Shown here: positions 1 through 64,000 of the stretch, one piece after another
Layout of the letters: every line of letters begins with the position of its first letter
Numbering within the stretch: the first letter of the stretch is position 1
Assembly (NCBI GenBank): GCA_026706845.1
Contig: JAPOXY010000082.1
Coordinates: 15,779-79,778 of the forward strand
Direction: 5' to 3'
Length of the DNA stretch: 64,000 nucleotides
From: Gemmatimonadota bacterium
Lineage (GTDB): Bacteria; Latescibacterota; UBA2968
Notes under the pieces: model-generated
What the model was told of the DNA's origin: nothing
The model's database searches: none
What the model saw: only the letters and a program-made list of their open reading frames with translations
Program-made: the position numbers and the translations under genes

Positions 1-212
1 AGACTATGGGCGATATCGTAATCCAGGGTCACCGGCTCCGCTTGTCGGGGCATATAGGTAATCGGCTCCTCACTGACGATCACCCGCAATACGCCGCGAT
101 CCTGCAATTGCGGAAGATCGCCGGTGTATTTGGGTGGCGCGGGTTGTTTTTCGCTGCACTGTACAAAAGCACACAGGATAATCAGTGCTGGGGGAATCAT
201 ACGATGCAACAC
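1..212 (-). CDS. 5' part of a lipoprotein/solute-binding-like gene that runs off the window start (partial)
   Basis: Minus-strand frame opens at GTG 212-210 behind an AAAGGAG-like RBS. Translation MLHRMIPPALIILCAFVQCSEKQ.. looks like a signal/lipobox N-terminus, then LRVIVSEEPITYMPRQAEPVTLDYDIA resembles family-3 solute-binding/MltF-type N-termini. No stop before position 1. Confidence 0.35.
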   Translation of the reverse strand, partial: MLHRMIPPALIILCAFVQCSEKQPAPPKYTGDLPQLQDRGVLRVIVSEEPITYMPRQAEPVTLDYDIAHS

Positions 213-360
213 AGATGTATCTCCTTTCAATATATCGCCTCATCGCCGGCCCGATAGGGCTAAAATATTTTGCGGTATTTTCTTCCCAAAAGAAGAAGGG
301 ATTGCGATATAATCGCACCCCTTTTTTATGAACGAAATACAGATGATAGTTTGGGGCGAT

Positions 361-726
361 TTATGTTTCCCGTCTCCCCGGCGGGTCGGATACAAAGCTT
401 TCGATAGCCGCGTCAACAGATTCCAACGTGCGAAAATGCGACGACAACTTTCCGACCATCATCAAACTCTCCATCCGGTTTGCAATGCCGGCCAACCTGA
501 GATCACCTCCGGCATTTCTCAACATCTCCAGGCTGACCGCCAATACGCCCAACATCGTGCTGCCAAACCACTTCACTCTGGAAAAATCAACCACGACATT
601 TGTAATGCCATCGGCCATGACCTCTTCGACATAATGCTGAAAAGGAACAACTGTAGGACCACTCATCAAGGTACCCGATACACTCAGAACCGCGACCTGG
701 TCGCGAATGTCAACTTTGACTCTCAT
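361..726 (-). CDS. STAS-domain anti-sigma-factor antagonist (SpoIIAA/RsbV-like), paralog 2
   Basis: ORF 361..807; MRVKVDIRDQVAVLSVSGTLMSGP..VVVDFSRVKWFGSTMLGVL aligns residue-for-residue with the upstream paralog, so the start is taken at the internal Met (726). Typical STAS antagonist fold motifs. Confidence 0.7.
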   Translation of the reverse strand: MRVKVDIRDQVAVLSVSGTLMSGPTVVPFQHYVEEVMADGITNVVVDFSRVKWFGSTMLGVLAVSLEMLRNAGGDLRLAGIANRMESLMMVGKLSSHFRTLESVDAAIESFVSDPPGRRET

Positions 727-787
727 CAATTTGGCGAACAGCTCTTCAAAAATTGGACTTTGATCAGTCCACAATTTACAAAAATCT

Positions 788-1138
788 CTATGCATCCTGA
801 TCTGCAAAACTTTCCACAGCCCGATCTACTGTATCCAGAGTCGTAAAAATATTTGCCAACTGTGTAACCATCAAAATACTTTCAATCTTCCTGGTAACGC
901 CCGTCAATCTCAAATCGCCGCCTTCACCGCGCAACGTCGTCAAACTCGCCGTTAGCACGCCCAGCATGGCACTGCCAAACCATCTCACCCTGGAAAAATC
1001 AACCACAACCTTTTTTATACCCTCACTTGCAAGTTTTTTAATATGATCTTGAAAAGGGGCAACCTCGGGGCCGCTCATCAATTCACCCGACAGGGTCAAG
1101 ACAGCGACATCGCCGCGGATCTTTTCCGAAATTTTCAT
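788..1138 (-). CDS. STAS-domain anti-sigma-factor antagonist (SpoIIAA/RsbV-like), paralog 1
   Basis: MKISEKIRGDVAVLTLSGELMSGPEVAPF..VVVDFSRVRWFGSAMLGVL, 116 aa; classic antagonist size and motifs. Confidence 0.75.
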   Translation of the reverse strand: MKISEKIRGDVAVLTLSGELMSGPEVAPFQDHIKKLASEGIKKVVVDFSRVRWFGSAMLGVLTASLTTLRGEGGDLRLTGVTRKIESILMVTQLANIFTTLDTVDRAVESFADQDA

Positions 1139-1325
1139 ACAAACCTCCAGGACCAGAACTCACTGCACATCGCGCAGGGCACTGAAAATACGGCTGAACG
1201 AGAAAAAAATCAAGCTTATCAGTTGATATTATGCAGCGACTCTATATCTTGTGATTTATTTGAAATGAGATATACAAGATATTGTGGCAAAATAAAGCTT
1301 TTTTCGATAAACTGCATAACACCAG

Positions 1326-1814
1326 TTATCGGTTATCAATTGTTTTTTTCGCCTCAATCACCATTTTCAAGGCAGCATCTGCTATCGCATCGCGAATCGC
1401 ATCGCGGTCTCCATCAAACTGAAAGACCTCACACACCACGCCTTCTGCACTGGCAACTGCGATATACGCCGTACCGATAGGCTTGGGCGACCGCCCGCGA
1501 ATGGGGCCAGCGATCCCTGTCTCGGCCAGGCCCAAATCTGCACCACTCACTTCTTGCACGCCTTTGGCCATTGCGCGCGCGGCTTCCGCACTCACAGCAC
1601 CATACGTATCCATCACCTTTTCATCTATCCCCAGCATCTCGCATTTAGACAACGCGCTATACGCAATAACCCCGCGTTCATAATAAGCCGAACTGCCAGG
1701 AACCGAAACAATGCGCGCGCTGATCAGTCCCCCTGTCGTGGTTTCTGCAACTGCAATAGTCCAGTCCCGTTCTCGAAGCAATATTCCGAGCTTTACTTCC
1801 AACTGTTCAGACAT
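1326..1814 (-). CDS. pncC: CinA C-terminal domain protein (PncC-type nicotinamide-nucleotide amidohydrolase)
   Basis: 162 aa; WTIAVAETTTGGLISARIVSVPGSSAYYERGVIAYS is the CinA-C/PncC signature; stand-alone C-domain size. Confidence 0.7.
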   Translation of the reverse strand: MSEQLEVKLGILLRERDWTIAVAETTTGGLISARIVSVPGSSAYYERGVIAYSALSKCEMLGIDEKVMDTYGAVSAEAARAMAKGVQEVSGADLGLAETGIAGPIRGRSPKPIGTAYIAVASAEGVVCEVFQFDGDRDAIRDAIADAALKMVIEAKKTIDNR

Positions 1815-1829
1815 GTTTTACACCGCATA

Positions 1830-2828
1830 TCACCGCTGATCAATAACCACAGGGGAACCCGATTTTGAAGACGCATAAGCTGCACAAAAGAGCTCAACAG
1901 ACTTTCGGCCCTCTTCACCCGACACCACAGGTATCGTGCCTTTGGTGATAGCAGAAACCATATCCTCTGCAATATCGGCAGGCGCATCGGGCACTTCAAA
2001 ACGGCTCAAATCTACCAATTCCTCATCCTTTGTCATCACTTCTATACCGCCGCGTTGATCCCACCGCACAGTGCCTTCCGTGCCGCTGATCTCCACCTGT
2101 GTCCCCAAATTTGGATAACTCGATGTCGTGGTCGTAATCAGCCCCCACGCGCCGCTTTGAAATGTCAACTGTGCAATTGTAATATCTTCCGTTTCAATAT
2201 CGTGTGTCATGGTTGCACTGCGCCCATAAACTTCCTTTACCGGGCCGAGCAACCAGCAGATGAGATCGACAAAATGCACACCCTGATTGGCTATCGATCC
2301 GCCCTCTGTCTCTTTGCGGCTACGCCACCCCATGGGAAAGCCCCCATTGTAATAGCTCTGCTCGCGCCACCACTTCATCTTCACATCACCCAAAAAAATC
2401 TGTCCAATGATCCCCTGATCAATGGCGGCCTTCAATTGCTGGTTTGCCTTAGAATAGCGATTCCCAAAATCCACTGCCAGAACCTTCCCCGCATCTTTTG
2501 CCGCCTGAATCGCCGCATCGCACTTTTCCACGAGAATATCCATCGGCTTGGTAACAAATGCATGTTTGCCTGCTTCTATCGCTTCAATGGCGTAATCGCA
2601 ATGCGTGCCACTGGACGTATAGATACCGATCGCATCGATATCATCACGCGCAAACATCGCCTTGTAATTCGTCGTCCAATCGCATCCATACATTTCGGCC
2701 TGCTCCACGGCCTTTTCTTCCTGTAAATCGCACACGCAAACCAGCGCACTGCCCTCTGCTGCTGCCACCTGTTTTGCTGCTCCGCGGCCACGCCCCAATC
2801 CCATAATACCAAATCTAACGCTCGACAT
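1830..2828 (-). CDS. Gfo/Idh/MocA family NAD(P)-dependent oxidoreductase
   Basis: MSSVRFGIMGLGRGRG..HCDYAIEAIEAGKHAFVTKP Rossmann N-terminus typical of the family. Start chosen at the Met that abuts the valS stop rather than the longer ORF start 2936. Confidence 0.8.
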   Translation of the reverse strand: MSSVRFGIMGLGRGRGAAKQVAAAEGSALVCVCDLQEEKAVEQAEMYGCDWTTNYKAMFARDDIDAIGIYTSSGTHCDYAIEAIEAGKHAFVTKPMDILVEKCDAAIQAAKDAGKVLAVDFGNRYSKANQQLKAAIDQGIIGQIFLGDVKMKWWREQSYYNGGFPMGWRSRKETEGGSIANQGVHFVDLICWLLGPVKEVYGRSATMTHDIETEDITIAQLTFQSGAWGLITTTTSSYPNLGTQVEISGTEGTVRWDQRGGIEVMTKDEELVDLSRFEVPDAPADIAEDMVSAITKGTIPVVSGEEGRKSVELFCAAYASSKSGSPVVIDQR

Positions 2829-2829
2829 T

Positions 2830-5535
2830 TTAATCTCCCTCTGAAAGCACCGCAAAATTTTCCCGCAACTTCGACAGTGTATCCCGATACTCGCGCTCGC
2901 GCTCGCGCTCTTTTGCCACGACCTCTGCGGGGGCATTATTCAAAAAACCCGCATTGCTCAACTTCTTCTCCAATCCGCTCAACGCCTTTTCCAATCCGCC
3001 AATCTCCTTCTCCAACCTCTGACGTTCCACAGTGAGATCTATCACGCCGGCCAAAGGCACAAAAATTTCCACATCACCAACCACAGCACTCGCAGACGCT
3101 GCCGGGCGTTCTAAAGCCGCGCCAAGGGTCAAATTTTCAACGCGCCCCAACGCCTTCATATAGCCCTTAACAGACGTCAAAATCGCACGTGCCTCCTCTG
3201 AATCCGTCTTACACACCACATCCACGAGCTTGCCCGGCGGAATACGCATTGTACCTCGAATATGGCGCACAGCACCCACCACATCCCGCATCAAAGCCAT
3301 TTCTCGCTCGGCAGCTTTATCAAATTGCGTCTTGTCGCATTTGGGCCAGGGCGCGGCAATAAGAGCCTCGCCTTCTCGTGGAAAGGTCTGCCACAACGCC
3401 TCTGAAATAAAAGGCGCAACGGGATGCAACAGGCGCAGCGTGCCTTCAAACACGACACACAAAACCGACTGCGCGGTTTGACGGGCAGTTTGATCATCGC
3501 CATACAGGCGCACTTTCGCCATCTCCACATACCAATCGCAATACGCGCTCCACACAAAATCGTACAACGCGCGCGCCGCCTCGTCAAAGCGATACGCCTC
3601 CAAAGCCTCTGTAACCTGCAACACCGTGCGATTGTACAAACTCAAAATCCACCGATCAGAAAGGTCCGTAATCGGCTCGGGGACCGTCAGCAATGCCACA
3701 TCGAGTATGTCGCGATCGTCCAGATTCATTTGTACAAACCGCGCGGCATTCCAGATCTTGTTGCAAAAATTGCGGCACATTTCCGCAATGGGCGAATCTT
3801 GCAACTTATTGTCCTTCACATCGGCATCAAACCGAATATCCTGCGAACTGCCGCATTGGTACAAAAGCGATAGGCGCGTGGCATCTGCGCCATAGCGGTC
3901 AATCAATTCGCGCGGATCAATCCCCGTACCCAACGACTTGCTCATGCGCTTGCCATCGCGCGTTTGCACCGTGGGATGAACCAGCACCGTCCGAAACGGA
4001 ATCTCGCCCACAAATTCAACAGCTGTCATAATCATCCGAATCACCCACAGATACAAAATATCCCGTCCCGTAATCATCAAATCCGTCGGATGAAACAGCT
4101 TCAAATCCTCCGTATCTTCGGGCCAACCCAGCGTTGCAAAAGGCCACAGTGCCGAGGAAAACCACGTATCGAGCACATCGGGATCTTGCGTCAACTGCTG
4201 ACTGCCACACGTTGTACACACTTCGGGAGGCTCTGCATTCACAATCACCTCGCTGCAATTTTCACACGTCCACACCGGAATGCGGTGCCCCCACCACAGT
4301 TGTCTCGAAATACACCAGTCGCGGATATTCTCCAGCCATTCAATCGAATATTCCCGAAACCGATCCGGCACATAATCGATCTTTTTTTCTCGCATCAAGG
4401 GCAAAATCAAATCGGCCAAATCGCGCATCGCCACAAACCACTGCTCCATAGGCATCGGTTCAATCACCGTGCCACAGCGGTCGTGATGCGGTACCGCGTG
4501 GGTATAATCCTCAATTTTTTCCATCAACTCCAGCTCGTCGAGTGCCTCGACCACCGCCTTGCGACACGCATAACGGTCCTGCCCGACATAAACGCCCGCA
4601 TCCTCCGTCATCTCGCCATTCAGACCAATAACCGCGATTTCGGGCAAATCGTGACGCTGCCCTATCTCGTAATCATTGGGATCGTGTCCCGGCGTCACCT
4701 TCACCGCACCGCTCCCCATTTCCGGATCGGCATAGTCATCTGCCACAATGGGAATGGGGCGATTCATAAGCGGCAACATCACCCTTTTACCCACAGCATT
4801 GCGCCATCGCGCATCGGATGGGTGCACCGCCACTCCGGTATCGCCCAGCATGGTTTCCGGACGCGTTGTCGCCACAACCACATCGGGCGCACCATCTATC
4901 CCTTTGTACCGAATATGCCACAAGTGACTATCGACCTCTCTTTCCTCCACCTCGAGGTCGGAAATCACAGTGCCACACTGCGGACACCAGTTCACCATGC
5001 GTTTGCCCCGATAGATCCAGCCCTTCTCGTAAAAACGCACAAACGTCTCCAACACCGCCCGCACATACTCCTCATCCATTGTAAATCGCTCGCGCGACCA
5101 GTCATAACTACAGCCCAACTCGCGCAACTGTCGCAAAATTGTGCTGCCGTATTTTTCTCGCCAGGCCCATATCCGTTTCAACAAATCTCTGCGCCCAATT
5201 TCTCTGCGCGTCTTTTTTTCGTTCTCCCAGATCTCCTGCTCCACCTTCATCTGCGTGCCAATACCCGCGTGATCTGTACCGGGCAAACACAGCGTGCGAA
5301 ATCCCCGCATCCGCTTGTATCGAATCACCGCGTCGTGAATCGCGTGTTGTAGCGCGTGGCCCATGTGCAACTCCCCCGTCACATTGGGTGGCGGAATCGT
5401 CACCGTATAGGCGGGACCTGTCGCGCGAAATTCCGGACGAAAATATCCCTTCCTGTACCAAAAATCATACCACGTCTTTTCAATATCTTTTGGATCGTAA
5501 GCACGCTCCAAAGCTTTATTCTTCATCGTCTCCAT
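2830..5535 (-). CDS. valS: valyl-tRNA synthetase
   Basis: 901 aa; HMGH (HIGH-type) and KMSKS motifs, PPPNVTGELHMGHA, C-terminal coiled-coil. Confidence 0.95.
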   Translation of the reverse strand: METMKNKALERAYDPKDIEKTWYDFWYRKGYFRPEFRATGPAYTVTIPPPNVTGELHMGHALQHAIHDAVIRYKRMRGFRTLCLPGTDHAGIGTQMKVEQEIWENEKKTRREIGRRDLLKRIWAWREKYGSTILRQLRELGCSYDWSRERFTMDEEYVRAVLETFVRFYEKGWIYRGKRMVNWCPQCGTVISDLEVEEREVDSHLWHIRYKGIDGAPDVVVATTRPETMLGDTGVAVHPSDARWRNAVGKRVMLPLMNRPIPIVADDYADPEMGSGAVKVTPGHDPNDYEIGQRHDLPEIAVIGLNGEMTEDAGVYVGQDRYACRKAVVEALDELELMEKIEDYTHAVPHHDRCGTVIEPMPMEQWFVAMRDLADLILPLMREKKIDYVPDRFREYSIEWLENIRDWCISRQLWWGHRIPVWTCENCSEVIVNAEPPEVCTTCGSQQLTQDPDVLDTWFSSALWPFATLGWPEDTEDLKLFHPTDLMITGRDILYLWVIRMIMTAVEFVGEIPFRTVLVHPTVQTRDGKRMSKSLGTGIDPRELIDRYGADATRLSLLYQCGSSQDIRFDADVKDNKLQDSPIAEMCRNFCNKIWNAARFVQMNLDDRDILDVALLTVPEPITDLSDRWILSLYNRTVLQVTEALEAYRFDEAARALYDFVWSAYCDWYVEMAKVRLYGDDQTARQTAQSVLCVVFEGTLRLLHPVAPFISEALWQTFPREGEALIAAPWPKCDKTQFDKAAEREMALMRDVVGAVRHIRGTMRIPPGKLVDVVCKTDSEEARAILTSVKGYMKALGRVENLTLGAALERPAASASAVVGDVEIFVPLAGVIDLTVERQRLEKEIGGLEKALSGLEKKLSNAGFLNNAPAEVVAKEREREREYRDTLSKLRENFAVLSEGD

Positions 5536-5564
5536 TACTCCTTAATTAGCGGCCTACCCCTTTT

Positions 5565-7103
5565 TTACACCGAATAACTTCGCCACCCCTCATAGATCGT
5601 CCGGACAGCTACTTTAATCACCGCTGTCGTGGGCACAGCCAACAACATGCCGACTGCGCCAAACAACTCGCTGCCAACGAACACAGCAAAAATGACGAGC
5701 AGAGGATGCAAATTAACACTGCGCCCAACCACCATAGGAGCGACAAAAACATTATCTACGAGTTGAACGATCGCAAACACTATAATCACTGGGATAACCA
5801 CACCAAAACTCAGCGCAGAATATTGCAATACAGCGGCAACAACACCGGCAATAATCCCAATCGCAGGTCCCATATAGGGAATTACATTGGCCAAACCAGC
5901 GAGAAGACCAATCACCAAAAAATGTTCCAGACCGATGATATAAAGTCCGGTACTTGACAGAAGCGAAACAATTATTACAGATAACACCATACCGCGCATA
6001 TAGCTCCCCAATTGCCTGTCAATGCGATGCAACAGATTCAATATCAGTTCGAAATATCGATTTGGCACCTGCACGATAATCGCATGCTTCATCGTTCTGC
6101 CCTCTGCCAAAAAAAAGAATAAAGCAAAAGGCACAATGATGAACAAGGTAAGTCCCGATAGCAATTGCCCGACCAATCCGGGAGTTTCCTTAAGCAAAAT
6201 TGTCACGACGTTTTGCAGGTACTGATTCGCGGCCTGTATCCAATCGCGGCCCTTGAGCATTGGCAAAATTTCTTCCACCCAATCGCGGCCCTTAAGCATT
6301 GGCAAAATTTCTTCGAGATAGGTCTGAGCTGATTTCAGCCACGGCAGGAATGAAGTTTCATAAACTGACTTGAGTGCCATCAAAGAACTGGGCTTGTATT
6401 TGCCAAACGCATGTTTTGTCGCCGAGATTAAAATTTTAGATGTGCCAAATTGAACCGAAGCCATTGTATCCGAAACCGATGACACATCCTCCATATTTCC
6501 TCTAAGCGTCAACACAATAGAATCTTCCCGGCTGCCAGACGAACCGTACAACCTCAAAGACGCCTGGCGCGGTTCATCCGCTTGTGGAGAAAATACCACG
6601 CGCAGTGTATCTCGCCCACCGACCACTTTTGGGTTGGCCTGTGGGGCAGCGGATTCCGCGTCTCCCCCACCGGGTATCAATTCCAGGGGCAAGCCATCAA
6701 CCTTAAAATCTTCGAGTTCGCTCTCAAACCGATCAATCTTCACCACATCATCGCCCGTATTTTCCACCACACAGTACCAGGTGCCCTGCTCACCAATAAT
6801 GCTCTTGACCATATCCTCCGTACCGCGCACAATCATAGGCGCGACCACAATAAGCGGAATGACCACAATTGCAAAAACAGCCAGCAAGACGACAACCACG
6901 GCGACAAGACGATTTAAGCGGTGCGATTCGAGAAAATCAACCACAGGCATGAGAAAATACGACAGCACAAACGCAATAAAAAAAGGGACCAGCGTACTTC
7001 GAATAGTATATAGCAACCAGATCATCACAACGATGAGGCCCAAAAAAATCACAATACGCAAAATTTGAGCAGTGCCCAGGCCGCCAGAAGATGGTTCATT
7101 CAT
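5565..7103 (-). CDS. AI-2E family transporter (UPF0118/PerM-like) with a large inserted soluble domain
   Basis: N-terminal TM helices LVPFFIAFVLSYFLMPV and a C-terminal AI-2E core (GLANVIPYMGPAIG..). A ~200 aa non-membrane insert sits between the helices. The start overlaps the upstream gene by 4 nt. Confidence 0.7.
   Translation of the reverse strand: MNEPSSGGLGTAQILRIVIFLGLIVVMIWLLYTIRSTLVPFFIAFVLSYFLMPVVDFLESHRLNRLVAVVVVLLAVFAIVVIPLIVVAPMIVRGTEDMVKSIIGEQGTWYCVVENTGDDVVKIDRFESELEDFKVDGLPLELIPGGGDAESAAPQANPKVVGGRDTLRVVFSPQADEPRQASLRLYGSSGSREDSIVLTLRGNMEDVSSVSDTMASVQFGTSKILISATKHAFGKYKPSSLMALKSVYETSFLPWLKSAQTYLEEILPMLKGRDWVEEILPMLKGRDWIQAANQYLQNVVTILLKETPGLVGQLLSGLTLFIIVPFALFFFLAEGRTMKHAIIVQVPNRYFELILNLLHRIDRQLGSYMRGMVLSVIIVSLLSSTGLYIIGLEHFLVIGLLAGLANVIPYMGPAIGIIAGVVAAVLQYSALSFGVVIPVIIVFAIVQLVDNVFVAPMVVGRSVNLHPLLVIFAVFVGSELFGAVGMLLAVPTTAVIKVAVRTIYEGWRSYSV
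6240..6317. repeat. In-frame 39-bp tandem duplication (2 units, 4 mismatches) inside the AI-2E transporter CDS
   Basis: ccaatcgcggcccttgagcattggcaaaatttcttccac / ccaatcgcggcccttaagcattggcaaaatttcttcgag; encodes EEILPMLKGRDWV/EEILPMLKGRDWI. Confidence 0.9.
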
Positions 7104-7633
7104 GACTCGTCTTCTCCGTCCTCTTTTTGTTTTGCTGCCAACTCATCTCGGGCAACCTGCAAACTGTGATTGGTTTGTCGCAATCGCTCTGCGGCAATCC
7201 GCGAAAGTTGAATGGCAATTTTTACCCCCAAATGCGGTCGTTGTTCCGCCAACTGGTGCAGTGCGTCTCGCGGAAAAAGTGCCAACCTGGTATCTTCTTT
7301 CGCCACTGCTGTTGCTGTTCTCGGCACATTTTCCAAAAGTGCTGTTTCACCAAAAAAGGAACCGGATTCAGATTGAGCAAGTAGCACTTTCTCGCCATCT
7401 TCACCATCCTTCTGAATCACTTCTACACACCCTTTTAACACCACGTAAACACCGTCTCCCGGGGCACCCTGTTCAAAAATAACATCGCCTGTTGAATACT
7501 TGCGCATTTCTATAAGTTGCACCACCGCCTGCAACTCTCGGCGATTCAGTTCCCGAAACAGTGGAATGGCGCGCAATTCGGGAAATAGCGGCTTTTCGCG
7601 TTCCAACCAGCGCTGTAGAAATCGATTCATCAC
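7100..7633 (-). CDS. cyclic-nucleotide-binding (CAP effector) domain protein with no DNA-binding domain
   Basis: FFGETALLENVPRTATAVAKEDTRLALFPRDAL is the cNMP-binding beta-roll signature. The C-terminus is a charged coiled-coil tail with no HTH. 4-nt overlaps with recO upstream and the transporter downstream. Confidence 0.75.
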   Translation of the reverse strand: MMNRFLQRWLEREKPLFPELRAIPLFRELNRRELQAVVQLIEMRKYSTGDVIFEQGAPGDGVYVVLKGCVEVIQKDGEDGEKVLLAQSESGSFFGETALLENVPRTATAVAKEDTRLALFPRDALHQLAEQRPHLGVKIAIQLSRIAAERLRQTNHSLQVARDELAAKQKEDGEDES

Positions 7634-8424
7634 AAATCCCGTATCCCTGCGCGATAAGGCACCGCGGGTTCTGCTGCCCTTAAGCGTTCAAAAAAATCCA
7701 GTGCCTTTGGACGATAGCGCGATTCGATGTGTTGATCAAAAAAAGCGCGCAATATTCGCGTCACCTCTGCGCGATTTACACCCCGCAAGAGGGAAAGATC
7801 GATGCGGTCGGGACGTCCCACCTGTAGATGCGCCATAAAATTTATCGCCTCGAACTGCACGCGCATGCCCGCCTCTGCGTGATTGTCACACAGCGTACCG
7901 CCCAGACTGGGACTAAACCCCAGGCGGTGCCCCTGGAGCCGAGCACCACATTGAACACACCCACTCACATGGGGGCGATATCCCACCGCACCCGCAGCGC
8001 GAATCTGGAAATACCACACCGGTACATCCAGCGCTATTTCAGCAATACTCCCCACCCATTGCATCGCTTCAAGTGCAATACTAAACAAAAGTGGATTGCG
8101 ATCTTCATCTTCGGTAATACAATCCAGAAACTCGCATATCGCGCTTCCAGCTGCCATCCGACCGTAGTGTTGTTTTACCGGTTCAAAAGCGTGTGCAATA
8201 TCGCCTTCGCTCAATATTTGCAACTCTCGATTATCCTGTCGATAAAAAACATAATGTCCCCACGTCATGGGTTCAAGACTCGCGCCAAATTTGCTTTTGG
8301 GTCGTCGCGCTCCTTTGGCTACCAGACGCAACTTGCCGTAATCGCGAGAAAACAGCACCACAACCTTGCTGCTTTCACTCATGCGAAAACCGCGCAACAC
8401 CAACCCATCGGTATGGCAAATCAC
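7630..8424 (-). CDS. recO: DNA repair protein RecO
   Basis: N-terminus GLVLRGFRMSESSKVVVLFSRDYGKLRLVAKGARRPKS matches the RecO OB-fold. CVQCG Zn motif present. Confidence 0.85.
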   Translation of the reverse strand: MICHTDGLVLRGFRMSESSKVVVLFSRDYGKLRLVAKGARRPKSKFGASLEPMTWGHYVFYRQDNRELQILSEGDIAHAFEPVKQHYGRMAAGSAICEFLDCITEDEDRNPLLFSIALEAMQWVGSIAEIALDVPVWYFQIRAAGAVGYRPHVSGCVQCGARLQGHRLGFSPSLGGTLCDNHAEAGMRVQFEAINFMAHLQVGRPDRIDLSLLRGVNRAEVTRILRAFFDQHIESRYRPKALDFFERLRAAEPAVPYRAGIRDL

Positions 8425-8789
8425 GGTGACTCCAATGCTGTCGGTGGATTGGGATAAACCATATAAATCGATTCATTGGGATACACCATGCCATAGCGCT
8501 CTCGAGCAATGCGTTCAATTTCACCCAAATTGTTTTCCAGCAATTTCGCCTCGCGTTCCAACATTGCATTCTGCTGGCGAATAGTTTCAATTTCCCGTTC
8601 TAATGCGGCAATTTGCTGCTTGCGCATTATGAGTTGAAAAATCCCACTATCTCCTGCAAAAAACAAATAAAGCGAAAGCACCACTGGTGCAAATATCAAA
8701 AATCTATTCAGGCGTCGCCTTCCACTTCCCGGTATCATCGGACTGTTTTCCGGCAACACCGTACTTTGTCCCCGATAAAATGAGCGCAT
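8421..8789 (-). CDS. septum formation initiator (FtsB/DivIC-like) protein
   Basis: Single N-terminal TM then a coiled coil QQIAALEREIETIRQQNAMLEREAKLLENNLGEIERIAR.. typical of FtsB/DivIC. Confidence 0.65.
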   Translation of the reverse strand: MRSFYRGQSTVLPENSPMIPGSGRRRLNRFLIFAPVVLSLYLFFAGDSGIFQLIMRKQQIAALEREIETIRQQNAMLEREAKLLENNLGEIERIARERYGMVYPNESIYMVYPNPPTALESP

Positions 8790-8821
8790 AACACAATCTC
8801 CAACGTCAGTTGTCGGTTGTC

Positions 8822-9976
8822 CTACTTCCGATTTAACACCACCATATCATCCCGATGGATAACCACCGCGCCATTGTTGATCCCGAGAATTTCTGCAACT
8901 TCTGGCGTTTTTTTTCCGCGAATACGTCGCACATCATCGGCGTCAAATCGCGTTAAACCGCGCGCAATCTCAACGCGTTTTTCTGATTCAACGCCAATGA
9001 GCTCACCAACTTCAAAATCGCCAATAACGCGGATAATACCCGAAGGCAACAAACTTTTGCCTCCATCGCTCAAAGCAACCACTGCGCCATCATCTACGAC
9101 CACACCCCCTCGCTTTCGGGAATGCACCAACCACAAATCTCTGCTGTTCAAACTGCGATTATCCGCCACAAATAACGTGCCGCAATCTGCCCCATCCAAA
9201 ATTTCGCGCAAACCGTTTGTACATCCATTTGCAATCACCGCCATCTGCCCACCTTGCATCACGGCCTCCGCCGCCCTGAGTTTTGTGCGCATTCCCCCGC
9301 GTCCCAGTGCACTCCCCGAAGACCCTACAGTTGCGTAGAGTTCTTCGGGCATCCCGTGCACAGACCGAACCAGTTGCGCGTCTGAGTCTTTTGCGGGATC
9401 ACTTAAAAACAACCCATCGACATCGGTCAACAACACCAGCATATCCGCATCCACCAGATGCGACACCATTGCGGACAGGCGGTCATTTTCGCCCACAGAC
9501 AATTGCAATTCTTCCACCGCCACGCTGTCGTTCTCATTGACAACAGGCACAACACCATACCGAAACAATTGATCCAATGTATTGCGCGCATTTACATACC
9601 GAGTGCGATTATCCAGATCATCCGATGTCAACAGCACCTGTCCCACCAAAACACCGTGTGCCTCAAATGCCCGTTTGTACGCATCCATCACCAATCCCTG
9701 TCCCACCGCAGCCGTAGCTTGCAAATCGGCCAACCGCCTCGGCCGATTATTCAATCCCAATTGCCCCATACCGGCGCCAACGGCTCCGGATGTCACAATC
9801 GCCACCTGTAAACCGCGATCTCTCAAATATGCCACATCGGCAGCCAGGCGGTCAATCACCGCGAGATTCAATGTGTTGCCATGTGCCGTCACCACCCGCG
9901 TGCCCAATTTTACCACCACCCGCCGCACATCGGCAAACAAAACTTTGCGGTCTATTCGTTTATTCATCCCACTCAT
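8822..9976 (-). CDS. proB: glutamate 5-kinase with C-terminal PUA domain
   Basis: VVVKLGTRVVT.. amino-acid kinase fold. PUA-like C-terminus (VVVDDGAVVALSDGGKSLLPSGI). Confidence 0.9.
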   Translation of the reverse strand: MSGMNKRIDRKVLFADVRRVVVKLGTRVVTAHGNTLNLAVIDRLAADVAYLRDRGLQVAIVTSGAVGAGMGQLGLNNRPRRLADLQATAAVGQGLVMDAYKRAFEAHGVLVGQVLLTSDDLDNRTRYVNARNTLDQLFRYGVVPVVNENDSVAVEELQLSVGENDRLSAMVSHLVDADMLVLLTDVDGLFLSDPAKDSDAQLVRSVHGMPEELYATVGSSGSALGRGGMRTKLRAAEAVMQGGQMAVIANGCTNGLREILDGADCGTLFVADNRSLNSRDLWLVHSRKRGGVVVDDGAVVALSDGGKSLLPSGIIRVIGDFEVGELIGVESEKRVEIARGLTRFDADDVRRIRGKKTPEVAEILGINNGAVVIHRDDMVVLNRK

Positions 9977-10770
9977 GTCAAATCAATTTCGATTTTGGGA
10001 CGCACTGGCACCCCGCGTTCTGCGAGATAGGTTTTGACTTCCGCAATACTGTATTGATTGTAGTGAAAAATCGACGCCGCCAGTGCCGCGCTCGCCTTCC
10101 CTTCGGACAACACCGCGTACATATCCTCTGGTCCCCCTGCCCCTCCAGACGCTACAATCGGCACATCCACGCGCTCGGCAACCATGCGGTTCAATTCAAT
10201 ATCGTATCCATCTTTTGTACCGTCTGCATCAATGCTATTCAAAACCAGTTCTCCCGCGCCGCGGTCCACCAGTTCCTCAGCCCATTCGAGGGCATCTCGT
10301 CCCGTATATGTGCGCCCGCCATTGATAACCACTTCCCATCGCACATCCTCGGTTTGATCGGGATTCGGCTGCCGAATTGCGTCAATTGACCCCACAATTG
10401 CCTGCGATCCAAAACTTTCAGCCCCCTGCGTAATAATTTCAGGCGTGTGTATAGCTGCCGAATTGATCGACGCTTTTTCTGCGCCCCCTTCGATAATTGT
10501 GCGAATGTCCTGATACGTGCGAACGCCTCCGCCAACCGTAAAGGGAATAAACACTTCTTCGGACACGCGCCGCACGAGTTTGCCGACAATATCGCGCTTC
10601 TCCGCCGACGCCGTAATATCGTAAAACACCAGTTCATCGGCACCTTCTGCATCATAGCGTTTCGCGAGTTCAATGGGGTCGCCAGCGTCTTTATCGGCTG
10701 AAAACTTAACCCCGCGCACATTGCGACCGTTTTTCACATCCAAACACGGAATAATTCGCCTGGCCAGCAT
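9973..10770 (-). CDS. hisF: imidazole glycerol phosphate synthase cyclase subunit
   Basis: [34 protein letters not shown]; start taken at MLARRIIP, which aligns with HisF N-termini (the ORF extends to 10788). Confidence 0.9.
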
Positions 10771-10771
10771 C

Positions 10772-11374
10772 CTACACCCTCTCCGCAAAATTCTTCAAAA
10801 TTTTCAAGCCCGCATCCTGACTTTTCTCGGGGTGAAACTGCACGCCAAAAGCCCGACCATTTCCGGCAATCGACGCATAATCAATCCCGTAATCCGTCAC
10901 CCCGACCACATCTTCATCGCGCTCAGACGCCACAAAAAAAGAATGGACAAAATAAAAATAAGACCTGTCGGGCACGCCATCTAAAAGTGCTGTCTCGCGC
11001 TGAATTCGCACCTCATTCCACCCAATTTGCGGAACGCGCTGCCCTTCGGGAAAACGCTTCACTTTCCCCGACAAAATGTCCAACCCCCTGTGCTGCCCCA
11101 TTTCTTCACTCTCGGCAAACATCAATTGCAACCCCAAACAAATACCCAAAAAAGGTCGGCCTTCTGAAATAGCTCTTACAATGGGCGCAATCAATCCCGC
11201 TGTTTTCAGATTGTTCATCGCATCGCCAAATGCTCCAACGCCGGGAAGCACAACGCGCTCGGCGGCATCGATATCCCCGGGGCTATCGACAATAACAGCC
11301 TTTGCCCCAACGTGTTCAAACGCCTTTTGAACACTTCGCAAATTCCCCATCCCGTAATCGACAACCGCAATCAT
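10772..11374 (-). CDS. hisH: imidazole glycerol phosphate synthase glutamine amidotransferase subunit
   Basis: MIAVVDYGMGNLRSVQKAFEHVGA.. class-I GATase, with an ICLGLQLMFAES active-site Cys motif. Confidence 0.9.
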   Translation of the reverse strand: MIAVVDYGMGNLRSVQKAFEHVGAKAVIVDSPGDIDAAERVVLPGVGAFGDAMNNLKTAGLIAPIVRAISEGRPFLGICLGLQLMFAESEEMGQHRGLDILSGKVKRFPEGQRVPQIGWNEVRIQRETALLDGVPDRSYFYFVHSFFVASERDEDVVGVTDYGIDYASIAGNGRAFGVQFHPEKSQDAGLKILKNFAERV

Positions 11375-11375
11375 C

Positions 11376-12215
11376 TCATTCTCCCAATGCGCTCGACCGC
11401 TCTGTAGCAGCCAAAACAGCATCCATCAAAGCAGCGCGCAAACCGCCCTGTTCCAGCGCGTGCAAACCCGCAATCGTCGTTCCGCCCGCCGACGTCACCT
11501 GATCTTTCAAAATTGCCGGATGATCGCCGCTCTCGGCAACCCTGCGCGCAGCTCCCAGCACAGTCTGTGTCGCCAGTGTCAACGCCATATCTTTTGACAA
11601 ACCAGACCGCACCCCGCCATCTGCCAGCGCGTCAATTACCGCGTACACATAGGCAGGTCCACTACCCGCGAGTCCAGTCACCGCATCCATCTGTGATTCT
11701 GAAACAACGACCGCTGCACCAACCGCATTGAACAGAGACAGCGCCAGACTCAGATGATCCTCACCCACATGTGCGCCAGCACATATTCCCGAACCCGCCG
11801 CACCGACCTGCGCCAGAACATTGGGCATCGCGCGAATAACGGGCAGCGAACCCAATTCTGCTTCCAATGCCGCAATACGCACACCCGCCATAAAGGAAAT
11901 AATCACCTGATCACAGTGCAACAAATCCCGAAAGCCCTCAACGGTCTGCTTCCAGAACTGGGGCTTCACACCCAGAACCACAATATCCTGATGGCCCACC
12001 ACTTCGCGCGCATCCGCAGCAATGTGAACACCCAACTCGCGCTTTCTCTGATCCAACACCTCAGCAACCAGATCCACCGCCGTGATATTTTCAGGCGCGA
12101 TCTCTCCCGACCGAATCCAACCGGCCATCAGCGCGCCCCCCATATTGCCTGCACCAATAACAGTAATTCTTTTATTTATCATAGCAATCAGCTTTTTTTT
12201 TACCTCATCAAACAT
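11376..12215 (-). CDS. proC: pyrroline-5-carboxylate reductase
   Basis: [17 protein letters not shown] Rossmann fold; C-terminal P5CR dimerisation region with the [17 protein letters not shown] signature. Confidence 0.85.
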
Positions 12216-13137
12216 ACGTCAACCAGCCGCGCTTATCTTCCGCACGACCTTCCACAACAGCAAAAAAGGCATCCTGTAGTTTCTTGGTGATTTCTCCCCG
12301 AGAACCACAGCCAATTTTGATGTGGTCAATAGTCGTAATAGGCGTTATCTCTGCCGCGCTACCCGTAAAGAACACCTCATCGGCTATGTACAGGGACTCG
12401 CGTGGAATTGGTCGCGTGGTCACGGAATAGCCCAATTCTCGGGCCAGCGTAATAACCGAATGTCGCGTAATACCGGGCAAAATAGACGACTCAGTAGAAG
12501 GCGTGTAAATCTGCCCATTCTTCGCCATAAAAATATTCTCACCGCTGCCTTCGCTCACATAACCCTGTGTATCCAGGGCAATACCCTCGGCATAGCCATC
12601 GGCCATCGCCTCCATTTTAATCAGCTGTGCATTCATATAATTTGCCGCCACCTTGGCCAGCGAAGGCATGGTATTGGGCGCCAGGCGATTCCACGACGCA
12701 AATCGAACCGACACGCCTTTTTCCAGCGCTTCTGGCCCCAGGTACTCGCCCCATTCCCACACCGCGATCACCACGTCAATCGGGCATGGCATCGGATTGA
12801 CGGCCAACTCGCCAACGCCTCCATATCCCCGAAAAACCACGGGCCTGACATAACACGATTGCAAGTTATTAATGCGAATCGTCTCCAAAATAGCCGCTTC
12901 CAGTTCATTTTGTGTATAGGGAATTTCCATGCGATAAATTTTGGCCGAATCGTAAATCCTTTGCACATGATCTCGAAGCCTGAAACAGGCCGGTCCTCTT
13001 TCGGTATGATAACATCGCATCCCCTCAAAAACACTCGAACCGTAATGCACCACATGGGACAACACGTGAATTTTGGCATCGTCCCAATCCACAAAATTCC
13101 CATTAAACCAGATCTTATACGACTTTGGAATGGGCAT
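12208..13137 (-). CDS. ilvE: branched-chain amino acid aminotransferase
   Basis: [43 protein letters not shown]; fold-type IV PLP enzyme. Confidence 0.9.
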
Positions 13138-13158
13138 AAGAAATCCCTTTCTATAAAA

Positions 13159-13935
13159 CTATCTCACAGCCAATGCGCGACAAATCCGTTCAAATCCATC
13201 TATCGATATGGTTTCGGGACGCGCGCGACCATCGATATTCGCTTCCATCAAAATCTCATCATCTACCACACCAGCCAACGCATTGCGCACCATCTTTCTC
13301 CGCTGCTGAAATGCGGCGCGCACCACGCCAAACAAACGCCTTTCATCTGCAATATCATAAGCAGAATTTGCTTCAAAATCCAGCATCAACACAGAAGAAT
13401 GCACTTTGGGTCGCGGATAAAAATGCGCGGGAGGCAGATCAAACAACCGTTTTGCGACACACCGCACCTGTGTAACAACCGACAACACGCCATATATTTT
13501 GCTGCCCGGCGGCGCGATCATGCGTTGTCCCACCTCGCGCTGCACTGTAATCACAGCGCGTTTCCAAACCCTTCGAGCATCTGTAATTTGCCTGATAAGC
13601 GCGCCCGTAATATGATAGGGCAGATTGCCCACCAAAATCGCCTTTTCACTTTTTGACGTTTCAACAAGCGCGGGCAAATTGACCTGCCGCACATCGTCTG
13701 ATACAATTTTTAACCGCGAACCAAATCGATCCGAAAGCAGATCACACAACGCCCCATCAATCTCAATAGCGACCACCTGCCCTGCCCGCCCAACCAAAAG
13801 GCCCGTCAAAGCACCTCGTCCAGGACCAATTTCTACGACCAGATCCTCTTTCTCAACCTGCGCAGCCTCTACGATTCGCGCGATAGATGCACCATCCGTG
13901 AGAAAATGCTGGCCCAGCCGCGTCTTCGTTTTCAC
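13159..13935 (-). CDS. rsmA: 16S rRNA (adenine1518/1519-N6)-dimethyltransferase
   Basis: RLGQHFLTDGASIARIVEAA..VVEIGPGRGALT KsgA motifs. The ORF extends to 13986, but the likely start is GTG (VKTKTRLGQHFL) abutting the tatD stop. Confidence 0.8.
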   Translation of the reverse strand: MKTKTRLGQHFLTDGASIARIVEAAQVEKEDLVVEIGPGRGALTGLLVGRAGQVVAIEIDGALCDLLSDRFGSRLKIVSDDVRQVNLPALVETSKSEKAILVGNLPYHITGALIRQITDARRVWKRAVITVQREVGQRMIAPPGSKIYGVLSVVTQVRCVAKRLFDLPPAHFYPRPKVHSSVLMLDFEANSAYDIADERRLFGVVRAAFQQRRKMVRNALAGVVDDEILMEANIDGRARPETISIDGFERICRALAVR

Positions 13936-14702
13936 GTTGATCCCAATCCAAACAAAGCCTGAGCATTTTGCGTCGTCTGCCGACAAACATCTTCAGTATC
14001 CCCGCATCCTGCATCAGCCAGATACTCGGCGACATAGCGCACATAAGCTGGCTCATTGCGCTTGCCGCGTTTTGGCGCCGGTGCCAGAAACGGACAATCC
14101 GTCTCCAAAAGCAACCGCTCAGCGGGCACATCTAATGCAACCTCCAACGCACCCGAATTTTTGAAAGTAACAATACCGCCAAACCCCAGATAAAAATTGA
14201 GATCCACCGCGCGCTTGGCTCCTTCGACATCCCCGCCAAAACAATGCATCACACCGCCCACCTCCGATCCACCCTCTTCCTCCAACACATCTAACACCCG
14301 CGTTTCAGCACCCCGACTGTGAATAATCAGCGGCAGGCCCATCTCTCTCGCCAGACGAATATGTGCCCGAAACGCCCGTTCCTGAACCTCGCGCGGCGCG
14401 TAATCGCGATAAAAATCCAACCCCGTCTCGCCAACCGCAACAACCCTGTGATGCTCCAAAAGCGCGGGCAACTTTTTTAAAGCCGCTTCATCCGCCTTTG
14501 CAGAATCCGACGGATGAAACCCCGCCGAAGCAAACACATCGTCCTGCGCCTCAGCAAGGGCAATAGCTGCACGACTCGTCTCCAAATTTGTACCCACATT
14601 CACAATCTGCCCCACCCCCGCAGTCCTCGCCCGGGCGAGCAAATCGTCCAAATCCTTCCTGAATTGTGGAAACATCAAATGAGCGTGTGAATCGACAAGC
14701 AT
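13932..14702 (-). CDS. tatD: TatD family metal-dependent hydrolase/DNase
   Basis: MLVDSHAHLMFPQF..GVGQIVNVGT; TIM-barrel TatD motifs, including a C-terminal ETDCPFLAP. Confidence 0.85.
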   Translation of the reverse strand: MLVDSHAHLMFPQFRKDLDDLLARARTAGVGQIVNVGTNLETSRAAIALAEAQDDVFASAGFHPSDSAKADEAALKKLPALLEHHRVVAVGETGLDFYRDYAPREVQERAFRAHIRLAREMGLPLIIHSRGAETRVLDVLEEEGGSEVGGVMHCFGGDVEGAKRAVDLNFYLGFGGIVTFKNSGALEVALDVPAERLLLETDCPFLAPAPKRGKRNEPAYVRYVAEYLADAGCGDTEDVCRQTTQNAQALFGLGST

Positions 14703-14737
14703 GTTGAAATCCTGAAAAACAAAACCGTCGGCTATAT

Positions 14738-14974
14738 TCAGGTTAATGCAGCGTAATCATACACAGGTGTTTCAATAGTGCGAATGGGTTGACATCGTTC
14801 CCAAACCGCCTGTTGCAAACATTCGACAGTCTCTGGAGAAAAGAACCTTTCCCCCGTCTCAACATTGACCCGAGCAGGAACATCTTCAATGATAACAAAC
14901 CGCCCATTGACTTCAATGCTATACGTAACGCTCATCTCAACCAATGTTTCACGTACCGATTCTTGATCAGACAT
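14738..14974 (-). CDS. hypothetical small protein (78 aa) embedded in the housekeeping array
   Basis: ORF of credible codon usage filling the tatD-GNAT gap; MSDQESVRETLVEMSVTYSIEVNGRFVIIEDVPARV..; no family recognised. Confidence 0.4.
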   Translation of the reverse strand: MSDQESVRETLVEMSVTYSIEVNGRFVIIEDVPARVNVETGERFFSPETVECLQQAVWERCQPIRTIETPVYDYAALT

Positions 14975-14975
14975 T

Positions 14976-15527
14976 CTATTTTCTCCACGCCTGTCGGGTC
15001 AGTTGAAACCGCCGTGCGGGTTCGTTCTCGAACTTGGAACTATTGTATAGAAACCCTTCCGTCTCCTGAAACCCATTCTTCTCCAGAACACGAGCGGAAG
15101 TCGGGTTGCACTTCAGACAAGCCGAATGAACCATCTCCATGCCGAGTTCACAAAACGCGTAGTGTAGCGCAAGAGCAACCGCTCTGGTCGTGATTCCCCT
15201 GCCCCAGTGCGACGATGCGATTGCGTAATCACACCGGACGCTGCATTTTTCGTAATCAACTGCTCCGAGTCCCACCACGCCAATCATATCGCCATCTGCA
15301 ACAATAGCGAAAGAGAAACCCTCTCGATTTCTGTGTGCTCTAATGCTTCTTCTGACGAATGTTTCCCCGCCATTCTCCGGATATGGTTGGGGTATGGTAG
15401 TAGTACGCGCAACGCGTTCATCAGAGGCATAGCGCTGCACTGCTGCTGCATCGCTGAGCCGCAATGGACGAATTTTAACCTCTATTTGCTTCTCAATTAA
15501 CCTCTGCCCCATCACTAATCTCACCAT
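14976..15527 (-). CDS. GNAT family N-acetyltransferase (RimJ/RimL-like)
   Basis: IRPLRLSDAAAVQRYASDERV..HWGRGITTRAVALALHYAF..ARVLEKNGF motifs A/B. The 5' end overlaps the metG stop, so the true start is probably internal. Confidence 0.8.
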   Translation of the reverse strand: MVRLVMGQRLIEKQIEVKIRPLRLSDAAAVQRYASDERVARTTTIPQPYPENGGETFVRRSIRAHRNREGFSFAIVADGDMIGVVGLGAVDYEKCSVRCDYAIASSHWGRGITTRAVALALHYAFCELGMEMVHSACLKCNPTSARVLEKNGFQETEGFLYNSSKFENEPARRFQLTRQAWRK

Positions 15528-17397
15528 CCGGCGTTACGAGTGTGAGGCCCTGATCATCGGAAGCCGCCAGCAGCATACCCTGGGATTCGACACCGCGAAT
15601 AGTCGCGGGTTCCAGATTGGCAACCACCACAATCTGCTGCCCAACGAGTGCCTCTGGTTCGTAAAACTCGGCAATCCCGGCGACGATCTGGCGCTGCTCA
15701 TCGCCCAAACTAATTTGCAACTGCAAAAGGCGATCCGCCCCCTTCACGCGCTCGGCTGCCTCAATTTTTGCCACGCGCAATTTGAGCTTCTGAAAATCTG
15801 AAAAAGAAATCAACTCTTCTTCTGGTCTTTCCTCTGCCACATTGACCTCCTCAATACGCGGGAACACCGGATCGCCAGGTGCAACCTTCAAATTGGCATC
15901 CAGACCGCCCCATGTTTTTAAATCATCCAAATGAACATCTTCCGGCGAACCCTTTGCACCGAGTTGTCGCCAAATCTCACACGCCTTTGACGGAATCACC
16001 GGAAACAGCAAAACGGCCAATTGCCGCAGAGTCTCCAGCAACGCGTAAATCGTCACCTCAAGCTCGGCCCTCTTGCTCACATCCTTCACCAAATGCCACG
16101 GCGCCTGCACCTCGACAAACCGATTGGCCTCCCGCACCAACCGCCAAACCGCATCCAGCACCGCATTGGGATTCATCGCATCAATAGCTTTGCCCACCGC
16201 ATCGAGCGTCTCATCAGTCTGCGCCTTCAAAGCGTCGAGTGCGGCATGACGACCATCAACAGCAGGCACAACCCCATCCAAATATCGCGCAGCCATCACC
16301 ACCGAGCGATTCAGCAAATTGCCCAACTCATTGGCCAACTCGGTATTATAGCGCTGAACAAAAGCCTCTTCGCTAAAATTGCTATCTTGCCCCAGCGTCA
16401 TATCGCGCACCAGAAAATACCGAAACGCATCCACCCCGTATTTATCAGCCAGATCCAGAGGCCGAATCGCATTGCCCAGCGACTTCCCCATCTTTGTCTC
16501 ATCCACGAGCCAAAAACCATGCCCCATAATCGTTCTGGGCAATGGCACACCTATTGCCTTGAGCATCGTGGGCCAATAGACGCAGTGCGTGGTCAAAATA
16601 TCCTTGCCAATCAAATGACAAGACGCCTGCCACCAGTGCTCAAAACGCGCATCATCGGCGATATAACCCGGTGCCGTGATATAATTGATCAGCGCATCGA
16701 ACCACACATAACAGACATAATCTTCATCAAAAGGAAGCGGAATCCCCCATTCCAAACGCGCTCTGGGACGAGAAATACACAAATCGCCCAGCGGCTGGCG
16801 CAAAAACCCGAGGATCTCGTTGCGCCGCTTTTCCGGTCGAATAAAATTGGGATGTGTCTCGATATACTCAATGAGCCAGTCCTGGTATTTGCTCATCCTG
16901 AAAAAGTAATTCTTCTCCGAAATCTTCTCTGTAGGCCGCCCGCAATCCGGACAATTCCCATCAACCAGATCTTTTTCCGTCCAGAACCGTTCGTCCGGGA
17001 TACAATACCAGCCTTCGTAATTGTCGGAATAAATCTCACCCGCATCGTAAATGCGTTGCAAAATCTCGGAGACAACGCGCTTGTGCCGCGCTTCGGTTGT
17101 GCGAATAAAATCGTCGTTAGAAATATTTAAGGCCTCCCACAACGCCTGAAATCGCACCACCATCTCATCGGCGTGAGCCTGCGGCGACAAATTGCGTTCC
17201 TTCGCCGCCTCATCCACTTTCTGCCCGTGCTCATCCGTACCCGTCAAAAACAACACATCATCGCCAGCCAGGCGATGAAAACGCGACAGCACATCGGCCA
17301 TAATCGTCGTGTACGCATGCCCGATATGGGGCTCATCATTGACGTAATAAATCGGTGTTGTAATATAAAATGTGCCCATTTTTCTACACCCACTCAA
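15493..17397 (-). CDS. metG: methionyl-tRNA synthetase with C-terminal tRNA-binding (EMAP-like) domain
   Basis: YITTPIYYVNDEPHIGHAY (HIGH), KMGKSLGN (KMSKS), Zn knuckle CPDCG, C-terminal OB-fold. Confidence 0.95.
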   Translation of the reverse strand: MSGCRKMGTFYITTPIYYVNDEPHIGHAYTTIMADVLSRFHRLAGDDVLFLTGTDEHGQKVDEAAKERNLSPQAHADEMVVRFQALWEALNISNDDFIRTTEARHKRVVSEILQRIYDAGEIYSDNYEGWYCIPDERFWTEKDLVDGNCPDCGRPTEKISEKNYFFRMSKYQDWLIEYIETHPNFIRPEKRRNEILGFLRQPLGDLCISRPRARLEWGIPLPFDEDYVCYVWFDALINYITAPGYIADDARFEHWWQASCHLIGKDILTTHCVYWPTMLKAIGVPLPRTIMGHGFWLVDETKMGKSLGNAIRPLDLADKYGVDAFRYFLVRDMTLGQDSNFSEEAFVQRYNTELANELGNLLNRSVVMAARYLDGVVPAVDGRHAALDALKAQTDETLDAVGKAIDAMNPNAVLDAVWRLVREANRFVEVQAPWHLVKDVSKRAELEVTIYALLETLRQLAVLLFPVIPSKACEIWRQLGAKGSPEDVHLDDLKTWGGLDANLKVAPGDPVFPRIEEVNVAEERPEEELISFSDFQKLKLRVAKIEAAERVKGADRLLQLQISLGDEQRQIVAGIAEFYEPEALVGQQIVVVANLEPATIRGVESQGMLLAASDDQGLTLVTPDGEISDGAEVN

Positions 17398-18482
17398 AGG
17401 GACCTGATCTGTCGCCAGAGCGAAATCAAGCCCAGATTCATATTCACATTGCGTTGATTCATCTCCCGCAAAGACTCAATCTTTTTTACAATTGCGGCGA
17501 GTTGGTCCAGATCAAAAACCTCCGCCAATCGCCCGACATTGTCCTCCTGCGCGGCATTGGCTATACAATCGCCCCGACCACATTGCAGCAACAGCGCGTC
17601 CCTGAGCCAGATTTCTGCACCTGCCAAAATATCCAACGCCTCTTGTCGGTCGAGTTTTACCAGTGCTTCAAACGTGCGCTCCTCCTGCTCCCCCAACAAC
17701 GCTTCCAAAAACTTGAAAGATCGATCTTGCCTATCTGCGACATGGCCATCGGTCATATCCAATGCCCTGCGCAAGTCGCCGCCACATGTGCGTGCAATAA
17801 AATCTGCCGTTGTCTCATCAACGCCCCTTGCCACCAACCCGGCACTGATATCCTGAGCCGAAAGCGCGGGAAATTTCACAAACTGACACCGGGACACAAT
17901 GGTGGGCAACAACGCATCGCCATGGGAAGCAATCAAAATCATCAGCGACCGAACAGGTGGTTCCTCCAGAGTTTTCAACATAGCGTTGGCCGCCTCTGCA
18001 CGCATTTGATCCGCGTGTAAAATAAGAGTCGTGCGCCATCCCCCTGCAAAAGCACTATGCGTAAACTGCCGCTGCATCTCCCGAACGCGATCAATGGCAA
18101 TCGCTGCATTGTCGTCGGGCAATGAATAGTGATAAGGCGATTCCCACACCTCGTGCAATGCGCCTTGTCTATCTTCCTCTTTCACACTCCGAGAAAAAGG
18201 AAAGAGCAACGCACTATCCGGATGATTGAGACTTGTCACCTTGTGGCATGCGGCACAATGCCCACAGGCCACAGCAGCATCTCCCGGACAATGCAATGCC
18301 TGCACAAAATCCAATGCCGCAGCCACTGCACCCGTGCCAGAAGTACCCAAAAACAAAAGCGCGTGTGGGACTCGATCTCTTTCAATCAACTCGGCCAAAA
18401 ACCCAACCGCTCGCTCCTGTCCGATCACCCGTTCCAAGTATCGCCTCTTAATATGAAAAGCCGCTGGAACGGAACATTCCAA
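17394..18482 (-). CDS. holB: DNA polymerase III delta-prime subunit
   Basis: VIGQERAVGFLAELIERDRVPHALLFLGTSGTG; Cys cluster CGHCAACHK; clamp-loader fold. Confidence 0.8.
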   Translation of the reverse strand: MECSVPAAFHIKRRYLERVIGQERAVGFLAELIERDRVPHALLFLGTSGTGAVAAALDFVQALHCPGDAAVACGHCAACHKVTSLNHPDSALLFPFSRSVKEEDRQGALHEVWESPYHYSLPDDNAAIAIDRVREMQRQFTHSAFAGGWRTTLILHADQMRAEAANAMLKTLEEPPVRSLMILIASHGDALLPTIVSRCQFVKFPALSAQDISAGLVARGVDETTADFIARTCGGDLRRALDMTDGHVADRQDRSFKFLEALLGEQEERTFEALVKLDRQEALDILAGAEIWLRDALLLQCGRGDCIANAAQEDNVGRLAEVFDLDQLAAIVKKIESLREMNQRNVNMNLGLISLWRQIRSL

Positions 18483-18720
18483 CGGCTTTTTATTAATGCA
18501 AACGACTAAAATGATCCGCTATCCATGCTCCCGCTCACAATGGGAATGTACAACACGTGCAGCCCGTACAGAGACGGGCATCGGCATTTGCATTGTTGGC
18601 ACAAAAAACAACATGGAACGGCTCCATAATCAAAAATATTCACAACGCGGTGAAAGATAATATGCCTTATCCATCCATTTGTCAAGATTTTATTATTAAA
18701 ATAGTTTTACCCCTAAACAG

Positions 18721-18749
18721 TTGACACTTGCGATACAATTTTTTAAGTT
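18721..18749 (+). promoter_or_regulatory. candidate sigma70-type promoter for the GroES-like gene
   Basis: TTGACA (18721-18726), 17-nt spacer, then TAAGTT. A TACAAT hexamer at 18734-18739 is an alternative -10. Lies in the 317-bp AT-rich region between divergent holB and the GroES-like gene. Confidence 0.3.
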
Positions 18750-18800
18750 TCACAAACAATTATTTGGATGTGTTTGGGACTCATTGAGAGAGAAAATGCA

Positions 18801-19220
18801 ATGCAAATAGGAAATAAAGAACTCGTCGTTATCGGCGACCGCGTTTTGGTCAAGCGGGAAGATTTGGAAGAACGAACCAAAGTGGGGCTTTATTTGCCCC
18901 AAACCGTAGTCGAAAAAGAAGAAGTACAGAGCGGTCGCATTATGGCCACAGGCCCAGGTCTGCCCCTGCCAGAAACGCCCGAAGACGATGAACCCTGGCG
19001 CAATTCTCCAAAAGAACCGCGGTATTTGCCCCTGCAAGTTGAGGAAGGCGATTTTGCCTTATTTTTGCAAAAAGCCGCGATGGAGATCTCTTTTGAAGGG
19101 GAGAAATATCTCATTGTGCCCCAGGCTTCCATTCTCGTTGTGATTCGAGAATCGGATACCATAGTAGGCGAAGACGAGGTATTGGATGAATTGGAGGGTT
19201 TGGACGACCTCGACCTGTAA
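18801..19220 (+). CDS. divergent Cpn10/GroES-family protein with internal insertion and acidic C-terminal tail
   Basis: LVVIGDRVLVKRED..GRIMATGPG..YLIVPQASILVVIRE align with the GroES beta-barrel. There is a ~35 aa insert (LPLPETPEDDEPWRNSPKEPRYLPLQ) and a DEVLDELEGLDDLDL tail. No groEL downstream. Confidence 0.5.
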   Translation: MQIGNKELVVIGDRVLVKREDLEERTKVGLYLPQTVVEKEEVQSGRIMATGPGLPLPETPEDDEPWRNSPKEPRYLPLQVEEGDFALFLQKAAMEISFEGEKYLIVPQASILVVIRESDTIVGEDEVLDELEGLDDLDL

Positions 19221-19240
19221 TGGTTTTGTGAAAGTTCATA

Positions 19241-19269
19241 AAAAAAGCCGCTGATTTAGCGGCTTTTTT
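19241..19269. terminator. bidirectional rho-independent terminator between converging GroES-like and FGE-like genes
   Basis: aaaaaaGCCGCTgatttAGCGGCtttttt; 6-bp GC stem flanked by an A-run and a T-run. Confidence 0.8.
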
Positions 19270-19277
19270 ATTTTAAC

Positions 19278-20216
19278 TCACTGTTTCGCCTGTGCCTCAG
19301 TATCCGATCTGGCACATCGAAAACCCAGAGAAGGATAGGTTTTATCGGGCTTTTCACCCCGCCGTCGAGCCATGTGGATATGTGGGGCACTCCAGCCCCC
19401 ACCCCTTATAACGCGCTTTTTTCCCGCCTCTGGCCCCGTGGGATTGTGGAGCGGGGAGACACGATAATATCCTTCGTCAAACCAATCCCAGCACCACTCC
19501 CATACATTGCCCGACATATCGAGTAACCCTTCACTGGTAGCACCTTCGGGGAAGGTTCCCACAGGCAGCGGACGCCGGTTCCGAGTCTCCCGGGTATTTG
19601 TCCTCGTGACGTCAAAACGGTCGCCCCAGGGATAAAGACGGCTTTTTGCCCCCCGTGCTGCGCGTTCCCACTCTGCTTCAGTGGGCAGTCGTTTCCCCTT
19701 CCATGAACAATAGGCATTGGCGTCATGCCACGAAACACCCACAACGGGTTGGTTGGGATCGTTGTATTTGGTCTCGCCCCAATATCTGGGAGTTGCATGC
19801 CCTGTGCTCGTCACAAATTCGCGGTACTGAGCATTGGTTACTTCGCGTGTATCGACCCAATACGCATCGAGATAAACCTTGTGTACAGGCGCGTTTTTAT
19901 CTCGGGTATCTCCCATGAGAAAATCGCCTGCGGGAATTTGCACCTCCATTTTACCCGTACTATCGGAAGACACTGCCGTGCGAGACCTGTACCGTTCAAA
20001 AGGAGAACGTCCATCAATCGTCTTGATACTCAATTTGGAAATTTCGATCCGGCTGGAAGAAAGCTGAAGCGTAATAGAAGTCGCGGTCTCCCGAATCAGT
20101 TCGCCTCGCACAACGCGACCCGATTTGAGAACGACCTCAACGGCCTCAGTTGTATCGACCAGGCCTGATAACACCCCAAATACGATCAAAAATACTCCCG
20201 TAATATACCGCCGCAT
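19278..20216 (-). CDS. secreted FGE-sulfatase (SUMF1-like) domain protein lacking the FGE catalytic cysteine motif
   Basis: Signal peptide, then a ~90 aa beta-rich N-domain, then FGE-sulfatase fold motifs (YWVDTREVTNAQYREFV, GVSWHDANAYCSWKGKRLPTEAEWERAARG, GNVWEWCWDWF, GFRCARS). There is no CHxSYC-like pair near the C-terminus. Confidence 0.8.
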   Translation of the reverse strand: MRRYITGVFLIVFGVLSGLVDTTEAVEVVLKSGRVVRGELIRETATSITLQLSSSRIEISKLSIKTIDGRSPFERYRSRTAVSSDSTGKMEVQIPAGDFLMGDTRDKNAPVHKVYLDAYWVDTREVTNAQYREFVTSTGHATPRYWGETKYNDPNQPVVGVSWHDANAYCSWKGKRLPTEAEWERAARGAKSRLYPWGDRFDVTRTNTRETRNRRPLPVGTFPEGATSEGLLDMSGNVWEWCWDWFDEGYYRVSPLHNPTGPEAGKKRVIRGGGWSAPHIHMARRRGEKPDKTYPSLGFRCARSDTEAQAKQ

Positions 20217-20321
20217 ATTGCCTCCTTGGCGATTGGATTATCGCTTTTTGGTCGCAACTTTGAAAGTAATCATTTCGCGGTATTTTGTCCAGTCCCGCAA
20301 AACATACCCAAAGTGTAAACA

Positions 20322-20351
20322 TAAAAAAGCCCAACCTTAAAAGGCTGGGCT
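20322..20351 (-). terminator. rho-independent terminator downstream of the HU gene
   Basis: Minus-strand reading AGCCCAGCCTTttAAGGTTGGGCTtttttt: 11-bp stem (one mismatch) followed by a U-tract. Confidence 0.75.
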
Positions 20352-20380
20352 CTGCGACGGTTCCCTAAATGCGACAATTG

Positions 20381-20698
20381 CTAAACCATGTCTTTCAGTT
20401 TTTTGAGGGCTGAAATTCTTACACCCTGCGAAGCGGGTTTGGCTGCAATTGTTATTTTTTCGCCCGTGAAGGGATTGACGCCCTCTCGTTCTGCGCGGGC
20501 CGGTTTTTCGACCCTTTTGATTTTGAGCAGACCAGGCAACACAAATTCACCGACAGAACCTGCTGTGATATGGCTCTCAATGGCACTGCCCAACCCATCG
20601 AGAACGCTACCCACATCTTTTTTGCTCAGACCGGTACTTTCTGCGATCGCGCTTACAATTTGGGCTTTGCTCCATCGTTTTGTTACAGCTTGCGACAT
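20381..20698 (-). CDS. HU/IHF family DNA-binding protein
   Basis: 105 aa; GEFVLPGLLKIKRVEKPARAEREGVNPFTGEKITIAAKP has the beta-arm signature. Confidence 0.9.
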   Translation of the reverse strand: MSQAVTKRWSKAQIVSAIAESTGLSKKDVGSVLDGLGSAIESHITAGSVGEFVLPGLLKIKRVEKPARAEREGVNPFTGEKITIAAKPASQGVRISALKKLKDMV

Positions 20699-20779
20699 AA
20701 TTCTCTCCCTTTGTGAAAATGGTTATAATCTCAAACCTAATGCCTCCACGAAGGCAGATAGGTCGAAGGCTATGTCTTA

Positions 20780-20809
20780 ATTATAGTCCAGCATGCTTTG
20801 ATTTGTCAA
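20780..20809 (-). promoter_or_regulatory. consensus sigma70 promoter for the HU gene
   Basis: Minus strand reads TTGACA-18 nt-TATAAT (both perfect hexamers). A ~70-nt leader with a 6-bp hairpin precedes the start codon. Confidence 0.6.
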
Positions 20810-20848
20810 GTATAGATTACCCATTCCTCATTTTTTGTGTCTTTTAGC

Positions 20849-21832
20849 CTACTCCACCCAAATATCCGGGCGTGTATCCACCCCGTAACTCTCAAATATC
20901 GCATCAATAGCACGCTTATCGTCTTCGGATAACGCCACCTCCAATGCCCCCATATTCGACACCACCTCCTCGGGTTTACGCACGCCAACCAGTGCGGTGC
21001 TGATTACGGGATTGGACAACACCCACGCCAGCGCAAGGTGATACACCTCTGTGCCGAGGTCTGCTGCCATCTGTTTTAACGCTTCCACCACCTTCAAATT
21101 GCGCGGGAAATTCTCTTCGGTAAACAAAGGCATATTAAACAACCCACCCTTAGACCGCCAATCTTCTGCGTCGAATGTCGTATTCTCATCAAATGCCCCG
21201 GCGAGCAACCCATGCGCCAGAGATCCATATCCCATCATCCCAATACCGTGCGCTTCGCAATAGGGAAAAACATCCCTCTCCATACGCCGATCAAACATGT
21301 GATAGCCGTATTGCCCCACATCCACCCGCCGCGTCTTCATGCACGCATCGATCTCTTCTGCCTTGAAATTCGATACCCCTCCAAAGCGCACCTTACCCTG
21401 CTGAATCAAATCTTCCAGCACCTGCATAGGCTCTTCAAAAGGCGTGTGCCGATCGGGCCAGTGAATCAAATAGACATCGACATAATCCGTATTCAAAAAC
21501 CGCAAACTATTCTCTACCGACGCCATAATCCGCTTCCTGCGACTGTCGCGCCCCTTTTCCCGTCCCGAATCCGTATATCCAATACCGACCTTTGTCACCA
21601 CAATCACATCCTTGCGTCGATTCCCAAGCCCGCGCGCGAGCAAAGCCTCTGATTTTCCCTTTCCATAGCCTTCGGCCGTATCAAAGCAATTAATTCCCAA
21701 ATCCAGTGCCTTGTGAATGCCCTCAATCACTTCGCCTTCCTCAAAATAACCATAATTCCCACCGAGTTCCCAGCACCCAAACCCAATCGCCGAAACATCC
21801 AATCCCGTCTTTCCAAACGGCCTGTATTCCAT
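20849..21832 (-). CDS. aldo/keto reductase
   Basis: MEYRPFGKTGLDVSAIGFGCWELGG..; AKR TIM-barrel motifs throughout. Confidence 0.85.
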   Translation of the reverse strand: MEYRPFGKTGLDVSAIGFGCWELGGNYGYFEEGEVIEGIHKALDLGINCFDTAEGYGKGKSEALLARGLGNRRKDVIVVTKVGIGYTDSGREKGRDSRRKRIMASVENSLRFLNTDYVDVYLIHWPDRHTPFEEPMQVLEDLIQQGKVRFGGVSNFKAEEIDACMKTRRVDVGQYGYHMFDRRMERDVFPYCEAHGIGMMGYGSLAHGLLAGAFDENTTFDAEDWRSKGGLFNMPLFTEENFPRNLKVVEALKQMAADLGTEVYHLALAWVLSNPVISTALVGVRKPEEVVSNMGALEVALSEDDKRAIDAIFESYGVDTRPDIWVE

Positions 21833-21862
21833 ATCAGACCTCCAGATAAAAATATTGTTTAA

Positions 21863-22654
21863 TCACCGCCCCATCCATCCGCCATCTACCGTCAAAATCG
21901 CACCATTGACATAATTGGCCGCATCCGAACACAAAAACACACATGCGCCTTTCAAATCATCCGGCTGTCCCCATCGCCCCTGCGGAATGCGCGTCAAAAT
22001 TTGCTCGGAACGGACAGAATCACTGCGCAGGGCTTCTGTATTATCCGTTGCAATATAACCCGGCGCAATAGCATTGACATTCACTCCCTTGCTCGCCCAC
22101 TCATTTGACAGCGCCATCGTCAAAGTCGCGATACCCCCTTTGGCCGCGGCGTAACCCGGCACAGTAATACCCCCTTGAAAACTCAGCAACGACGCTGTAA
22201 AAACAATTTTGCCACCTCCGCGTGCCACCATCTCCTTGCCAAACTCGCGTGCGAGAACAAATTGGGCATTCAAATTTACCTCAATCACTCGATCCCAGTA
22301 TTCATCGGGATGATCCGCCGCTGGTTCCCGCAAAATCGTACCCGCATTATTCACCAATATATCGACCTGAGCGACATCTGCTTTCACCTGTGCTATAAAC
22401 GCTCGCAAAGTATCTCGATCGGAAAAATCACACGCATAAGGGCGGAAACTACGACCCAATCCGGTAATATCCCCCTCCACCTCACTACCCGAAGCCAGCG
22501 ATGCACTCACCCCCACAATATCGGCACCTGCCTCGGCCAACCCCTGGGCAAAAGCGCGCCCAATACCGCGCCGACACCCCGTCACCAGTGCAGTCTTGCC
22601 GCTCAAATCAAACTTATCCAAAATTCCCATAATAACCCCTGTTACGCCTGACAA
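21863..22654 (-). CDS. SDR family oxidoreductase (KduD/2-deoxy-D-gluconate 3-dehydrogenase-like)
   Basis: LSGKTALVTGCRRGIGRAFA..NNAG..YAAAKGG (TGxxxGxG, NNAG, YxxxK). Confidence 0.8.
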   Translation of the reverse strand: MSGVTGVIMGILDKFDLSGKTALVTGCRRGIGRAFAQGLAEAGADIVGVSASLASGSEVEGDITGLGRSFRPYACDFSDRDTLRAFIAQVKADVAQVDILVNNAGTILREPAADHPDEYWDRVIEVNLNAQFVLAREFGKEMVARGGGKIVFTASLLSFQGGITVPGYAAAKGGIATLTMALSNEWASKGVNVNAIAPGYIATDNTEALRSDSVRSEQILTRIPQGRWGQPDDLKGACVFLCSDAANYVNGAILTVDGGWMGR

Positions 22655-23658
22655 TCTAAAAGCACCTTCATCACTTCGCCACCCGCCACCATCTGTTCAA
22701 ACCCTTTTGCCGCATCATCCAGTGGTAGCGTATCTGTAATCAGCGCTTTTACATCAACTGCGCCAGACGCCGCCAATCGAATTGCCCGCTCAAAATCTAT
22801 GGGTTCGTACACGCGACACCCCACCAGATGCAATTCCCGCCAAAAAAATCGCTGCAAATCCACAGGCGGTGGTTCAGCGTGTACCCCAACCAGCACAATG
22901 GTTCCGCGAACCCGGGCCAACTCAGTCATAACCTTTGCGCCGGGCGCACTGCCGCTAACTTCAAACACGAGATCCGCACCTGCGCCCCCGGTCCAATCTT
23001 CTGTATATGCCAGAAGATCTGTCTCCAATGGATTCACAATCTCAAAGCCCAATGCCCTCGCCTTTGCCAAACGAAAGGGATTCACTTCGGAAACCACCAC
23101 CTCGGCCCCATCCAATCGCGCCGCCATTGCAACCAGCATCCCAATCGGACCACCGCCAATCACAACCGCGCGATCACCCAATTCCACTTTTGCACGCCGA
23201 ACATCGTGGACAGCGACCGCAAGCGGTTCAATAAGCGCGCCAGCATCGTCGTCCAGTGCATCGGGTACGCGGTGCAGGCGGTCGAGAGGTGCATTCCAAA
23301 AAGCCTGAAATGCCCCTGCAGAGTCAATACCTAAAAAATTCAGATTCTGACAAACATGACGATGCCCCCGTCGGCAAGCCGCACATGCGCCACATGCCAC
23401 TGTGGGTTCAACCACCACGCGATCCCCCACTTTGAACCCGGCATCTTTTGTAACATCTACAATTTCGCCGCACATCTCGTGCCCCATCACCAGGGGAATT
23501 TGCACCCGCTGATCCATATGCCCCTGATAAACATGCAAATCCGTACCGCACAAACCCGCCCGTGCCACCTTGATGAGCACCTCATCATCACCTGGTTTGG
23601 GTTCCGCAATATCGCGCAATTCAACCCGCTCGGGACCCAGATAAACAGACGCCTTCAT
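22642..23658 (-). CDS. zinc-dependent alcohol dehydrogenase family (threonine/sorbitol dehydrogenase-like)
   Basis: MKASVYLGPERVELRDIAEPKPGDDEVLIKVARAGLCGTDLHVYQG..GHEMCGEIVDV; structural-Zn Cys cluster and GxGxxG. Confidence 0.85.
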   Translation of the reverse strand: MKASVYLGPERVELRDIAEPKPGDDEVLIKVARAGLCGTDLHVYQGHMDQRVQIPLVMGHEMCGEIVDVTKDAGFKVGDRVVVEPTVACGACAACRRGHRHVCQNLNFLGIDSAGAFQAFWNAPLDRLHRVPDALDDDAGALIEPLAVAVHDVRRAKVELGDRAVVIGGGPIGMLVAMAARLDGAEVVVSEVNPFRLAKARALGFEIVNPLETDLLAYTEDWTGGAGADLVFEVSGSAPGAKVMTELARVRGTIVLVGVHAEPPPVDLQRFFWRELHLVGCRVYEPIDFERAIRLAASGAVDVKALITDTLPLDDAAKGFEQMVAGGEVMKVLLDCQA

Positions 23659-23819
23659 CTCACCTCCGCAATAACCCTTGAAATTCAGGGCTTTGTAATG
23701 TATAATTCATAAATCGCCGCCTGCAAGAGCCGATCGGAAAATCAAAACCGGTCGGCATTTATGATACTGCACAGAACCCAAAGAGTCAACTTAAAGCATC
23801 CAGGATTTTTTCATCCTCC

Positions 23820-26672
23820 ATGTCCATTCTCCACACCTACATAACCCTCGACCTCGAAACCACGGGTCTGAACCCGAAAGAAGCCGAAATAATCGAAATC
23901 GGTGCTGTCAAAGTCAAAGATGGCGAAATAGTCGATCGCTTTCAGACTTATGTGCGCCCCCAAATGGGTGTACCCGAAGAAACAACGCGCCTGACGGGCA
24001 TCGCATTCAAAGACGTGAGAAACGCACCCCGCATCAACGCGGCAATCGAAAACTTTATGACCTTTGCCGGCGACCAGCCCCTCATCGTACACCAGGGCCG
24101 ATTTGAAACCCGCTTTTTATCTGAAGCCTCTGGCCTGCCCTTTGGCAACAACATACACAGCGTGCGCGATCTCGCGCGGATTGCCCTGCCCAATTTATCC
24201 GATCATCGGGCGAATACGCTCGCGGACTACTTTGAAGTCGCATCCTCAGCAGCACACAAAGCACTTTGCGATGCCGAGCAACTCGCAGGCATATACCCGG
24301 GCGTCATCGAGGTCTTGCGCGAAACATCATTGCAAACAAAACAAAACATACTGCGGCTTTTGCAAGGCACAAATAGCCCCTTGCTCAACATCTTTGTCGA
24401 TCTGGGCAATGAAGCGGTCAAAAGCGAATTTATGAACCGCATTCGCGGTGGAGGAGCAGATGGCCTTCCTCTATCCAATGTGGGTGGCGAAGAACTCCGA
24501 GCGGAAACAGAGGCCAGTGAAGAACCCCTCGACATCGACATGCTCTGCACCCTGTTTGAATCCGGCGGCACATTTGACCGTCAAACCGAAGGATATGAAG
24601 TGCGTACCGAACAGATCGAAATGGTACGCGCCATTGCCGATGCCTTCAACAACAACCATCTCCTCGTCGCCGAAGCCGGCACAGGCGTGGGCAAATCCAT
24701 GGCCTATCTCACCCCGGCCATTCACCACGCCGTACAAAATGACCGCCGCGTCATTGTTTCCACCAATACCAAAAATCTTCAGGAACAATTGTTCTTCAAA
24801 GACCTGCCCCACCTCGAACGCATCCTGAATGTACCCTTCAGCTATGTCCTGCTCAAAGGTCGCAGCAACTATATATGCCTCAATCGGTGGCATGCCGCAC
24901 TCGCCAATATCGAAACCTTCTTTACCGAAGACGAGCGCGAAGGCGCTTTACCCCTCGTTATATGGGCAGAACAAACGCAAACCGGTGACATTTCGGAAAA
25001 CAACGGCTTTGATATGCGTCGCTATGCTGGTCTCTGGTCAAAAGTGTGTTCCGACTCGGGGTATTGCCGCTCGCAAAAGTGCCGCACCAACGGACAGTGC
25101 TTTGCCAACGCCGTGCGCCGTTCTGCCCAAAAAGCACATATCGTAGTTATCAATCACTCCCTGCTCTTTTCCGACATCGTCTCGGAAAATGCCGTGCTGG
25201 GCGAATATGAAGACCTCATCCTGGACGAAGCCCACAACATCGAAAAAATTGCCGCACAATATTTGGGGTGCGAACTCAATATATGGCAAATCAAAAATTT
25301 TTCCGATCAACTGCGCAGTCCGGGTTTTCAGAGCACCGGCACCCTGCCCGCATTGCGTCACTGGATCGGTATAGCCGATCTCAAAGACAATATCTTCGCC
25401 ACCTTTGACAAAGGCATTGGGCGGGCAGTGAACGCCGCCGAAGACATCTATCTCAAAGCGCAGACCTTTTTTCAAGACCTCACGGAATTTCTGTACAGCA
25501 AACAGGGCAGCCGCAAATTTTACTACACGCCAAAAGTGCGCTATCGCCCGGGTGAAAATACGTTTGAAGCGGTTGGTGAAAGTCTTGGGGACTTTGCCGA
25601 AGCGATCAAAGAACTCAACAACAACTTAAAAAATCTGTGCGATTGGCTCAAAGACTTGCCCGACGACACCTTTCCCAACCAGGACGAACTCGTCAACGAA
25701 CTCGACGGGCGCGCACAGGAATGCAGCGACCTGCTCGCAGCCCTCAACCACTTGACCCATCCCGAAGATGAACAATGCGTTTACTGGGTTGAATTGCCAA
25801 CCCGAGAAAACAGCAGTGACACGCGCCTGTTTTCTGCGCCTCTGCACGTCGCCGAAGTATTGCACAACGCACTCTACGACAAAATGCGTACCATCGTCTT
25901 CACATCGGCCACTCTGGGTATTCGCGGCAAACTCATCTACTTTCTTCAGCGCATGGGGCTCGACACCATGCCCGAAGAGCGCGTGCAAACGAGTTGTCTG
26001 GGTTCGCCCTTTGACTACAATTTACAAGCCCTCGTCTGCGTACCTCAATTTATGCCATCGCCCAAATCCCCTCATTTTCAACGCGCCGTTGACGATTTGT
26101 TGCGCCATCTCGCACGCAAAGTCGGACGGGGCACGCTGGCATTATTCACGTCCTACAGCATGCTCAACCAGTCTTATGACGCACTCAAAAACGATCTGTC
26201 GTCCGACGGCATCCTGCTCCTGGGACAGGGGATAGACGGCGCGCGCGGCAGCATTACCGACCGCTTTAAGACCCACCGCCGCGCAATGCTCCTGGGCACC
26301 GACAGTTTCTGGGAAGGGGTAGATATCCCCGGCGAAGCCCTCGAAATCCTGGGCATTATTCGCCTGCCTTTTGCCGTGCCATCTGAGCCCCTCGTTGCAG
26401 CGCACATGGAAGAACTCGAAAAACAGGGCAAAAATCCTTTTTTACACTACTCAGTCCCCGAAGCCATTCTCAAATTTCGCCAGGGTTTTGGCCGCCTGAT
26501 ACGCAACAAATCCGACAGAGGCATTGTCATCGTCTTCGACAGTCGGGTTTTATCCACCTTCTATGGACGGGCTTTTCTCGAAGCATTGCCAGTTCAACAT
26601 CGGGCGTTTCGAGCGCCAGACCATTTATTGCAAGCCATCAAAAGCTGGTTCGACAAAGCGAGCGCGTCGTGA
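23820..26672 (+). CDS. dinG: DinG-family ATP-dependent helicase fused to an N-terminal DnaQ-like 3'-5' exonuclease domain
   Basis: Exo I DLETTG, Exo II HQGRFETRF (variant of HNAxFD), Exo III HKALCDAEQ. Walker A AGTGVGKS, DEAH box LILDEAHN. 4-Cys cluster C-x5-C-x4-C-x5-C between motifs I and II. Confidence 0.85.
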   Translation: MSILHTYITLDLETTGLNPKEAEIIEIGAVKVKDGEIVDRFQTYVRPQMGVPEETTRLTGIAFKDVRNAPRINAAIENFMTFAGDQPLIVHQGRFETRFLSEASGLPFGNNIHSVRDLARIALPNLSDHRANTLADYFEVASSAAHKALCDAEQLAGIYPGVIEVLRETSLQTKQNILRLLQGTNSPLLNIFVDLGNEAVKSEFMNRIRGGGADGLPLSNVGGEELRAETEASEEPLDIDMLCTLFESGGTFDRQTEGYEVRTEQIEMVRAIADAFNNNHLLVAEAGTGVGKSMAYLTPAIHHAVQNDRRVIVSTNTKNLQEQLFFKDLPHLERILNVPFSYVLLKGRSNYICLNRWHAALANIETFFTEDEREGALPLVIWAEQTQTGDISENNGFDMRRYAGLWSKVCSDSGYCRSQKCRTNGQCFANAVRRSAQKAHIVVINHSLLFSDIVSENAVLGEYEDLILDEAHNIEKIAAQYLGCELNIWQIKNFSDQLRSPGFQSTGTLPALRHWIGIADLKDNIFATFDKGIGRAVNAAEDIYLKAQTFFQDLTEFLYSKQGSRKFYYTPKVRYRPGENTFEAVGESLGDFAEAIKELNNNLKNLCDWLKDLPDDTFPNQDELVNELDGRAQECSDLLAALNHLTHPEDEQCVYWVELPTRENSSDTRLFSAPLHVAEVLHNALYDKMRTIVFTSATLGIRGKLIYFLQRMGLDTMPEERVQTSCLGSPFDYNLQALVCVPQFMPSPKSPHFQRAVDDLLRHLARKVGRGTLALFTSYSMLNQSYDALKNDLSSDGILLLGQGIDGARGSITDRFKTHRRAMLLGTDSFWEGVDIPGEALEILGIIRLPFAVPSEPLVAAHMEELEKQGKNPFLHYSVPEAILKFRQGFGRLIRNKSDRGIVIVFDSRVLSTFYGRAFLEALPVQHRAFRAPDHLLQAIKSWFDKASAS

Positions 26673-28090
26673 ATACCAAACACCTGACTTCCATACGCGA
26701 GCCTCTGCGGAAATTGCTGGTACAAATTCCCCAGCGCAATCATCCGCTCGTCGGGCATGCATACCACTTCGCCAATGCCAGCCACGAAGGCCAGGACCGC
26801 GATGCCGGGCAACCGTATATTACCCATCCCATCGGCGTGGCACTCATCCTGGCTTCTGAATTGGGCTTTGCACGCGACGCGGAAATGATGGCAGCGGCAC
26901 TATTGCACGACGCCGTTGAAGACTCTGCCCTGACCCTTAACGACATTGAACCCACCTTTGGCAAAAACATTGCCACCCTCGTCAGTGGCGTCACAAAAGT
27001 AGAAGGATCAAAAGCCGGTCGCACTGCGCGGCGCATTGCCACCTTGCAACATCTGTTCACCCACGCCAGAAGAGACCCTCGCGTACTCATTCTCAAATTA
27101 GCTGACCGCATGTATAACATGCGCAGCCTCGACGGTATTTCAGAAATCGACAGGCGACAACGCATTGCGCGAGAAACCATTGATATATACGCGCCCCTAT
27201 CGCACTTGTTGGGCATGGCCCGTATTCGCCGCGAACTCGAAGACCGCAGTCTTTGCTGCCTTGAACCGCGTATCGCGAATCAGATACAGACGACATTTAG
27301 AACAGAACCAACCGGGCACCTCGTGAAATTCCAGGACACAATTCGCAACTTGCTCAACGCCAACGGCGTGCGGACAAGTGTGCGCGTGCAACAGAAAAGT
27401 TTGGGTAGCATTTACCGCAAAATGCAACATCGTCCCCTCAGTCAAATACAGGATCGCTACGCAGTCGAAGTCATTGTCTCGCGCCGTCGTCTGTGTTATT
27501 TGGCTCTGGGCATTCTGCACGAGCACTTCCTGCCCGTTATGGAGCGTTTCAAAGACTTTATTGCCCTGTCCAAACGCAATGGCTACCAGGCCCTGCATAC
27601 CAGTGTCCACCACAAGGACCAACGCTACGAAATCCACATTCAAACCCCTGCAATGCATCGCCTGGGCGAATTTGGCATCGCCGCATTGCGCGGAGACGTA
27701 CAGCACGAAGAGCGACGCACGCGCTGGTTACACGATTTTGTCGATTGGTACGACCGTGCCGATGCCTCCCATCACCTGATGACTGAACTCAAGCGCATCC
27801 TCTTTACCCGGGAAATTGTCGCACTCACCCCCAGAGGGGATCCCTTTATATTGCCCGAAGATGCGACCGTCGTCGATTTTGCCTTTGCCGTGCATACCGA
27901 CCTCGGCTTACAATGCAAAGGAGGCCGTATCAACGGCGCGCGGGCTTATCCGTTCTCCAAACTCGCCTGGGGCGACACCGTTGAAATTGACACCGACCCA
28001 GACCAACATCCCAAAAAGAGCTGGATCAGCCGCGTTAAAACCTACCGCGCCCGCCGTCACATCCAGCACCATCTCAATAGTCAAAAATAA
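26669..28090 (+). CDS. RelA/SpoT homologue with HD hydrolase, synthetase and TGS domains but no C-terminal regulatory half
   Basis: GTG start overlaps the dinG stop (GTGA). HD motif LLHDAVEDS..RVLILKLADRMYNMRSL; synthetase motifs SIYRKM, DRYAVEVIV, GYQALHTSV, YEIHIQT; TGS domain; protein ends ~30 aa after TGS (473 aa). Confidence 0.8.
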   Translation: MNTKHLTSIREPLRKLLVQIPQRNHPLVGHAYHFANASHEGQDRDAGQPYITHPIGVALILASELGFARDAEMMAAALLHDAVEDSALTLNDIEPTFGKNIATLVSGVTKVEGSKAGRTARRIATLQHLFTHARRDPRVLILKLADRMYNMRSLDGISEIDRRQRIARETIDIYAPLSHLLGMARIRRELEDRSLCCLEPRIANQIQTTFRTEPTGHLVKFQDTIRNLLNANGVRTSVRVQQKSLGSIYRKMQHRPLSQIQDRYAVEVIVSRRRLCYLALGILHEHFLPVMERFKDFIALSKRNGYQALHTSVHHKDQRYEIHIQTPAMHRLGEFGIAALRGDVQHEERRTRWLHDFVDWYDRADASHHLMTELKRILFTREIVALTPRGDPFILPEDATVVDFAFAVHTDLGLQCKGGRINGARAYPFSKLAWGDTVEIDTDPDQHPKKSWISRVKTYRARRHIQHHLNSQK

Positions 28091-28091
28091 T

Positions 28092-28409
28092 ATGCCTCGC
28101 TTTCTCTTATTTTTTGCCATTATCCTGATTTTTGCGTGTTCGGGAACCAATCCCGTTCTCGAAAGTCAAAAGGTGAAGGTCTCGCAAGCCCAAAAGACGC
28201 TGCGCGAAGAACGCATCCGCCTGCAAACCCTGCGCGACAGCCTGCAAAGCGAAATTCGCCGCAATATCGCCCTGGGCATCTCAAAAGAACAGGCAGAACA
28301 AATAGAACATGCCCGTATCAAAATTCAGGAAACCATTGTCGTGGCATCGGAGAGAAATTTGGCGGCGCAACGCGCATTGCTCGATTCCCTCACAAAATAT
28401 TCTCCCTGA
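28092..28409 (+). CDS. small coiled-coil lipoprotein
   Basis: MPRFLLFFAIILIFACSG lipobox, followed by a Q/R/E-rich helical region. Confidence 0.5.
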   Translation: MPRFLLFFAIILIFACSGTNPVLESQKVKVSQAQKTLREERIRLQTLRDSLQSEIRRNIALGISKEQAEQIEHARIKIQETIVVASERNLAAQRALLDSLTKYSP

Positions 28410-28434
28410 GGCTTTGTATTTACAAATATTTACA

Positions 28435-28469
28435 AATATTAACTTGCTCTAATAGCACAAATTTATCAT
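28435..28469 (+). promoter_or_regulatory. operator/promoter-like element copy 1 upstream of the DUF1800-DUF1501 operon
   Basis: aatattaacTTGCTCTAATAGCACAAatttatcat; contains a 17-bp imperfect dyad TTGCTCTA-A-TAGCACAA. Also reads as TTGCTC-17 nt-CATCAT (promoter-like). Confidence 0.45.
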
Positions 28470-28520
28470 CATAACTTATACCTGTATTTAATATCCAATA
28501 GCAAATATTTGTATGTCCAA

Positions 28521-28555
28521 AATATTAACTTGCTCTAATAGCACAAATTTGTCAT
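28521..28555 (+). promoter_or_regulatory. operator/promoter-like element copy 2 (34/35 identical to copy 1)
   Basis: aatattaacTTGCTCTAATAGCACAAatttgtcat, 86 bp downstream of copy 1. TTGCTC-17 nt-CATATT, with TTGACC immediately after. Preceded by the palindrome CAAATATTTG. Confidence 0.45.
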
Positions 28556-28609
28556 ATTGACCACATATCTGCGCTTTCCCGAAAATCTTGAACAAGAGGA
28601 GGAGTATCC

Positions 28610-30082
28610 GTGTCCAATCGCGAACATTTTCCTGTTGCGCCCAAACTTGCGTATGCATCCACGGGACTCGAACCGTATATCCCCTCGGCAGAACAGCCGT
28701 GGGACGAGCACCGGGCCGCACACCTCTTGCGGCGCACCCTGATTGGCCCAACGCCAAAAGAAATTTCAGAAGCTGTGCAAAGCACACCAGAAGCCGTTGT
28801 AGATCGCCTTCTGGAAATGCCTTTTTTGCCACCGAATCCACCCGCTCAGTGGGTTTATCAGGATCCATTTCAAAAACCCAATCAAGACCAGCGCAAAATC
28901 GAGCGCGCGCGCGTTGACGAGACCCGCGCCTGGTGGATGGCACTCATCGTCAACCAGGGGTTCTCAATTCAAGAGCGCATGGTGCTCTTCTGGCACGATC
29001 ACTTTGCCACCCAGGCAAAAGATGTCAGACGTCCACAGTGGATGTATCTCCAGAATTTCCTGTTTCGCAAACACGCCGTCGGCAACTTCAAAACAATCGT
29101 CGAGGGCGTCACGCGCGATCCAGCCATGATCTACTACCTCGACAGCAACTCCAACAGAGTGGGAAGACCCAATGAAAATTACGCCCGAGAACTCATGGAA
29201 TTGTTCACCATGGGCGAGGGCAGTACCTACACAGAACACGACATCGGAGAAGCGGCTCGCGCACTCACGGGGTGGATTGTCGTAGGCAGGCAACCCACTT
29301 TTAGAGAGAACCGATTCGACAAAGGCCAGAAGACATTCCTTGGACAAACCGGCAACTTCAATGAGCAAGACATTATCGATATCATCTTCCAGCAAGAAGT
29401 CACAGCCGAATTTATATGCGGCAAACTCTATCGCGAATTTGTCTATGAGCATCCAGACAAAAACGTCGTCTCGGAACTCGCGCAAATCATGCGCGACAAC
29501 AACTACGAAATCAAACCGGTTTTGAAGACATTGCTCTTGAGCCAGCACTTCTTCGATCCAGCCATCATCGGTGCCAAAATCAAAAGCCCCGTCGAACTCG
29601 TCGCTGGCACAGCGCGCAGTCTCGGTTTCAAAGCTGGCACAGGCAGGAGCATCAGTTCCGAGTACCTCGTTTACATCGCTCAGGTGCTCGGTCAAAAACT
29701 GCTCGATCCCCCCAATGTAGCCGGGTGGCCGGGATATCGACTGTGGATCAGTACGTCAACACTGCCCGAACGCCACAAAATGACCGACGAAATGGTCGAT
29801 GCCAGACCGCGCAATCCCAATCGTTACACCATCATCAACCCGGATACCGTGGGATTCGTCAAGGCATTTCCCGAACCCTATGACGCGGAAAAACTCGTTC
29901 GCGACATGGGAGAGTGTCTGACGGCTTTTCCGGTTGACGAATATCGCCTCGAAATGTTTTTGGAGACACTCCTCGAAGGCGCCGATGTCTATGACTGGAA
30001 TCCCGACGCGATTGCAGCACCCCGACGCATCAAGAATATTCTCAAACTCATCTTTGAATTGCCCGACTATCAACTGAATTAG
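28610..30082 (+). CDS. DUF1800 family protein
   Basis: GTG start behind GAGGAGG RBS; LFWHDHFATQAKDV..MIYYLDSNSN.. match DUF1800 hallmarks. Immediately followed by a DUF1501 gene, which is the canonical pairing. Confidence 0.75.
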   Translation: MSNREHFPVAPKLAYASTGLEPYIPSAEQPWDEHRAAHLLRRTLIGPTPKEISEAVQSTPEAVVDRLLEMPFLPPNPPAQWVYQDPFQKPNQDQRKIERARVDETRAWWMALIVNQGFSIQERMVLFWHDHFATQAKDVRRPQWMYLQNFLFRKHAVGNFKTIVEGVTRDPAMIYYLDSNSNRVGRPNENYARELMELFTMGEGSTYTEHDIGEAARALTGWIVVGRQPTFRENRFDKGQKTFLGQTGNFNEQDIIDIIFQQEVTAEFICGKLYREFVYEHPDKNVVSELAQIMRDNNYEIKPVLKTLLLSQHFFDPAIIGAKIKSPVELVAGTARSLGFKAGTGRSISSEYLVYIAQVLGQKLLDPPNVAGWPGYRLWISTSTLPERHKMTDEMVDARPRNPNRYTIINPDTVGFVKAFPEPYDAEKLVRDMGECLTAFPVDEYRLEMFLETLLEGADVYDWNPDAIAAPRRIKNILKLIFELPDYQLN

Positions 30083-30121
30083 ACTTGAGGCCTGCCTGTT
30101 AGCCTCCAGAAGGAGCTCGTT

Positions 30122-31555
30122 ATGAACAGACGCGACTTTATGAAAAATGCGACTCGAGGTGGTGCCGGATTTGCGCTCGGTGGTTTTATGACGCGGGCTT
30201 ATGGGCGCGCCGAAGCCGTTGGTCCCCTGGCCGCAGCAGCCCTCAGCGAGACCGACCGCGTGCTCGTTATCATTCGCCTCAATGGTGGTAATGACGGCCT
30301 CAACACCCTGGTCAATTTTGAAAACGATGCCTATTATCAGGCGCGTCCCAAAATCCACATCAAAAAATCAGAAGCCCTCAGACTCACCCCAGCACAGGGC
30401 CTGCATCCTCGACTCACCGGATTCAAAGAACTCTATGACGAAGGTCAAATGATGATCATGCAGGGGGTGGGTTATCCCAATCCCAACCGATCACACTTCC
30501 GGTCAACCGACATCTGGTTGACCGCATCGAATTCCAATGAATTTTTGAACCACGGTTGGCTGGGGCGCTATTTTGAATCCCAGACTCCGGGCTTCCCGGA
30601 CACCTTGCCAGAACATCCTCTTGCCGTTGACATCGGTCCCGTGCTTTCTCTTGCCTTATTGGGCAAAAACGGTGCCATGGGCATTGCCCTGCGCAACCCC
30701 AGGCAATTTGTCAATCTCGTGGAGCAGGGCAACAAAATTATCGAAGATGGTAAAATTCCCACACCGGCAGGATATGAACTCGACTTTATCCGCCGCATCA
30801 ACTTTGAATCCCTGCAATATTCCTCACAGGTCAGAGATGCCGCAAATAAAGGCGCGAACAGGGTTGAATACCCCACCGGGAATTCGCTCGCCAACCAGCT
30901 CAGTCTGGTCGCGCGGTTGATCGCAGGCGGCTTGAAATCCAAAGTGTACCTGGTCTCACAGGGCGGATACGACACACATTCCAATCAGCTCAACCGCCAC
31001 AACACCCTGATGGGATATCTCAACGACGCAGTCACGTCTTTTGTTCAAGACCTGCGGCAACATCAGTTACAAGACCGCGTGCTCGGCATGAGCATTTCGG
31101 AATTTGGTCGTCGAACCAAAGAAAACGGCAGCGCAGGTACCGATCACGGCACATCAGCGCCCATGTTCTTCTTTGGCCCATCGGTTCAGGCGGGCATTGC
31201 AGGTCCATCCCCCAACTTTGGGCAGGTTGACAGGCGCGGTGACTTTTACTACGATCACGATTTCCGCCATGTCTATGCCTCAGTGCTCAACCAGTGGTTT
31301 GACGTATCGCAAGATGTTGTCTCAAGCATCTTTTCATCCAATACGTCTCACATACCCATTCTCAGACCATCACCACTATCACCCCTCGAACTCGCCAAAG
31401 TTGACTTTAATGCCGACGGCAAACTCGACTTTACCGACTTTCTCGAATTTGCCCAGGCATTCGGTACCAACGAAACCAAATACGACTTAGACGGCGATGG
31501 CAACGTTGGATTTGGCGATTTCTTGAGATTTGTCGATGCTTACCGAAACCGTTAA
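30122..31555 (+). CDS. DUF1501 (sulfatase/alkaline-phosphatase-like) protein with Tat signal and C-terminal dockerin-like tail
   Basis: MNRRDFMKNATRGGAGFALGG twin-arginine signal; GTDHGTSAPMFFFGPSVQAGIAG DUF1501 core. C-terminus DFNADGKLDFTDFLEFAQAFG + DLDGDGNVGFGDFLRFVDAY is a two-repeat dockerin/EF-hand-like pattern. Confidence 0.85.
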   Translation: MNRRDFMKNATRGGAGFALGGFMTRAYGRAEAVGPLAAAALSETDRVLVIIRLNGGNDGLNTLVNFENDAYYQARPKIHIKKSEALRLTPAQGLHPRLTGFKELYDEGQMMIMQGVGYPNPNRSHFRSTDIWLTASNSNEFLNHGWLGRYFESQTPGFPDTLPEHPLAVDIGPVLSLALLGKNGAMGIALRNPRQFVNLVEQGNKIIEDGKIPTPAGYELDFIRRINFESLQYSSQVRDAANKGANRVEYPTGNSLANQLSLVARLIAGGLKSKVYLVSQGGYDTHSNQLNRHNTLMGYLNDAVTSFVQDLRQHQLQDRVLGMSISEFGRRTKENGSAGTDHGTSAPMFFFGPSVQAGIAGPSPNFGQVDRRGDFYYDHDFRHVYASVLNQWFDVSQDVVSSIFSSNTSHIPILRPSPLSPLELAKVDFNADGKLDFTDFLEFAQAFGTNETKYDLDGDGNVGFGDFLRFVDAYRNR

Positions 31556-31582
31556 GCATCCAGCATCGTCTGAAACCATAAA

Positions 31583-31610
31583 AGCCCCGGTCCTGCACCG
31601 GGGCTTTACT
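31583..31610 (+). terminator. possible terminator after the DUF1800-DUF1501 operon
   Basis: AGCCCCGGTcctgcACCGGGGCT: 9-bp stem, followed by only a short TTT tract. Confidence 0.45.
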
Positions 31611-31637
31611 CATGGGCAATAGAGACGAGGCAAAACC

Positions 31638-33782
31638 ATGCAAAAATCCAAACGCGAAGTCACAATCTCCAACCGCTATCTCTACTTCTACGCCAGCCTG
31701 GTCAAACGCATCTACGGTCTGATCATCCGAAATGAACACAAAAACCAACCCGACGAGCGCTACACGGGCCATCTGGATGAAGATGGAATACCGAGTTCCC
31801 AGGATGCGCCTCATACAAAAGGCAGACTGCCCGACACACCTGTCCAGGATGAAATTGTCCTGTTTCGCTTTCGAAAACGCCTGCTCATAGGAACATGCCA
31901 GGCTGTTTTGCCCCGCAAAATTTCCGAAATCGCAGTCTTATCAGAAGATGGCCGACGCCTCCGCTTTCACCACCCCAACCTCGTCTATCTCACCGGCACC
32001 TCATCGCGCGATGTCCCACTCAAAACTTATGCAATGACCGTCCGCGCTTTGAGCCGGGAAATAGACCTCGAAGACGTATGGGAAATCGCCGTTGAAGCTG
32101 CGACCCCGCTTCCACTTTCAGAAATCGCCGACCTCTTCTACGATACAGAAATCGATGCGACACAATGGATCGCCCTCTATCTTCACCTGCACGGCGCCTG
32201 TCCTTATTTTCAACCTCTATCTTCCAACTCGTATTCGCCCTATACGGTTGATCAGGCATACTTCCGCCGTCAACACATCAGCCGCAAAAAAGATCGGGAT
32301 GAAGAACGCGAAGAATTTATCCATGTCATGGCGAATAATACCGAATCCATTGCAGAACACACACTGACCCAACGCCAGCAAACCTATCTGGAACAGATTC
32401 GACAATACGCATTGTGGGGCAGCGAATCCCAACACGCGACTCACGCTCAGGCATTGATCTCTGAAATTTGCAAAACCAAAAAAAACCGCCAAAAATCCGC
32501 AGTCGAACTACTCATCAAAAAAAAGGTCTGGAAACGCAATCAAAACCTCGACTTGCTCCGCGCCGAAGTTCCAACTTCATTTTTAGACCTCGTCATCCGC
32601 CAGGCAGAAACACTTGTGCCCACTTGTGGCAACCTGAAAAAACAACCCGTCTTTGTGATACACCCGCCCGATCATCCAAACATCGCCCTCTCGTATCGCC
32701 GCCGGTTCTTTGGAGGCGCAGAGTTTGGCGTACACATACCAGATATCGGCGCACTCATCCCCAAAAATTCGCACATCGACCGCGACGCTGCCGAGCGCAT
32801 GGCGCACATACCCTTTCCCGATCAACCCATTCCCATGCTACCCACGCGCTTTTCACACGACCTGGGCCAATTCCAGAGCGACAAAGCGCATCCAGCACTC
32901 AGCATCTTCTGGCGCGTGAATAGGGATAGCCACATCAAAGATTTTTGCATTGCGCAAACGGCCGCAATCAATAAAGCGGATCTTTCACCTGAAAACATTG
33001 ACCATGCACTGAATGACCCCGCTCACCCGCAGCACCGCGCCATACAATTCTTCTCGCAATTATCCGCACGCCTCCTCAAAAAGAGGCAAACAGCCATTCA
33101 CGACCTCGAGGAACAATCACCTCCAAATCACGCCCATCACATTGCCCGTGAACTATCTCTGCTCGCTGGCATAGCCGTTGGTCGGTGGTGCGAAAATAAA
33201 GGGATTCCCGCAATTTACGAAACACGCGATCCCATTGAAAATACCGAGTCTATCGTACAAATCTCTCACCCCATCGTGCGCCGCCACGAACTTCACCGCC
33301 AAACCCCGAACACCGGCCTCAGTACAACACCAGAAACACATCACGGCTATGGCATCTCGCATTATTGTCCCATCACCCAACCCACAACCAGATACACAGA
33401 CCTCGTAATGCAACGCCAGATCGATCACTACCTTAAAACCGACCAATCCCTCTACACAGTTGACGACCTCAACACCCTGCGCTACCGCATGTGGGAAACG
33501 CAGGACCTCATCGACGACCTGGTACACCGCCATACCCGCAACTTAATGTTACAATCGTGGGAAAATCAAATTGGTCGTGAATTTCGCGCCGTTGTCCTCC
33601 ACCTCAAAATGCGCGGCGTCCTCGTCGAACTCCTCAACCATCCCTTCAAAACAGTCATCTATCCGGGTTATCCCGTAGAAGTCGGCGACGAAATTGACCT
33701 GCGCCTGACGGGTATTGATCGCTGGAAAGGCTGGGCACACTTCACAGAAAAAACCTACCAGCAATCAGCAGTCGGCTTTTAG
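31638..33782 (+). CDS. RNB-domain (RNase II/R family) protein with substituted catalytic aspartates, plus C-terminal S1-like domain
   Basis: RNB motifs II-IV are alignable (VHIPDIGALIPKNSHIDRDAAERMAHIPFPDQPIPMLP; HHGYGISHYCPITQPTTRYTDLVMQRQI). Motif I reads FVIHPPDHPNIAL where RNase II has FTIDSASTEDMDDAL. Confidence 0.7.
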   Translation: MQKSKREVTISNRYLYFYASLVKRIYGLIIRNEHKNQPDERYTGHLDEDGIPSSQDAPHTKGRLPDTPVQDEIVLFRFRKRLLIGTCQAVLPRKISEIAVLSEDGRRLRFHHPNLVYLTGTSSRDVPLKTYAMTVRALSREIDLEDVWEIAVEAATPLPLSEIADLFYDTEIDATQWIALYLHLHGACPYFQPLSSNSYSPYTVDQAYFRRQHISRKKDRDEEREEFIHVMANNTESIAEHTLTQRQQTYLEQIRQYALWGSESQHATHAQALISEICKTKKNRQKSAVELLIKKKVWKRNQNLDLLRAEVPTSFLDLVIRQAETLVPTCGNLKKQPVFVIHPPDHPNIALSYRRRFFGGAEFGVHIPDIGALIPKNSHIDRDAAERMAHIPFPDQPIPMLPTRFSHDLGQFQSDKAHPALSIFWRVNRDSHIKDFCIAQTAAINKADLSPENIDHALNDPAHPQHRAIQFFSQLSARLLKKRQTAIHDLEEQSPPNHAHHIARELSLLAGIAVGRWCENKGIPAIYETRDPIENTESIVQISHPIVRRHELHRQTPNTGLSTTPETHHGYGISHYCPITQPTTRYTDLVMQRQIDHYLKTDQSLYTVDDLNTLRYRMWETQDLIDDLVHRHTRNLMLQSWENQIGREFRAVVLHLKMRGVLVELLNHPFKTVIYPGYPVEVGDEIDLRLTGIDRWKGWAHFTEKTYQQSAVGF

Positions 33783-34375
33783 CCCCCTTCCCACGCCGGA
33801 TACAAATCGTGCTCAATGCCCAATAAACTCAAAATTCGGCCAACCACGAAATCTGCCAAATCATCAAACGTCTCCGGCTTCTGATAAAATGCTGGCATCG
33901 CCGGCACCACAACAGCACCCGCTTCGGCCACCGCCACCATATTGCGCAATTGAATCAAATTCATCGGCGTCTCCCGCGGCACAATGATGAGCTTGCGGTG
34001 CTCTTTCAAAGCGACATCAGCGGCGCGCTCAATCAAATTGCGCGACAACCCATGTGCTATACTCGCCAGTGTTTTCATCGAACACGGCACCACCACCATG
34101 CCGTCTGATCGCGCCGAACCACTCGCCAGCGTTGCAGCGAGATTCTTAAGTGGATGCAGCGCCATATTATCTACCGAAACACCGTAAAGTTCCCGAATGA
34201 ATCTCCCAAAATCTCGCTGTTTTCCCTCAAAGCCCGCCTCGTCTCGAAGCAACATCCAGCCAAATTCGGATATCACCACATCCACCGCAACCTCGCGCAT
34301 CAGCAATGCGCGCAACGTGCGCAACGCATAAATAGCCCCACTTGCTCCGGTAATTGCAACCGTAATACGTCTCAT
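33779..34375 (-). CDS. ubiX: UbiX/Pad1 flavin prenyltransferase
   Basis: MRRITVAITGASGAIYALRTLRAL..; flavoprotein fold, ~198 aa from the internal Met. Confidence 0.85.
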   Translation of the reverse strand: MRRITVAITGASGAIYALRTLRALLMREVAVDVVISEFGWMLLRDEAGFEGKQRDFGRFIRELYGVSVDNMALHPLKNLAATLASGSARSDGMVVVPCSMKTLASIAHGLSRNLIERAADVALKEHRKLIIVPRETPMNLIQLRNMVAVAEAGAVVVPAMPAFYQKPETFDDLADFVVGRILSLLGIEHDLYPAWEGG

Positions 34376-34394
34376 AGCAAACAGGCCCCCAAGA

Positions 34395-35249
34395 TTACAA
34401 CAACAAATCGGCCAGTGTCCCGGCAAAATACACCACACTAACTACACCATTCATTGTCAAAGACGCCATACCCGCCTTTGACAAATCCCGATGTCTCACC
34501 AGATAGTGCTCATAAACCAGCAAGCCGCCCACGCACACCACGCCAGCCACATAAATCATCCCCAGATCAAACACCTGCCCCACGCACACCATCAAACCAA
34601 AAGCAATCACATGAAATATTCGCGCAATCCACAATGCGGGACCAACCCCAAATTTCTGCGGAATCGAATACACACCAAACCGTTGATCAAACTCGGCATC
34701 CTGACAGGCGTAAATCACGTCAAACCCCGCGACCCACATCAACACCGCGCCACCGAGCAGTAAAATCTTTGCATCCAATTGTCCCGTCACAGCGATCCAC
34801 GCTCCCACAGGCGCAAGAGACAATGCCAAACCGAGAAAAAGCTGCGTAGTCCACGTAAAACGCTTCGTATAAGAATAAAAAAACACAATGCCCAATGCCA
34901 CGGGCGACAGCATCAAACACAGTGAATTTAAATTATAAGCCGCAAAAACGAGCAGCGCAGAAAAAACGCACACAAACACCTTCACAGCACCTGCAGAAAT
35001 AACTCCCCGCGGCAACTCGCGATTGGCCGTGCGCAGATTGGCCGCATCCATCTTCCGATCCACGAGCCGATTAAAACCCATGGCAGCACTTCTCGCGCCC
35101 ACCATCGCCACCACAATCCAGAACACCTGTTCGGACGAAATCCCGTATCCAGCCGCCGCCAACGCCGCGCCTGAAAGCGCGAATGGCAAGGCAAAAATAC
35201 TGTGGCCGAATTTAATCATCCGACCATAAGTGACAATACCCTCAATCAT
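34395..35249 (-). CDS. UbiA family aromatic prenyltransferase (4-hydroxybenzoate polyprenyltransferase/MqnP-like)
   Basis: Multi-TM protein; FNRLVDRKMDAANLRTANRELPRG Asp-rich motif region. Start taken at MIEGIVTYG to avoid overlapping the upstream gene. Confidence 0.8.
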   Translation of the reverse strand: MIEGIVTYGRMIKFGHSIFALPFALSGAALAAAGYGISSEQVFWIVVAMVGARSAAMGFNRLVDRKMDAANLRTANRELPRGVISAGAVKVFVCVFSALLVFAAYNLNSLCLMLSPVALGIVFFYSYTKRFTWTTQLFLGLALSLAPVGAWIAVTGQLDAKILLLGGAVLMWVAGFDVIYACQDAEFDQRFGVYSIPQKFGVGPALWIARIFHVIAFGLMVCVGQVFDLGMIYVAGVVCVGGLLVYEHYLVRHRDLSKAGMASLTMNGVVSVVYFAGTLADLLL

Positions 35250-35256
35250 CACAGTC

Positions 35257-36120
35257 TTACCTTTGCCGGATAAACTTTTGCAACCGGCCATCTGTCTGCA
35301 CTTCTCCCACGTACAAATCGCCGTGTGAATCCAGCCAGATACCGTGCGGACACTTTTTGAACTCACCCGGAATATCGCTTTCAACCCCGCGCCCCCACTC
35401 GGACAATTTCTCGCCATCAACCGTCCAGATACTCACCCGCTGGTCCAATTCCGCGATATAAACCACGCCATCTTCGTCATCAATATAAACCGTATCGGGA
35501 TGGTGCAAACCCGTCCACTCGCCCTGAAAATTGCCCTCAGTATCAAAAAACTGAATGCGATTATTGCTCCGATCCGCCACCCACAAACGGTCATCCTTAT
35601 CGACCCGCACAGAATGCACCAGATCAAATTGCCCCGGACCAGTACCCGGTTCGCCCCAGGACTTGATCAACTCGCCATCGGGAGTAAACTTGTGCATTCT
35701 CGCATTGCCATACCCATCGGACACGTACATAAACCCTTCGGAGTCAAATGCCACATCGGTCGGCAACCGAAACGGCTCGCCCTCAGCGCCTTCCTGGTCG
35801 GGTGTCCCCACCGTCATCAACAACTCGCCATCGCAACTAAACTTCCGCAAACAATGCGTATTGCGCTCCACACAATAGACGTGATCTTCCGCATCAATAT
35901 AAATGCCATGCGCATCTTTCAACACATCTTCGCCCCACGAAGACAAAAAATTTCCCTCGCGATCAAATACCACCATCGGGTGCTCGCTGCGACTGTACAC
36001 ATAAACGCGATCCTGCGAATCAACAGCCACCGCCGGTACCCATCCAAACGACCAGCCTTCGGGTAGCGTCCACCAATTTTCCTGCACCGTATAGACATAG
36101 TCCCCTTGTCCAAATGTCAT
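35257..36120 (-). CDS. NHL-repeat six-bladed beta-propeller protein
   Basis: Repeated blade motifs (DRVYVYSRSEH; HGIYIDAEDHVYCVERNTH; PTDVAFDSEGFMYVSDGYGNARMHKF; HSVRVDKDDRLWVADRSNNRIQFF; IWLDSHGDLYVGE); no signal peptide. Confidence 0.75.
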   Translation of the reverse strand: MTFGQGDYVYTVQENWWTLPEGWSFGWVPAVAVDSQDRVYVYSRSEHPMVVFDREGNFLSSWGEDVLKDAHGIYIDAEDHVYCVERNTHCLRKFSCDGELLMTVGTPDQEGAEGEPFRLPTDVAFDSEGFMYVSDGYGNARMHKFTPDGELIKSWGEPGTGPGQFDLVHSVRVDKDDRLWVADRSNNRIQFFDTEGNFQGEWTGLHHPDTVYIDDEDGVVYIAELDQRVSIWTVDGEKLSEWGRGVESDIPGEFKKCPHGIWLDSHGDLYVGEVQTDGRLQKFIRQR

Positions 36121-36229
36121 CACATCCTCCTTGTCAGGTAAGAGAGGCATCCCTGCCTCGACATTGAAGTTTCACACATGCGTACGTCAATCACACGCCA
36201 TTGCAATATACACTACAATTTGAGCGCAA

Positions 36230-36264
36230 AAAGAAAAAAAGCTCTGGAAACCCAGAGCTTTTTT
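36230..36264. terminator. bidirectional rho-independent terminator downstream of the protease gene
   Basis: aaagaaaaaaaGCTCTGGaaacCCAGAGCtttttt. Confidence 0.75.
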
Positions 36265-36281
36265 CGAGTAATCATCGCATA

Positions 36282-38804
36282 TCAGGCTGTTCTTCCGAAA
36301 ACACTGGTAAAGAAAATAAAATCGCCGAAATTGACCTGGCCATCCCCATTCAAATCAAAACGCGCATCGGGACTCTCAGAACTAAACGCGGCAACAAACA
36401 GGAGAAAATCGCCAAAATCGATCTTTCCACTGCCATCAAAATCCGCTTGAGCAGCTATCTCCTTCAAAGGAAGAAACACAGCAGGCTGAGAACGCACCGC
36501 CATACCGCGCGGCCTATCCTCAAAATTCAGCGTTCTCAGAATCTGAAACGACTCTGCATCAAAAATAACCAGCTCATTCGAATTCTGATTCGCCACATAC
36601 ACCTGCGATCCGTCGCGCGACACAAACAAAGAGCGCGTCTCTTCACCTTCGGGCAAAACCTTTACAGTATTCACAACGCGATTTTGCGCCACATCGACGA
36701 CGACTAATTGGGCATTCGTGCGATCAGTTCCGTATAACCGCGAACCATCCGGCGATAAAGCGAGGCGAAATATCCCGGCATCCATCCGAATCGTTGTCAC
36801 CACAGACTCCGACTCGGTATCAATCACCGCAATACCGCCACTGCCAACGTCACCAAAGTCCCCCCCCGACACATACAACCGCTTCCCATCCGCAGATATA
36901 ACCAGTGAGCGGGGTTCCTCAATCACATCAATGCGACCAATAGTCGCCCTGCGTGCGGTATCGACAACCAGTACCTGATTGCCATTGATATCTGTAACAT
37001 AAAGCCGCTTCCCATCCGGGTGAATCGCCACACCATAAGGACCGCGTTCTCCGCTAATCGGCACCCGAATGCGAGAACGCACAGTCAAACTCGCCACATC
37101 TATAACCGAAATACTCTTAGATTCTGAATTGGTGACATAGAGCAACTGCCCATTCGCGCTCAAAGCGAGATCCAAAGGCGCAGTATCAACTTTAATATTC
37201 GCCGCCACCTGATGCGTGGCAGTCTCGATAACTGTGACCCGATTCTCAGATGTACCGACAGATCCCCCCGTATTGGCGACAAACAAATAGCGCTGATCCG
37301 GTGTCATCAAAACGCTCAAAGGCACCACGCCAGTGGGAATGCGCGCCACCTCTTCGCCCGTACCCATATCGATAACAGCCACCACATCGACATCTCGCAA
37401 TGCAACAAAAAGTATGGGCGATCCAGACAATGATATCACATCGAATTGCAGCATGGGCAAATCAGATGCTGGCGAAGGCGTCTCATTGCCATCGCCATCG
37501 CGCGCAATCACCCGATACTCAATCCTCGATCCCACACTTTGCCCGTCGAGTTCCGCGGCAAAAATATCGTTCCCCGTAGGGATCATTGGCAGCACCTGCT
37601 CGCCCCCGCCATTGATCCGATAACGCAATTCAACAGTAGCCACCCCTGTATTATCGGTCACCCTTGCCGAAAAGCGATAGGGACCATTGGGATCGGGCGT
37701 ATTTGCTGGAAAAATAGTCTCCCGAATAAAAGGTGCGCCCGGTGCAGAAGGTCCAATCGCAAAATCGATATTTTCTATCACGCGGTCGATTTCGACGCGT
37801 ATGATCTGGGCATTATCCCGCACAAACGCATTGTTGTAATACTCTCTATCAAGTCTTGCTTCATATAACGTCTGAAAAATACCACCAAAATTATCAGCAG
37901 AAATTGCAGGATGGTGGCGCTCAATCGCAACGTGATAATCGCCCGGAGGCAAACCGAGAATTTCATAACGCCCATCGCCATTGGGTCCCTTCTGTTCACC
38001 GGCCGCCCCCGACAGAGCGCTCGCGACAAACATAAGGGAATCTGTTCCCGCCTGATAGACCACCACATGCACGCCAAATGCGGGACCATCGGCACTCAAG
38101 ACCTGCCCACGCACACCGCCGGTCAGCCCTTCTACCGGATATATCGCCGTTATACCTGCACGGTCATCGGCTTCCAGAGAACGCTCTGCACGCGGTGCCT
38201 GGGACGAAGCAAAGGGAAACATTGTCGCGCGCAGTTCGGGGGCACCCACCCAGGGGCTATGATCCAGCCCCAACAAATGACCGATTTCATGCGTCATTAT
38301 AGCGTGAAGATCAAACAGATCCTCAGGCGTATTATTCTCCTCAATCGAAAACTGATGATCCCGCCCATTAAAAACAATATCCACATCCGTAATCAAACCA
38401 TCGTCGTTATTGATGATCCGGGCAAATGCAACGACCCCCGTACCCTCGGGTGCGCCAATAACCTCTCCCGTCGCATCGTAAAAAATCACATTGCGATTAT
38501 CATTACCCGACACTTCAAGCTGTGCTGTACCTTCATATTCAAAGGTAATAAATGCCGACGGCACCGCGCTCCAGTCGTTAAACCCCTGCTGTGCAATCCG
38601 CACCACCTCGGTCTCGGGAAAGGGAAAACTCCCGGTATTGACCACAAAGGGAATACCAGCACCGGCCCGAGAAGGCGACCAGCGATTTGTCACAATACGC
38701 CCACGCGAATTTGTCTCTGTAAGAATCACATACCCCTCTGCACCAACCCACAGAGCGAGCAGAAGGCCAAAAACGCAAATTTTTTTCACAATATTAATCC
38801 TCAT
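36282..38804 (-). CDS. secreted multidomain zinc metalloprotease: metzincin (matrixin-like) + CarbopepD-regulatory-like + YVTN/NHL-type beta-propeller + C-terminal dockerin-like repeats
   Basis: Signal peptide MRINIVKKICVFGLLLALWVGA; HEIGHLLGLDHS with Met-turn ATMFP; repeated LYVTN/RLYV blade motifs; C-terminus DFDGSGKIDFGDFLLFVAAF + DLNGDGQVNFGDFIFFTSVF. Start taken at the signal-peptide Met rather than the ORF start 38900. Confidence 0.75.
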   Translation of the reverse strand: MRINIVKKICVFGLLLALWVGAEGYVILTETNSRGRIVTNRWSPSRAGAGIPFVVNTGSFPFPETEVVRIAQQGFNDWSAVPSAFITFEYEGTAQLEVSGNDNRNVIFYDATGEVIGAPEGTGVVAFARIINNDDGLITDVDIVFNGRDHQFSIEENNTPEDLFDLHAIMTHEIGHLLGLDHSPWVGAPELRATMFPFASSQAPRAERSLEADDRAGITAIYPVEGLTGGVRGQVLSADGPAFGVHVVVYQAGTDSLMFVASALSGAAGEQKGPNGDGRYEILGLPPGDYHVAIERHHPAISADNFGGIFQTLYEARLDREYYNNAFVRDNAQIIRVEIDRVIENIDFAIGPSAPGAPFIRETIFPANTPDPNGPYRFSARVTDNTGVATVELRYRINGGGEQVLPMIPTGNDIFAAELDGQSVGSRIEYRVIARDGDGNETPSPASDLPMLQFDVISLSGSPILFVALRDVDVVAVIDMGTGEEVARIPTGVVPLSVLMTPDQRYLFVANTGGSVGTSENRVTVIETATHQVAANIKVDTAPLDLALSANGQLLYVTNSESKSISVIDVASLTVRSRIRVPISGERGPYGVAIHPDGKRLYVTDINGNQVLVVDTARRATIGRIDVIEEPRSLVISADGKRLYVSGGDFGDVGSGGIAVIDTESESVVTTIRMDAGIFRLALSPDGSRLYGTDRTNAQLVVVDVAQNRVVNTVKVLPEGEETRSLFVSRDGSQVYVANQNSNELVIFDAESFQILRTLNFEDRPRGMAVRSQPAVFLPLKEIAAQADFDGSGKIDFGDFLLFVAAFSSESPDARFDLNGDGQVNFGDFIFFTSVFGRTA

Positions 38805-39186
38805 GTTTGAGTACTGGTTCTGATCGCCTTGCATCCACCATCCACACCTCGGCTTTGCCGTCTCGATCAAAATCCGCTTCTGCATACGCCTTGAAATCAT
38901 CCTCTAAAACGGTCACCCGATAGCGAAAACGTCCGGGTACATTATTGAGTTGTAAAATACCACCATTATTTTCTTCATCAATAGGCAAATAAGTGCCATA
39001 TTCTGCGCGATATGCGTGTTGTAGAGCCGCAATGCGTTGCAACATAATGCGGGCGCGTTCTCGCTCTGCGTCTTCAGGCGTGCGATATGTAAACTGATAA
39101 AACAACACCACGCATATCAATACCAGAAGACCAATCACAACACCCACTTGAGGCAACCGATCTCGATATTTCCAAAATAACATCAC
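38794..39186 (-). CDS. hypothetical membrane-anchored protein (possibly pilin-like fold)
   Basis: Single N-terminal TM (VGVVIGLLVLICVVLFY), then ~90 aa ending RIAALQHAYRAEYGTY..; no prepilin peptidase motif. Overlaps both neighbours. Confidence 0.45.
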   Translation of the reverse strand: MMLFWKYRDRLPQVGVVIGLLVLICVVLFYQFTYRTPEDAERERARIMLQRIAALQHAYRAEYGTYLPIDEENNGGILQLNNVPGRFRYRVTVLEDDFKAYAEADFDRDGKAEVWMVDARRSEPVLKHED

Positions 39187-40862
39187 GGACTCTTTTCATC
39201 AGGTGGCAACATCCACCAGATCCTGGATTCCAACTTTCCGACCTCCATCTCCCATCGCGTCCGCACCTCCACAGTATCGGCACGCGCGATCAAAGGCTCC
39301 GCAGGCACAAACGGAAGGACCTGGCCAGACATCCACTGACCATTGCCATCGCGATCTAAAAAACCGGAAATGCGATACGTCCCCGGAAGCAAATTCGTCA
39401 AACTAAACGTCGTATCCCGCAAAACCTGTTCCCGAAAAAAATCATGCGTCACCCCCTCCATCCATATCACCACATCAGAAGAAGACGTCGTCCCGGAAAC
39501 GCGCCCCAGAGCCGCGGTGTCCATCACAGAAAAAACAAACGAAATCGGTTCAGAAAGAACATTGCCGCCAATATCCAAGAACCTCTCGTGCTTTCCAATA
39601 AGCCGAATCGTCTCGCCATTCGTCCAGAGACTATCCGGTACAAACACGAGATGATTGGGCGCAACCCATTCAAAATCCCCTTGCGGAACAACCGTCGAAT
39701 CAGATGCTATCCAGAAGTCAGACACGGCATCTACGCGCATCGCATCGGAAAACAACATGCGAATCACAGTCGTTGGCAAAACATTCTCGGCATTCTCCGC
39801 CGGTACGCGTGCCAGCACCTCTGGCGCGCGTCGATCTCGCGTACCATCGCCTCGCACCGTTACATCTGTGGTATCGCGATTCCCCCACCGATCTGCGACA
39901 TCAACCCGCACCCTGTATTCCGCACCCTGCGTTTGCAGTTCAGTAATCAACCCCACCCCACTCGAGTCAGCGGGATCTTGATATATCTCCAACACCGACA
40001 GGTCGGTTATTTCAACGCCTGAAACGCGCACTGGTTCATCAAAACGCATCAAAACATGCTGTTGATCGGGAGTGCGTGCGGCAACGAGCGCAGGTGCTGA
40101 TGTATCGCGCACCGCGAGTTTGAGATCGCCCAGGCGAACGCGTCCCTCATCGGAAAGCACCACATCGCCGGGCGGAAGTGCCAACAAGTCGCCAGATGAA
40201 TACGCGCGATCATTATTCTGATCGCCAAAAGCAAATATCCGATAATTCCCAGAACCCAAACGCGGCAATACAAAATGACCCGTTTCATCGGGCTGCGTCA
40301 CATAAGTGGGACGGTCTTTTCCAGGATCGGGTGCCACCACCACAGACAGATCATAAGCCCAAACAAAAACCTGTCCCCTCTCCTCCTTAGACTTCAACAC
40401 CCGCCCATTGAGTTCCCCGCGATTTAAGCGCTCCCCCGTCGCAAATCCAAAACTATAAGAAGACCGCATGCGGTTGCGCCACTCATCCGCGCTCTCCTGC
40501 CCCACCGTAACCAGATACGTCCGATCGGCTTGCAAGCCATCGGACAATCGAACTTCCAGCACATCCCCACGCCACTTGAAATCGAATTCCTCAGCCCCCT
40601 GTGGCGAAATAAATAATGCCCGCTCGACCGACCTGCGATCCATCGCCTCAGAAAAGCGAATGCGAATCGGCGTATCCAACCCGACTCGCACAGAATCATC
40701 TGCGGGCACTGTGTCGATCACCCTCGGCGGCGTTTTATCGAGCGGGCCCCCTGGCGGAGGCATCTGCCGCGCACAGGCTATTAGAAAACAAAAAAAAAGA
40801 TAAAACGTGACACGCGAAATGCGAGCAGTTGTTTGGCGAAAATTTTGGTGATAATGCCACAT
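39183..40862 (-). CDS. Ig-like (SbsA/Big_5-type) domain lipoprotein
   Basis: FYLFFCFLIACARQ lipobox, then TPPRVIDTVPADDSVRVGLDTPIRIRFSEAMDRRSVERALFISP characteristic of SbsA-type Ig-like domains; several such modules follow. Confidence 0.65.
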   Translation of the reverse strand: MWHYHQNFRQTTARISRVTFYLFFCFLIACARQMPPPGGPLDKTPPRVIDTVPADDSVRVGLDTPIRIRFSEAMDRRSVERALFISPQGAEEFDFKWRGDVLEVRLSDGLQADRTYLVTVGQESADEWRNRMRSSYSFGFATGERLNRGELNGRVLKSKEERGQVFVWAYDLSVVVAPDPGKDRPTYVTQPDETGHFVLPRLGSGNYRIFAFGDQNNDRAYSSGDLLALPPGDVVLSDEGRVRLGDLKLAVRDTSAPALVAARTPDQQHVLMRFDEPVRVSGVEITDLSVLEIYQDPADSSGVGLITELQTQGAEYRVRVDVADRWGNRDTTDVTVRGDGTRDRRAPEVLARVPAENAENVLPTTVIRMLFSDAMRVDAVSDFWIASDSTVVPQGDFEWVAPNHLVFVPDSLWTNGETIRLIGKHERFLDIGGNVLSEPISFVFSVMDTAALGRVSGTTSSSDVVIWMEGVTHDFFREQVLRDTTFSLTNLLPGTYRISGFLDRDGNGQWMSGQVLPFVPAEPLIARADTVEVRTRWEMEVGKLESRIWWMLPPDEKSP

Positions 40863-40869
40863 TATTTCT

Positions 40870-41757
40870 TCACGCCCGTGGATGCGCTTGTCGATAGGCT
40901 CTTTTTAACCGCTCAACACTCACATGCGTATAAACCTGCGTAGTAGAAAGACTCGCATGACCGAGCAATTCTCTCACCGCATTGAGATCTGCGCCTGCAT
41001 CCAGCAGATGGGTTGCATAAGCGTGGCGCAATGCATGGGGGGACAAAGTCCGCCCGGTCGCTTTGCCGAGATACCGGGCAACGCGACCTTGAATACCACT
41101 CGGACTCAGCGGACGCCCAGAGCGCGCCAAAAACAAATGACGTCTATCCGTCGTCTGCTCAGAAACCAGTTCCTCTCGCCGCATCAAATAAGCCACCAGT
41201 GCGACCCGGGCCGGTTCCCCAAAAGGAACCAGGCGCTCTTTGTTGCCCTTGCCTATAACCCGCACCAGTTTATCTGCCAGATCCACAGCCTCAATTTTAA
41301 GCCCCGCAAGCTCGCGCAATCGAATTCCCGCGCTATAAAACAACTCCAAAATCGCCCGATCGCGCAATCCCAACACCGTATTGGGCGACGGCAGGGACAT
41401 CGCGCGGGCAACCTCGTCAACATCCAGATAAACGGGCAATATCTTATCCTGCCTGGGCGGACGCACATCGAGTGCTGGATTCCGATCCAAATCCCCCACA
41501 TTGCACAAATAACTCAAAAACGTTCGCACCGCCGCCAGCTTTCGGGCAACAGACCGCCGACCAAATCCCCTATTGAGCAAAAATCCCAAAAAATCCCGCA
41601 CTGCGTTCCGATCAATCTGTTCCACGCGATCCACCTGACGCCCATGCAAAAAAGCGGCGAACTGCTCCAGATCCGTGTTATATGCCGCACACGTATGATC
41701 GGACAATCGCCGCTGCCGCGATAGATGGTTGAGAAATTGTGTAATGGATGTTTTCAT
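40870..41757 (-). CDS. tyrosine site-specific recombinase, XerC/XerD family
   Basis: 295 aa; ARGxxR box, HALRHAYATHLLDAGADLNAVRELLGHASLSTTQVYTHV with the catalytic Tyr. Size and motifs are Xer-like rather than phage-integrase-like. Confidence 0.85.
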   Translation of the reverse strand: MKTSITQFLNHLSRQRRLSDHTCAAYNTDLEQFAAFLHGRQVDRVEQIDRNAVRDFLGFLLNRGFGRRSVARKLAAVRTFLSYLCNVGDLDRNPALDVRPPRQDKILPVYLDVDEVARAMSLPSPNTVLGLRDRAILELFYSAGIRLRELAGLKIEAVDLADKLVRVIGKGNKERLVPFGEPARVALVAYLMRREELVSEQTTDRRHLFLARSGRPLSPSGIQGRVARYLGKATGRTLSPHALRHAYATHLLDAGADLNAVRELLGHASLSTTQVYTHVSVERLKRAYRQAHPRA

Positions 41758-41929
41758 GGCAATGTGAATTAAGTAGAGTTAAAAGCTCTCCACCCTTCTT
41801 GGACGCCCTTGCTTAAAACAAGAGCGTTATAAGTGCCAACAGTCATTACTGACATTGTTCTGCTGCCGTCATCGCGGCATGATGTTGAGCCGCAATCCAG
41901 AAGGTTTTGAGCCGCTGACTGCTTGTTTT

Positions 41930-42178
41930 CTAACTGCTGATCACTAACCGCTGCACATCAAACTGCATCTGGAGATTCAGCCAGAATAAAGGATCAACGC
42001 CGAACCAGTGCCCGAAGCGCAAAGCAGTATCGCTATCCACAGAACACTTGCCCGCGATAATCTGGCCAATGCGATATGGCGGCACATCAATCTGGCGTGC
42101 AAATGTCACTGGATATACCCCAAATTCCACCAATTCGTCTCGCAGAATCTCTCCGGGATGAACAACGCGCTTCAACAT
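41930..42178 (-). CDS. higA: HigA-family (XRE-HTH) antitoxin
   Basis: MLKRVVHPGEILRDELVEFGVYPVTFARQIDVPPYRIGQIIAGKCSVDSDTALRFGHWFGVDPLFWLNLQ is the plasmid-maintenance antidote (HigA/VapI) signature. No higB found beside it. Confidence 0.75.
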   Translation of the reverse strand: MLKRVVHPGEILRDELVEFGVYPVTFARQIDVPPYRIGQIIAGKCSVDSDTALRFGHWFGVDPLFWLNLQMQFDVQRLVISS

Positions 42179-42291
42179 GGCTCAGATCCTCGCGTTTTTA
42201 GTGATAATCTACAACCTCGACATCGGTTGGTCTGGGACTATCGGATCAGGTAAAGCATAGTTAGGGGATCATCTATTCTCATTCTTATTTT

Positions 42292-42378
42292 TTAATGGAC
42301 CGCCGACCATCCATGGCACTTCAGAACAGGCACCCAATCAGGTGACAGATTCATGTCAATCAGAAGCTTCACACTCAT
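42292..42378 (-). pseudogene. truncated DUF5615 (Mut7-C/PIN-like toxin) remnant, 28 codons
   Basis: ATG overlaps the DUF433 stop (ATGA). Translation MSVKLLIDMNLSPDWVPVLKCHGWSAVH then a stop; matches the conserved DUF5615 N-terminus (M.LLLD.NLSP..V..L...GHDAVHV). Only ~110 bp remain before higA. Confidence 0.55.
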
Positions 42379-42605
42379 GGAGTGACCAGTGCAACTTCCC
42401 GTTCTTCGACCCGCCAGGCTGCATAGGCCAGAGCTTGATCGATATCTTCACGCTCGAGATAAGGATAGGCTTTCAGAATTTCCTCGTGTGATCGACCAAC
42501 TGCCAAGAGCCCCACAACAGTTCCAACCGTCACCCGCATTCCCCGAATACATGCCTTACCGCCCATGACCGCGGGATCGAAAGTAATTCTCGCGAATTTT
42601 TCCAC
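42375..42605 (-). CDS. DUF433 domain protein (antitoxin partner of DUF5615)
   Basis: GTG start behind AAGGAG RBS; FDPAVMGGKACIRGMRVTVGTVVGLLAVGRSHEEILKAYPYLEREDIDQALAYAA is the DUF433 signature. Confidence 0.75.
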   Translation of the reverse strand: MEKFARITFDPAVMGGKACIRGMRVTVGTVVGLLAVGRSHEEILKAYPYLEREDIDQALAYAAWRVEEREVALVTP

Positions 42606-42665
42606 GCGCTATCTCCTTCTATATCCGTAAGGACAGTAACTTTCATTGTTGACAAAACCATAACA

Positions 42666-42947
42666 TCATAATATGCCCGATTTTCGCACGGCTTGAATTT
42701 CGCGGTTTATCTCTTCCAAATCCATCTTATCAAGACCTTTTTCAACCGATTGCTTTTGAAGTTCATCAACGGCTTGAATCGCACGCACACGACGGAAAGC
42801 CGCCAGGGTTTCTTCCCAATCGGCATCGGAAACAGATGACAAAATGGCGATAGGTTTTCCCTGAGCCGTAATCACCATTTCTCGCTCATCAGCCAACTGC
42901 TCCCAAATTTCGGATGGTCGCAGATCTCTTATTTGAATAAAACGCAT
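42666..42947 (-). CDS. Phd/YefM-like antitoxin-fold protein
   Basis: MRFIQIRDLRPSEIWEQLADEREMVITAQGKPIAILSSVSDADWEE follows the Phd/YefM N-terminal pattern; acidic helical C-terminus. Confidence 0.55.
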   Translation of the reverse strand: MRFIQIRDLRPSEIWEQLADEREMVITAQGKPIAILSSVSDADWEETLAAFRRVRAIQAVDELQKQSVEKGLDKMDLEEINREIQAVRKSGIL

Positions 42948-42978
42948 TGTGGAATCTCCTACTGCCTTTCAAAACCTT

Positions 42979-43034
42979 CTGGATTGCGGCTTAAACCATG
43001 CCGCAATGACGGGCGAGGCCTGCCTCGCCCCTAC
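42979..43034 (-). terminator. two adjacent stem-loops downstream of topA (possible terminator/insulator)
   Basis: ATTGCGGCttaaaccatGCCGCAAT (8-bp stem) and GACGGGCGAGGcctgCCTCGCCCCT (10-bp stem, one mismatch); only a weak T-run. Confidence 0.4.
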
Positions 43035-43092
43035 GGTTGTTCATCCTTCTTGTATCTTGAGACGGGCAACCACAAGGGATTGCCCCTACATC

Positions 43093-45537
43093 TCACTTCC
43101 TACTTCTTCTTCTCGACCTTCTCCTATTCGTCGCCGGATTTTCCGCAATAATTTTTTTGCAAGCCGCCTGTGTCAAAGACGACGCCTCCACGCCCTTTGG
43201 AATGCGGTAATTATTACCATTGTGTTTGATATAAGGACCGTAGCGCCCGGCGAGAACCTGAATCCCGTCAAAATCGTGAATCACCTGTTGCGACTGCCTG
43301 CCGCCCGCTCCGCCCTGCATAAATTTTTCGAGCGTCTCGCGGTCTAATGTCGCCGCATCCGTCCCTCTGGGAATCCTGTAATTCTTGCCATCTTTGCGAA
43401 TATAAGGACCATACCGCCCATTGAGCACCTGGAAATCGCCAAAATCGCGAATCACATTTTTGGCTTTGCGATCTTCCTCGGCAGCCGCGATCTCCAACGC
43501 GCGATCCAGCGTCACCCCAAACAGATCCTCTCCCTCTGGCAGGGAGAAAAAGTTGCGACCTATTCGCACATAGGGACCATACCGGCCAGTATTGACCTGC
43601 ACCTCATCACCCGCATCATTTTGCCCGAGTTTGCGGGGCAATTCAAAACACTTGAGAGCATCGGCCAATTCAATATCAAAAATACTCTGATTGGGAGGCA
43701 AAGATGCAAACAGAGGCTTTTCCTCTTCACCTGCACCACCAACTTGAACATAGGGACCGTAATTGCCAAAACTCACACTCACCTCGCGCCCCGTATTGGG
43801 ATCTTTGCCCAACTTGCGCCCAATTTTACCAACTGACTTCTTGTCTTCCACCCGCTTATTAAACGGCGGATAAAAAGCCTCCAACATCGCCTTCCACGAA
43901 TTTTTCCCCTGTGCAATCTCGTCAAAATCGTCTTCGAGATGCGATGTAAAACGCAAATCGACAATATCGGGAAAATGCGCCATCAAAAAATCGTTCACCA
44001 CCTCGCCGATATCTGTGGGTTTGAGCTTCTTATCTCGCGTGCGTTCCACATACTCCCGGCTCTGAATCGTCGAAATCGTCGGTGAATAAGTCGAGGGACG
44101 CCCAATACCCTCGCCCTCGAGCTTCTTCACCAGCGAAGCCTCTGTATAACGCGCGGGCGGCCTGGTAAACAACTGCTCCAAATGCAACTTCTCCAAATTG
44201 AGCACCTGTCCCTTTATAACCCTGGGCAAAATCACATCTTTATCACTGATATTGGCCTCTGGATCATCTGACCCCTCGGCATAAACCCTCAAAAATCCAG
44301 GGAATAAAACGCGCTGCCCCTTTGCCTCAAAAATCAATTCACCCGCTTCACCTGCCCGAATGCGAATCGTCGTATATGCAATACGCGCATCGGCCATCTG
44401 CGTCGCCAACGTGCGCTTCCAGATCAAATCGTAAAGCCGAAATTGTCGGGGATCGAGATGGGTCCTGACGCTATTGGGTTTAATCGACAAATCCGCCGGA
44501 CGAATTGCCTCGTGCGCTTCTTGCGCCCCCCTGGTTCTATTGGCAAATCGGCGGGGCTTTTCCACGGTGTAATCCCGGCCAAACTCCTGAGCAATCACCT
44601 CCCGCGCCTGATTCACCGCCTGCTCGGCCAAACTCACCGAATCGGTACGCATATACGTAATCAAACCGCCGGTATATCCGGGAATTTCAAAATTGCCCTC
44701 GTAAAGCTGTTGTGCAACCCGCATCGTCTGCGACACGGAAAAACTTAGTTTGCGAGACGCCTCTTGTTGCAGCGTCGATGTCGTAAACGGAGGCACGGGC
44801 CGCCGCACACCCTCGCGCTCGACCACCTCTGCCACGACAAATTGCCCCTTCAGCGCGCTCGCTTCAATAGCTCTGGCCTCGGCTTCATTTTTCACAGACG
44901 CTTTTTTCCCATTCTGCCGCGTCAATTCAGCCTGAAATTTGGGATCCTTAAAATCGGATTTAATTCTCCAATATTCCTCTGGCTTAAACGCCCGAATTTC
45001 CCGCTCCCGATCAACGATAATCCGCACCGCCACACTCTGCACGCGTCCGGCTGACAATCCCCCCTTTACCTTTCGCCACAACAAAGGCGACAACTCATAT
45101 CCCACAGCGCGGTCCAAAATGCGACGCGCCTGTTGTGCATCCACCAAATTTTGATCCAGTTCGCGCGGATTTTCAAGCGCGTGCAAAACCGCAGACCGGG
45201 TAATCTCGTGAAACACAATCCGCTTAATGGGCTGATTCTTAAGCCCCAGCGCGAAAATCAGATGCCACGAAATAGATTCTCCTTCGCGGTCTTCATCCGT
45301 CGCCAAATATACAGTCGTATCTTTTTTAATATCCTTCTTCAGTGCCTGAATCACACTGCGCTTGTCTTGTGACACCACGTATTTGGGATCAAAACTTTCC
45401 ACATCAAAGCCCAATTCGCGTGCGGGAAGATCGCGCACATGCCCCATAGAAGCAGCGACTTTGTAGTCCTTGCCCACAAATCGAGAAATTGTGCGTGCCT
45501 TAGCAGGTGATTCGACAATAATCAAATTTTTTGCCAT
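43093..45537 (-). CDS. topA: DNA topoisomerase I
   Basis: MAKNLIIVESPAKARTISRFVGKDYKVAASMGHVRDLP Toprim N-terminus; catalytic core. C-terminus has three GRYGPY-type repeat modules. Confidence 0.95.
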   Translation of the reverse strand: MAKNLIIVESPAKARTISRFVGKDYKVAASMGHVRDLPARELGFDVESFDPKYVVSQDKRSVIQALKKDIKKDTTVYLATDEDREGESISWHLIFALGLKNQPIKRIVFHEITRSAVLHALENPRELDQNLVDAQQARRILDRAVGYELSPLLWRKVKGGLSAGRVQSVAVRIIVDREREIRAFKPEEYWRIKSDFKDPKFQAELTRQNGKKASVKNEAEARAIEASALKGQFVVAEVVEREGVRRPVPPFTTSTLQQEASRKLSFSVSQTMRVAQQLYEGNFEIPGYTGGLITYMRTDSVSLAEQAVNQAREVIAQEFGRDYTVEKPRRFANRTRGAQEAHEAIRPADLSIKPNSVRTHLDPRQFRLYDLIWKRTLATQMADARIAYTTIRIRAGEAGELIFEAKGQRVLFPGFLRVYAEGSDDPEANISDKDVILPRVIKGQVLNLEKLHLEQLFTRPPARYTEASLVKKLEGEGIGRPSTYSPTISTIQSREYVERTRDKKLKPTDIGEVVNDFLMAHFPDIVDLRFTSHLEDDFDEIAQGKNSWKAMLEAFYPPFNKRVEDKKSVGKIGRKLGKDPNTGREVSVSFGNYGPYVQVGGAGEEEKPLFASLPPNQSIFDIELADALKCFELPRKLGQNDAGDEVQVNTGRYGPYVRIGRNFFSLPEGEDLFGVTLDRALEIAAAEEDRKAKNVIRDFGDFQVLNGRYGPYIRKDGKNYRIPRGTDAATLDRETLEKFMQGGAGGRQSQQVIHDFDGIQVLAGRYGPYIKHNGNNYRIPKGVEASSLTQAACKKIIAENPATNRRRSRRRSRK

Positions 45538-45627
45538 CAAAACATCCTTTATCATTCAGGGTAGGGGCGACGCTCCTGTATTCGCCCATTACAATCCAGA
45601 AAAAAATACGCGCACCAATTACAAAAG

Positions 45628-47688
45628 TCAAGGTCGCGTCCCGCGGCTCGTACGCGCAGACTGTGCAATGAGCATCTCTGCGCCCATCGCCATCAAAGCT
45701 GCCAACAACACCCATCGCCAGAGCTCCTGACCGTGCCTCTGAGAAAGGACAGCCTCCTTCAAATCGGCCTCGCCATCTACAACGCGCAAGCGACCTTTAC
45801 CAAAAAGTGCCTCGAGTCGCGCCATCGGAACCGGAGTCAAATCGGGTTCGCGCTCATCAACCTGAACGGCAAAGCGATCAGAGACGCGCTCGCGCGCAAA
45901 AATCTCCCACAACCCCGGCACATCCACTGCGCCAACCGGCCACACCGATTGCAAGCCGCGTTGTTGAGGCCAAATTGTTCTGGGTTCTCCACCTGGCGCC
46001 TGCAAAACAGCTTCAGAAACATTTTCCCGTCGGATATCTCTGTACACGACCTGACCGACGCGATAGTCAGATCGACCAAATGCCCCGGCCGCCAGATATC
46101 CACTCAGGCGATGCACAAATGGAACAAAAAAGCCGGAAAGCGGCGCGTCATTCCATCCCAAGTTCGCGCTCACCGAAGACGCAAACAGCACGATGCGCCC
46201 ATTGCCTTTGCGAGACTCGAGAAGCGCGGGTGTCCCCGAAGCAAAGGACAACACAGGACGTGCATTTGCCGCGGGCAAAACCCGATAAGAAACAAAAAAA
46301 CGCGGGCTTTGAAACGCCCCTTTGAGTTCCAGGCCCGATAGCATGGGATGATCGGGCAAAACCGTCTGCAAAGCCTGATAAGCACCCGACAACGCGCCCC
46401 GCGTACCGAGCAATTTGGCCGGAAAAAGCGCGGGTAACACCTGCGCATTATAATATCGGACATCTATTTGATCCCCCAGGAAAATAGCCAGACCAACCCC
46501 GCGTGATATCCGATTTTGCAAAGCGGCAATCGCACCTGTAGAAAGCCGCGCAACATTGCACAAAAAAACCACATCGATATCTTCCAACACCTGATCTGAT
46601 ACGCGTTCGGGTGTAACATGCACCACCTCGCTTGAAACAACGGATAATGCCTCTGCGAGATAATAAGACTCGTGGGATGCCTGACCCACCAGCAAAATGC
46701 GAACGCGCTCTGGAATGCGCAACACTGTCACGCGTTTGTTGTCTGCCTCGAGAGCATCTGCCCCTATTTCCACGCGCAGGGCAACATCCCCCCCTGTTTT
46801 GGGCACAAGCGACGTATGCAATTTGCGACGCCCGCCCGCAGGAACAGGGGCAATATCCTGGCCAATGCGCCGGCCATCCAAAAATATCTGCACAGGCACA
46901 TCGCCTCGATTTGCCACGCCATAATTGATCAATTCGATTGCCAGCGTAATTGAACGCCCGACCTCTGGAGAAGTAGTATTGATCTGCCCAATACCGATAT
47001 TGGCAACTTGCGAAGGCCGCTCGGAGATGATGCACACCGATACATCGTCCAAATTGGACAGTGTATCGGGCAAATTCGTCCACCCATTATATGCGCGATC
47101 CGTTACAAAATACAACTCGCGATTGGGCATCTGTGACCCGGACAAATGCGACAAAGCCAATTGCAATCCCGCCTCAAAATCTGTACTGCCAAATCCGGGT
47201 TGCAGCGTATCCATAAACAACCGCAACCGCTCTGGCGAAGTCACATCGACCTCCTCGACACCCTTGTCTATCAGTGCCAAACGCACATCGTCGCGCTCAT
47301 CAAACAGGGCCAACAGAGCCTGCACCTTGCGAAGCGCGCGCTCAAACAACGTACCTTCTGCTGTGCGGTATTGCATACTCAACGAACGATCGAGCAAAAT
47401 AACCGCCGATGTCCCCGCATCGCCCACCTGCCCGCTGCCCCCACTCAAAGTCGGACGCGCGAAAGCCAGCACAAGCAAAACAATGAGCAGGGTTCGCAAA
47501 ATGAGCAACGCGAGATGCTTGAATTTTAGCCGTCGCATGCGGTCGTGCTGGAGTTTTTGCAAAAGCGCCACATTTGAAAACGACACAGTTACTGCACGGC
47601 GCCGATTCAGCAAATGAATCACAAGCGGCAAAAATGCCGCCCACAAACCGTGCAACAACATTGGATTTGTAAATGAAAGACCGAACAT
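45628..47688 (-). CDS. BatA-like protein: aerotolerance-regulator N-terminal double-TM domain + von Willebrand A domain, C-terminal TM
   Basis: MFGLSFTNPMLLHGLWAAFLPLVIHLLNRRR..; VWA MIDAS region AVILLDRSLSM; C-terminal hydrophobic helix. Confidence 0.7.
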   Translation of the reverse strand: MFGLSFTNPMLLHGLWAAFLPLVIHLLNRRRAVTVSFSNVALLQKLQHDRMRRLKFKHLALLILRTLLIVLLVLAFARPTLSGGSGQVGDAGTSAVILLDRSLSMQYRTAEGTLFERALRKVQALLALFDERDDVRLALIDKGVEEVDVTSPERLRLFMDTLQPGFGSTDFEAGLQLALSHLSGSQMPNRELYFVTDRAYNGWTNLPDTLSNLDDVSVCIISERPSQVANIGIGQINTTSPEVGRSITLAIELINYGVANRGDVPVQIFLDGRRIGQDIAPVPAGGRRKLHTSLVPKTGGDVALRVEIGADALEADNKRVTVLRIPERVRILLVGQASHESYYLAEALSVVSSEVVHVTPERVSDQVLEDIDVVFLCNVARLSTGAIAALQNRISRGVGLAIFLGDQIDVRYYNAQVLPALFPAKLLGTRGALSGAYQALQTVLPDHPMLSGLELKGAFQSPRFFVSYRVLPAANARPVLSFASGTPALLESRKGNGRIVLFASSVSANLGWNDAPLSGFFVPFVHRLSGYLAAGAFGRSDYRVGQVVYRDIRRENVSEAVLQAPGGEPRTIWPQQRGLQSVWPVGAVDVPGLWEIFARERVSDRFAVQVDEREPDLTPVPMARLEALFGKGRLRVVDGEADLKEAVLSQRHGQELWRWVLLAALMAMGAEMLIAQSARTSRGTRP

Positions 47689-47701
47689 GAGAAAAGCTCA
47701 A

Positions 47702-47731
47702 ACAAAAAAACCTGCTTCACAGCAAAGCAGG
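47702..47731 (-). terminator. rho-independent terminator downstream of ptsN
   Basis: Minus strand reads CCTGCTTtgctgtgAAGCAGG followed by ttttttt. Confidence 0.7.
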
Positions 47732-47757
47732 CAACGGGTTAAATCTTATGACATTTA

Positions 47758-48219
47758 TTAGTTTTTCTTATCTTCTGCCTCAATAATCGCCAGAGCCTCC
47801 TCGCGATTTCTAATGCCAATCAAACGCTGTCTAAAATCCTCCCCTTTGAGCACTCTTGATATCCGCGCTAAAGCTTTAATATGCGGTCCCGAGACATCCA
47901 GAGGCGAGACCAGAAGAAAAAAAATGTAGGTCTTTTTGCCATCTAAAGCATTAAAATTAATACCTTCCGACTTGATGCCCAGCACACCGCCCAGTGTCGT
48001 GGCATATTCCGACTTCCCATGGGGAATGGCAATACCGTGCCCAATACCCGTACTCATAATATCTTCGCGCTCTAAAACCGCCTGGAGCACCTTATCGCGG
48101 TCAGTAATTTTATCGCCTACCTCGAGTTCATTAACAAGCTCTTCGAGAATTTCCCGCTTGTTTTGCCCCTTAAGCCCGATAATGATCGATTTGCCCGACA
48201 GAATCTCCATCAACGTCAT
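47758..48219 (-). CDS. ptsN: PTS EIIA(Ntr)/fructose-type IIA domain protein
   Basis: 153 aa; GIGHGIAIPHGK active-site His loop; visibly lower GC than the neighbours. Confidence 0.85.
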   Translation of the reverse strand: MTLMEILSGKSIIIGLKGQNKREILEELVNELEVGDKITDRDKVLQAVLEREDIMSTGIGHGIAIPHGKSEYATTLGGVLGIKSEGINFNALDGKKTYIFFLLVSPLDVSGPHIKALARISRVLKGEDFRQRLIGIRNREEALAIIEAEDKKN

Positions 48220-48466
48220 AAATGCCCTTTCATTCGAGTGAGAGCATAGACATCCCTGCCTGCGCGCCTATCCGCACACATCGCGTTTAGACGGAAAATA
48301 AAACGCCCCTTCAACTAAGTCAAGAAAATTAGATATATTTATACCTGTGCAACCTCATAAGTCGCAAAAGTCATTGAGAAATTCGACAAAAGTGTTTAAC
48401 GTTTAAACGAAACCGAAAATCCAAACAGGCGTGTAAAAACTGCCACGACACTATAAAGGATTATCC

Positions 48467-50770
48467 ATGCACAAATTTCTCTACTCGACCATTTATCTAC
48501 TCCTCATCAGTTTTGCAAGCACGGGATTCGCGCAAAACCGCGACCTCCGCGACGTCATCAACCAGTTGAAAGCAGATCTGGCTACCGCGTCTGATTCATC
48601 GGCGAACTACGCGCGCATGGGCCTGCTCTATTTGCGCCTTGAAGAAGCCGACAGTGCCGAAGCAGCCTTTCAAAATGCACTCGCCTTGCGTCCCGATCTC
48701 GCAATTGCCCACACGGGCCTGGGCCGCGTGTACCAAAACCTGCGCAACAAACCCGACCGCGCGCTGTCGCACTACGAAAAAGCGGTCGCCATCGACACCA
48801 CAGACGCCGATGCCCACGACCGCCTCATCAAAACCCTGCTCGCGCTTGAAGATACGGGAAGCCGCGCGCGAAAAGCAGCCTCCCAAACCATTGCGCGATT
48901 TCCCGACCTGTCTTCTTCCTATCTCCTGCTCGCCCGCGCACATCGCGAAGAAGGAAGCGCGCATCAAGTCGCGCTTTACTACTACAAAAAATACCTCGAG
49001 CGCAACCCCGAAGACCACGAAACCGCATACCAATTTGCCTACGCGCTATACGAAGCCAAAGAATACCGCGACCTCGAAGACATCACATCGCGCATGCGAG
49101 ACCCCCGCGCACTGCCATTACTCGCCCAGGCCCTCATACAAAGACGCGACCACGAAGGCGCACTGGCGACATTTCAACGCTATATTGAGACCCTGCCGAA
49201 AGAAGAACAGCCCCTCTATGACAATATCTCTTATATCGGCTCAAAAGCCGAAGCGCGCGCTTACCGACTCGCGTCTGCCTCAGACGACAAAACGCAACGC
49301 GAGCGTTTTCTCACACGCTTCTGGTTGCAAAAAGATCCCTTTAAAACCTCGGGAGGCGCACTGCGCAGAGCCGAACACTACCGCAGAGTATGGCATGCGC
49401 GAACCCATTTTGGCAGAAAGTGGCCGTGGGATCGCCGGGGAGAAATCTATATTCGATATGGAGAACCCGACTACATCTCCACCTCTCGAAAACTCAATGC
49501 CATCGTACCACTCGATGTACAGCGCCTTCAAGAACAAAAAGCGTATGCGATCTACGGCGATGCGGGCATTGAGGCAAACTTCGTCGGTCCCGTCTATCCG
49601 ATTCGCACCATGGAAGAAGGGGGCCTGGGTCGCGTGGGCAATATGGGCTTTACCGACTACCGCCCCGTCACAACGACCAGCGGCTGGACCTCTGTGCCCT
49701 GGGAAGTGTGGATATACAAAAACCTCGGACAGGGCGCAGAATTTACATTTACCGATGAATTTCTGGGCGGAAACTTCGACTTTGCCCCCGTCCCATCGCT
49801 GACCGAAGAAGACCTCGCCAATATCGAAGCCTCTGGGCGACCGTACATGAGCGTTTATCAGCGCCTCAACGAATTTAACCCCGCCACCCTCGCCCAGTCG
49901 CTCGCGGCAATAGAACCCGAATTGTACAGCCTAGAAGCGCTCGACCCCCTCGACTTTTACTTCGACGCCCTCACCTTTCGGGGACCGGAGAACAAAACCG
50001 AATTGCAGGTTATATTTGGCCTGCCTTTAGACAATGTGGCCCTGCTCACAGATCCGGACACCACTGTAATCGTCGAGCGACGCACCGCGCTTATCTACCC
50101 CCGCGCCCTCAATTATCAAAACACCAAAAGCGCATTGGCCATCGACATCACAGACGACCATCGCGGCCTCGGTTTACAAGCCCTCAGCAGCGTGCGCCAC
50201 ATCGCCGAACCCGGCGTATATGAACTGGCCGTCGAAGCATCGCGTCAAAACACCAACCGCATTGGCGCCTATCGCCAGGGCGAACTTCGCTTGCCCGCCT
50301 ATCACGACAAAAGCCATCTGATGATCAGCGACATCCAGGTCGCCTCTCGCATCATTGAAGCGGACCGCGCACCCGACACATCCTTTGTGCGCGGCAACCT
50401 CTACATTCAGCCACAGCCCTCGGCAACCTTTGTCCCCGGCATGTCCATGTACGTTTACTTTGAAATTTACAATCTCAAACGCGACGAATTTGGACAGACG
50501 CGCTACACCATCTCCTACGAAGTACAAAAACGCCAGGAAACCGGTTTCGCACTCGTCTCTCTCCTCGCCAAATTGGGCAAAAAAAATACCGAGGCCGTTG
50601 GCCTCAGCTTTGATCAAGTCGGTACAACTCCCGACGAAAACACCTATCTCGAAATGCCCCTCACCAACCTCGCGCCCGGACGCTACACCCTCAAACTCAG
50701 CATCACAGACAAAAACGCCGACCAGACCATCAAAAAAGACGCTGTCTTTTTTCTTACGGGCACCCGATAA
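48467..50770 (+). CDS. secreted TPR-repeat protein with GWxTPRS-type domain
   Basis: Signal peptide MHKFLYSTIYLLLISFASTGFA; several TPR units. FWLQKDPFKTSGGALRRAEHYRRVWHARTHFGRKWPWDRRGEIYIRYGEPD matches the GWxTPRS domain pattern (DP..P...EHY.R......F...GW.TDRG..YI.YG.PD). Confidence 0.7.
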   Translation: MHKFLYSTIYLLLISFASTGFAQNRDLRDVINQLKADLATASDSSANYARMGLLYLRLEEADSAEAAFQNALALRPDLAIAHTGLGRVYQNLRNKPDRALSHYEKAVAIDTTDADAHDRLIKTLLALEDTGSRARKAASQTIARFPDLSSSYLLLARAHREEGSAHQVALYYYKKYLERNPEDHETAYQFAYALYEAKEYRDLEDITSRMRDPRALPLLAQALIQRRDHEGALATFQRYIETLPKEEQPLYDNISYIGSKAEARAYRLASASDDKTQRERFLTRFWLQKDPFKTSGGALRRAEHYRRVWHARTHFGRKWPWDRRGEIYIRYGEPDYISTSRKLNAIVPLDVQRLQEQKAYAIYGDAGIEANFVGPVYPIRTMEEGGLGRVGNMGFTDYRPVTTTSGWTSVPWEVWIYKNLGQGAEFTFTDEFLGGNFDFAPVPSLTEEDLANIEASGRPYMSVYQRLNEFNPATLAQSLAAIEPELYSLEALDPLDFYFDALTFRGPENKTELQVIFGLPLDNVALLTDPDTTVIVERRTALIYPRALNYQNTKSALAIDITDDHRGLGLQALSSVRHIAEPGVYELAVEASRQNTNRIGAYRQGELRLPAYHDKSHLMISDIQVASRIIEADRAPDTSFVRGNLYIQPQPSATFVPGMSMYVYFEIYNLKRDEFGQTRYTISYEVQKRQETGFALVSLLAKLGKKNTEAVGLSFDQVGTTPDENTYLEMPLTNLAPGRYTLKLSITDKNADQTIKKDAVFFLTGTR

Positions 50771-50773
50771 TTC

Positions 50774-51304
50774 TCACCCCGTTCTAATCACATACGTCTC
50801 TGCTACCCGATCGTGGATCCCCTGACCATCGGGATGGCGCCGCGCCATGTGAATCAACACCACCCAGACCACCGTACCGATCACCATTGCGGTCGAAGAA
50901 ACCGCAGCCGATTGTCCATCAACTTCAACGGTATCCATCACTTCTCCATCCGCGGGATTCTGGTACAACTCCTCTGGCGTCAACAGAGCCATCACAATAA
51001 ACAGCACAAAAACCGGTGCCCACTTCACCACTGCACGCTGAAACGTCTGCCCATAATTCAACCCACCACCCTGTGCATCAATCACGCGCAATCCCAACAA
51101 CATCTTCCCCGGCGTCTGGCCCATAACCCCCACAAATATCGCGGAATACACCACAATAAAAATAAAATCCACCATCCAAACGCCCGCAGGCGACAGCAGC
51201 ATATTGCGCAGAACCACCGTCAGCACCAGGTGCAAAATCAAAAAATCCAGCACCGTTGCCAACAGACGCCGTCCTACTCCAGCGATTTCACTTTGCATCA
51301 ACAT
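50774..51304 (-). CDS. RDD family membrane protein
   Basis: LLATVLDFLILHLVLTVV..MLLGLRVID pattern with 3 TM segments. Confidence 0.7.
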   Translation of the reverse strand: MLMQSEIAGVGRRLLATVLDFLILHLVLTVVLRNMLLSPAGVWMVDFIFIVVYSAIFVGVMGQTPGKMLLGLRVIDAQGGGLNYGQTFQRAVVKWAPVFVLFIVMALLTPEELYQNPADGEVMDTVEVDGQSAAVSSTAMVIGTVVWVVLIHMARRHPDGQGIHDRVAETYVIRTG

Positions 51305-51351
51305 ATCTTCACCTTATTATTATGAATGTAACTAAAAACTCAGGAGATAAC

Positions 51352-52644
51352 ATGGACCATATCTTTGACGCACAGGGCATACGACGTGCCGTTCTCGTTG
51401 GGGTGGCGCAACGCGGTATCTCCACACGCAGCGCCAGAGAATCTCTCGAAGAACTCGCCCACCTGGCCAGTACTGCCACCTTTGAGGTAATTGATCGCAC
51501 ATTACAAAATCGCGACAAACCCGATCCAGCCACCTATATCGGTTCGGGCAAAATCGACGAACTTCGAGAAATGGCCCAAAAGAGAAATATCGACGCGGTC
51601 ATCTTTGACAATGACCTTTCGCCCTCGCAAATGCGCAACCTCGAAACCGACATTGGGGTGCGCATCCTCGACCGCAGCCTGCTCATTCTCGATATTTTTG
51701 CTTTACACGCACGCACACGCACCGCACAAATTCAAGTGCAAATGGCCCACCTGCGTTATTTGCGCCCCCGCATTCGCCAGTTTAATCCCCACGCAGAACG
51801 TCGCGCAGGCCTCGGATCGGGTGAAACACACACCGAAACCACCCGCAGGTGGATCGAACAGCGCGGAAAGTCCCTCTACGACAGCCTCAAACGCGTGAGA
51901 CGTCAAATGGACACAAGCCGCAAAGGGCGCGGCCATAGTTTTAACGTTGTGCTCGTTGGCTATACCAACGCGGGAAAATCCACGCTTATGCGCGGGCTTT
52001 CGGGTGAAAATGTCCTGGTCGAAAATCAGCTTTTTGCCACTTTGACCAACACCACGCGCAGCGTCGATGTCCAAAGCCATCGCCCCATCTTGCTCACCGA
52101 CACCGTCGGCTTTATCAACCGCTTACCGCACCACCTCTTTGCCTGCTTTCGCGCCACATTACAAGAAGCCGTACAGGCAGACCTGCTCCTTCACGTTGTC
52201 GATGCCAGCCATTCGCAATACAAAATGCAAATGATCACAGTCAGCGAAGTCCTCACAAAACTCAAAATCGATGACAAACCCGTCCTGACTGTCTATAACA
52301 AAATGGACCTCGCGGATTCTGAACGACAAAAAGAAATTGCAAAACGCTGCGCAAAAAATCCCAATACGCTTGCAATTTCTGCGCTCGACGTCGCCAATCT
52401 CGACGCGGTCAAAAATCGGATATGTGATTTCTTGGCTGCCGATGCAGTCACCCTAAAACTCCATGTGCCACAAAGTGAAGGCAAACTCCTCTCACAACTT
52501 TACACCCACAGCGAAATACTGACCCTGGATTATGAGGGCAACGACGTACACCTGCGCATTCGCCTCAATTCCAATCATGCCGAGCGCCTGCAACTGGACC
52601 GCTTCCTGTCTGCAAACCACACACAAGCAGATGCACTCGCTTAA
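51352..52644 (+). CDS. hflX: GTPase HflX
   Basis: AGGAGA RBS; N-terminal HflX domain, G-domain GYTNAGKSTL, DTVGF, NKMD. Confidence 0.9.
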   Translation: MDHIFDAQGIRRAVLVGVAQRGISTRSARESLEELAHLASTATFEVIDRTLQNRDKPDPATYIGSGKIDELREMAQKRNIDAVIFDNDLSPSQMRNLETDIGVRILDRSLLILDIFALHARTRTAQIQVQMAHLRYLRPRIRQFNPHAERRAGLGSGETHTETTRRWIEQRGKSLYDSLKRVRRQMDTSRKGRGHSFNVVLVGYTNAGKSTLMRGLSGENVLVENQLFATLTNTTRSVDVQSHRPILLTDTVGFINRLPHHLFACFRATLQEAVQADLLLHVVDASHSQYKMQMITVSEVLTKLKIDDKPVLTVYNKMDLADSERQKEIAKRCAKNPNTLAISALDVANLDAVKNRICDFLAADAVTLKLHVPQSEGKLLSQLYTHSEILTLDYEGNDVHLRIRLNSNHAERLQLDRFLSANHTQADALA

Positions 52645-53420
52645 TCACTTCTCGCAATCAACGCTCTCGTCGTTGCAACGACAAGCCGCCTGGGCAATAA
52701 GCGCACAGTAAAAGCCAGTATCTTACTCATCAACCCGTGAATAGCCACGCGCTTTCCCTTTTGCATAGCCCTGTACCCATATTTCGCCACATCGGCCCCC
52801 GTGGGCAATCCGCGCATATCAAACAAACGCGAACCCGTTGCACCTGCAGCGCGTTGAAAACCCGTCTCCGTCGCCCCTGGACACAGCGCAGTCACGCTCA
52901 CACCCGTACCCTTTAACTCATTGGCAATCGCATCTGAAAACGACAACACATACGCCTTAGTTGCAAAATACACAGCCATCCTCGGACCGGGTTGAAACGC
53001 CGCAGTCGAAGCCACATTCAAAATTCTTCCCCGACCTCTATCAATCAAACCAGGCAAAAACAACTTGGTCAAATGCGTCAAAGCGACAATATTCACCTGC
53101 AACATATCCGCTTCGGCCAACCAATCTGTCTCCGCATAAAAACCATAAACCCCAAACCCGGCATTATTCACCAGATAATCCACATCCCATCCCAATTCCA
53201 CGACCCTATCATAAACCTTCTTCTCCTCGCCCGGCACCGACAAATCGGCCACAATCACCTCGGCTCTCACACCATACTTCTCCCGTACCTCTCCTGCCAG
53301 GTCGTGCAACTTATCCTCGGACCGCGCCGACAAAATCACATCAACTCCATCAGCCGCAAACACCTGCGCCAATTCCAAACCAATACCACTCGACGCGCCC
53401 GTAATCAGTGCTATTGCCAT
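52641..53420 (-). CDS. SDR family oxidoreductase
   Basis: MAIALITGASSGIGLELA..NNAG..YFATKAY (TGxxxGxG, NNAG, YxxxK). Confidence 0.8.
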   Translation of the reverse strand: MAIALITGASSGIGLELAQVFAADGVDVILSARSEDKLHDLAGEVREKYGVRAEVIVADLSVPGEEKKVYDRVVELGWDVDYLVNNAGFGVYGFYAETDWLAEADMLQVNIVALTHLTKLFLPGLIDRGRGRILNVASTAAFQPGPRMAVYFATKAYVLSFSDAIANELKGTGVSVTALCPGATETGFQRAAGATGSRLFDMRGLPTGADVAKYGYRAMQKGKRVAIHGLMSKILAFTVRLLPRRLVVATTRALIARSD

Positions 53421-53545
53421 AAAACCCGTCTCCTTTTACCTCAATATGCAAAAAAAATCGCGCAATTGCGAACCTAATTATCTGCTTTACAGGTCCATCA
53501 ATTATAACTATTCTTGTTTCCCATCCCACAATCACCGAGGCAACC

Positions 53546-54574
53546 ATGAAACTATTGCAATTCGCACAACCCGAGCGAGGATCTCGCCTGGGGCTTGTCA
53601 AAGGCGACGATGTCTTTGACCTCACGGCCTGTGCCCCCCACCCGGCCTCGCTTCACGACCTCTACTACCGCCATGGGGGCAACAAAAACAGTATTGCATC
53701 CACAGTAGAGTCAATCAATATCCGCAATGCGCCGCGCCTCTCACTCCGCGCCCTCCTCGACAACACGGGCGACCCCGATCAACCCCACCTCATCAGCCCG
53801 GTAACCGCACCGGCAGATGCACCGCACAAACTGCGTATCTGGCTGGCGGGAGTCACCCACGAAGACAGCGCGAAATTGCGCGAAATCGAAGCCAAACAGG
53901 CCACCGGTGATGCCGTCAACGTCTATGATCAAAAATACCGGGAATGTGCACAGGGTGGCACGCCCGAACTCTTTTCCAAAAACGACACCGCTGCCCTCGT
54001 CGGACACGGCGGCTCTATATCCCATCCGCACAACACCCAGCGCCTCGTACCCGAAACAGAACTCGTAACCATCTATGGCCTCAATGCCACAGGTCAAATT
54101 GAGCGATTGGGCTACACCGGCGGCAACGACTACACCGACAACGGCATCGAAGCCGAAAACCCACTCAACTTACCCCAGGCCAAAAACTGGTCCCACGGCT
54201 GTGCCAGCCTCGGTCCCCTGATGGTCACCAACTCAGCCTATGACGACAGCAGCGTAGCCGTCTCTTGCGAAGTGATACGCAACAACACGCGCATTGCCTA
54301 CAAAGAAGGGCATACCGGACAAAACCATCTCAACATGCCCGACGGCCTCTTTCATCTCGAACGATCGCTCTTTTCCCGCTTACCCCTTGAACCCAATACC
54401 CTGCAAATCCTCTACTGGGGCACACCCATTGTCTTTTCCGACGACGACCTCGAAAGCGGCTTGTGTGAAGGCGACCGCGTGTGCATGACCTTTGAAGGCA
54501 TTGGACCGCTCGAAAATCCCATCGCCGCTTTTCCGCAAACAAATCAACTGCAATGGCTGGACAATCACAGATGA
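53546..54574 (+). CDS. fumarylacetoacetate hydrolase (FAH) family protein
   Basis: MKLLQF..GSRLGLV N-terminal domain; PELFSKNDTAALVGHGGSISHP..ETELVTIYG and GGNDYTDNG..AKNWSHGCASLGPLMVT match the FAH-fold catalytic region. Confidence 0.65.
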   Translation: MKLLQFAQPERGSRLGLVKGDDVFDLTACAPHPASLHDLYYRHGGNKNSIASTVESINIRNAPRLSLRALLDNTGDPDQPHLISPVTAPADAPHKLRIWLAGVTHEDSAKLREIEAKQATGDAVNVYDQKYRECAQGGTPELFSKNDTAALVGHGGSISHPHNTQRLVPETELVTIYGLNATGQIERLGYTGGNDYTDNGIEAENPLNLPQAKNWSHGCASLGPLMVTNSAYDDSSVAVSCEVIRNNTRIAYKEGHTGQNHLNMPDGLFHLERSLFSRLPLEPNTLQILYWGTPIVFSDDDLESGLCEGDRVCMTFEGIGPLENPIAAFPQTNQLQWLDNHR

Positions 54575-54586
54575 AAAGGAGGCACC

Positions 54587-54979
54587 ATGAACCGCACGCT
54601 ACTCATCGCGCTCATTCTCACAATCAGTTCCCTCATCTCTCTGATCGTCACCGCATCTTTCGCCCAAATTCCCGACACCTACACCAATTTAAAAGTCCTG
54701 CCCAAAGACATCAAAAAAGCGCAACTCATGCAATACATGAAAGATTTTAGCAAAGCCCTGGGCGTGCGCTGTCACGCTTGCCACAAAGGGGAAGAAGGCC
54801 AATCCCTATCCACTTACGACTTTGCCTCAGACGAAAACCCCCGCAAAGACATCGCGCGCCTCATGATCACCATGACGCAGAAAATCAATAGCGAAATCCT
54901 CAAAGACTTCAAAGAAGGACAATTCACCCAGATCACCTGCCAGACCTGTCATCGCGGACAACAAGTACCGGACGCCTGA
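54587..54979 (+). CDS. small secreted dihaem c-type cytochrome (reaction-centre cytochrome-c-like repeats)
   Basis: Signal peptide; two CxxCH (CHACH, CQTCH), each preceded by NLKVL../KDFKEG.. repeat units. RBS AAAGGAGG 8 nt upstream; 12-nt gap from the FAH gene. Confidence 0.7.
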   Translation: MNRTLLIALILTISSLISLIVTASFAQIPDTYTNLKVLPKDIKKAQLMQYMKDFSKALGVRCHACHKGEEGQSLSTYDFASDENPRKDIARLMITMTQKINSEILKDFKEGQFTQITCQTCHRGQQVPDA

Positions 54980-55136
54980 CATCTCCTCTCCCCTCGAAAG
55001 ATGTGAGACATCCTGTTTTTTCGCCATACTTTACCAACCAGTCAACTAATCATATTATTTTACTAATTAACAATATCTTATATAAATCCACTTTCTTCAA
55101 ATTCAACGTCCTCTCGCACAAAAATACGCTCTACAT

Positions 55137-55165
55137 TTGACAAAATTCATTATCCCTCGTAAATT
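55137..55165 (+). promoter_or_regulatory. candidate sigma70 promoter for the pyruvate dehydrogenase operon
   Basis: TTGACA-17 nt-TAAATT within a ~270-bp AT-rich intergenic region, ~80 nt upstream of aceE. Confidence 0.4.
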
Positions 55166-55247
55166 TCACACACAGAACTGATATTTGGATACGCGCGTAT
55201 ATTGTTTTTAATACCCGTCATTGCACCACAGAACAAAGGGGTTTACC

Positions 55248-57953
55248 ATGGCCGATTCTGTCGCACCAGGTACATTTCGCGATACCGATCCCATCGAAAC
55301 CGAAGAATGGATCGAATCACTGGCTTATGTTCTGCAAAACGGCGGTCCCGACCGCGTGCGCTATTTGCTCGACCGCCTGGAACAAGAAGCGCAAAAAAGT
55401 CTGGGCGTTGACATACCCTTCGCATCTCATACGCCTTATATCAACACCATCCCGCACGACAAACAACTGCCCTATCCGGGCGACCGCGAAATCGAGCGCC
55501 GCATCAAAAGTCTCGTGCGCTGGAATGCCATGGCCATGGTCACCCGTGCCAACAAAGAAGCCGATGGCATTGGCGGTCACATCTCCACCTTTGCATCGGC
55601 TGCCACGCTATACGAAGTGGGTCAAAATCACTTCTTCAAAGCGTCCAATGGCGATTTCTCTGGAGATCAGGTCTTCTTCCAGGGCCATGCCTCGCCCGGC
55701 ATGTATGCCCGCGCCTTCCTCGAAGGTCGGCTGAGCACCGAACACCTCGAAAACTTCCGCCGAGAACTCCGCAATCCCGGCGGCCTGTCTTCCTATCCCC
55801 ATCCCTATCTCATGCCAGACTTCTGGCAATTTCCCACCGTCTCAATGGGACTTGGTCCCCTCGTAGGCATCTTCCAGGCCCGCTTCAACCGCTACCTCGA
55901 AGACCGCGGCCTCAAATCGACCCGCGACTCCAAAGTCTGGGTCTTCGTCGGCGACGGCGAAACAGACGAACCCGAAACCCTCGGCGCCATCAGCCTGGCA
56001 ACCCGCGAACAACTCGACAACCTCATCTTTGTCATCAACTGCAACCTGCAACGCCTCGACGGTCCGGTGCGCGGCAATAGCAAAATCATCCAGGAACTCG
56101 AACAGGTCTTTCGCGGCGCTGGATGGAATGTCATCAAAATTATATGGGGAGACGATTGGGACGCACTACTCGAAAAAGATACCCAGGGCCTGCTCCAGCA
56201 GCGCATGGAAGAAGTCGTCGATGGTCAATACCAGAAATACACCGTCGAATCTGGCGAATACATCCGCCGCGACTTTTTCGGCACCCATCCCGACCTGCTC
56301 AAAATGGTCGAACACCTCTCGGACGAACAACTCCAAAAATTGCGTCGCGGGGGTCACGATCCCGAAAAAGTGTACGCCGCATTCAAAGCCGCTGTGGAAC
56401 ACAAAGGCGCACCGACTGTTATCCTGGCCAAAACCATCAAAGGCTATGGCCTGGGCGAAGCTGGCGAAGGCCGCAACATGACCCACCAGCAAAAAAAGCT
56501 CGAAGAAGACGAGATGCGTGAATTCAAGCGGCGCTTTGACATCCCCATCTCCGACAACGAAGTGGGCAAAGCACCCTTTTATCGTCCCCCCGACGACAGC
56601 CCCGAAATGCAATACTTGCAACAATGCCGCCGCGACCTCGGCGGATATTTGCCCGCCCGAAGCGTGCGTGCCAAACCCATTCAAGCACCCTCGCGCGAGG
56701 TATTTGACGAAGCCTTCAAAGGTACAGGTGACCGCCAGGCCTCTACGACCATGGCCTTTGCGCGTCTGTTTGCCAAACTCGCCCGCGACAAAGATATCGG
56801 CAAGCTCCTCGTCCCCATCATCCCCGACGAAGCCCGCACCTTTGGTATGGATTCCCTGTTTCGGCAACTCGGCATCTACTCGCACATGGGGCAGATATAC
56901 GAACCCGTTGACGCGGGCAACATCAGCTACTATCGAGAAGCCCAGGACGGTCAAATTCTCGAAGAAGGCATCAACGAAGCCGGTGCCATGTCCTCATTCA
57001 TCTGCGCTGGTACAGCTTATGCCACACACGGCGTCAACACCATCCCATTCTACATCTACTACTCCATGTTCGGCTTTCAGCGCGTGGGCGATCTCATGTG
57101 GCTGGCCGGCGATATCCGCTGCAAGGGCTTTCTCTTAGGCGGAACAGCCGGGCGCACCACGCTCAACGGCGAAGGTCTCCAGCACGAAGACGGGCACAGC
57201 CACATTCTCGCCTCATCCGTTCCCAACTGTATTGCCTACGACCCGGCCTATGCCTACGAAATTGCCATCATCATCCAGGACGGCATCCGGCGCATGTACA
57301 AGGAACAGGAAGATGTCTATTACTACATGACCCTGGGCAATGAAAACTACGAACACCCCCCCATGCCCAAAGGCGTTGAAGAAGGCATTGTCAAAGGCAT
57401 TTATCCGCTCAAGAAGCACAGAATGCAACAGGGCCAGCACAAAATTCAGCTCTTTGGCAGTGCATCCATCCTCCGCGAAACCCTCCGCGCGCAAGAAATT
57501 CTCGCCGCCGAATACAATATTTCCGCCGACGTGTGGAGCGTCACCTCATACAAAGAATTGCGGCGGGACGCGCTTGAGACCGAGCGGTGGAACATGCTGC
57601 ACCCAACACGACGTCAAAAAAAGCCGTATATCGTCAAAGTACTCGAAAAAACCGATGGCCCGATCGTCGCCGCATCCGATTACATGAAATCCCTGCCCGA
57701 AATGATCCGCCCCTGGGTACCCGAAGACATGACGGTCCTCGGCACAGATGGATTTGGGCGCAGCGACACGCGCCAGGCTCTGCGCCGACATTTTGAAGTT
57801 GACGCCGAATGCATCGCTGTGGCCGCGCTTCACGTCCTGGCAAAACAGGGCAAAATCAAACGCGAACAGGTCGCCACAGCCATCGACGAACTCGGCATCG
57901 ACCCCGAGAAAATCGATCCGGTATCGGCAGGCCCGGTCACGACGTATTATTAA
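55248..57953 (+). CDS. aceE: pyruvate dehydrogenase E1 component (homodimeric type)
   Basis: MADSVAPGTFRDTDPIETEEWIESLAYVL..; ThDP-binding motif GDGETDEPE; ~900 aa. Confidence 0.95.
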   Translation: MADSVAPGTFRDTDPIETEEWIESLAYVLQNGGPDRVRYLLDRLEQEAQKSLGVDIPFASHTPYINTIPHDKQLPYPGDREIERRIKSLVRWNAMAMVTRANKEADGIGGHISTFASAATLYEVGQNHFFKASNGDFSGDQVFFQGHASPGMYARAFLEGRLSTEHLENFRRELRNPGGLSSYPHPYLMPDFWQFPTVSMGLGPLVGIFQARFNRYLEDRGLKSTRDSKVWVFVGDGETDEPETLGAISLATREQLDNLIFVINCNLQRLDGPVRGNSKIIQELEQVFRGAGWNVIKIIWGDDWDALLEKDTQGLLQQRMEEVVDGQYQKYTVESGEYIRRDFFGTHPDLLKMVEHLSDEQLQKLRRGGHDPEKVYAAFKAAVEHKGAPTVILAKTIKGYGLGEAGEGRNMTHQQKKLEEDEMREFKRRFDIPISDNEVGKAPFYRPPDDSPEMQYLQQCRRDLGGYLPARSVRAKPIQAPSREVFDEAFKGTGDRQASTTMAFARLFAKLARDKDIGKLLVPIIPDEARTFGMDSLFRQLGIYSHMGQIYEPVDAGNISYYREAQDGQILEEGINEAGAMSSFICAGTAYATHGVNTIPFYIYYSMFGFQRVGDLMWLAGDIRCKGFLLGGTAGRTTLNGEGLQHEDGHSHILASSVPNCIAYDPAYAYEIAIIIQDGIRRMYKEQEDVYYYMTLGNENYEHPPMPKGVEEGIVKGIYPLKKHRMQQGQHKIQLFGSASILRETLRAQEILAAEYNISADVWSVTSYKELRRDALETERWNMLHPTRRQKKPYIVKVLEKTDGPIVAASDYMKSLPEMIRPWVPEDMTVLGTDGFGRSDTRQALRRHFEVDAECIAVAALHVLAKQGKIKREQVATAIDELGIDPEKIDPVSAGPVTTYY

Positions 57954-57978
57954 CTCAATCCGCGATTAAGGAGGTCTT

Positions 57979-59250
57979 GTGGCAACCGAATTTAAACTTC
58001 CCGATCTCGGCGAAGGTGTAGAAGCTGGCGATGTTGTCAGCGTACTCGTTGCCGAAGGCGACACCATTGAAGTCGATCAAAGCGTGGTCGAACTCGAAAC
58101 CGACAAAGCCCTCGTTGAAGTACCCAGCAGTGTTGCTGGCACCATCACAAAAATACACATCAGTGCCGGAGACCGCGTGCCCGTAGGCAGCTTATTGATC
58201 TCCGTTGAAGAAGGCGAACAACAAGTCACAGCAACCCCTGAACCGGAAGCCGAAGCACCAACTCCTGCACCAGAAGAAAAGCCCGAACCCACGCCTGTCG
58301 CCGAAGCACCCGAACCAACACCTTCCGCACCCAGGCCACCTGCACCCACATCCAACGGCGACCCCATTCCCGCAGCCCCATCCACGCGGCGGCTCGCGCG
58401 AGAACTCGGCGTAGATCTCACCCAGGTCGCCGGTTCAGGCCCCGGTGGACGCATCTCACAAGACGATATCAAAGCCGCTGTGCGCGACCGACAAACAGGT
58501 GGTCTCGCACCAACAGCACCCGTCGAATTACCCGACTTCTCGAGATGGGGCAACATCGAGCGCCAACCCCTCAGCAAAGTTCGGCAGATTATTGCAAAAA
58601 ATATGAGCCAAGCCTGGCAACAGGTGGCTCATGTCACGCAATTTGATCGCGCAGACGTCACAGACCTCGAAGCATTTCGGCAGCGCAACAAAGAAAAAGC
58701 CGAAGCATTGGGAGCCAAACTGACGCCGACGGTCCTCGCGCTAAAAGCAATCATCACCGCGCTAAAGACCTTTCCGCAATTCAATGCCAGCCTCGATGCA
58801 GGTGCCAATGAAATTATACTCAAACACTACTATAATCTCGGCATCGCCGTTGACACCGAGCGCGGCTTGCTCGTTCCCGTCATCAAAGACGTCGATCGCA
58901 AAGACATCCTGGAACTGGCCCTCGAACTCGGCGACATCAGCCAGCGCGCGCGCACTGGCAAAATTGGCCTCGACGAATTGCAAGGCGGCACATTCACCGT
59001 CACCAACCTGGGCAGCCTGGGCGTAGGCGAATTTACCCCCATCGTCAATCACCCCGAAGTTGCAATATTGGGATTTGGACGCGCAAGAGAAGAAGCCACC
59101 GTACGCGAAGGCCGCATCGAACCCCGCCTCATCATGCCTCTGGCACTGTCTTATGATCACCGCGTTATTGACGGCGCCGACGGTGCGCGATTCATGCGAA
59201 AAATCGTCGATGCGCTCGAAAACCCGGAACTCATGCTCATGGGCGGATAA
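57979..59250 (+). CDS. aceF: dihydrolipoamide acetyltransferase E2 (one lipoyl domain, Pro/Ala linker, E3-binding and catalytic domains)
   Basis: GTG start behind AAGGAGG; lipoyl-lysine motif VELETDKALVEV; catalytic DHRVIDGA. Confidence 0.9.
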   Translation: MATEFKLPDLGEGVEAGDVVSVLVAEGDTIEVDQSVVELETDKALVEVPSSVAGTITKIHISAGDRVPVGSLLISVEEGEQQVTATPEPEAEAPTPAPEEKPEPTPVAEAPEPTPSAPRPPAPTSNGDPIPAAPSTRRLARELGVDLTQVAGSGPGGRISQDDIKAAVRDRQTGGLAPTAPVELPDFSRWGNIERQPLSKVRQIIAKNMSQAWQQVAHVTQFDRADVTDLEAFRQRNKEKAEALGAKLTPTVLALKAIITALKTFPQFNASLDAGANEIILKHYYNLGIAVDTERGLLVPVIKDVDRKDILELALELGDISQRARTGKIGLDELQGGTFTVTNLGSLGVGEFTPIVNHPEVAILGFGRAREEATVREGRIEPRLIMPLALSYDHRVIDGADGARFMRKIVDALENPELMLMGG

Positions 59251-59264
59251 ACTGGAGAAACCAC

Positions 59265-60677
59265 ATGGCCGAAACGCACAAAACCGATCTCCTCGTAATC
59301 GGCGGCGGTCCCGGCGGATATACAGCGGCCTTTCGCGCTGCAGATCTGGGTCTGCAAGTTACCCTTGTCAATGCCGACGACAACCTCGGTGGCACCTGTT
59401 TATTGCGCGGATGCATCCCATCCAAAGCCCTGCTCCACGTTGCCGAACTCATCACCGAAGCCAGTGAAGCCAGAACGTATGGCCTCACCTTTGGCGATCC
59501 CAAAATCGATCTGGACGCCCTGCGAGGTTGGAAAGACAACATCATCACCCGCCTCTCGACCGGTCTGTCTGGTCTGGTGCGCCAGCGCAAAGTCACCCAC
59601 CTGACGGGCTACGCGCAATTTGAGAATTCGCAAAGCGCGTCTATATCAGGCGATGGGGATATCGACCGCGTAGAATTTGAACACGCCATCATCGCCACGG
59701 GATCACGCCCCATTGTCCTCCCAATTTTTGCGCTCGACACACCGCGCATTTTGGACTCGACAACAGCACTCGACCTCGACGAAATACCCAAAAGCCTCCT
59801 CGTCGTAGGCGGGGGCATCATCGGCCTCGAACTCGGCAGTGTTTACGCGGCATTGGGAAGCGCCGTCACAGTCGTCGAAATGACCGACACCCTCTTGCCC
59901 GGCACCGACCCCGACCTGGTCAAACCCCTCGAAACCCGATTGCGTCAGGCATTCAGCGCCATACACACCAGCACGCGCGTCACGCATATCGAAGAAGTCA
60001 ACACCGGCATTGAAGTACACTGGGAAGGCGAAGAATCGAAAACATCCGAAATATTCGACCGCGTCCTCCTCTGCATTGGCCGACGCCCAAATACAGATAA
60101 TATCGGCCTTGAAAACACGGACATTGTACCCAACGATCAGGGATTCATCGAAGTCGATTCACAAATGCGTACAAATGACCCCCGCCTCTTTGCAATCGGC
60201 GATGCTATTCCAGGTCCCGGCCTCGCTCACAAAGCCGCGCACGAAGGCAAAATCGCCGCCGAAGTTCTCGCCGGTGAACCCGCGTCTTTTGACGCACTAA
60301 TACCCTCAGTTGTGTACACCGATCCCGAAATTGCATGGGTGGGCCTGACCGAAACCGACGCTCTCAAACAGGACCGCAAAGTCGATATCGTGCGCTTCCC
60401 CTGGGCTGCTCTGGGCAAAGCGCATGCCATTGGGCGCATCGAAGGCCAGACCAAGCTCATTGTCGATCCCTATACCCAACGCGTACTCGGCATGGGCATT
60501 GTGGGACCACATGCGGGCGACCTCATCGCCGAAGGCGTGCTCGCCATTGAAATGGCTGCCGTCGCCGAAGACATTGCCCACACCATTCATCCCCACCCCT
60601 CCCTCGCCGAATCCATCGGCATCGCCTCAGAAATCCACCTCGGCTCCGCGACCGACGTGTACATGCCCAAAAAGTAG
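59265..60677 (+). CDS. lpdA: dihydrolipoyl dehydrogenase E3
   Basis: GGGPGGY FAD motif; redox disulfide GTCLLRGCIPSKALL; C-terminal HPHPSLAE. Confidence 0.95.
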   Translation: MAETHKTDLLVIGGGPGGYTAAFRAADLGLQVTLVNADDNLGGTCLLRGCIPSKALLHVAELITEASEARTYGLTFGDPKIDLDALRGWKDNIITRLSTGLSGLVRQRKVTHLTGYAQFENSQSASISGDGDIDRVEFEHAIIATGSRPIVLPIFALDTPRILDSTTALDLDEIPKSLLVVGGGIIGLELGSVYAALGSAVTVVEMTDTLLPGTDPDLVKPLETRLRQAFSAIHTSTRVTHIEEVNTGIEVHWEGEESKTSEIFDRVLLCIGRRPNTDNIGLENTDIVPNDQGFIEVDSQMRTNDPRLFAIGDAIPGPGLAHKAAHEGKIAAEVLAGEPASFDALIPSVVYTDPEIAWVGLTETDALKQDRKVDIVRFPWAALGKAHAIGRIEGQTKLIVDPYTQRVLGMGIVGPHAGDLIAEGVLAIEMAAVAEDIAHTIHPHPSLAESIGIASEIHLGSATDVYMPKK

Positions 60678-60681
60678 CTGG

Positions 60682-62091
60682 TTACACACTCAAATCCCCA
60701 TACTGCACCTGCAACCTTCGCAACTCAGCCTTCAACTCCGCCACCAGATCTGCGTACGCCTCATCTCCGTACACATTTCGCAATTCATTGGGATCCTCTT
60801 GCAAATCGAACAACTCCCAGTAATCACCCTCGGCATAATATTCAATCAGCTTGTAGCGATCCGTACGCACGCCGCGGTGCGGGCCAATGCGGTGCGGTGT
60901 AAAATACTGGAACGACGGTTCTGACATCGCCTCTGCCCCCTTGCCGTGCAGCACCCACGAATCTTCAAAATAGGCGTAATAAACAGACCTGCGCCAGTCG
61001 TCCGGTTCTGTCCCCTGGAGCAACGGACGCAAACTCTCACCCTGCACGCCTTCGGGAATATCGACACCCGCAAAATCCAGAATCGTCGGCGCAAAATCCA
61101 CATTCATCACCAGCGCATCGGTCACATTCCCACTTATACCCCCATTTGGATAGCGCACCACCAGCGGAATGCGAATCGACGGCTCGTACATAAACCGCTT
61201 GTCGTACCATCCGTAATCACCCAGAAAATACCCGTGATCCGACGTGTAAATCACCAGCGTATCGTCAGCCCAACCCATCTCATCCAGATAATCCAGCACC
61301 CGCCCCAGATTTTCATCCACACCGTAAATCGTGCGATACCGATCCTTCATAAAACGCTGATAAATCCAGTCCTTCTTTTCCCCTTCACTCAAGCCCTCGG
61401 GTATATCGTCGTAATCGGGCGTCAGACTAATATCAAACTTCATATCTTCAGCCAGAGCCGCAATCTTCCGCGTAGCAAAATCATCGCCATACGTCTCCGG
61501 CTGGGGGATCTCAACATCCTCAAAAAGATGCGCGTGCCGGGGTGCTGGCGTAAACGGCCGATGTGGCGCCTTAAACTGATACACCAGACAGAAAGGCTGT
61601 TCCCCATCCAACCCCCTCAAAAATTCAAGCGCCATATCCGTCGTTATATCCGTGGCATACCCCTCCTTTACGACTTCCTTTCCATTATCGATATACGTCG
61701 GATCAAAATACACGCCCTGCCCGGGATGAATACACCACGTATCAAAACCGCGCGGATCCTGCCGGATATGATACTTGCCAAACAACGCGGTCTTATATCC
61801 CGCATCGCGAAGCAACTCGGGAAACGTCGGCACATTTGGATCCAGAAACTCAATCGCATCGGCCCTCTCGGAATTTCCCCGAATACCGTGGACATGTGAA
61901 AAATATCCCGTCAGCACCGTACCCCGCGCAGGCGCGCACAGTGCGTTAGTCGAAAAACAATTGTTAAACCGCGTACCCTCATTCCCAATGCGGTCCAGAT
62001 TGGGCGTATGCAAAATCGGATTCCCATAACTGCTCATCTCGCGCGGCGTATGGTCATCGGTCATCACAAATAAAATATTCGGTCGCTTCAT
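60682..62091 (-). CDS. Cys-type sulfatase (formylglycine-dependent), apparently without signal peptide
   Basis: MKRPNILFVMTDDH.., CAPARGTVLTG (C-x-P-x-R sulfatase signature I), GKYH. The N-terminus begins directly with the catalytic-domain motif. Confidence 0.85.
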   Translation of the reverse strand: MKRPNILFVMTDDHTPREMSSYGNPILHTPNLDRIGNEGTRFNNCFSTNALCAPARGTVLTGYFSHVHGIRGNSERADAIEFLDPNVPTFPELLRDAGYKTALFGKYHIRQDPRGFDTWCIHPGQGVYFDPTYIDNGKEVVKEGYATDITTDMALEFLRGLDGEQPFCLVYQFKAPHRPFTPAPRHAHLFEDVEIPQPETYGDDFATRKIAALAEDMKFDISLTPDYDDIPEGLSEGEKKDWIYQRFMKDRYRTIYGVDENLGRVLDYLDEMGWADDTLVIYTSDHGYFLGDYGWYDKRFMYEPSIRIPLVVRYPNGGISGNVTDALVMNVDFAPTILDFAGVDIPEGVQGESLRPLLQGTEPDDWRRSVYYAYFEDSWVLHGKGAEAMSEPSFQYFTPHRIGPHRGVRTDRYKLIEYYAEGDYWELFDLQEDPNELRNVYGDEAYADLVAELKAELRRLQVQYGDLSV

Positions 62092-62101
62092 CTTCGCTCC
62101 T

Positions 62102-62635
62102 TCACAAGTTATCAACAAAAGACTTCAACTCTCGATAATACCGCAACTTCTCAACCCTCGGCATGGGCAGCGCACCGCTCGTTGACGGTGCGAGAAACAG
62201 CTTCGCGCCTTCCAGCATCTCATCTTGCAAACCGTAATCTCGCTTCCCACCCATCACTTTTGCATATCCGCTCTTCCCATTAAAACAAATCACCGCGGGC
62301 CGATACCTCTGCATTTTTTCTCGCAACAATTCAAAACCCGACACATAATCGCCATCCGTCAGATCTCCAATCCCCCGCGTCGCGCGCCCCTTCACAATAT
62401 CTGTCAGCCCGATATTATAATCCAAAATAGTCGCATCTTCCCGCGGCTCCAACAATCGATCTGTCAGCCCGGCCTCGTATAAAAACGGCCAAAACTGGTT
62501 GCCTCTCCCCGCGTAATAATGACCAATTTCCGCGGACTTTAAGCTCGGATTAAACCCCACAAACACCAGATGCAGTCCCACGCGCAAATAATCCCGCAAC
62601 ACATAGTCAGCCATATTCCACACCCCTGTTGACAC
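62102..62635 (-). CDS. mug: Mug/TDG-family mismatch-specific uracil-DNA glycosylase
   Basis: [36 protein letters not shown] parallels Mug ILFVGINPGLSSAG..NRFW; ~170 aa. Confidence 0.8.
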
Positions 62636-62707
62636 ATCTCCTACAATTCGGTTAAATTACAACCCCGGAAAAATAAGACAAAGTTCATCTACGAAAGGAA
62701 ATCTTCA

Positions 62708-64000
62708 ATGGCAAAACTGAATAAGTACAGCTCACAGATCACCCAAAAAAAATCCCAGGGCGGATCTCAGGCCATGCTCTATGCCACCGGACTGACGCGC
62801 GCCGACATGGACAAAGCGCAGGTCGGCATCGCCTCGGTCTGGTATGAAGGCAACCCGTGTAACATGCACCTCAACGATCTCGCCGCCGAAACCAAAAAAG
62901 GCGTCACCGAAGCCGGATGCGTTGGCATGCGTTTCAACACCATCGGCGTATCCGACGGCATATCCATGGGCACAGACGGCATGTCCTTCTCCCTTCAATC
63001 CCGTGACCTCATAGCCGACTCCATCGAAACCCTCATGGGCGCGCAATGGTACGATGGCCTGATCGCATTGCCCGGCTGCGACAAAAACATGCCCGGCGTG
63101 GTCATGGCAATGGGACGCCTCAACCGCCCTGCCCTGATGATCTACGGCGGCACCATCAAACCCGGCTGCGCCACCATACAAGGAGAAGAACGCAAACTCG
63201 ACATCATCTCTGCCTTTCAAAGCTACGGCGAATTTCTCACAGACTCGCTCAGCGATGCCGAACGCCAGGAAATCGTCGAACACGCCTGCCCCGGTGCCGG
63301 TGCTTGCGGTGGCATGTACACCGCCAATACCATGGCCAGCGCCATCGAATGCATGGGCCTCTCCTTGCCCTATTCCTCATGTACACCCGCCGAAGACCCC
63401 GACAAACACGCCGAATGCATTCGCGCCGGTCACGCTGTTCGCGCCCTGCTCGAAGCCGACCTCAAACCGCGCGACATCGTCACCAAACAATCATTCCTCA
63501 ACGCCATCCGCCTCGCCGTTGTCACGGGCGGCTCTACCAATATCGTGCTCCACCTGCTCGCCATTGCCAGAGCTTATGACATAGACCTCGACATCGACGA
63601 ATTTCAACACATATCCAACAAAACACCCCTCCTGTGTGACCTCAAACCCTCTGGACGTTACGTCATGGAAGAGCTTCACGACATCGGCGGAACACCCGCA
63701 ATGATGAAATTGCTCCTCGACGCCGACCTCATCGACGGCGACCAGATGACAGTAACGGGCAAAACAATTGCCGAAAATCTCGCCGATATAAAAAACCTTC
63801 CCCCTTATGGCACGGGTGAAGGACAGCAAGACATCGTAAGCCCCTTTAATGACCCCATCAAGCCAACGGGGCATCTGCAAATTTTGCGTGGGAATTTGGC
63901 ACCGGAAGGTTCGGTCGGAAAAATCACGGGCAAAGAAGGCGAGGTATTCAAAGGCGCAGCCAATGTATTCGACTGCGAAGAAGACATGCTCGCCGCCCTC
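62708..64000 (+). CDS. ilvD: dihydroxy-acid dehydratase (5' part; continues beyond the window)
   Basis: [56 protein letters not shown] (Fe-S Cys motifs). Open frame runs to the window end; not in the ORF track because there is no stop. Confidence 0.9.

What the first reader, a model, noticed from the sequence alone, without database searches (positions are those of the whole stretch)
26669..28090. Half-length RelA/SpoT homologue (HD + synthetase + TGS only), translationally coupled to dinG
The protein has an intact HD hydrolase motif set and recognisable synthetase motifs, although ExQIRT reads EIHIQT. It has a TGS domain and then stops about 30 residues later, at 473 aa. The helical, zinc-finger/CC and ACT/RRM regulatory half of long RSH enzymes is entirely absent. 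The next gene is an unrelated lipoprotein, so this is not a split gene. It is neither a small alarmone synthetase nor a small alarmone hydrolase in architecture. Its GTG start overlaps the dinG stop, which ties expression to a DNA-repair helicase-exonuclease.
Basis: partly seen in the sequence, partly recalled or inferred. Interest (0 to 1): 0.55.

Follow-up and report, generated by a model that had tools for sequence, protein, structure and literature searches.

The report
Truncated SpoT-like alarmone hydrolase, dinG-coupled
This gene encodes a naturally shortened RelA/SpoT-family enzyme, conserved in Latescibacterota bacteria and always translationally coupled to a DinG repair helicase, that most likely only degrades the stress alarmone (p)ppGpp, while a separate full-length copy that has lost its degrading site makes it.

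Summary
ORF 26669-28090 (GTG, 473 aa) has HD_4, RelA_SpoT and TGS domains and stops 33 residues after TGS. Its start overlaps the dinG stop (GTGA). It is not an assembly error or a split gene: about 70 protein clusters and 27 species-level Latescibacterota genomes carry the same 448-514 aa protein. In all 31 loci examined dinG lies directly upstream, and 29 of 31 keep the 4-nt start/stop overlap.

The interpretation needs revising. Hydrolase residues are invariant in the family. Synthetase residues that are invariant in full-length RSHs are replaced family-wide (RelSeq R241, R269, Q325, R327; HWxYK deleted). This partly parallels the experimentally hydrolase-only SpoT of A. baumannii.

Eleven genomes carry both this short copy and a full-length RSH. 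In 10 of 11 the long copy has perfect synthetase motifs but has lost the catalytic ED dyad of its hydrolase. Across the same genomes, HD is better conserved in the short copy (28/28 pairs) and SYNTH in the long copy (26/28).

Best reading: an independent RelA/SpoT-like split, in which the short copy is the dedicated (p)ppGpp hydrolase. The truncated architecture has a precedent (RshC of Bacillus). It is a new variant of a known kind. The meaning of the dinG coupling is unknown.

The parts
23678..23706 (+). Sigma-70-like promoter candidate (TTGAAA-17-TATAAT, 11/12) upstream of dinG; likely drives dinG and the RSH gene as one transcript
   Evidence: No terminator-like site on the + strand between dinG and the RSH gene. 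This is a consensus match only, not proof of function.
23820..26672 (+). dinG-like gene: N-terminal DnaQ/RNase_T 3'-5' exonuclease domain fused to a DinG/XPD-type helicase (950 aa)
   Evidence: RNase_T 9-159, DEAD, DEAD_2, Helicase_C_2 763-924. NF005981 DinG 660 bits, TIGR01407 dinG_rel 498 bits, both below their curated cut-offs. It lies directly upstream of the short RSH in all 31 family loci.
26669..26672 (+). GTGA start/stop overlap (RSH start codon GTG overlapping the dinG TGA stop): translational coupling signature
   Evidence: An NTGA overlap is conserved in 29 of 31 loci, while the start codon varies between GTG, ATG and TTG.
26669..28090 (+). Short RSH paralogue (473 aa): HD, pseudo-SYNTH, Core linker, TGS and one C-terminal helix
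   Evidence: AlphaFold2 model: mean pLDDT 89.3, pTM 0.87. Closest structures are B. subtilis Rel 6yxa and A. baumannii SpoT 7qpr.
26759..27217 (+). HD hydrolase domain (residues 31-183) with all catalytic motifs intact
   Evidence: R44, H53, H80-D81, E84-D85, K143, D146-R147 and N150 are invariant in 66/66 family members.
27392..27685 (+). Pseudo-synthetase domain (residues 242-339 by Pfam; the motif region spans 239-343)
   Evidence: Window Q241, E267, H323 and Q325 replace RelSeq R241, R269, Q325 and R327, and HWxYK is deleted. K243, S247, K251, D262, Y306, H310 and E321 are kept. New family-specific arginines: R239, R263, R273, R303, R319.
27686..27823 (+). Core/linker helices between SYNTH and TGS (residues about 340-385)
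   Evidence: Lowest-confidence part of the model (pLDDT 55-75) and the least conserved segment in the family (0.54 mean identity).
27824..27988 (+). TGS domain (residues 386-440)
   Evidence: The His of the DFAFAVHTD motif (H409) is invariant in all 80 aligned short and long RSHs. The equivalent CCA-recognising His is lost in hydrolase-only SpoT_Ab (PMC9974481).
28022..28087 (+). C-terminal tail: one helix equivalent to the start of the helical domain (W452...RARR), then the stop
   Evidence: Helix 459-472 in the model. Alignment to B. subtilis Rel ends at about residue 483. Atkinson et al. describe RshC as likewise truncated within the helical domain.
28092..28409 (+). Small lipoprotein-like ORF (105 aa) starting 1 nt after the RSH stop; not part of the RSH
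   Evidence: no family match. Conserved only in close relatives (L001, L002, L004-L010, L018; 74-91% identity) and absent downstream in the other family loci.

Best explanation
The gene encodes a Latescibacterota-specific paralogue of the long RelA/SpoT homologues that has become the cell's dedicated (p)ppGpp hydrolase ([Hs] in Atkinson's notation).

Shown:
- The architecture is HD, SYNTH-fold, Core, TGS and one helix.
- The hydrolase residues are fully conserved.
- Synthetase residues are replaced family-wide.
- The helical/ZFD/RRM half that anchors Rel and RelA to the ribosome is absent.
- A full-length RSH paralogue occurs in the same genomes, with intact synthetase motifs and, in most lineages, a destroyed hydrolase ED dyad.
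- The two copies show reciprocal domain-level constraint.
- The gene is coupled to dinG by a conserved 4-nt start/stop overlap.

Inferred:
- The long copy works like RelA: a ribosome/tRNA-activated synthetase with no hydrolysis.
- The short copy works like SpoT: Mn2+-dependent removal of the 3'-pyrophosphate. Its pseudo-SYNTH, Core and TGS would act as an intramolecular scaffold or regulatory module for the HD site, as shown for A. baumannii SpoT.
- Because it lacks the ribosome-binding domains, it should act off the ribosome.
- The NTGA overlap implies termination-reinitiation, so the hydrolase is made in fixed proportion to the DinG exonuclease-helicase. Whether the two proteins interact is unknown.
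For: 1. Domains and truncation.
2. The family is conserved and the stop position is fixed: about 70 clusters of 448-514 aa with a sharp score gap to the full-length RSHs; 27 species-representative genomes; frames end right after the TGS tail in all loci. At 50% clustering the family is a single representative at 845 bits, against 439 bits for the next hit.
3. HD residues are invariant in 66/66. K143 and R147 correspond to SpoT_Ab K140 and R144, which hold the 3'-pyrophosphate.
4. SYNTH residues invariant in 44/44 long RSHs are replaced: R241 to Q/H/F, R267 to E (46/66), Q323 to H (55/66), R325 to Q (61/66), and HWxYK deleted (66/66). RelSeq numbering was confirmed.
5. Hydrolase-only SpoT_Ab carries the same R-to-E change at the RelTt R277 position, has also replaced the catalytic Gln347, and does not bind GDP (PMC9974481).
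7. The long copies keep GRxK, DLxAxR, ExQIRT and AAHWxYK in 11/11 but lack the catalytic ED in 10/11 (DE, EN, RH, AH; some also HD to HG and DR to ER). The short copies keep HDxxED and KLADR in 11/11. ED is named a catalytic motif.
8. Over the same genome pairs, HD identity is 0.78 in the short copy against 0.68 in the long (28/28 pairs). SYNTH identity is 0.65 against 0.77 (26/28).
9. Different substitutions destroy ED in different long-copy lineages. This fits relaxed selection once a separate hydrolase existed.
10. The fold is confirmed by a confident model.
Against: - No enzymology exists; all activity statements are inferred from motifs.
- The two Mg2+-ligand positions of the synthetase site (D262, E321), the lysines K243 and K251, and Y306 and H310 are retained. 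Five new arginines are conserved in the family, and the SYNTH domain is still 65% identical across the family. An altered nucleotide-binding or residual catalytic function is therefore not excluded. In SpoT_Ab the catalytic Asp is also lost; here it is not.
- SpoT_Ab truncated to a similar length (1-454) loses much of its hydrolase activity. A TGS-terminated enzyme must have adapted, or it may need a partner.
- One long paralogue (P0158) still has a canonical ED dyad. The DE swap in another clade might retain some activity.
- The window's own genome could not be searched for its long copy. The nearest evidence is a chromosome whose short copy lies in the 97%-identity cluster.
- Genome pairs are not phylogenetically independent.
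Confidence: 0.7

Rival explanations
1. A half-length but still bifunctional Rel. The SYNTH domain would remain catalytically active, perhaps with a rearranged set of phosphate-binding arginines, and the protein would both make and break (p)ppGpp off the ribosome under TGS control.
For: D262, E321, K243, K251, S247, Y306 and H310 are retained. Family-specific conserved arginines R239, R263, R273, R303 and R319 could compensate for the lost ones. SYNTH is still under purifying selection. A truncated RSH with fully canonical motifs exists elsewhere (P0487), and RshC is written [HS] by Atkinson et al..
Against: Four residues invariant in all 44 long RSHs, plus the HWxYK motif, are lost family-wide, including the Gln that Tamman et al. 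call catalytic. One subclade (L021-L031) has drifted further: H323 to A, E267 to V/I, H310 to Q. SYNTH evolves faster than in the co-resident long copy, while HD evolves more slowly. The co-resident long copy keeps a perfect synthetase, which makes a second one unnecessary.
Confidence: 0.14
2. An HD hydrolase with a different physiological substrate, for example (p)ppApp, pGpp or another 3'-phosphorylated nucleotide. It would be linked functionally to DinG-dependent nucleic-acid metabolism rather than to stringent-response reset.
For: RSH-type HD domains are known with other substrates: solved structures include a (p)ppApp hydrolase (7smg) and MESH1 complexed with NADPH and PAPS (5vxa, 9chy), all weak matches. 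The invariant coupling to an exonuclease-helicase and frequent proximity to an RNase II homologue would suit a role in nucleic-acid metabolism.
Against: The HD domain scores as a standard Rel/SpoT HD (117 bits to HD_4). It superposes on Rel NTDs bound to pppGpp at 2.5 A. It keeps the 3'-pyrophosphate-holding K and R. The reciprocal decay of the long copy's hydrolase site is most simply explained if the two act on the same substrate.
Confidence: 0.1
3. A pseudogene or assembly artefact: a full-length rel cut short by a nonsense or frameshift error.
For: None beyond the short length. A few tblastn alignments drift in frame past the stop.
Against: The same stop position occurs in 31 independent loci from complete chromosomes and MAGs, down to 57% identity. 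About 70 clusters have the same length. There is no ZFD or ACT remnant in any frame of the window. The in-frame sequence after TAA is unrelated. The next gene is different and varies between lineages.
Confidence: 0.01
4. Part of a mobile anti-phage defence module: a DinG-like helicase-nuclease plus an alarmone enzyme, by analogy with toxSAS or type IV CRISPR DinG.
For: PADLOC's generic typeIV_DinG and DEDDh models hit the helicase. RSH enzymes are used in toxin-antitoxin defence (PMC7229694).
Against: The RSH itself has only a 23.5-bit PADLOC hit, and there are no cas genes. The locus sits among housekeeping genes (metG, holB, HU) with conserved synteny. The family tree mirrors that of the long paralogue, which indicates vertical inheritance. 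The hydrolase site is intact and the synthetase site degraded, the opposite of a toxSAS.
Confidence: 0.03

Closest known systems
RshC[HS] of Bacillus (Atkinson, Tenson & Hauryliuk 2011, PMC3153485)
   Same: A second, divergent long-RSH copy alongside Rel. [quoted passage not shown] That is the same HD+SYNTH+TGS architecture.
   Different: RshC is limited to six Bacillus strains and written [HS], with both sites apparently intact. No dinG linkage and no reciprocal decay of the Rel partner is described. The Latescibacterota family has a degraded SYNTH site.
Hydrolase-only SpoT of Acinetobacter baumannii / SpoT[Hs] (Tamman et al. 2022, PMC9974481; PDB 7qpr)
   Same: A monofunctional hydrolase with a pseudo-SYNTH domain, partnered by a synthetase-only RelA. 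It shares the R-to-E change at the RelTt R277 position and the loss of the catalytic Gln. The HD-Core-TGS axis scaffolds the hydrolase site. 7qpr is the second-best whole-chain structural match.
   Different: SpoT_Ab is full length (HEL, ZFD and RRM present, and these stimulate hydrolysis). It has also lost the catalytic Asp and the tRNA-CCA-recognising His of TGS. The window protein keeps both (D262, H409) and lacks the whole distal CTD.
RelA/SpoT pair of Beta- and Gammaproteobacteria
   Same: Duplication of an ancestral Rel followed by subfunctionalisation into a synthetase with a pseudo-hydrolase domain (RelA) and a hydrolase-dominant enzyme (SpoT). The Latescibacterota long and short pair shows the same reciprocal motif decay. 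From my own knowledge, E. coli spoT also shares an operon with a DNA helicase gene (recG).
   Different: An independent event in an unrelated phylum. Here the hydrolase partner has shed the ribosome-binding half. By curated models the protein is a member of neither family (SpoT NF008303: 315 bits against a cut-off of 947; RelA NF008124: 203 against 728).
Small alarmone hydrolases (SAH; Mesh1, PbcSpo, etc.)
   Same: The predicted net activity is stand-alone (p)ppGpp hydrolysis off the ribosome. HD-domain similarity to MESH1 and other SAHs is detectable.
   Different: SAHs are single-domain proteins of about 180-200 aa. This protein retains a SYNTH-fold domain, the Core and TGS.
Engineered Rel NTD-TGS constructs (e.g. 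B. subtilis Rel 1-556, PDB 6yxa)
   Same: The best whole-chain structural and sequence match, with the same domain span.
   Different: Those are laboratory truncations of a bifunctional enzyme. This is a natural, conserved gene product with a degraded synthetase site.

Membership tests
Long RSH (Rel/RelA/SpoT; NCBIfam TIGR00691 spoT_relA) | N-terminal HD hydrolase domain (PF13328/PF01966) | tested here: met
   HD_4 117 bits, HD 29.8 bits; catalytic residues invariant in the family.
Long RSH (Rel/RelA/SpoT; NCBIfam TIGR00691 spoT_relA) | SYNTH domain (PF04607) present | tested here: met
   RelA_SpoT 77 bits at residues 242-339; fold confirmed.
Long RSH (Rel/RelA/SpoT; NCBIfam TIGR00691 spoT_relA) | TGS domain | tested here: met
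   PF02824 42.7 bits at residues 386-440.
Long RSH (Rel/RelA/SpoT; NCBIfam TIGR00691 spoT_relA) | Helical (AH/RIS), zinc-finger/CC and ACT/RRM C-terminal domains | tested here: not met
   No Pfam hit after residue 440, and the protein ends at 473. The TIGR00691 match stops at profile position 452 of 687. Full-length hits carry PF19296 and PF13291; the short family does not. No remnant in the window.
Long RSH (Rel/RelA/SpoT; NCBIfam TIGR00691 spoT_relA) | Whole-protein score above the curated cut-off | tested here: not met
   421.7 bits against a cut-off of 499.2. The shortfall is attributable to the missing C-terminal half.
SpoT equivalog (NF008303) / RelA equivalog (NF008124) | Score above the equivalog cut-off | tested here: not met
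   315.4 against 947, and 203.4 against 728.
Catalytically competent (p)ppGpp synthetase | Conserved SYNTH active-site residues (RelSeq R241, K243, K251, D264, R269, E323, Q325, R327; HWxYK) | tested here: not met
   R241Q, R269E, Q325H and R327Q, with HWxYK deleted; K243, K251, D264 and E323 equivalents kept. Activity itself is not testable here.
Catalytically competent (p)ppGpp hydrolase (RSH HD) | R, H, HD, ED, K..DR..N motif set | tested here: met
   R44, H53, H80-D81, E84-D85, K143, D146-R147 and N150 are invariant in 66/66. Activity itself is not testable here.
Small alarmone hydrolase (SAH) | Single HD domain only | tested here: not met
   SYNTH-fold and TGS domains are present.
Small alarmone synthetase (SAS) | SYNTH domain only, with an active synthetase site | tested here: not met
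   HD and TGS are present, and the SYNTH site is degraded.
RshC[HS] (Atkinson 2011) | HD+SYNTH+TGS, truncated within the helical domain | tested here: met
   against the description.
RshC[HS] (Atkinson 2011) | Occurs as a second, divergent copy beside a Rel | tested here: met
   Eleven related genomes carry both copies. Not shown for the window's own genome.
RshC[HS] (Atkinson 2011) | Membership of the monophyletic Bacillus RshC clade | not tested
The family here is restricted to Latescibacterota and is isolated in profile space, so common descent with RshC is unlikely but unproven.
DinG family helicase (upstream gene) | DEAD_2/Helicase_C_2 helicase core, here with an N-terminal DnaQ-type exonuclease | tested here: met
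   domains. NF005981 at 660 bits and TIGR01407 at 498 bits are the best hits, though both fall below their equivalog cut-offs.

The most novel reading that the evidence does not exclude
The near-invariant 4-nt translational coupling of the short hydrolase to the DinG exonuclease-helicase may reflect a physical or regulatory partnership. DinG, or the DNA/R-loop structures it engages, could act through the retained TGS/pseudo-SYNTH module to switch (p)ppGpp hydrolysis. Alternatively, the hydrolase could lower alarmone levels locally where DinG resolves replication-transcription conflicts. That would be a direct molecular link between alarmone turnover and a DNA-repair helicase. It would also mean that a TGS domain had been repurposed from sensing tRNA on the ribosome to sensing a repair factor.
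Probability: 0.12. Interest if true: 0.75.

Novelty: new variant of a known kind. Interest (0 to 1): 0.45.

Why it matters
**Third independent split.** This would be a third independent, phylum-level case of an ancestral bifunctional Rel splitting into a synthetase-only and a hydrolase-only enzyme, after RelA/SpoT and possibly RshB. It occurs in an uncultured phylum (Latescibacterota) whose stringent response has not been described: no paper in the library mentions both terms.

**A natural minimal SpoT.** The hydrolase partner ends just after TGS. Structural work on SpoT identified HD-Core-TGS as the axis that organises the hydrolase site. Evolution appears to have kept exactly that axis and discarded the ribosome-binding half. 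This offers a compact test case for how TGS and a pseudo-synthetase domain regulate hydrolysis off the ribosome.

**An unexplained link to DNA repair.** The conserved coupling to DinG recalls the spoT-recG operon of E. coli. It also fits genetic links between stringent RNA polymerase behaviour and accessory helicases, DinG included (PMC2936116).

**Annotation.** Public names for these proteins, such as 'bifunctional (p)ppGpp synthetase/hydrolase' or 'GTP pyrophosphokinase', are probably wrong for both paralogues.

Tried and rejected
- **Frameshift, nonsense artefact or split gene.** tblastn of five full-length RSHs and their last 260 residues against the window found only the one locus and no ZFD or ACT remnant. 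HSPs that ran past the TAA were alignment drift: the in-frame sequence after the stop is unrelated.
- **Programmed -1 frameshift making a DinG-RSH fusion.** The RSH frame is open for 282 nt upstream in the window. In relatives this open stretch varies from 21 to 366 nt and contains no conserved feature. Rejected.
- **Defence-system reading.** PADLOC gave only generic DinG and DEDDh hits.
- **Structured RNA in the window.** Rfam gathering-threshold scan found 0 hits.
- **Origin of the short family.** An NJ tree with 100 bootstraps shows monophyly (100/100) but does not resolve the sister group (sister entirely Latescibacterota long RSHs in 1 replicate, mixed in 37, none in 62). No ML software was available.
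- **Wider family.** The profile search of 1.84 billion representatives found no intermediate relatives. P0346, a divergent 480-aa HD + degraded-SYNTH + TGS protein, has no dinG upstream. P0487 is a separate truncated RSH with canonical motifs.
- **Genome scan limits.** Absence of the short copy from a given genome cannot be inferred, so 'canonical ED in the long copy correlates with no short copy' could not be tested.
- **SpoT_Ab residue mapping.** Direct alignment failed because SpoT_Ab's pseudo-SYNTH is too diverged to be hit by the SYNTH segment. Mapping rests on RelSeq numbering and motif spacing.
- **Literature.** No paper links Latescibacteria with ppGpp.

Full report
**1.

The ORF at 26669-28090 (+) starts with GTG and encodes 473 aa. 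Pfam finds HD_4 (residues 31-183), RelA_SpoT (242-339) and TGS (386-440), and nothing in the last 33 residues. NCBIfam's spoT_relA model aligns only over profile positions 1-452 of 687, and the score (421.7) falls below the curated cut-off (499.2). Against solved structures the protein aligns with Rel and RelA through the TGS domain and ends at about residue 483 of B. subtilis Rel.

The upstream gene (23820-26672) is a 950-aa fusion of a DnaQ-type exonuclease and a DinG-type helicase. Its TGA overlaps the RSH GTG as GTGA. The downstream ORF (28092-28409) is a 105-aa protein with a lipoprotein-like signal sequence and no family match. A sigma-70-like promoter (11/12 match) lies at 23678-23706, upstream of dinG, and there is no terminator-like site between dinG and the RSH gene.

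**2. It is a conserved gene family, not an artefact.**

A search of 5.8 billion proteins returned about 70 clusters (54-98% identity), nearly all 448-514 aa, with the same three domains. Several lie on 4-8 Mb contigs. Scores then drop sharply to full-length (710-770 aa) RSHs at 42% identity or less.

A scan of species-representative genomes found the family in 27 genomes, all Latescibacterota (a few are labelled Gemmatimonadota), at 57-96% identity. The next hits were long RSHs from many phyla at 46% or less. In every family locus the reading frame stops just after the TGS tail.

A profile search of 1.84 billion representatives shows how isolated the family is. It collapses to one representative at 845 bits, and the next hit scores 439 bits.

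tblastn with full-length RSHs and their C-terminal 260 residues finds one RSH locus in the window and no remnant of ZFD or ACT. The in-frame sequence past the stop is unrelated.

**3. The dinG coupling is a family trait.**

All 31 family loci have the dinG homologue directly upstream, down to 56% DinG identity. None of the 53 long-RSH loci has dinG within 10 kb. In 29 of 31 loci the RSH start codon overlaps the dinG TGA by 4 nt. The start codon varies (GTG, ATG, TTG) while the overlap is kept. The two exceptions have gaps of 21 nt and about 100 nt.

Downstream genes vary. The lipoprotein-like ORF with DUF1800/DUF1501 follows in close relatives, and an RNase II homologue follows directly in another clade. 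The conserved unit is therefore dinG plus the RSH gene. The surrounding genes are housekeeping (metG, holB, HU). PADLOC gives only generic DinG and DEDDh hits, so a defence-island reading is not supported.

**4. The two catalytic sites have different fates.**

I aligned 66 family members with 44 full-length RSHs. The hydrolase residues (R44, H53, H80-D81, E84-D85, K143, D146-R147, N150) are invariant in the short family.

In the SYNTH domain, positions invariant in all 44 long RSHs are replaced family-wide:
- R241 becomes Q, H or F (R is kept in only 4 of 66).
- R267 becomes E (46/66).
- Q323 becomes H (55/66).
- R325 becomes Q (61/66).
- The HWxYK motif is replaced by L-R/K with the YK deleted (66/66).

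Alignment to RelSeq fixes these positions as R241, R269, Q325 and R327.

Retained residues are K243, S247, K251, D262 (RelSeq D264), Y306, H310 and E321 (RelSeq E323). Five arginines are newly conserved in the family (R239, R263, R273, R303, R319). One subclade has drifted further, with H323 to A, E267 to V/I and H310 to Q.

Tamman et al. showed that A. baumannii SpoT is hydrolase-only. Its pseudo-SYNTH carries R249K, R277E and Y329N and replaces the catalytic D272 and Q347 (RelTt numbering), and it does not bind GDP (PMC9974481). The window family shares the R-to-E change and the loss of the catalytic Gln, but keeps the Asp. The synthetase site is thus degraded in a conserved way. This argues for a regulatory pseudo-domain, although residual or altered nucleotide binding cannot be excluded.

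**5. A full-length partner with the opposite defect.**

Chromosome OZ220733.1 carries both a short copy (L021) and a long RSH (L057). MAG JAGWBX01 does the same (L029 and L061).

I searched with the L057 protein and matched contig lengths between clusters. This identified nine further large contigs that carry both copies: 8,082,295; 5,656,476; 4,699,647; 5,677,935; 3,495,649; 6,181,206; 5,935,793; 5,561,361; and 5,660,449 bp. The 5,561,361-bp chromosome holds a short copy from the cluster that is 97% identical to the window protein.

In all 11 genomes the long copy keeps GRxK, DLxAxR, ExQIRT, AAHWxYK and the full C-terminal half. In 10 of 11 its catalytic ED dyad is gone: DE in two, EN in one, RH in two and AH in five. 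Some have also changed HD to HG and DR to ER. The short copy keeps HDxxED and KLADR in 11/11. The ED motif is described as catalytic in the SpoT structure paper.

The dyad is destroyed by different substitutions in different lineages, and one lineage (P0158) still has it. This suggests repeated relaxation of selection on the long copy's hydrolase once a separate hydrolase was present.

**6. Reciprocal constraint.**

I compared eight genomes that have both copies, giving 28 genome pairs:

| Domain | Short copy, mean identity | Long copy, mean identity | Direction |
|---|---|---|---|
| HD | 0.776 | 0.677 | short higher in 28/28 pairs |
| SYNTH | 0.653 | 0.772 | long higher in 26/28 pairs |
| TGS | 0.729 | 0.787 | long higher in 26/28 pairs |

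The pairs are not independent, but the direction is consistent, and it is the signature expected of subfunctionalisation.

**7. Structure and origin.**

An AlphaFold2 model built on an 80-sequence alignment is confident (pLDDT 89.3, pTM 0.87). Only the Core linker (about residues 340-380) is weaker. The chain ends in a single helix (459-472) after TGS.

The best whole-chain matches are B. subtilis Rel NTD-TGS-AH (6yxa) and full-length SpoT (7qpr). The NTD superposes on Rel catalytic fragments at 2.5-3.5 A.

The TGS His of DFAFAVHTD (H409) is invariant. By contrast, the CCA-recognising His is lost in SpoT_Ab. The TGS may therefore still bind a ligand.

An NJ tree shows the short family to be monophyletic (100/100) on a long stem with an unresolved sister group. 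Its internal branching mirrors that of the co-resident long copies, which indicates old, vertical co-inheritance.

**8. Comparison with what is known.**

Atkinson et al. (2011) list lineage-specific second copies of Rel (RshA-D). They describe RshC of six Bacillus strains as truncated within the helical domain, keeping TGS but lacking the CC and ACT domains. They also note RelA-like HD divergence in RshB. The architecture and the phenomenon of lineage-specific Rel duplicates are therefore known. Jimmy et al. (2020) count 13 long-RSH subfamilies and do not mention Latescibacteria. No paper in the library links Latescibacteria with ppGpp.

Other truncated RSHs exist:
- P0487 has canonical motifs and sits in an lpxB context.
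- P0346 has an intact HD and an even more degraded SYNTH, with no dinG upstream.

Three things are new here:
- The combination of a TGS-terminated [Hs] copy with a full-length [hS] partner in an uncultured phylum.
- The evidence for reciprocal decay of the two copies.
- The near-invariant translational coupling to a DinG exonuclease-helicase.

Links between stringent RNA polymerase behaviour and accessory helicases, DinG included, are documented genetically in E. coli (PMC2936116). From my own knowledge, E. coli spoT shares an operon with recG. No mechanism can be assigned to the coupling here.

**9. Verdict.**

The most likely function is a dedicated, ribosome-independent (p)ppGpp hydrolase whose pseudo-SYNTH/Core/TGS module is regulatory, balancing a RelA-like long paralogue (confidence about 0.7). 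It is a new variant of a known kind, of moderate interest (0.45).

The main uncertainties are:
- There is no biochemistry.
- The Mg2+ ligands of the pseudo-SYNTH site are retained.
- The origin of the family is unresolved.
- The meaning of the dinG coupling is unknown.

Noticed in passing
window 1-64000: The + strand has a strongly negative GC skew throughout (about -0.07 to -0.32 per 2 kb, mean about -0.21) and a positive AT skew. The skew stays negative for genes on both strands: about -0.10 to -0.15 for most + strand genes and -0.2 to -0.4 for - strand genes. There is thus a large strand-wide bias plus a smaller gene-orientation component. The bias is unusually strong for a bacterial chromosome and probably explains the many long 'shadow' ORFs on the opposite strand.
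   Followed up: partly
window 28434-28555: Two 36-nt direct repeats (97% identical, 86 nt apart; core TTGCTCTAATAGCACAA) lie in the AT-rich intergenic region between the lipoprotein-like ORF and the DUF1800 gene, with nearby inverted repeats. The core occurs nowhere else in the window (0 expected by chance) and only once in the closest relative L005. It looks like a local duplication of a promoter or operator-like element.
   Followed up: partly
related loci L057, L061, L064, L076; proteins P0151-P0157, P0166-P0197, P0278, P0290, P0317: Full-length RSH paralogues of many Latescibacterota have lost the catalytic ED dyad of the HD domain through different substitutions in different lineages (DE, EN, RN, GH, AH, RH; some also HD to HG and DR to ER), while all synthetase motifs stay canonical. 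Public annotation calls them bifunctional.
   Followed up: yes
L085 306-2028 (P0346) and L088 6001-7775 (P0487): Two unrelated RSHs of about 480 aa, both ending just after TGS, occur outside the dinG-linked family. Each is followed by a small (100-107 aa) zinc-ribbon ORF that overlaps its stop codon (Zn_ribbon_DnaG-like after P0346, Zn_Ribbon_1-like after P0487). Whether these small proteins substitute for the missing zinc-finger domain is unknown.
   Followed up: no
window 31638-33782 and L001, L005-L008, L010-L012, L016, L018, L020-L027, L030, L031: An RNase II (RNB) homologue with N-terminal HTH/winged-helix domains lies within a few kb downstream of the short RSH in most family loci, and directly downstream in the L021-L031 clade. 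The wider neighbourhood thus groups three nucleic-acid or nucleotide enzymes: DinG, the RSH and RNase II.
   Followed up: partly
window 28610-31555: A DUF1800/DUF1501 gene pair. The DUF1501 protein carries a C-terminal EF-hand/dockerin-like calcium-binding repeat (weak Pfam hits at residues 424-467).
   Followed up: no
window 23820-24300 (DinG N-terminus): In the DnaQ-like exonuclease domain, the second motif reads HQGRFETRFL, so by eye Glu replaces the usual Asp of NxxxFD. The first (DLE) and third (Hx4D) motifs look intact. A cluster of four cysteines (CSDSGYCRSQKCRTNGQC) suggests an Fe-S cluster in the helicase. Both points come from reading the sequence only.
   Followed up: no

What the first reader, a model, noticed from the sequence alone, without database searches (positions are those of the whole stretch)
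31638..33782. RNB-family protein whose catalytic DxxxxDxDD motif is replaced (probable pseudo-exoribonuclease)
The 714-aa protein aligns convincingly with RNase II/R RNB motifs II-IV and carries a C-terminal S1-like module. At motif I, RNase II has FTIDSASTEDMDDAL with four Mg-binding Asp. This protein reads FVIHPPDHPNIAL: the positions equivalent to Asp201, Asp209 and Asp210 are His, Asn and Ile. The motif-IV SPIRRY is altered to QPTTRY. Its N-terminal ~330 aa is unrelated to the usual cold-shock domains. An RNB fold without the metal-binding Asp residues would be expected to bind RNA but not degrade it.
Basis: partly seen in the sequence, partly recalled or inferred. Interest (0 to 1): 0.6.

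Follow-up and report, generated by a model that had tools for sequence, protein, structure and literature searches.

The report
Bacterial RNase II relative without catalytic residues
This Latescibacterota gene encodes a conserved protein with the fold of an RNA-degrading RNase II enzyme that has lost every residue needed to cut RNA, so it most likely binds RNA without degrading it, as the yeast protein Ssd1 does.

Summary
ORF 31638-33782 (+) encodes a 714-aa RNB-domain protein (Pfam RNB E=2.7e-36). Mapped onto E. coli RNase II, D201, D209, D210, Y253, Y313 and R500 become H342, N348, I349, P392, P451 and T584, and D207 is deleted. Five of these are invariant in 106/106 active relatives and Y313 in 105/106. 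The loss is shared by a whole clade (98% to about 33% identity, mostly Candidatus Latescibacterota MAGs), and the replacement residues vary. The gene is not decaying: dN/dS is about 0.20, like its neighbours, and every domain scores below 0.35. At deep divergence the best-conserved parts are a clade-specific basic, Tyr-rich 45-aa N-terminal extension, a KOW/Tudor-like barrel and the S1 domain. The RNB domain changed from acidic to basic. The N-terminus is the known Dss1-type barrel-WH-HTH arrangement plus the new extension. A second, probably independent inactive clade also exists. The best reading is a non-catalytic, probably RNA-binding pseudo-exoribonuclease, a bacterial counterpart of fungal Ssd1. 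RNA binding and the biological role are inferred only. I found no paper describing a bacterial RNB pseudonuclease. Databases annotate these proteins as ribonucleases.

The parts
31638..33782 (+). Complete ORF of 714 aa plus stop codon: the RNB-family pseudo-exoribonuclease (clade A)
   Evidence: dN/dS has a median of 0.198 against 13 orthologues.
31638..31772 (+). Clade-specific N-terminal extension, aa 1-45. It is basic and Tyr-rich, with consensus E-I-x-[IV]-[SA]-N-R-[YF]-[LI]-Y-Y-Y-A-[SN]-[LF]-x-[KD]-[KR]-I-Y-G-F-V-x-R-R..E-[RH]-Y-x-G. It is absent from all active relatives.
   Evidence: It is the most conserved segment in deep clade-A comparisons (55% identity, net charge +4.1). Invariant residues are N12, Y16, Y18, A19, Y26, G27 and G44. 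It has no Pfam match. Its fold is unresolved: a helix in one model and strands in the other, both at low pLDDT.
31773..31838 (+). Variable linker of low complexity, aa 46-67
   Evidence: 16% identity across the clade, variable length, pLDDT below 50.
31839..32012 (+). N-terminal SH3/KOW/Tudor-like beta-barrel, aa 68-125, with a conserved basic face (R77, R79, K80, R81, R106)
32013..32252 (+). Winged-helix domain, aa 126-205 (acidic)
   Evidence: Weak Pfam PF25255 hit at 137-203, E=0.0029 and below cutoff here, but recorded among the precomputed domains of several orthologues. AF2 helices and strands at 129-201. Net charge -7.6.
32253..32627 (+). Double HTH domain, aa 206-330
   Evidence: Pfam PF23161 HTH_RNase_II, E=7.4e-9, residues 211-304. 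AF2 helices at 204-325.
32628..33572 (+). RNB domain, aa 331-645. The fold is retained but the catalytic and 3'-end-binding residues are lost.
   Evidence: Pfam RNB E=2.7e-36. Foldseek hits to RNase R, RNase II, Dss1 and Ssd1. Fold residues are kept, including H366, D369, R387, P394, R483, E505, H568, G572, Y586 and Q594. dN/dS is 0.17. Net charge is +4.2 against -7.0 in active relatives.
32652..32693 (+). Remnant of motif I, F339-VIHPPDHPNIAL-S352: H342 for D201, a deletion at D207, N348 for D209 and I349 for D210
   Evidence: mapping to E. coli rnb; all clade members. Position 348 switches between N, D and E among proteins at least 85% identical.
33378..33395 (+). Remnant of motif IV, Q581-PTTRY-586: T584 for R500, with R585 and Y586 retained
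   Evidence: R500 is R in 106/106 active relatives and is T4 N4 A3 D2 K E R1 in clade A.
33573..33752 (+). C-terminal S1-like beta-barrel, aa 646-705
   Evidence: Weak Pfam PF18614 hit at 648-694. AF2 strands at 648-704. It has the lowest dN/dS of any domain (0.097). Identity is 46% in clade A against 22% in active relatives.
31581..31607 (+). GC-rich hairpin with an 11-bp stem between the DUF1501 stop codon (31555) and the ATG. It is probably the intrinsic terminator of the upstream gene and so marks the 5' boundary of the transcription unit.
   Evidence: hairpin; sequence. It is conserved in L001-L013, mostly with a GGGGCTTTTT tail, and L014 has an analogous hairpin with a T-run.

Best explanation
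[quoted passage not shown] It descends from the Dss1/DrII-type branch, which has the domain order KOW-like barrel, winged helix, double HTH, RNB, S1. Shown here: the RNB fold is kept, but the residues that bind Mg2+, position the 3'-terminal nucleotides and perform hydrolysis are substituted or deleted (D201, D207, D209, D210, Y253, Y313, R500). The same is true across a clade that reaches down to about 33% identity, and the gene is under purifying selection. Inferred: the protein no longer degrades RNA and works by binding, most likely to RNA. The likely binding elements are the parts under strongest clade-specific constraint: the new basic, Tyr-rich N-terminal extension, the basic face of the KOW-like barrel and the S1 domain. 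The RNB body, which has changed from acidic to basic, may contribute. The expected outcome is that it protects, sequesters or regulates bound RNAs instead of shortening them, by analogy with fungal Ssd1. The target RNAs and the physiological role are unknown.
For: Homology and fold: RNB E=2.7e-36; AF2 pLDDT 79.3 with Foldseek hits to the whole RNase II/R family. Loss of the catalytic apparatus: D201, D209, D210, Y253 and R500 are 106/106 conserved and Y313 is 105/106 in active relatives, and all six are replaced in the window protein and across 17 clade-A representatives. The D210 position is consistently hydrophobic (L10 I4 V M). D207 is deleted in 14/17. The hairpin aligned with F358 is deleted in the window's sub-lineage. 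The replacement residues are not conserved, and position 348 switches between N, D and E among near-identical proteins, so no alternative catalytic constellation is being selected. D-to-N at the third Asp alone abolishes activity in other RNB enzymes (PMC8097288). The gene is functional: an intact ORF in more than 70 protein clusters, median dN/dS 0.198 against 0.04-0.22 for neighbours, and all domains between 0.10 and 0.34. Shift of constraint and charge: deep-pair identity is 0.55 for the N-extension, 0.49 for the barrel, 0.46 for S1 and 0.37 for RNB (the lowest), whereas in active relatives RNB is the highest at 0.35 and the other domains are 0.19-0.25. RNB net charge is +4.2 against -7.0, and median pI is 8.2 against 5.5. 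Precedent: the Ssd1 pseudonuclease lost the same residues and gained a new RNA site on its N-terminal barrels. A second inactive clade (B) shows the same pattern of losses and the same charge shift.
Against: There is no biochemical evidence for lack of activity or for RNA binding. HELZ2 shows that an RNB enzyme can tolerate loss of one conserved Asp, the second one. One or two acidic residues persist in the loop in many members: D345 is about 90% conserved, and position 348 is E or D in 12/17. The RNB domain is still well constrained among close relatives (dN/dS 0.17). That is compatible with a structural or binding role, but equally with some unrecognised activity. I could not inspect model coordinates, so whether the RNA channel is open, collapsed or plugged is unknown. 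The fold of the N-extension is unresolved. Gene context gives no clear functional partner.
Confidence: 0.62

Rival explanations
1. It is a non-catalytic scaffold that works through protein-protein contacts and not mainly through RNA binding. For example, it could be a partner subunit of a helicase or nuclease, as Dss1 pairs with the Suv3 helicase in mtEXO. One candidate partner is the DinG-like helicase with a DEDDh exonuclease domain encoded about 5 kb upstream.
For: The auxiliary-domain architecture is the same as in Dss1, whose WH and HTH domains form the interface with Suv3. The WH and HTH domains here are acidic (-7.6 and -3.2), which does not suit nucleic-acid binding. A co-directional string of DinG-RNase_T helicase, RelA/SpoT, small lipoprotein, (DUF1800-DUF1501) and this gene recurs in the window, L001-L013, L014, L019 and L023.
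Against: The string is absent in three other lineages (L016, L021, L024). Neighbour proteins are still 60-82% identical in the lineages that keep it, so the synteny may be simple inheritance. The string mixes secreted and cytoplasmic proteins, and a terminator-like hairpin separates this gene from DUF1501. No interaction has been tested.
Confidence: 0.18
2. It is still a nuclease or some other hydrolase that uses a non-canonical active site, for example His/Asp/Asn ligands (H342, D345, H346, N348) that bind a different metal.
For: The window protein has H, D, H and N in the motif I loop. D345 is about 90% conserved, and position 348 is often E or D. The RNB domain has dN/dS 0.17. HELZ2 is active despite one Asp-to-Asn change.
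Against: H342 and H346 are not conserved: position 342 is H/Q/R/A/G/L and 346 is H/L/T/I/Q/G. The D210 position is always hydrophobic. R500, Y253 and Y313, which are needed for catalysis and for holding the 3' end, are all lost. Position 348 drifts among N, D, E, P, Q and A. The third-Asp D-to-N change alone inactivates other RNB enzymes.
Confidence: 0.07
3. It is a decaying relic (an expressed pseudogene) of an RNase II gene and has no function.
For: All catalytic residues are lost. The protein evolves faster than its neighbours at depth (35-44% identity against 60-82%). Part of the RNB domain is deleted in the window's sub-lineage.
Against: The full-length ORF is intact in more than 70 clusters, including many complete MAG chromosomes. 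dN/dS is about 0.2 overall and at most 0.34 in every domain. A newly acquired N-terminal extension is strongly conserved, with 55% identity between members whose overall identity is below 50%.
Confidence: 0.03

Closest known systems
Ssd1 (S. cerevisiae), Sts5 (S. pombe) and related fungal RNase II-family pseudonucleases (PDB 7AM1; PMC8934651, PMC8097288)
   Same: They have an RNB fold in which the Mg-binding Asp residues are lost, they are retained under selection as non-enzymatic proteins, and new constraint and a positively charged surface appear on the N-terminal beta-barrel domains. The structural match by Foldseek is E=2.6e-17. Pseudonucleases evolved repeatedly within the fungal family, and here two bacterial clades appear to have done so as well.
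   Different: The origin is independent. Ssd1 derives from eukaryotic Dis3L2 and has CSD1 and CSD2. This protein is bacterial, derives from the barrel-WH-HTH (Dss1/DrII-type) branch, and adds an unrelated 45-aa N-terminal extension. Ssd1's funnel is blocked by specific insertions; whether this protein's channel is blocked is unknown, and its RNB domain is shorter than in active relatives, not longer. RNA binding has been demonstrated for Ssd1 but not here.
Dss1, the RNB exoribonuclease of the yeast mitochondrial degradosome mtEXO (PDB 6F3H; PMC5758563)
   Different: Dss1 is an active nuclease with an intact Asp motif (the crystal form is an engineered D477N mutant), and it acts in an obligate complex with the Suv3 helicase. 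This protein lacks the catalytic residues, and no partner is known.
DrII, the Deinococcus radiodurans RNase II-family enzyme (PDB 2R7D)
   Same: It is the best PDB sequence match (E=8e-11) and has the highest target TM-score (0.71-0.73). It is a bacterial RNB enzyme in which an HTH domain replaces the cold-shock domains.
   Different: DrII keeps FAIDDEGNQDPDDA and SPMRRY (alignment) and is an active enzyme. It is shorter (469 aa) and lacks the barrel, the WH domain and the N-terminal extension.
E. coli RNase II D209N, the engineered inactive mutant used for the RNA complex structure (PDB 2IX1)
   Same: The window protein naturally has Asn at the position equivalent to D209. The RNB folds are homologous (Foldseek E=8e-20).
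   Different: The mutant differs from an active enzyme by one residue and still threads RNA to the active site. The window protein has also lost D201, D207, D210, Y253, Y313, R500 and the F358 hairpin, and it has different auxiliary domains.
Human HELZ2 RNB domain (PMC10516660)
   Same: It is an RNB domain with a natural substitution of a conserved motif I Asp.
   Different: HELZ2 lacks only the second Asp and is experimentally active, while mutating the third Asp kills it. The protein here lacks all four.

Membership tests
RNase II/RNB superfamily (Pfam PF00773), by homology and fold | A significant match to the RNB domain profile, and the RNB alpha/beta fold | tested here: met
   PF00773 gives E=2.7e-36 and 125.9 bits against a cutoff of 29.3, with profile positions 3-325 of 326 covered. 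Foldseek gives E from 1e-16 to 1e-26 to all solved RNB proteins.
Active RNB 3'-5' exoribonucleases (RNase II / RNase R / Dis3 type) | Four conserved motif I aspartates (E. coli D201, D207, D209, D210) that coordinate Mg2+ and the 3'-OH | tested here: not met
   They become H342, a deletion, N348 and I349. Active relatives have D 106/106, D/E 106/106, D 106/106 and D 106/106.
Active RNB 3'-5' exoribonucleases (RNase II / RNase R / Dis3 type) | The motif IV arginine (E. coli R500 in SPIRKY) and the aromatic residues that hold the 3'-terminal nucleotides (Y253, Y313, F358) | tested here: not met
   R500 becomes T584, Y253 becomes P392 and Y313 becomes P451, and the hairpin aligned with F358 is deleted. 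R500 and Y253 are invariant in 106/106 active relatives and Y313 in 105/106.
Active RNB 3'-5' exoribonucleases (RNase II / RNase R / Dis3 type) | Measured hydrolytic 3'-5' exoribonuclease activity | not testable with these tools
   This needs purified protein and an RNA degradation assay.
Canonical RNase II/R domain architecture (NCBIfam TIGR00358, TIGR02063, TIGR02062) | [quoted passage not shown] | tested here: not met
   Scores are 46-79 bits against cutoffs of 369-642. No CSD or OB_RNB Pfam hit was found, whereas a true RNase R (P0052) carries PF08206 and PF17876.
Dss1/DrII-type RNB proteins (barrel-WH-HTH-RNB-S1) | A double HTH domain (PF23161) directly N-terminal to the RNB domain | tested here: met
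   PF23161 gives E=7.4e-9 and 36.8 bits against a cutoff of 24.7, at residues 211-304. It is present in all orthologues.
Dss1/DrII-type RNB proteins (barrel-WH-HTH-RNB-S1) | A winged-helix domain (PF25255) and an N-terminal KOW-like beta-barrel | tested here: met
Ssd1-type RNB pseudonucleases | Loss of the catalytic Asp residues while the protein is retained under purifying selection | tested here: met
Ssd1-type RNB pseudonucleases | Descent from the eukaryotic Dis3L2 lineage, with CSD1 and CSD2 and funnel-blocking insertions | tested here: not met
   The protein is bacterial and nests among bacterial barrel-WH-HTH enzymes. It has no CSDs. Its RNB domain is shorter than in active relatives, not longer. 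It works like an Ssd1 but is not a member of that family.
Ssd1-type RNB pseudonucleases | Demonstrated sequence-specific RNA binding at an alternative surface | not testable with these tools
   There is only indirect support: basic, highly conserved N-terminal modules and a charge reversal of the RNB domain.
Known anti-phage defence systems (PADLOC) | A match to a defence-system protein model | tested here: not met
   No PADLOC hit at E<=0.01.

The most novel reading that the evidence does not exclude
The pseudo-RNB is the non-catalytic RNA-threading or specificity subunit of a bacterial complex resembling mtEXO. It would pair with a helicase, for example the DinG-like helicase with a DEDDh exonuclease domain in the same gene string, next to RelA/SpoT. 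Catalysis would then be supplied by the partner's exonuclease domain, while the dead RNB channel and the new N-terminal module select or hold RNA 3' ends.
Probability: 0.08. Interest if true: 0.75.

Novelty: new variant of a known kind. Interest (0 to 1): 0.5.

Why it matters
The described pseudonucleases of the RNase II family are fungal (Ssd1, Sts5). My literature searches found no bacterial example, although the searchable library omits most subscription journals. This family shows that the same change, from RNA-degrading enzyme to probable RNA-binding protein, also happened in bacteria, probably twice. It started from a different domain architecture and gained a new, strongly conserved N-terminal module. 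That gives a natural comparison for asking which parts of the RNB scaffold are reused when catalysis is lost. It may also point to an uncharacterised post-transcriptional regulator in the uncultured phylum Latescibacterota. There is a practical point too: public databases name these proteins 'RNB domain-containing ribonuclease' or 'exoribonuclease-2'. RNA-decay capacity inferred from those annotations is therefore overstated for these genomes.

Tried and rejected
1. Conserved operon partner. I looked at the context of seven divergent clade-A members. A DinG-exonuclease / RelA-SpoT / small lipoprotein / (DUF1800-DUF1501) string recurs in four lineages and is absent in three. The neighbours in those four lineages are still 60-82% identical, so this is weak evidence for a functional link.
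2. The 112-aa ORF at 28136-28474 as a conserved partner: rejected. The conserved small gene lies in another frame (about 28098-28400) and looks like a lipoprotein.
3. The N-extension as a degenerate cold-shock or RNP1-like domain (KRIYGFVIR against KGFGFI): permissive Pfam scans of six divergent N-termini gave no support.
4. Fold of the N-extension: the two AF2 runs disagree, with a helix at 12-26 in one and four strands in the other, both at pLDDT below 60. This is unresolved.
5. A co-resident active paralogue. P0069 is not syntenic with the clade-A gene. The search is word-indexed, so this is not conclusive.
6. Another RNB gene in the window: none.
7. Defence-system membership: none.
8. Rfam RNA families in the window: none. 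No sigma-70-like promoter was found near the gene.
9. The first NJ tree used Kimura distances that saturated and produced NaNs. I replaced it with Poisson distances.
Full report
**Observation.** The ORF is at exactly 31638..33782 on the + strand. It starts with ATG and encodes 714 aa. Pfam finds an RNB domain at residues 332-600 (E=2.7e-36) and the double HTH domain of RNase II-type proteins (PF23161, E=7.4e-9, residues 211-304). It also gives weak, sub-threshold hits to the RNase II winged-helix domain (PF25255, residues 137-203) and the RNase II C-terminal S1 domain (PF18614, residues 648-694). The NCBIfam models for RNase II and RNase R score far below their cutoffs, at 46-79 bits against 369-642. 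The best PDB sequence match is the Deinococcus radiodurans RNase II-family enzyme 2r7d (E=8e-11). That alignment already places FVIHPP--DHPNIAL opposite FAIDDEGNQDPDDAV, and QPTTRY opposite SPMRRY.

**Residue mapping.** I did not want to rely on remembered numbering. I fetched rnb from E. coli K-12 and confirmed that D201, D207, D209, D210, Y253, Y313, F358, E390, R500 and E542 are the residues expected. I then added that sequence to a 168-sequence MAFFT alignment of homologues. The window protein has H342 for D201, a 2-residue deletion at D207, N348 for D209, I349 for D210, P392 for Y253, P451 for Y313 and T584 for R500. R585 and Y586 are retained (K501 and Y502 in E. coli). In the 106 active relatives in the same alignment, D201, D209, D210, Y253 and R500 are conserved 106/106, Y313 is 105/106, and D207 is D or E in all. 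In the window's sub-lineage, the roughly 20-residue hairpin aligned with F358 is also deleted.

**It is a family, not a single protein.** The window is from Candidatus Latescibacterota. Thirteen related loci, mostly complete MAG chromosomes of 4.7-6.5 Mb, carry orthologues at 78-91% identity. Word-indexed searches found more than 70 protein clusters of full-length relatives down to about 33% identity. An exhaustive HMMER scan of 1.84 billion representative proteins gave 4093 hits, 83 of them below 1e-30.
- Every member of this clade (clade A, including P0060) lacks the catalytic set.
- The replacement residues differ between members. Position 342 is H/Q/R/A/G/L, and position 584 is T/N/A/D/K/E. 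The D210 position is always hydrophobic.
- Position 348 (D209) switches between N, D and E among proteins that are 88-98% identical to the query. That is the behaviour of a neutral site, not a catalytic one.
- The roughly 660-aa relatives at 23-31% identity keep ID..x[TS]xDxDD and SPxRRY intact, and they align from about residue 70 of the query. One of the closest of them, P0069, is also labelled Latescibacterota.

A second group of about 690-700 aa (clade B: P0120, P0137, P0149, P0155, P0175, P0178, P0182, P0191) has also lost D201, D210, Y253, Y313 and R500. In an NJ tree with 200 bootstraps, clade A plus P0060 has 100% support, clade B has 100%, and a sister relationship between them has only 18%. 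The two clades nest beside different active subgroups. Two independent losses are therefore the more likely history, but NJ on saturated distances is not decisive.

**Not a dead gene.** Nei-Gojobori dN/dS between the window and its 13 orthologues has a median of 0.198, within the 0.04-0.22 range of the six flanking genes. Per domain the values are:

| Domain | dN/dS |
|---|---|
| S1 | 0.10 |
| RNB | 0.17 |
| Barrel | 0.21 |
| Winged helix | 0.25 |
| N-extension | 0.29 |
| Linker | 0.32 |
| Double HTH | 0.34 |

So the RNB fold itself is still maintained. At greater depth the protein evolves faster than its neighbours. It is 44% identical to its L014 orthologue where the neighbours are 66-82%, and 35% identical in L019 where the neighbours are 60%.

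**Where the constraint now lies.** Among deep clade-A pairs, the best-conserved segment is a 45-aa N-terminal extension that no active relative has (55% identity, net charge +4.1). It has invariant N12, Y16, Y18, A19, Y26, G27 and G44. Next come the following beta-barrel (49%) and the S1 domain (46%). The RNB domain is the least conserved (37%). In active relatives the order is reversed, with RNB at 35% and the auxiliary domains at 19-25%. The RNB domain's net charge moves from -7.0 in active relatives to +4.2 in clade A and +8.6 in clade B. Median pI moves from 5.5 to 8.2 and 7.7.

**Structure.** The full-length AF2 model (pLDDT 79.3, pTM 0.65) has these parts:
- a disordered or uncertain N-terminus at residues 1-63;
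- a small barrel at 73-111;
- helical WH and HTH domains at 129-325;
- the RNB domain at 335-645;
- an S1-like barrel at 648-704.

**Context.** In the window the gene ends a co-directional string:

| Gene | Coordinates |
|---|---|
| DinG-like helicase with an RNase_T/DEDDh domain | 23820-26672 |
| RelA/SpoT homologue (start overlaps the helicase stop by 4 nt) | 26669-28090 |
| Small lipoprotein-like gene | about 28098-28400 |
| DUF1800 | 28610-30082 |
| DUF1501 | 30122-31555 |
| The RNB pseudo-gene | 31638-33782 |

It converges on UbiX and UbiA on the other strand. The string recurs in L014 and L023. L019 has it without the DUF1800-DUF1501 pair. L016, L021 and L024 have unrelated neighbours. 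A conserved GC-rich hairpin followed by a T-run lies between DUF1501 and the ATG, which suggests a separate transcription unit. I treat the synteny as a weak lead only. The protein matches no PADLOC defence model, the window has no Rfam family, and it holds no second RNB gene.

**Interpretation.** What is shown:
- RNB homology and fold;
- clade-wide loss of every residue known to be needed for Mg2+ binding, 3'-end positioning and hydrolysis;
- purifying selection on the gene;
- gain of a conserved basic N-terminal module;
- reversal of the RNB domain's charge.

What follows from established knowledge: D-to-N at the third Asp alone abolishes activity in RNase II, Dis3, Dis3L2 and HELZ2. A protein lacking all four aspartates plus R500 should therefore be inactive by the canonical mechanism. 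What is inferred: the protein acts by binding RNA, mainly through the N-extension, the KOW-like barrel and S1, as Ssd1 does through the outer face of its cold-shock domains after losing its active site.

The caveats are these. There is no assay. HELZ2 shows tolerance to loss of one Asp. Acidic residues remain at positions 345 and 348 in many members. I could not inspect coordinates to see the state of the channel.

**Comparison and novelty.** The protein works like Ssd1 but is not a member of that family. It is bacterial, it derives from the barrel-WH-HTH branch instead of Dis3L2, it has no CSDs, and it carries a different novel module. Full-text searches found papers only on the fungal pseudonucleases and general remarks that some RNB proteins lost activity. 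They found nothing on a bacterial case or on Latescibacterota RNase II. Databases name these proteins as ribonucleases. I rate it a new variant of a known kind, with moderate interest (0.5). The finding is clear, well supported and a neat case of convergence, but the biological role is unknown and the concept of an RNB pseudonuclease is already established.

Noticed in passing
window 1-64000: GC skew is strongly and uniformly negative across the whole window (-0.07 to -0.32 per 2 kb, with a monotonic cumulative curve). It holds whichever strand the genes are on. This is much stronger than typical bacterial strand asymmetry.
   Followed up: no
window 23820-28090 (+): A 950-aa DinG-like helicase with an N-terminal RNase_T/DEDDh exonuclease domain is followed by a 473-aa RelA/SpoT homologue (HD, RelA_SpoT and TGS domains) whose start overlaps the helicase stop by 4 nt. 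The pair is conserved in L001, L014, L019 and L023 at 60-94% identity. The helicase matches PADLOC type IV DinG models, but no CRISPR context was seen.
   Followed up: partly
window about 28098-28400 (+), inside ORF 27816-28409: A conserved gene for a small (~110 aa) lipoprotein-like protein with a coiled-coil look (signal peptide followed by Cys in the orthologues) follows RelA/SpoT. The mechanically listed 112-aa ORF at 28136-28474 is in the wrong frame and is low-complexity sequence.
   Followed up: partly
window 31581-31607: A perfect 11-bp GC-rich hairpin lies between DUF1501 and the RNB pseudo-gene, only 30 nt before the ATG. It is conserved in relatives, mostly with a GGGGCTTTTT tail. 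It is probably a terminator, which raises the question of how the downstream gene is transcribed (by read-through or from an internal promoter).
   Followed up: partly
proteins P0120, P0137, P0149, P0155, P0175, P0178, P0182, P0191 (not in the window): A second clade of bacterial barrel-WH-HTH RNB proteins (~690-700 aa, with their own ~30-aa N-terminal extension containing a W-Y motif) has also lost D201, D210, Y253, Y313 and R500 and has a basic RNB domain (+8.6). In the NJ tree it groups apart from clade A. Its taxonomy and gene context were not examined.
   Followed up: partly
window 30122-31555 (+) and 36282-38900 (-): The DUF1501 protein and the 872-aa metalloprotease/beta-propeller protein both end in EF-hand- or dockerin-like repeats (D-x-[DN]-G-D-G-x-[VI]-x-F-x-D-F), which suggests a shared Ca-dependent anchoring or targeting module on secreted proteins.
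   Followed up: no
window 34395-35420 (-) against 35257-36150 (-) and 33779-34438 (-): The longest UbiA ORF overlaps the upstream NHL-repeat ORF by about 160 nt and the UbiX ORF by about 40 nt. The Pfam UbiA match starts at residue 76, so the true UbiA start is probably downstream of the listed TTG.
   Followed up: no
L026 10001-11998 (P0069): One of the closest active-type relatives (intact DxxxxxDxDD, 665 aa, also Latescibacterota) sits between a GT4 glycosyltransferase and a PmbA/TldD pair. That context is unrelated to the context of the inactive clade.
   Followed up: partly

What the first reader, a model, noticed from the sequence alone, without database searches (positions are those of the whole stretch)
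40870..43092. Array of three antitoxin-type genes with no toxins, beside a Xer-family recombinase, in a lower-GC islet
A Phd/YefM-like gene, DUF433, the DUF5615 remnant and a HigA-type XRE antitoxin sit consecutively on the minus strand, each with its own upstream spacer. No full-length toxin ORF (HigB/RelE, DUF5615, Doc/YoeB) is present in any frame. The segment from 41760 to 43090 is visibly more AT-rich than the flanking topA and surface-protein genes. It directly abuts a 295-aa XerC/D-type tyrosine recombinase. I read this as the decayed core of an integrated element whose antitoxins were retained, possibly as protection against incoming TA-carrying elements. An alternative is that the antitoxins are orphan transcriptional regulators.
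Basis: partly seen in the sequence, partly recalled or inferred. Interest (0 to 1): 0.5.

Follow-up and report, generated by a model that had tools for sequence, protein, structure and literature searches.

The report
Toxin-less antitoxin trio in a variable hotspot
Three toxin-antitoxin pairs between two housekeeping genes (topA and xerC) of a sponge-symbiont bacterium have lost their toxins by deletion while the antitoxin genes are still kept intact by selection; this is a clear but not new kind of gene decay.

Summary
On the minus strand lie topA, a Phd/YefM-type gene (42947-42666), DUF433 (42605-42375), a 28-codon DUF5615 stub, HigA (42178-41930) and a 295-aa Xer recombinase. No intact toxin is present in the 64 kb.

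- **Xer is not an islet integrase.** topA-xer adjacency is conserved in the closest genome, which has no small genes between them, and in 15 or more loci from distant phyla.
- **The interval is hypervariable.** Close relatives (sponge-metagenome MAGs) carry here the same antitoxin blocks in different orders. They also carry intact Phd-PIN_3 or DUF433-DUF5615 pairs, an M48/PDZ peptidase, and a Helicase+DUF2290 defence pair.
- **The window is the most reduced state.** The DUF5615 loss maps to a ~2.1-kb deletion at CCAT microhomology. The HigB and PIN losses are older and shared with relatives.
- **The orphan antitoxins are under purifying selection.** Omega is 0.06-0.25, and they diverged in step with xer.
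- **The GC dip is mild.** The islet is 0.483 against 0.520 for the window.
- **A 45-nt inverted repeat brackets the islet.** It is a dispersed palindromic repeat, not the ends of a transposon.

This is a new member of a known kind, orphan antitoxins.

The parts
43093..45555 (-). topA (DNA topoisomerase I), the conserved left flank of the hotspot
   Evidence: TIGR01051 760.8 bits. Collinear with relatives.
43009..43088 (-). Two GTAG-headed GC-rich hairpins downstream of topA: GTAGGGGC...GCCCGT at 43062-43088 and 43009-43034
   Evidence: The same hairpins are found downstream of topA in L100, L101 and L114.
42969..43012 (.). Right copy of a 45-nt palindromic repeat (the 'arm'): CCGTCATTGCGGC-N9-GCCGCAATCCAGAAGGTTTTGA
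   Evidence: It is present downstream of topA, ahead of the first island gene, in L083-85 and L099-L101, and in truncated form in L114 and L119.
42666..42947 (-). Orphan Phd/YefM-type (VapB-like) antitoxin, 93 aa
   Evidence: The ortholog in L083-85 is followed, with a 4-nt overlap, by an intact 140-aa PIN_3 toxin. Omega 0.24, P=6e-5.
42628..42669 (-). Possible 5' stub of the lost PIN_3 toxin gene; it starts at the ATGA overlap with the Phd stop codon
   Evidence: Alignment to the L083 PIN start (shuffle P about 0.01). The evidence is weak.
42375..42605 (-). Orphan DUF433 (COG2442, VapB10-type) antitoxin, 76 aa, GTG start
   Evidence: Pfam E=3e-25. PDB 2ga1. Paired with an intact DUF5615 in L100, L118 and L119. 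Omega 0.06, P=6e-10.
42292..42378 (-). DUF5615 (PIN-like toxin) stub: codons 1-28 plus a stop codon supplied by the deletion junction
   Evidence: Homology to L100 and L119 ends at 42294.
42265..42298 (-). Last codons and 3' flank of an M48/PDZ peptidase gene. This is the right edge of a ~2.1-kb deletion, joined at CCAT microhomology.
   Evidence: 94% identity to L119 8417-8450, and to the equivalent region of L114.
42198..42260 (-). HigB toxin stub: last 20 codons, with an in-frame stop, ending ...VEVVDYH*
   Evidence: The same stub is shared with L113-L116.
41930..42178 (-). Orphan HigA antitoxin, 82 aa; the usual 96-aa C-terminus has been replaced
   Evidence: Homology to the 96-aa forms ends at 41957. 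Omega 0.25, P=1.7e-6 among orphans sharing the same HigB stub.
41762..41957 (-). A ~196-nt segment that replaces the HigA 3' end and the HigA-xer spacer of 96-aa-HigA relatives. It carries the left, inverted copy of the 45-nt repeat at 41866-41910.
   Evidence: Shared with L094-97 and L114-116, and absent from L113, L098 and L099.
40870..41757 (-). XerC/XerD-family tyrosine recombinase, the conserved right flank of the hotspot
   Evidence: 92-95% nucleotide identity to relatives, beginning at its start codon. Omega 0.05-0.15.

Best explanation
The islet is the most reduced state of a hypervariable accessory hotspot. The hotspot sits between two conserved core genes, topA and a housekeeping XerC/D-type recombinase. 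The organism belongs to a sponge-symbiont lineage whose MAGs are labelled Gemmatimonadota or Latescibacterota.

Three type II toxin-antitoxin modules once lay here:
- a Phd/YefM-type VapB with a PIN_3 toxin;
- DUF433 with a DUF5615 PIN-like toxin;
- HigB-HigA.

Their toxin genes were removed by separate deletions.
- PIN was lost early; the breakpoint is shared with L094, L100 and L113-115.
- HigB was cut to its last 20 codons early; the stub is shared with L113-116.
- DUF5615 was lost most recently. A ~2.1-kb deletion between CCAT microhomologies also took out a 144-aa gene and an M48/PDZ peptidase gene.

Toxin-first loss is the only viable order of decay.

What is shown: the gene remnants, the breakpoints, the conserved flanks, the variable content in relatives, and purifying selection on all three orphan antitoxins.

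What is inferred: the antitoxins are still expressed and useful. The most likely use is binding closely related toxins made elsewhere in the genome or brought in by mobile elements (trans-neutralisation, or anti-addiction). Keeping their DNA-binding repressor activity is the second option.
For: Identity of the parts.

Conserved flanks:
- The closest GTDB genome, L003, has BatA-topA-xer-Big_5-hyp-M10 collinear with the window, with about 110 bp between topA and xer.
- topA-xer adjacency recurs in 15 or more loci from other phyla.

Hypervariable interval, always between the same topA and xer:
- L083-85: Phd+PIN_3.
- L094-97: Helicase+DUF2290, Phd, DUF2513, HigA.
- L098, L099, L100: different cargo in each.
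- L113-116: DUF433-Phd-M48-HigA, and a DUF433-HigA form.
- L119: intact DUF433-DUF5615, a 144-aa gene, M48, HigA.

Breakpoints:
- DUF5615 homology stops at 42294.
- 42298-42265 is the 3' end of the M48 gene.
- The HigB stub is identical in structure in the window and L113-116.
- The Phd-side breakpoint is shared with L094 and L113-115.

Selection:
- Omega is 0.25 for HigA, 0.06 for DUF433 and 0.24 for Phd. Binomial P is 1.7e-6, 5.6e-10 and 6.2e-5.
- Antitoxin dS is similar to xer dS.

Plausibility of action in trans: a relative's closed chromosome has a second DUF433-DUF5615 pair 930 kb from the hotspot. The toxins are 88% identical and the antitoxins 91%.

Literature:
- Orphan antitoxins are abundant and have been proposed as anti-addiction modules (PMC7192599).
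- COG2442-PIN is a validated VapBC-type pair (PMC3834315, PMC2701414).
- Sponge symbionts are enriched in HigAB and COG4634/COG2442 (PMC5649159).
Against: - Expression of the orphans is untested. The simple sigma-70 and terminator scan found nothing in the islet, though the promoters of this phylum are unknown.
- The rest of this organism's genome is not available. Whether it encodes matching toxins is therefore unknown, and none is in the 64 kb.
- The omega estimates use a star-like count on few, short and related sequences. For DUF433, part of the divergence may predate toxin loss, because the truncations are independent.
- Phd misses the Pfam gathering score as a single sequence.
- The origin of the shuffled block order (Phd before DUF433 here, after it in L113-115) is not explained mechanistically.
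Confidence: 0.8

Rival explanations
1. One reading: the segment is the decayed core of an integrated mobile element, and the adjacent Xer-type recombinase is that element's integrase.
For: A tyrosine recombinase directly abuts the islet. The islet is accessory DNA, absent from L003. One relative, L098, has a 54-nt partial copy of the xer 5' end upstream of HigA, which resembles an att-type duplication.
Against: - Xer matches XerC/XerD models over its full length.
- It sits next to topA in the islet-free relative and in many phyla.
- It evolves like a core gene, with omega 0.05-0.15.
- No direct repeats lie at the islet borders.
- Islet dS equals flank dS.
Confidence: 0.04
2. The three genes form a cassette bounded by terminal inverted repeats (arms at 41866-41910 and 42969-43012). 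It would be moved by a transposase in trans or by Xer recombination, as in mobile insertion cassettes or the pdif modules of Acinetobacter plasmids.
For: A 45-nt inverted repeat, 93-96% matched, brackets exactly the three genes. Each arm contains an 8-bp palindrome. The repeat is dispersed in other genomic contexts. A Xer gene is adjacent.
Against: - The two arms have separate histories. The topA-side arm is present in relatives whatever the island content, ahead of Phd or ahead of HATPase_c_4.
- The xer-side arm came with a replacement of the HigA 3' end. It is absent from L113, which otherwise has the same content as L114.
- No target-site duplication was found.
- The palindrome spacing (8 bp arms, 9-10 nt spacer) and the sequence do not resemble a 28-bp dif site (my own knowledge of dif; not tested with a model).
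- There is no GC-skew switch here.
- No copies were found in viral contigs.
Confidence: 0.05
3. The orphan antitoxins are neutral relics that simply have not decayed yet.
For: Toxin-first loss necessarily leaves intact antitoxins for a while. The window's DUF5615 deletion looks recent, since it is not shared with any sampled relative.
Against: - The HigB and PIN losses are shared by lineages that have since diverged by dS about 0.2. Even so, HigA and Phd show omega about 0.25, with P below 1e-4.
- DUF433 is intact after at least four independent DUF5615 truncations: 8, 26, 28 and about 30 codons retained.
- An orphan Phd is conserved in a second genomic context in more than 20 contigs.
Confidence: 0.1
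4. The orphans are kept as stand-alone transcription factors, not as toxin neutralisers. HigA is an XRE-type helix-turn-helix (HTH) protein, and Phd and DUF433 are DNA binders. They might regulate xerC or other loci.
For: - All three families are DNA-binding autorepressors (established knowledge; HigA HTH matches).
- The 82-aa HigA keeps the whole HTH model but has lost the usual C-terminal tail.
- Purifying selection is compatible with this reading.
- A palindrome lies just upstream of Phd.
Against: No regulatory target has been identified. The palindrome is a dispersed repeat found in unrelated contexts, not a specific operator. Closely related intact toxins exist in relatives' genomes, which makes neutralisation at least as plausible.
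Confidence: 0.2

Closest known systems
Orphan (solo) antitoxins and chromosomal anti-addiction modules, for example the orphan antitoxins catalogued in Klebsiella pneumoniae (PMC7192599)
   Same: Antitoxin genes remain in the original TA context with the toxin deleted or truncated. Possible roles are anti-addiction, cross-talk or regulation.
   Different: Three different antitoxin families are orphaned side by side. The same three recur, reshuffled, across many relatives at a single hotspot, with measurable purifying selection. No neutralisation has been demonstrated here.
HigBA type II toxin-antitoxin system (TIGR02607 HigA; RelE-like HigB ending ...DYH)
   Same: HigA passes the curated model and matches solved HigA structures. 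The toxin-first gene order is shown by the HigB stub directly upstream.
   Different: HigB is reduced to 20 codons with a stop. HigA is 82 aa instead of 96, and its C-terminus has been replaced.
COG2442(DUF433)-PIN(COG4634/DUF5615) VapBC-family pair, for example Synechocystis VapBC10 (PMC3834315; PMC2701414)
   Same: DUF433 lies upstream, and the toxin gene starts at an ATGA overlap. An intact 122-aa DUF5615 partner is present in relatives L100, L118 and L119.
   Different: Only 28 of 122 toxin codons remain in the window.
Phd/YefM-type VapB with a PIN (VapC) toxin, for example M. tuberculosis VapBC5 (PDB 3dbo)
   Same: The profile of the family hits the VapB5, VapB46 and YefM structures. The ortholog in L083 is coupled to a PIN_3 toxin.
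   Different: The toxin is absent here. The single sequence scores below the Pfam gathering threshold.
Variable defence or accessory hotspots between conserved core genes
   Same: The flanks (topA, xer) are fixed. The cargo differs between close relatives and includes a PADLOC Helicase+DUF2290 pair, Schlafen/HATPase, proteases and TA modules.
   Different: This particular topA-xerC hotspot has, to my knowledge, not been described. No integrase or transposase was seen in the sampled variants.
REP / MITE-like dispersed palindromic repeats
   Same: The arm is a short element of about 45 nt with sharp ends. It has a conserved 8-bp stem, variable loops and nested insertions, and it occurs in unrelated intergenic sites.
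   Different: No associated RAYT or transposase and no target duplication were identified. The copy number per genome is unknown.

Membership tests
HigA antitoxin (HigBA) | Matches the curated HigA model above its cut-off; XRE-type HTH fold | tested here: met
   TIGR02607 67.8 bits against 47.7. P. aeruginosa and P. vulgaris HigA structures at E 1e-13 to 1e-11.
HigA antitoxin (HigBA) | Intact HigB (RelE-like) toxin gene immediately upstream | tested here: not met
   Only residues 74-93 remain, with an in-frame stop. An intact HigB was seen only in the distant locus L104.
DUF433-DUF5615 (COG2442-PIN) TA pair | DUF433 domain antitoxin | tested here: met
   PF04255 88.2 bits against 23.6. PDB 2ga1.
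DUF433-DUF5615 (COG2442-PIN) TA pair | Full-length DUF5615 PIN-like toxin downstream | tested here: not met
   28 of 122 codons remain. The toxin is intact in L100, L118 and L119.
Phd/YefM antitoxin | Matches the Phd/YefM profile | tested here: inconclusive
   PF02604 22.5 bits against a gathering score of 29.8. TIGR01552 is below its cut-off. However, homologues at 55-72% identity carry PF02604, and the family profile hits VapB5, VapB46, RelB and YefM structures.
Phd/YefM antitoxin | Cognate toxin gene directly downstream | tested here: not met
   Absent in the window. A PIN_3 toxin is present at that position in L083-85.
XerC/XerD housekeeping recombinase | Full-length match to Xer models, with SAM-like N-domain and catalytic domain | tested here: met
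   NF001399 294 bits against 279. TIGR02224 328.5 against 335, just below. PF02899 and PF00589 both match. The R..K..HxxR..H..Y residues are visible in the translation (read by eye).
XerC/XerD housekeeping recombinase | Conserved chromosomal position independent of accessory DNA | tested here: met
   topA-xer adjacency in L003 and in 15 or more loci from distant phyla. Omega 0.05-0.15.
Integrated mobile element (integrase plus att sites) | Element-specific integrase and flanking direct repeats | tested here: not met
   Xer is conserved without the islet. No border direct repeats were found.
Integrated mobile element (integrase plus att sites) | Compositional or divergence signature of recent acquisition | tested here: not met
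   GC 0.483 against 0.520, at the 5.5th percentile, which is mild. dS of the islet genes is about equal to dS of xer.
Inverted-repeat-bounded cassette (MIC or pdif-type module) | Both terminal repeats travel with the cargo | tested here: not met
   The arms occur independently of each other and of the cargo in relatives.
Inverted-repeat-bounded cassette (MIC or pdif-type module) | The repeat is a recombinase or transposase substrate | not testable with these tools
   Needs binding or cleavage assays.
REP/MITE-like dispersed repeat (the 45-nt arm) | Multiple copies in unrelated intergenic contexts, with a conserved hairpin | tested here: met
   Four further full copies in the sponge metagenome MKWU01. 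The stem is 97.5% paired in 10 copies; covariation is weak, at one pair.

The most novel reading that the evidence does not exclude
In this sponge-symbiont lineage the topA-xerC hotspot may maintain a toxin-free set of three antitoxins (Phd-type VapB, DUF433, HigA). The set would be a selected 'immunity array' that neutralises toxins of incoming or paralogous TA modules, that is, anti-addiction or anti-abortive-infection. It is repeatedly regenerated by toxin-specific deletions and block shuffling.
Probability: 0.25. Interest if true: 0.6.

Novelty: new member of a known kind. Interest (0 to 1): 0.35.

Why it matters
Orphan antitoxins are common, but it is rarely shown whether they are junk or are kept by selection. 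Here three different antitoxins are orphaned at one locus. Their deletion breakpoints are dated relative to lineage splits, and all three still evolve under purifying selection. That makes this locus and its many natural variants a convenient test case for the anti-addiction and cross-neutralisation idea in TA-rich symbiont genomes. It also documents a topA-xerC variable hotspot carrying defence cargo. Finally, it corrects an annotation trap: a tyrosine recombinase next to accessory genes is not necessarily their integrase.

Tried and rejected
1. **One deletion for two toxins.** My first idea was that a single deletion from inside DUF5615 to inside higB removed both toxins. It is rejected. The 34 nt between the two stubs are the 3' end of an M48/PDZ peptidase gene. 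The HigB stub is shared with L113-116, which still have that gene. The two losses were therefore separate events.

2. **Inverted arms as transposon ends or Xer sites.** Rejected as the main reading, because the arms have independent histories in relatives.

3. **A genome-wide REP family for the GTAGGGGC hairpins.** Only the two copies downstream of topA occur in the 64 kb, so this is undecided.

4. **Rfam and tRNA scans of the islet, looking for an att-type RNA gene target.** Nothing was found above noise and there are no tRNAs.

5. **Promoter and terminator consensus scan.** No sites were found, which is uninformative for this phylum.

6. **Pfam scan of the 24-residue HigB stub.** No hit. The stub was confirmed instead by tblastn with an intact HigB from L104.

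7. **Viral contig scan for the arm.** No matches.

8. One dN/dS comparison (Phd of L094) was mis-registered by my own offset and is ignored; it was redone. A fuzzy-regex search timed out and was replaced by blastn-short.
Full report
**1. What is in the sequence**

All genes from 47688 down to 36282 lie on the minus strand. The order is as follows.
- A BatA-like protein.
- topA (45555-43093; TIGR01051 761 bits).
- A 93-aa Phd/YefM-like gene (42947-42666).
- A 76-aa DUF433 gene (42605-42375; Pfam E=3e-25).
- An 82-aa HigA (42178-41930; TIGR02607 67.8 bits against a cut-off of 47.7; HigA structures at E about 1e-13).
- A 295-aa Xer-type tyrosine recombinase (41757-40870).
- A Big_5 surface protein.

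Xer matches XerC and XerD models over its full length. NF001399 passes its cut-off and TIGR02224 is just below.

Phd is below the Pfam gathering score as a single sequence. A profile of its homologues finds the VapB5, VapB46, RelB and YefM structures.

**2. Toxin remnants**

- **DUF5615.** Directly at the ATGA overlap with the DUF433 stop codon, a 28-codon ORF reads MSVKLLIDMNLSPDWVPVLKCHGWSAVH*. It equals residues 1-28 of the intact 122-aa DUF5615 of relatives (89% identity, E=4e-14; PF18480 E=0.004).
- **HigB.** Immediately upstream of HigA, another frame reads LCFT*SDSPRPTDVEVVDYH*. This aligns with residues 74-93 of an intact HigB found upstream of a HigA homologue in L104.
- **PIN.** After the Phd stop codon, about 40 nt resemble the 5' end of the PIN_3 gene that follows Phd in L083. 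This is weak, with shuffle P about 0.01.
- **Elsewhere in the window.** tblastn with intact PIN_3, DUF5615 and HigB finds nothing else in the 64 kb.

The compositional claim is only mildly true. GC is 0.483 against 0.520, at the 5.5th percentile of same-size windows. The dip is driven by Phd and the spacers.

**3. The recombinase is a core gene, not an islet integrase**

The window comes from a sponge-metagenome scaffold (ROBB21-1 SAMN13943208).

The closest species representative in the genome collection is L003, a Candidatus Latescibacterota MAG with Xer at 64% identity. It has BatA-topA-xer-Big_5-hyp-M10 collinear with the window. Only about 110 bp separate topA and xer, with no small genes between them.

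topA immediately upstream of xer recurs in at least 15 further loci. These come from Chloroflexota, Planctomycetia, Elusimicrobia, Spirochaetia, Bacillota and others.

Between close relatives Xer evolves with omega 0.05-0.15.

**4. The topA-xer interval is a hypervariable hotspot**

Contexts of near-identical antitoxin homologues show the same flanks with different contents.

| Loci | Content between topA and xer |
|---|---|
| L083-85 | Phd plus an intact PIN_3; MazE/PemK lies after xer |
| L094-97 | A PADLOC Helicase (1017 bits) plus DUF2290 (295 bits) defence pair, then Phd, DUF2513, a 200-aa gene, HigA82 |
| L098 | Unknown genes, a 54-nt partial copy of the xer 5' end, HigA96, a 171-aa gene |
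| L099 | HATPase_c_4, M48/PDZ peptidases, DUF433, HigA96, Phd fragments |
| L100 | Schlafen/HATPase, a Phd 3' fragment, DUF433 plus intact DUF5615, then trypsin and tubulin-like genes |
| L113-115 | DUF433, Phd, a small ORF, M48/PDZ, HigA |
| L116 | DUF433, an internally deleted DUF5615, HigA82 |
| L119 (closed 5.3-Mb chromosome) | DUF433 plus intact DUF5615, a 144-aa gene, M48/PDZ, HigA, a 211-aa gene |

Homology to the window always resumes within 4 nt of the xer start codon.

**5. Breakpoints and order of events**

DNA comparison divides the islet into blocks.
- **T:** topA, hairpins and the arm.
- **P:** Phd, 42971-42658.
- **D:** DUF433 plus the 5' part of DUF5615, 42625-42296.
- **H:** the M48 3' end, the HigB stub, HigA and xer, 42298-40860.

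The window is T-P-D-H. The events can be ordered as follows.

- **DUF5615 (recent).** Homology to the intact DUF5615 of L100 and L119 stops at 42294. The next 34 nt are the last codons and 3' flank of the M48/PDZ gene of L114 and L119. The window therefore lost about 2.1 kb in L119 coordinates, at a CCAT microhomology. The lost DNA comprised DUF5615 codons 29-122, a 144-aa gene and the peptidase gene.
- **HigB (older).** The HigB stub, with the same flanks, is shared with L113-116.
- **PIN (older).** The Phd-side breakpoint is shared with L094 and L113-115.
- **Independent DUF5615 truncations.** DUF5615 was truncated separately several times. Eight codons are retained in L099 and L101-103, 26 in L114, about 30 with an internal deletion in L116, and 28 in the window.

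My initial single-deletion idea is thus rejected.

**6. Are the orphans kept by selection?**

Synonymous divergence of the antitoxin genes from relatives is 0.18-0.34. This matches xer at 0.15-0.27. The blocks have therefore co-diverged with the flanks and were not recently imported.

I counted distinct changes against neutral expectation.

| Gene | Sequences compared | Omega | Binomial P |
|---|---|---|---|
| HigA | Orphans that share the same HigB stub | 0.25 | 1.7e-6 |
| DUF433 | All copies | 0.06 | 5.6e-10 |
| Phd | Orphans that share the breakpoint | 0.24 | 6.2e-5 |

An orphan Phd at 84% protein identity is also conserved in a different context, between a peptidase M19 gene and a sulfatase gene, on more than 20 contigs.

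These are rough tests on short, related sequences. They nevertheless argue against neutral relics.

**7. How it probably works**

Shown: toxin-first decay of three TA modules in an accessory hotspot, with the antitoxins retained under constraint.

Inferred: the antitoxins still act. The most economical role is binding closely related toxins. A relative's chromosome carries a second DUF433-DUF5615 pair 930 kb away, with toxins 88% identical and antitoxins 91% identical. Sponge symbionts are known to be enriched in exactly these TA families (PMC5649159). Orphan antitoxins as anti-addiction modules or cross-talkers is an existing proposal (PMC7192599). A purely regulatory role is the main alternative.

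None of this could be tested functionally here.

**8. The inverted repeat**

A 45-nt sequence, CCGTCATYGCGGC-N9/10-GCCGCRATCCAGAAGGTTTTGA, occurs at 42969-43012. An inverted copy lies at 41866-41910. Together they bracket exactly the three genes.

- It is a dispersed repeat. Four more full copies lie in unrelated intergenic contexts of the Aplysina aerophoba sponge metagenome MKWU01.
- The 8-bp stem is 97.5% paired across 10 copies, but with only one covarying pair.
- The topA-side copy is a constant feature ahead of whatever gene comes first in the island.
- The xer-side copy arrived with a ~196-nt replacement of the HigA 3' end. This gave the 82-aa HigA. It is absent from L113, which is otherwise like L114.

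The arms are therefore not the ends of one mobile cassette. What they do remains open.

**9. Comparison with known systems, and verdict**

Each gene belongs to a known family: HigA, DUF433/COG2442 VapB-like, Phd/YefM VapB-like, and XerC/D. None of the three TA systems is complete.

The phenomenon, orphan antitoxins after toxin loss in a variable region, is known. The specifics are new but not categorically so: three families together, recurrent across relatives, under selection, at a topA-xerC hotspot that also carries defence genes. Interest is moderate to low.

Noticed in passing
window 41866-41910 and 42969-43012; L109-L112: A ~45-nt palindromic repeat with sharp ends is dispersed in unrelated intergenic sites of sponge-symbiont DNA. 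Copies show variable loops and nested insertions (a 20-nt insert in L083/84, a hairpin insert in L100). In L101 it lies in the opposite orientation next to a similar flanking sequence. No transposase or RAYT was identified.
   Followed up: partly
window 43009-43034 and 43062-43088: Two GTAG-headed GC-rich hairpins (GTAGGGGC...GCCCGT) lie downstream of topA and are conserved in relatives. They look REP-like, but these are the only two copies in the 64 kb.
   Followed up: partly
L098 4937-4990 versus 6040-6095: A diverged 54-nt copy (about 80% identical) of the xer 5' coding end sits upstream of HigA. It flanks a 1.1-kb insert (HigA96 plus a 171-aa coiled-coil or membrane protein) as a direct repeat with the real xer start. 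This looks like an att-type duplication or a recombination scar.
   Followed up: partly
L083 6691-7276; L113 7711-8231; window 40863-40869: Some relatives carry a MazE-like plus PemK toxin pair between xer and the Big_5 gene. The window has only a 7-nt spacer there, so the downstream side of xer is a second small variable site.
   Followed up: no
L094 794-3597: A full-length PADLOC Helicase (1017 bits) plus DUF2290 (295 bits) candidate defence pair occupies the same hotspot in relatives. L100 carries Schlafen/HATPase, trypsin-like and very large tubulin_2-like genes there.
   Followed up: partly
L086-L093: An orphan Phd homologue (84% protein identity) lies between a peptidase M19 gene and a sulfatase gene on more than 20 contigs of another population, with no toxin. 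Its protein sequence is identical across samples.
   Followed up: no
L105-L107 about 2960-3000: In an unrelated lineage HigB is again reduced to the same kind of roughly 10-residue C-terminal stub (..GVEIVDYH*) upstream of an intact HigA. The sister locus L104 keeps the full HigB, although its gene call there is on the wrong strand. The recurrent retention of the last ~30 nt of higB may reflect HigA's ribosome-binding site or promoter lying inside it.
   Followed up: partly
L099 6231-6349; L101 1450-1565; L102; L103: A chimeric junction occurs in several relatives: the first 8 codons of DUF5615 are fused to the 3' half of a Phd gene. Many 55-80-aa Phd fragments also appear in the protein database. 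TA gene fragments seem to act as recombination substrates in this hotspot.
   Followed up: partly
L118 3587-4596: A relative's chromosome has a second intact DUF433-DUF5615 pair next to a third, divergently oriented DUF433 gene, 930 kb from the hotspot.
   Followed up: partly
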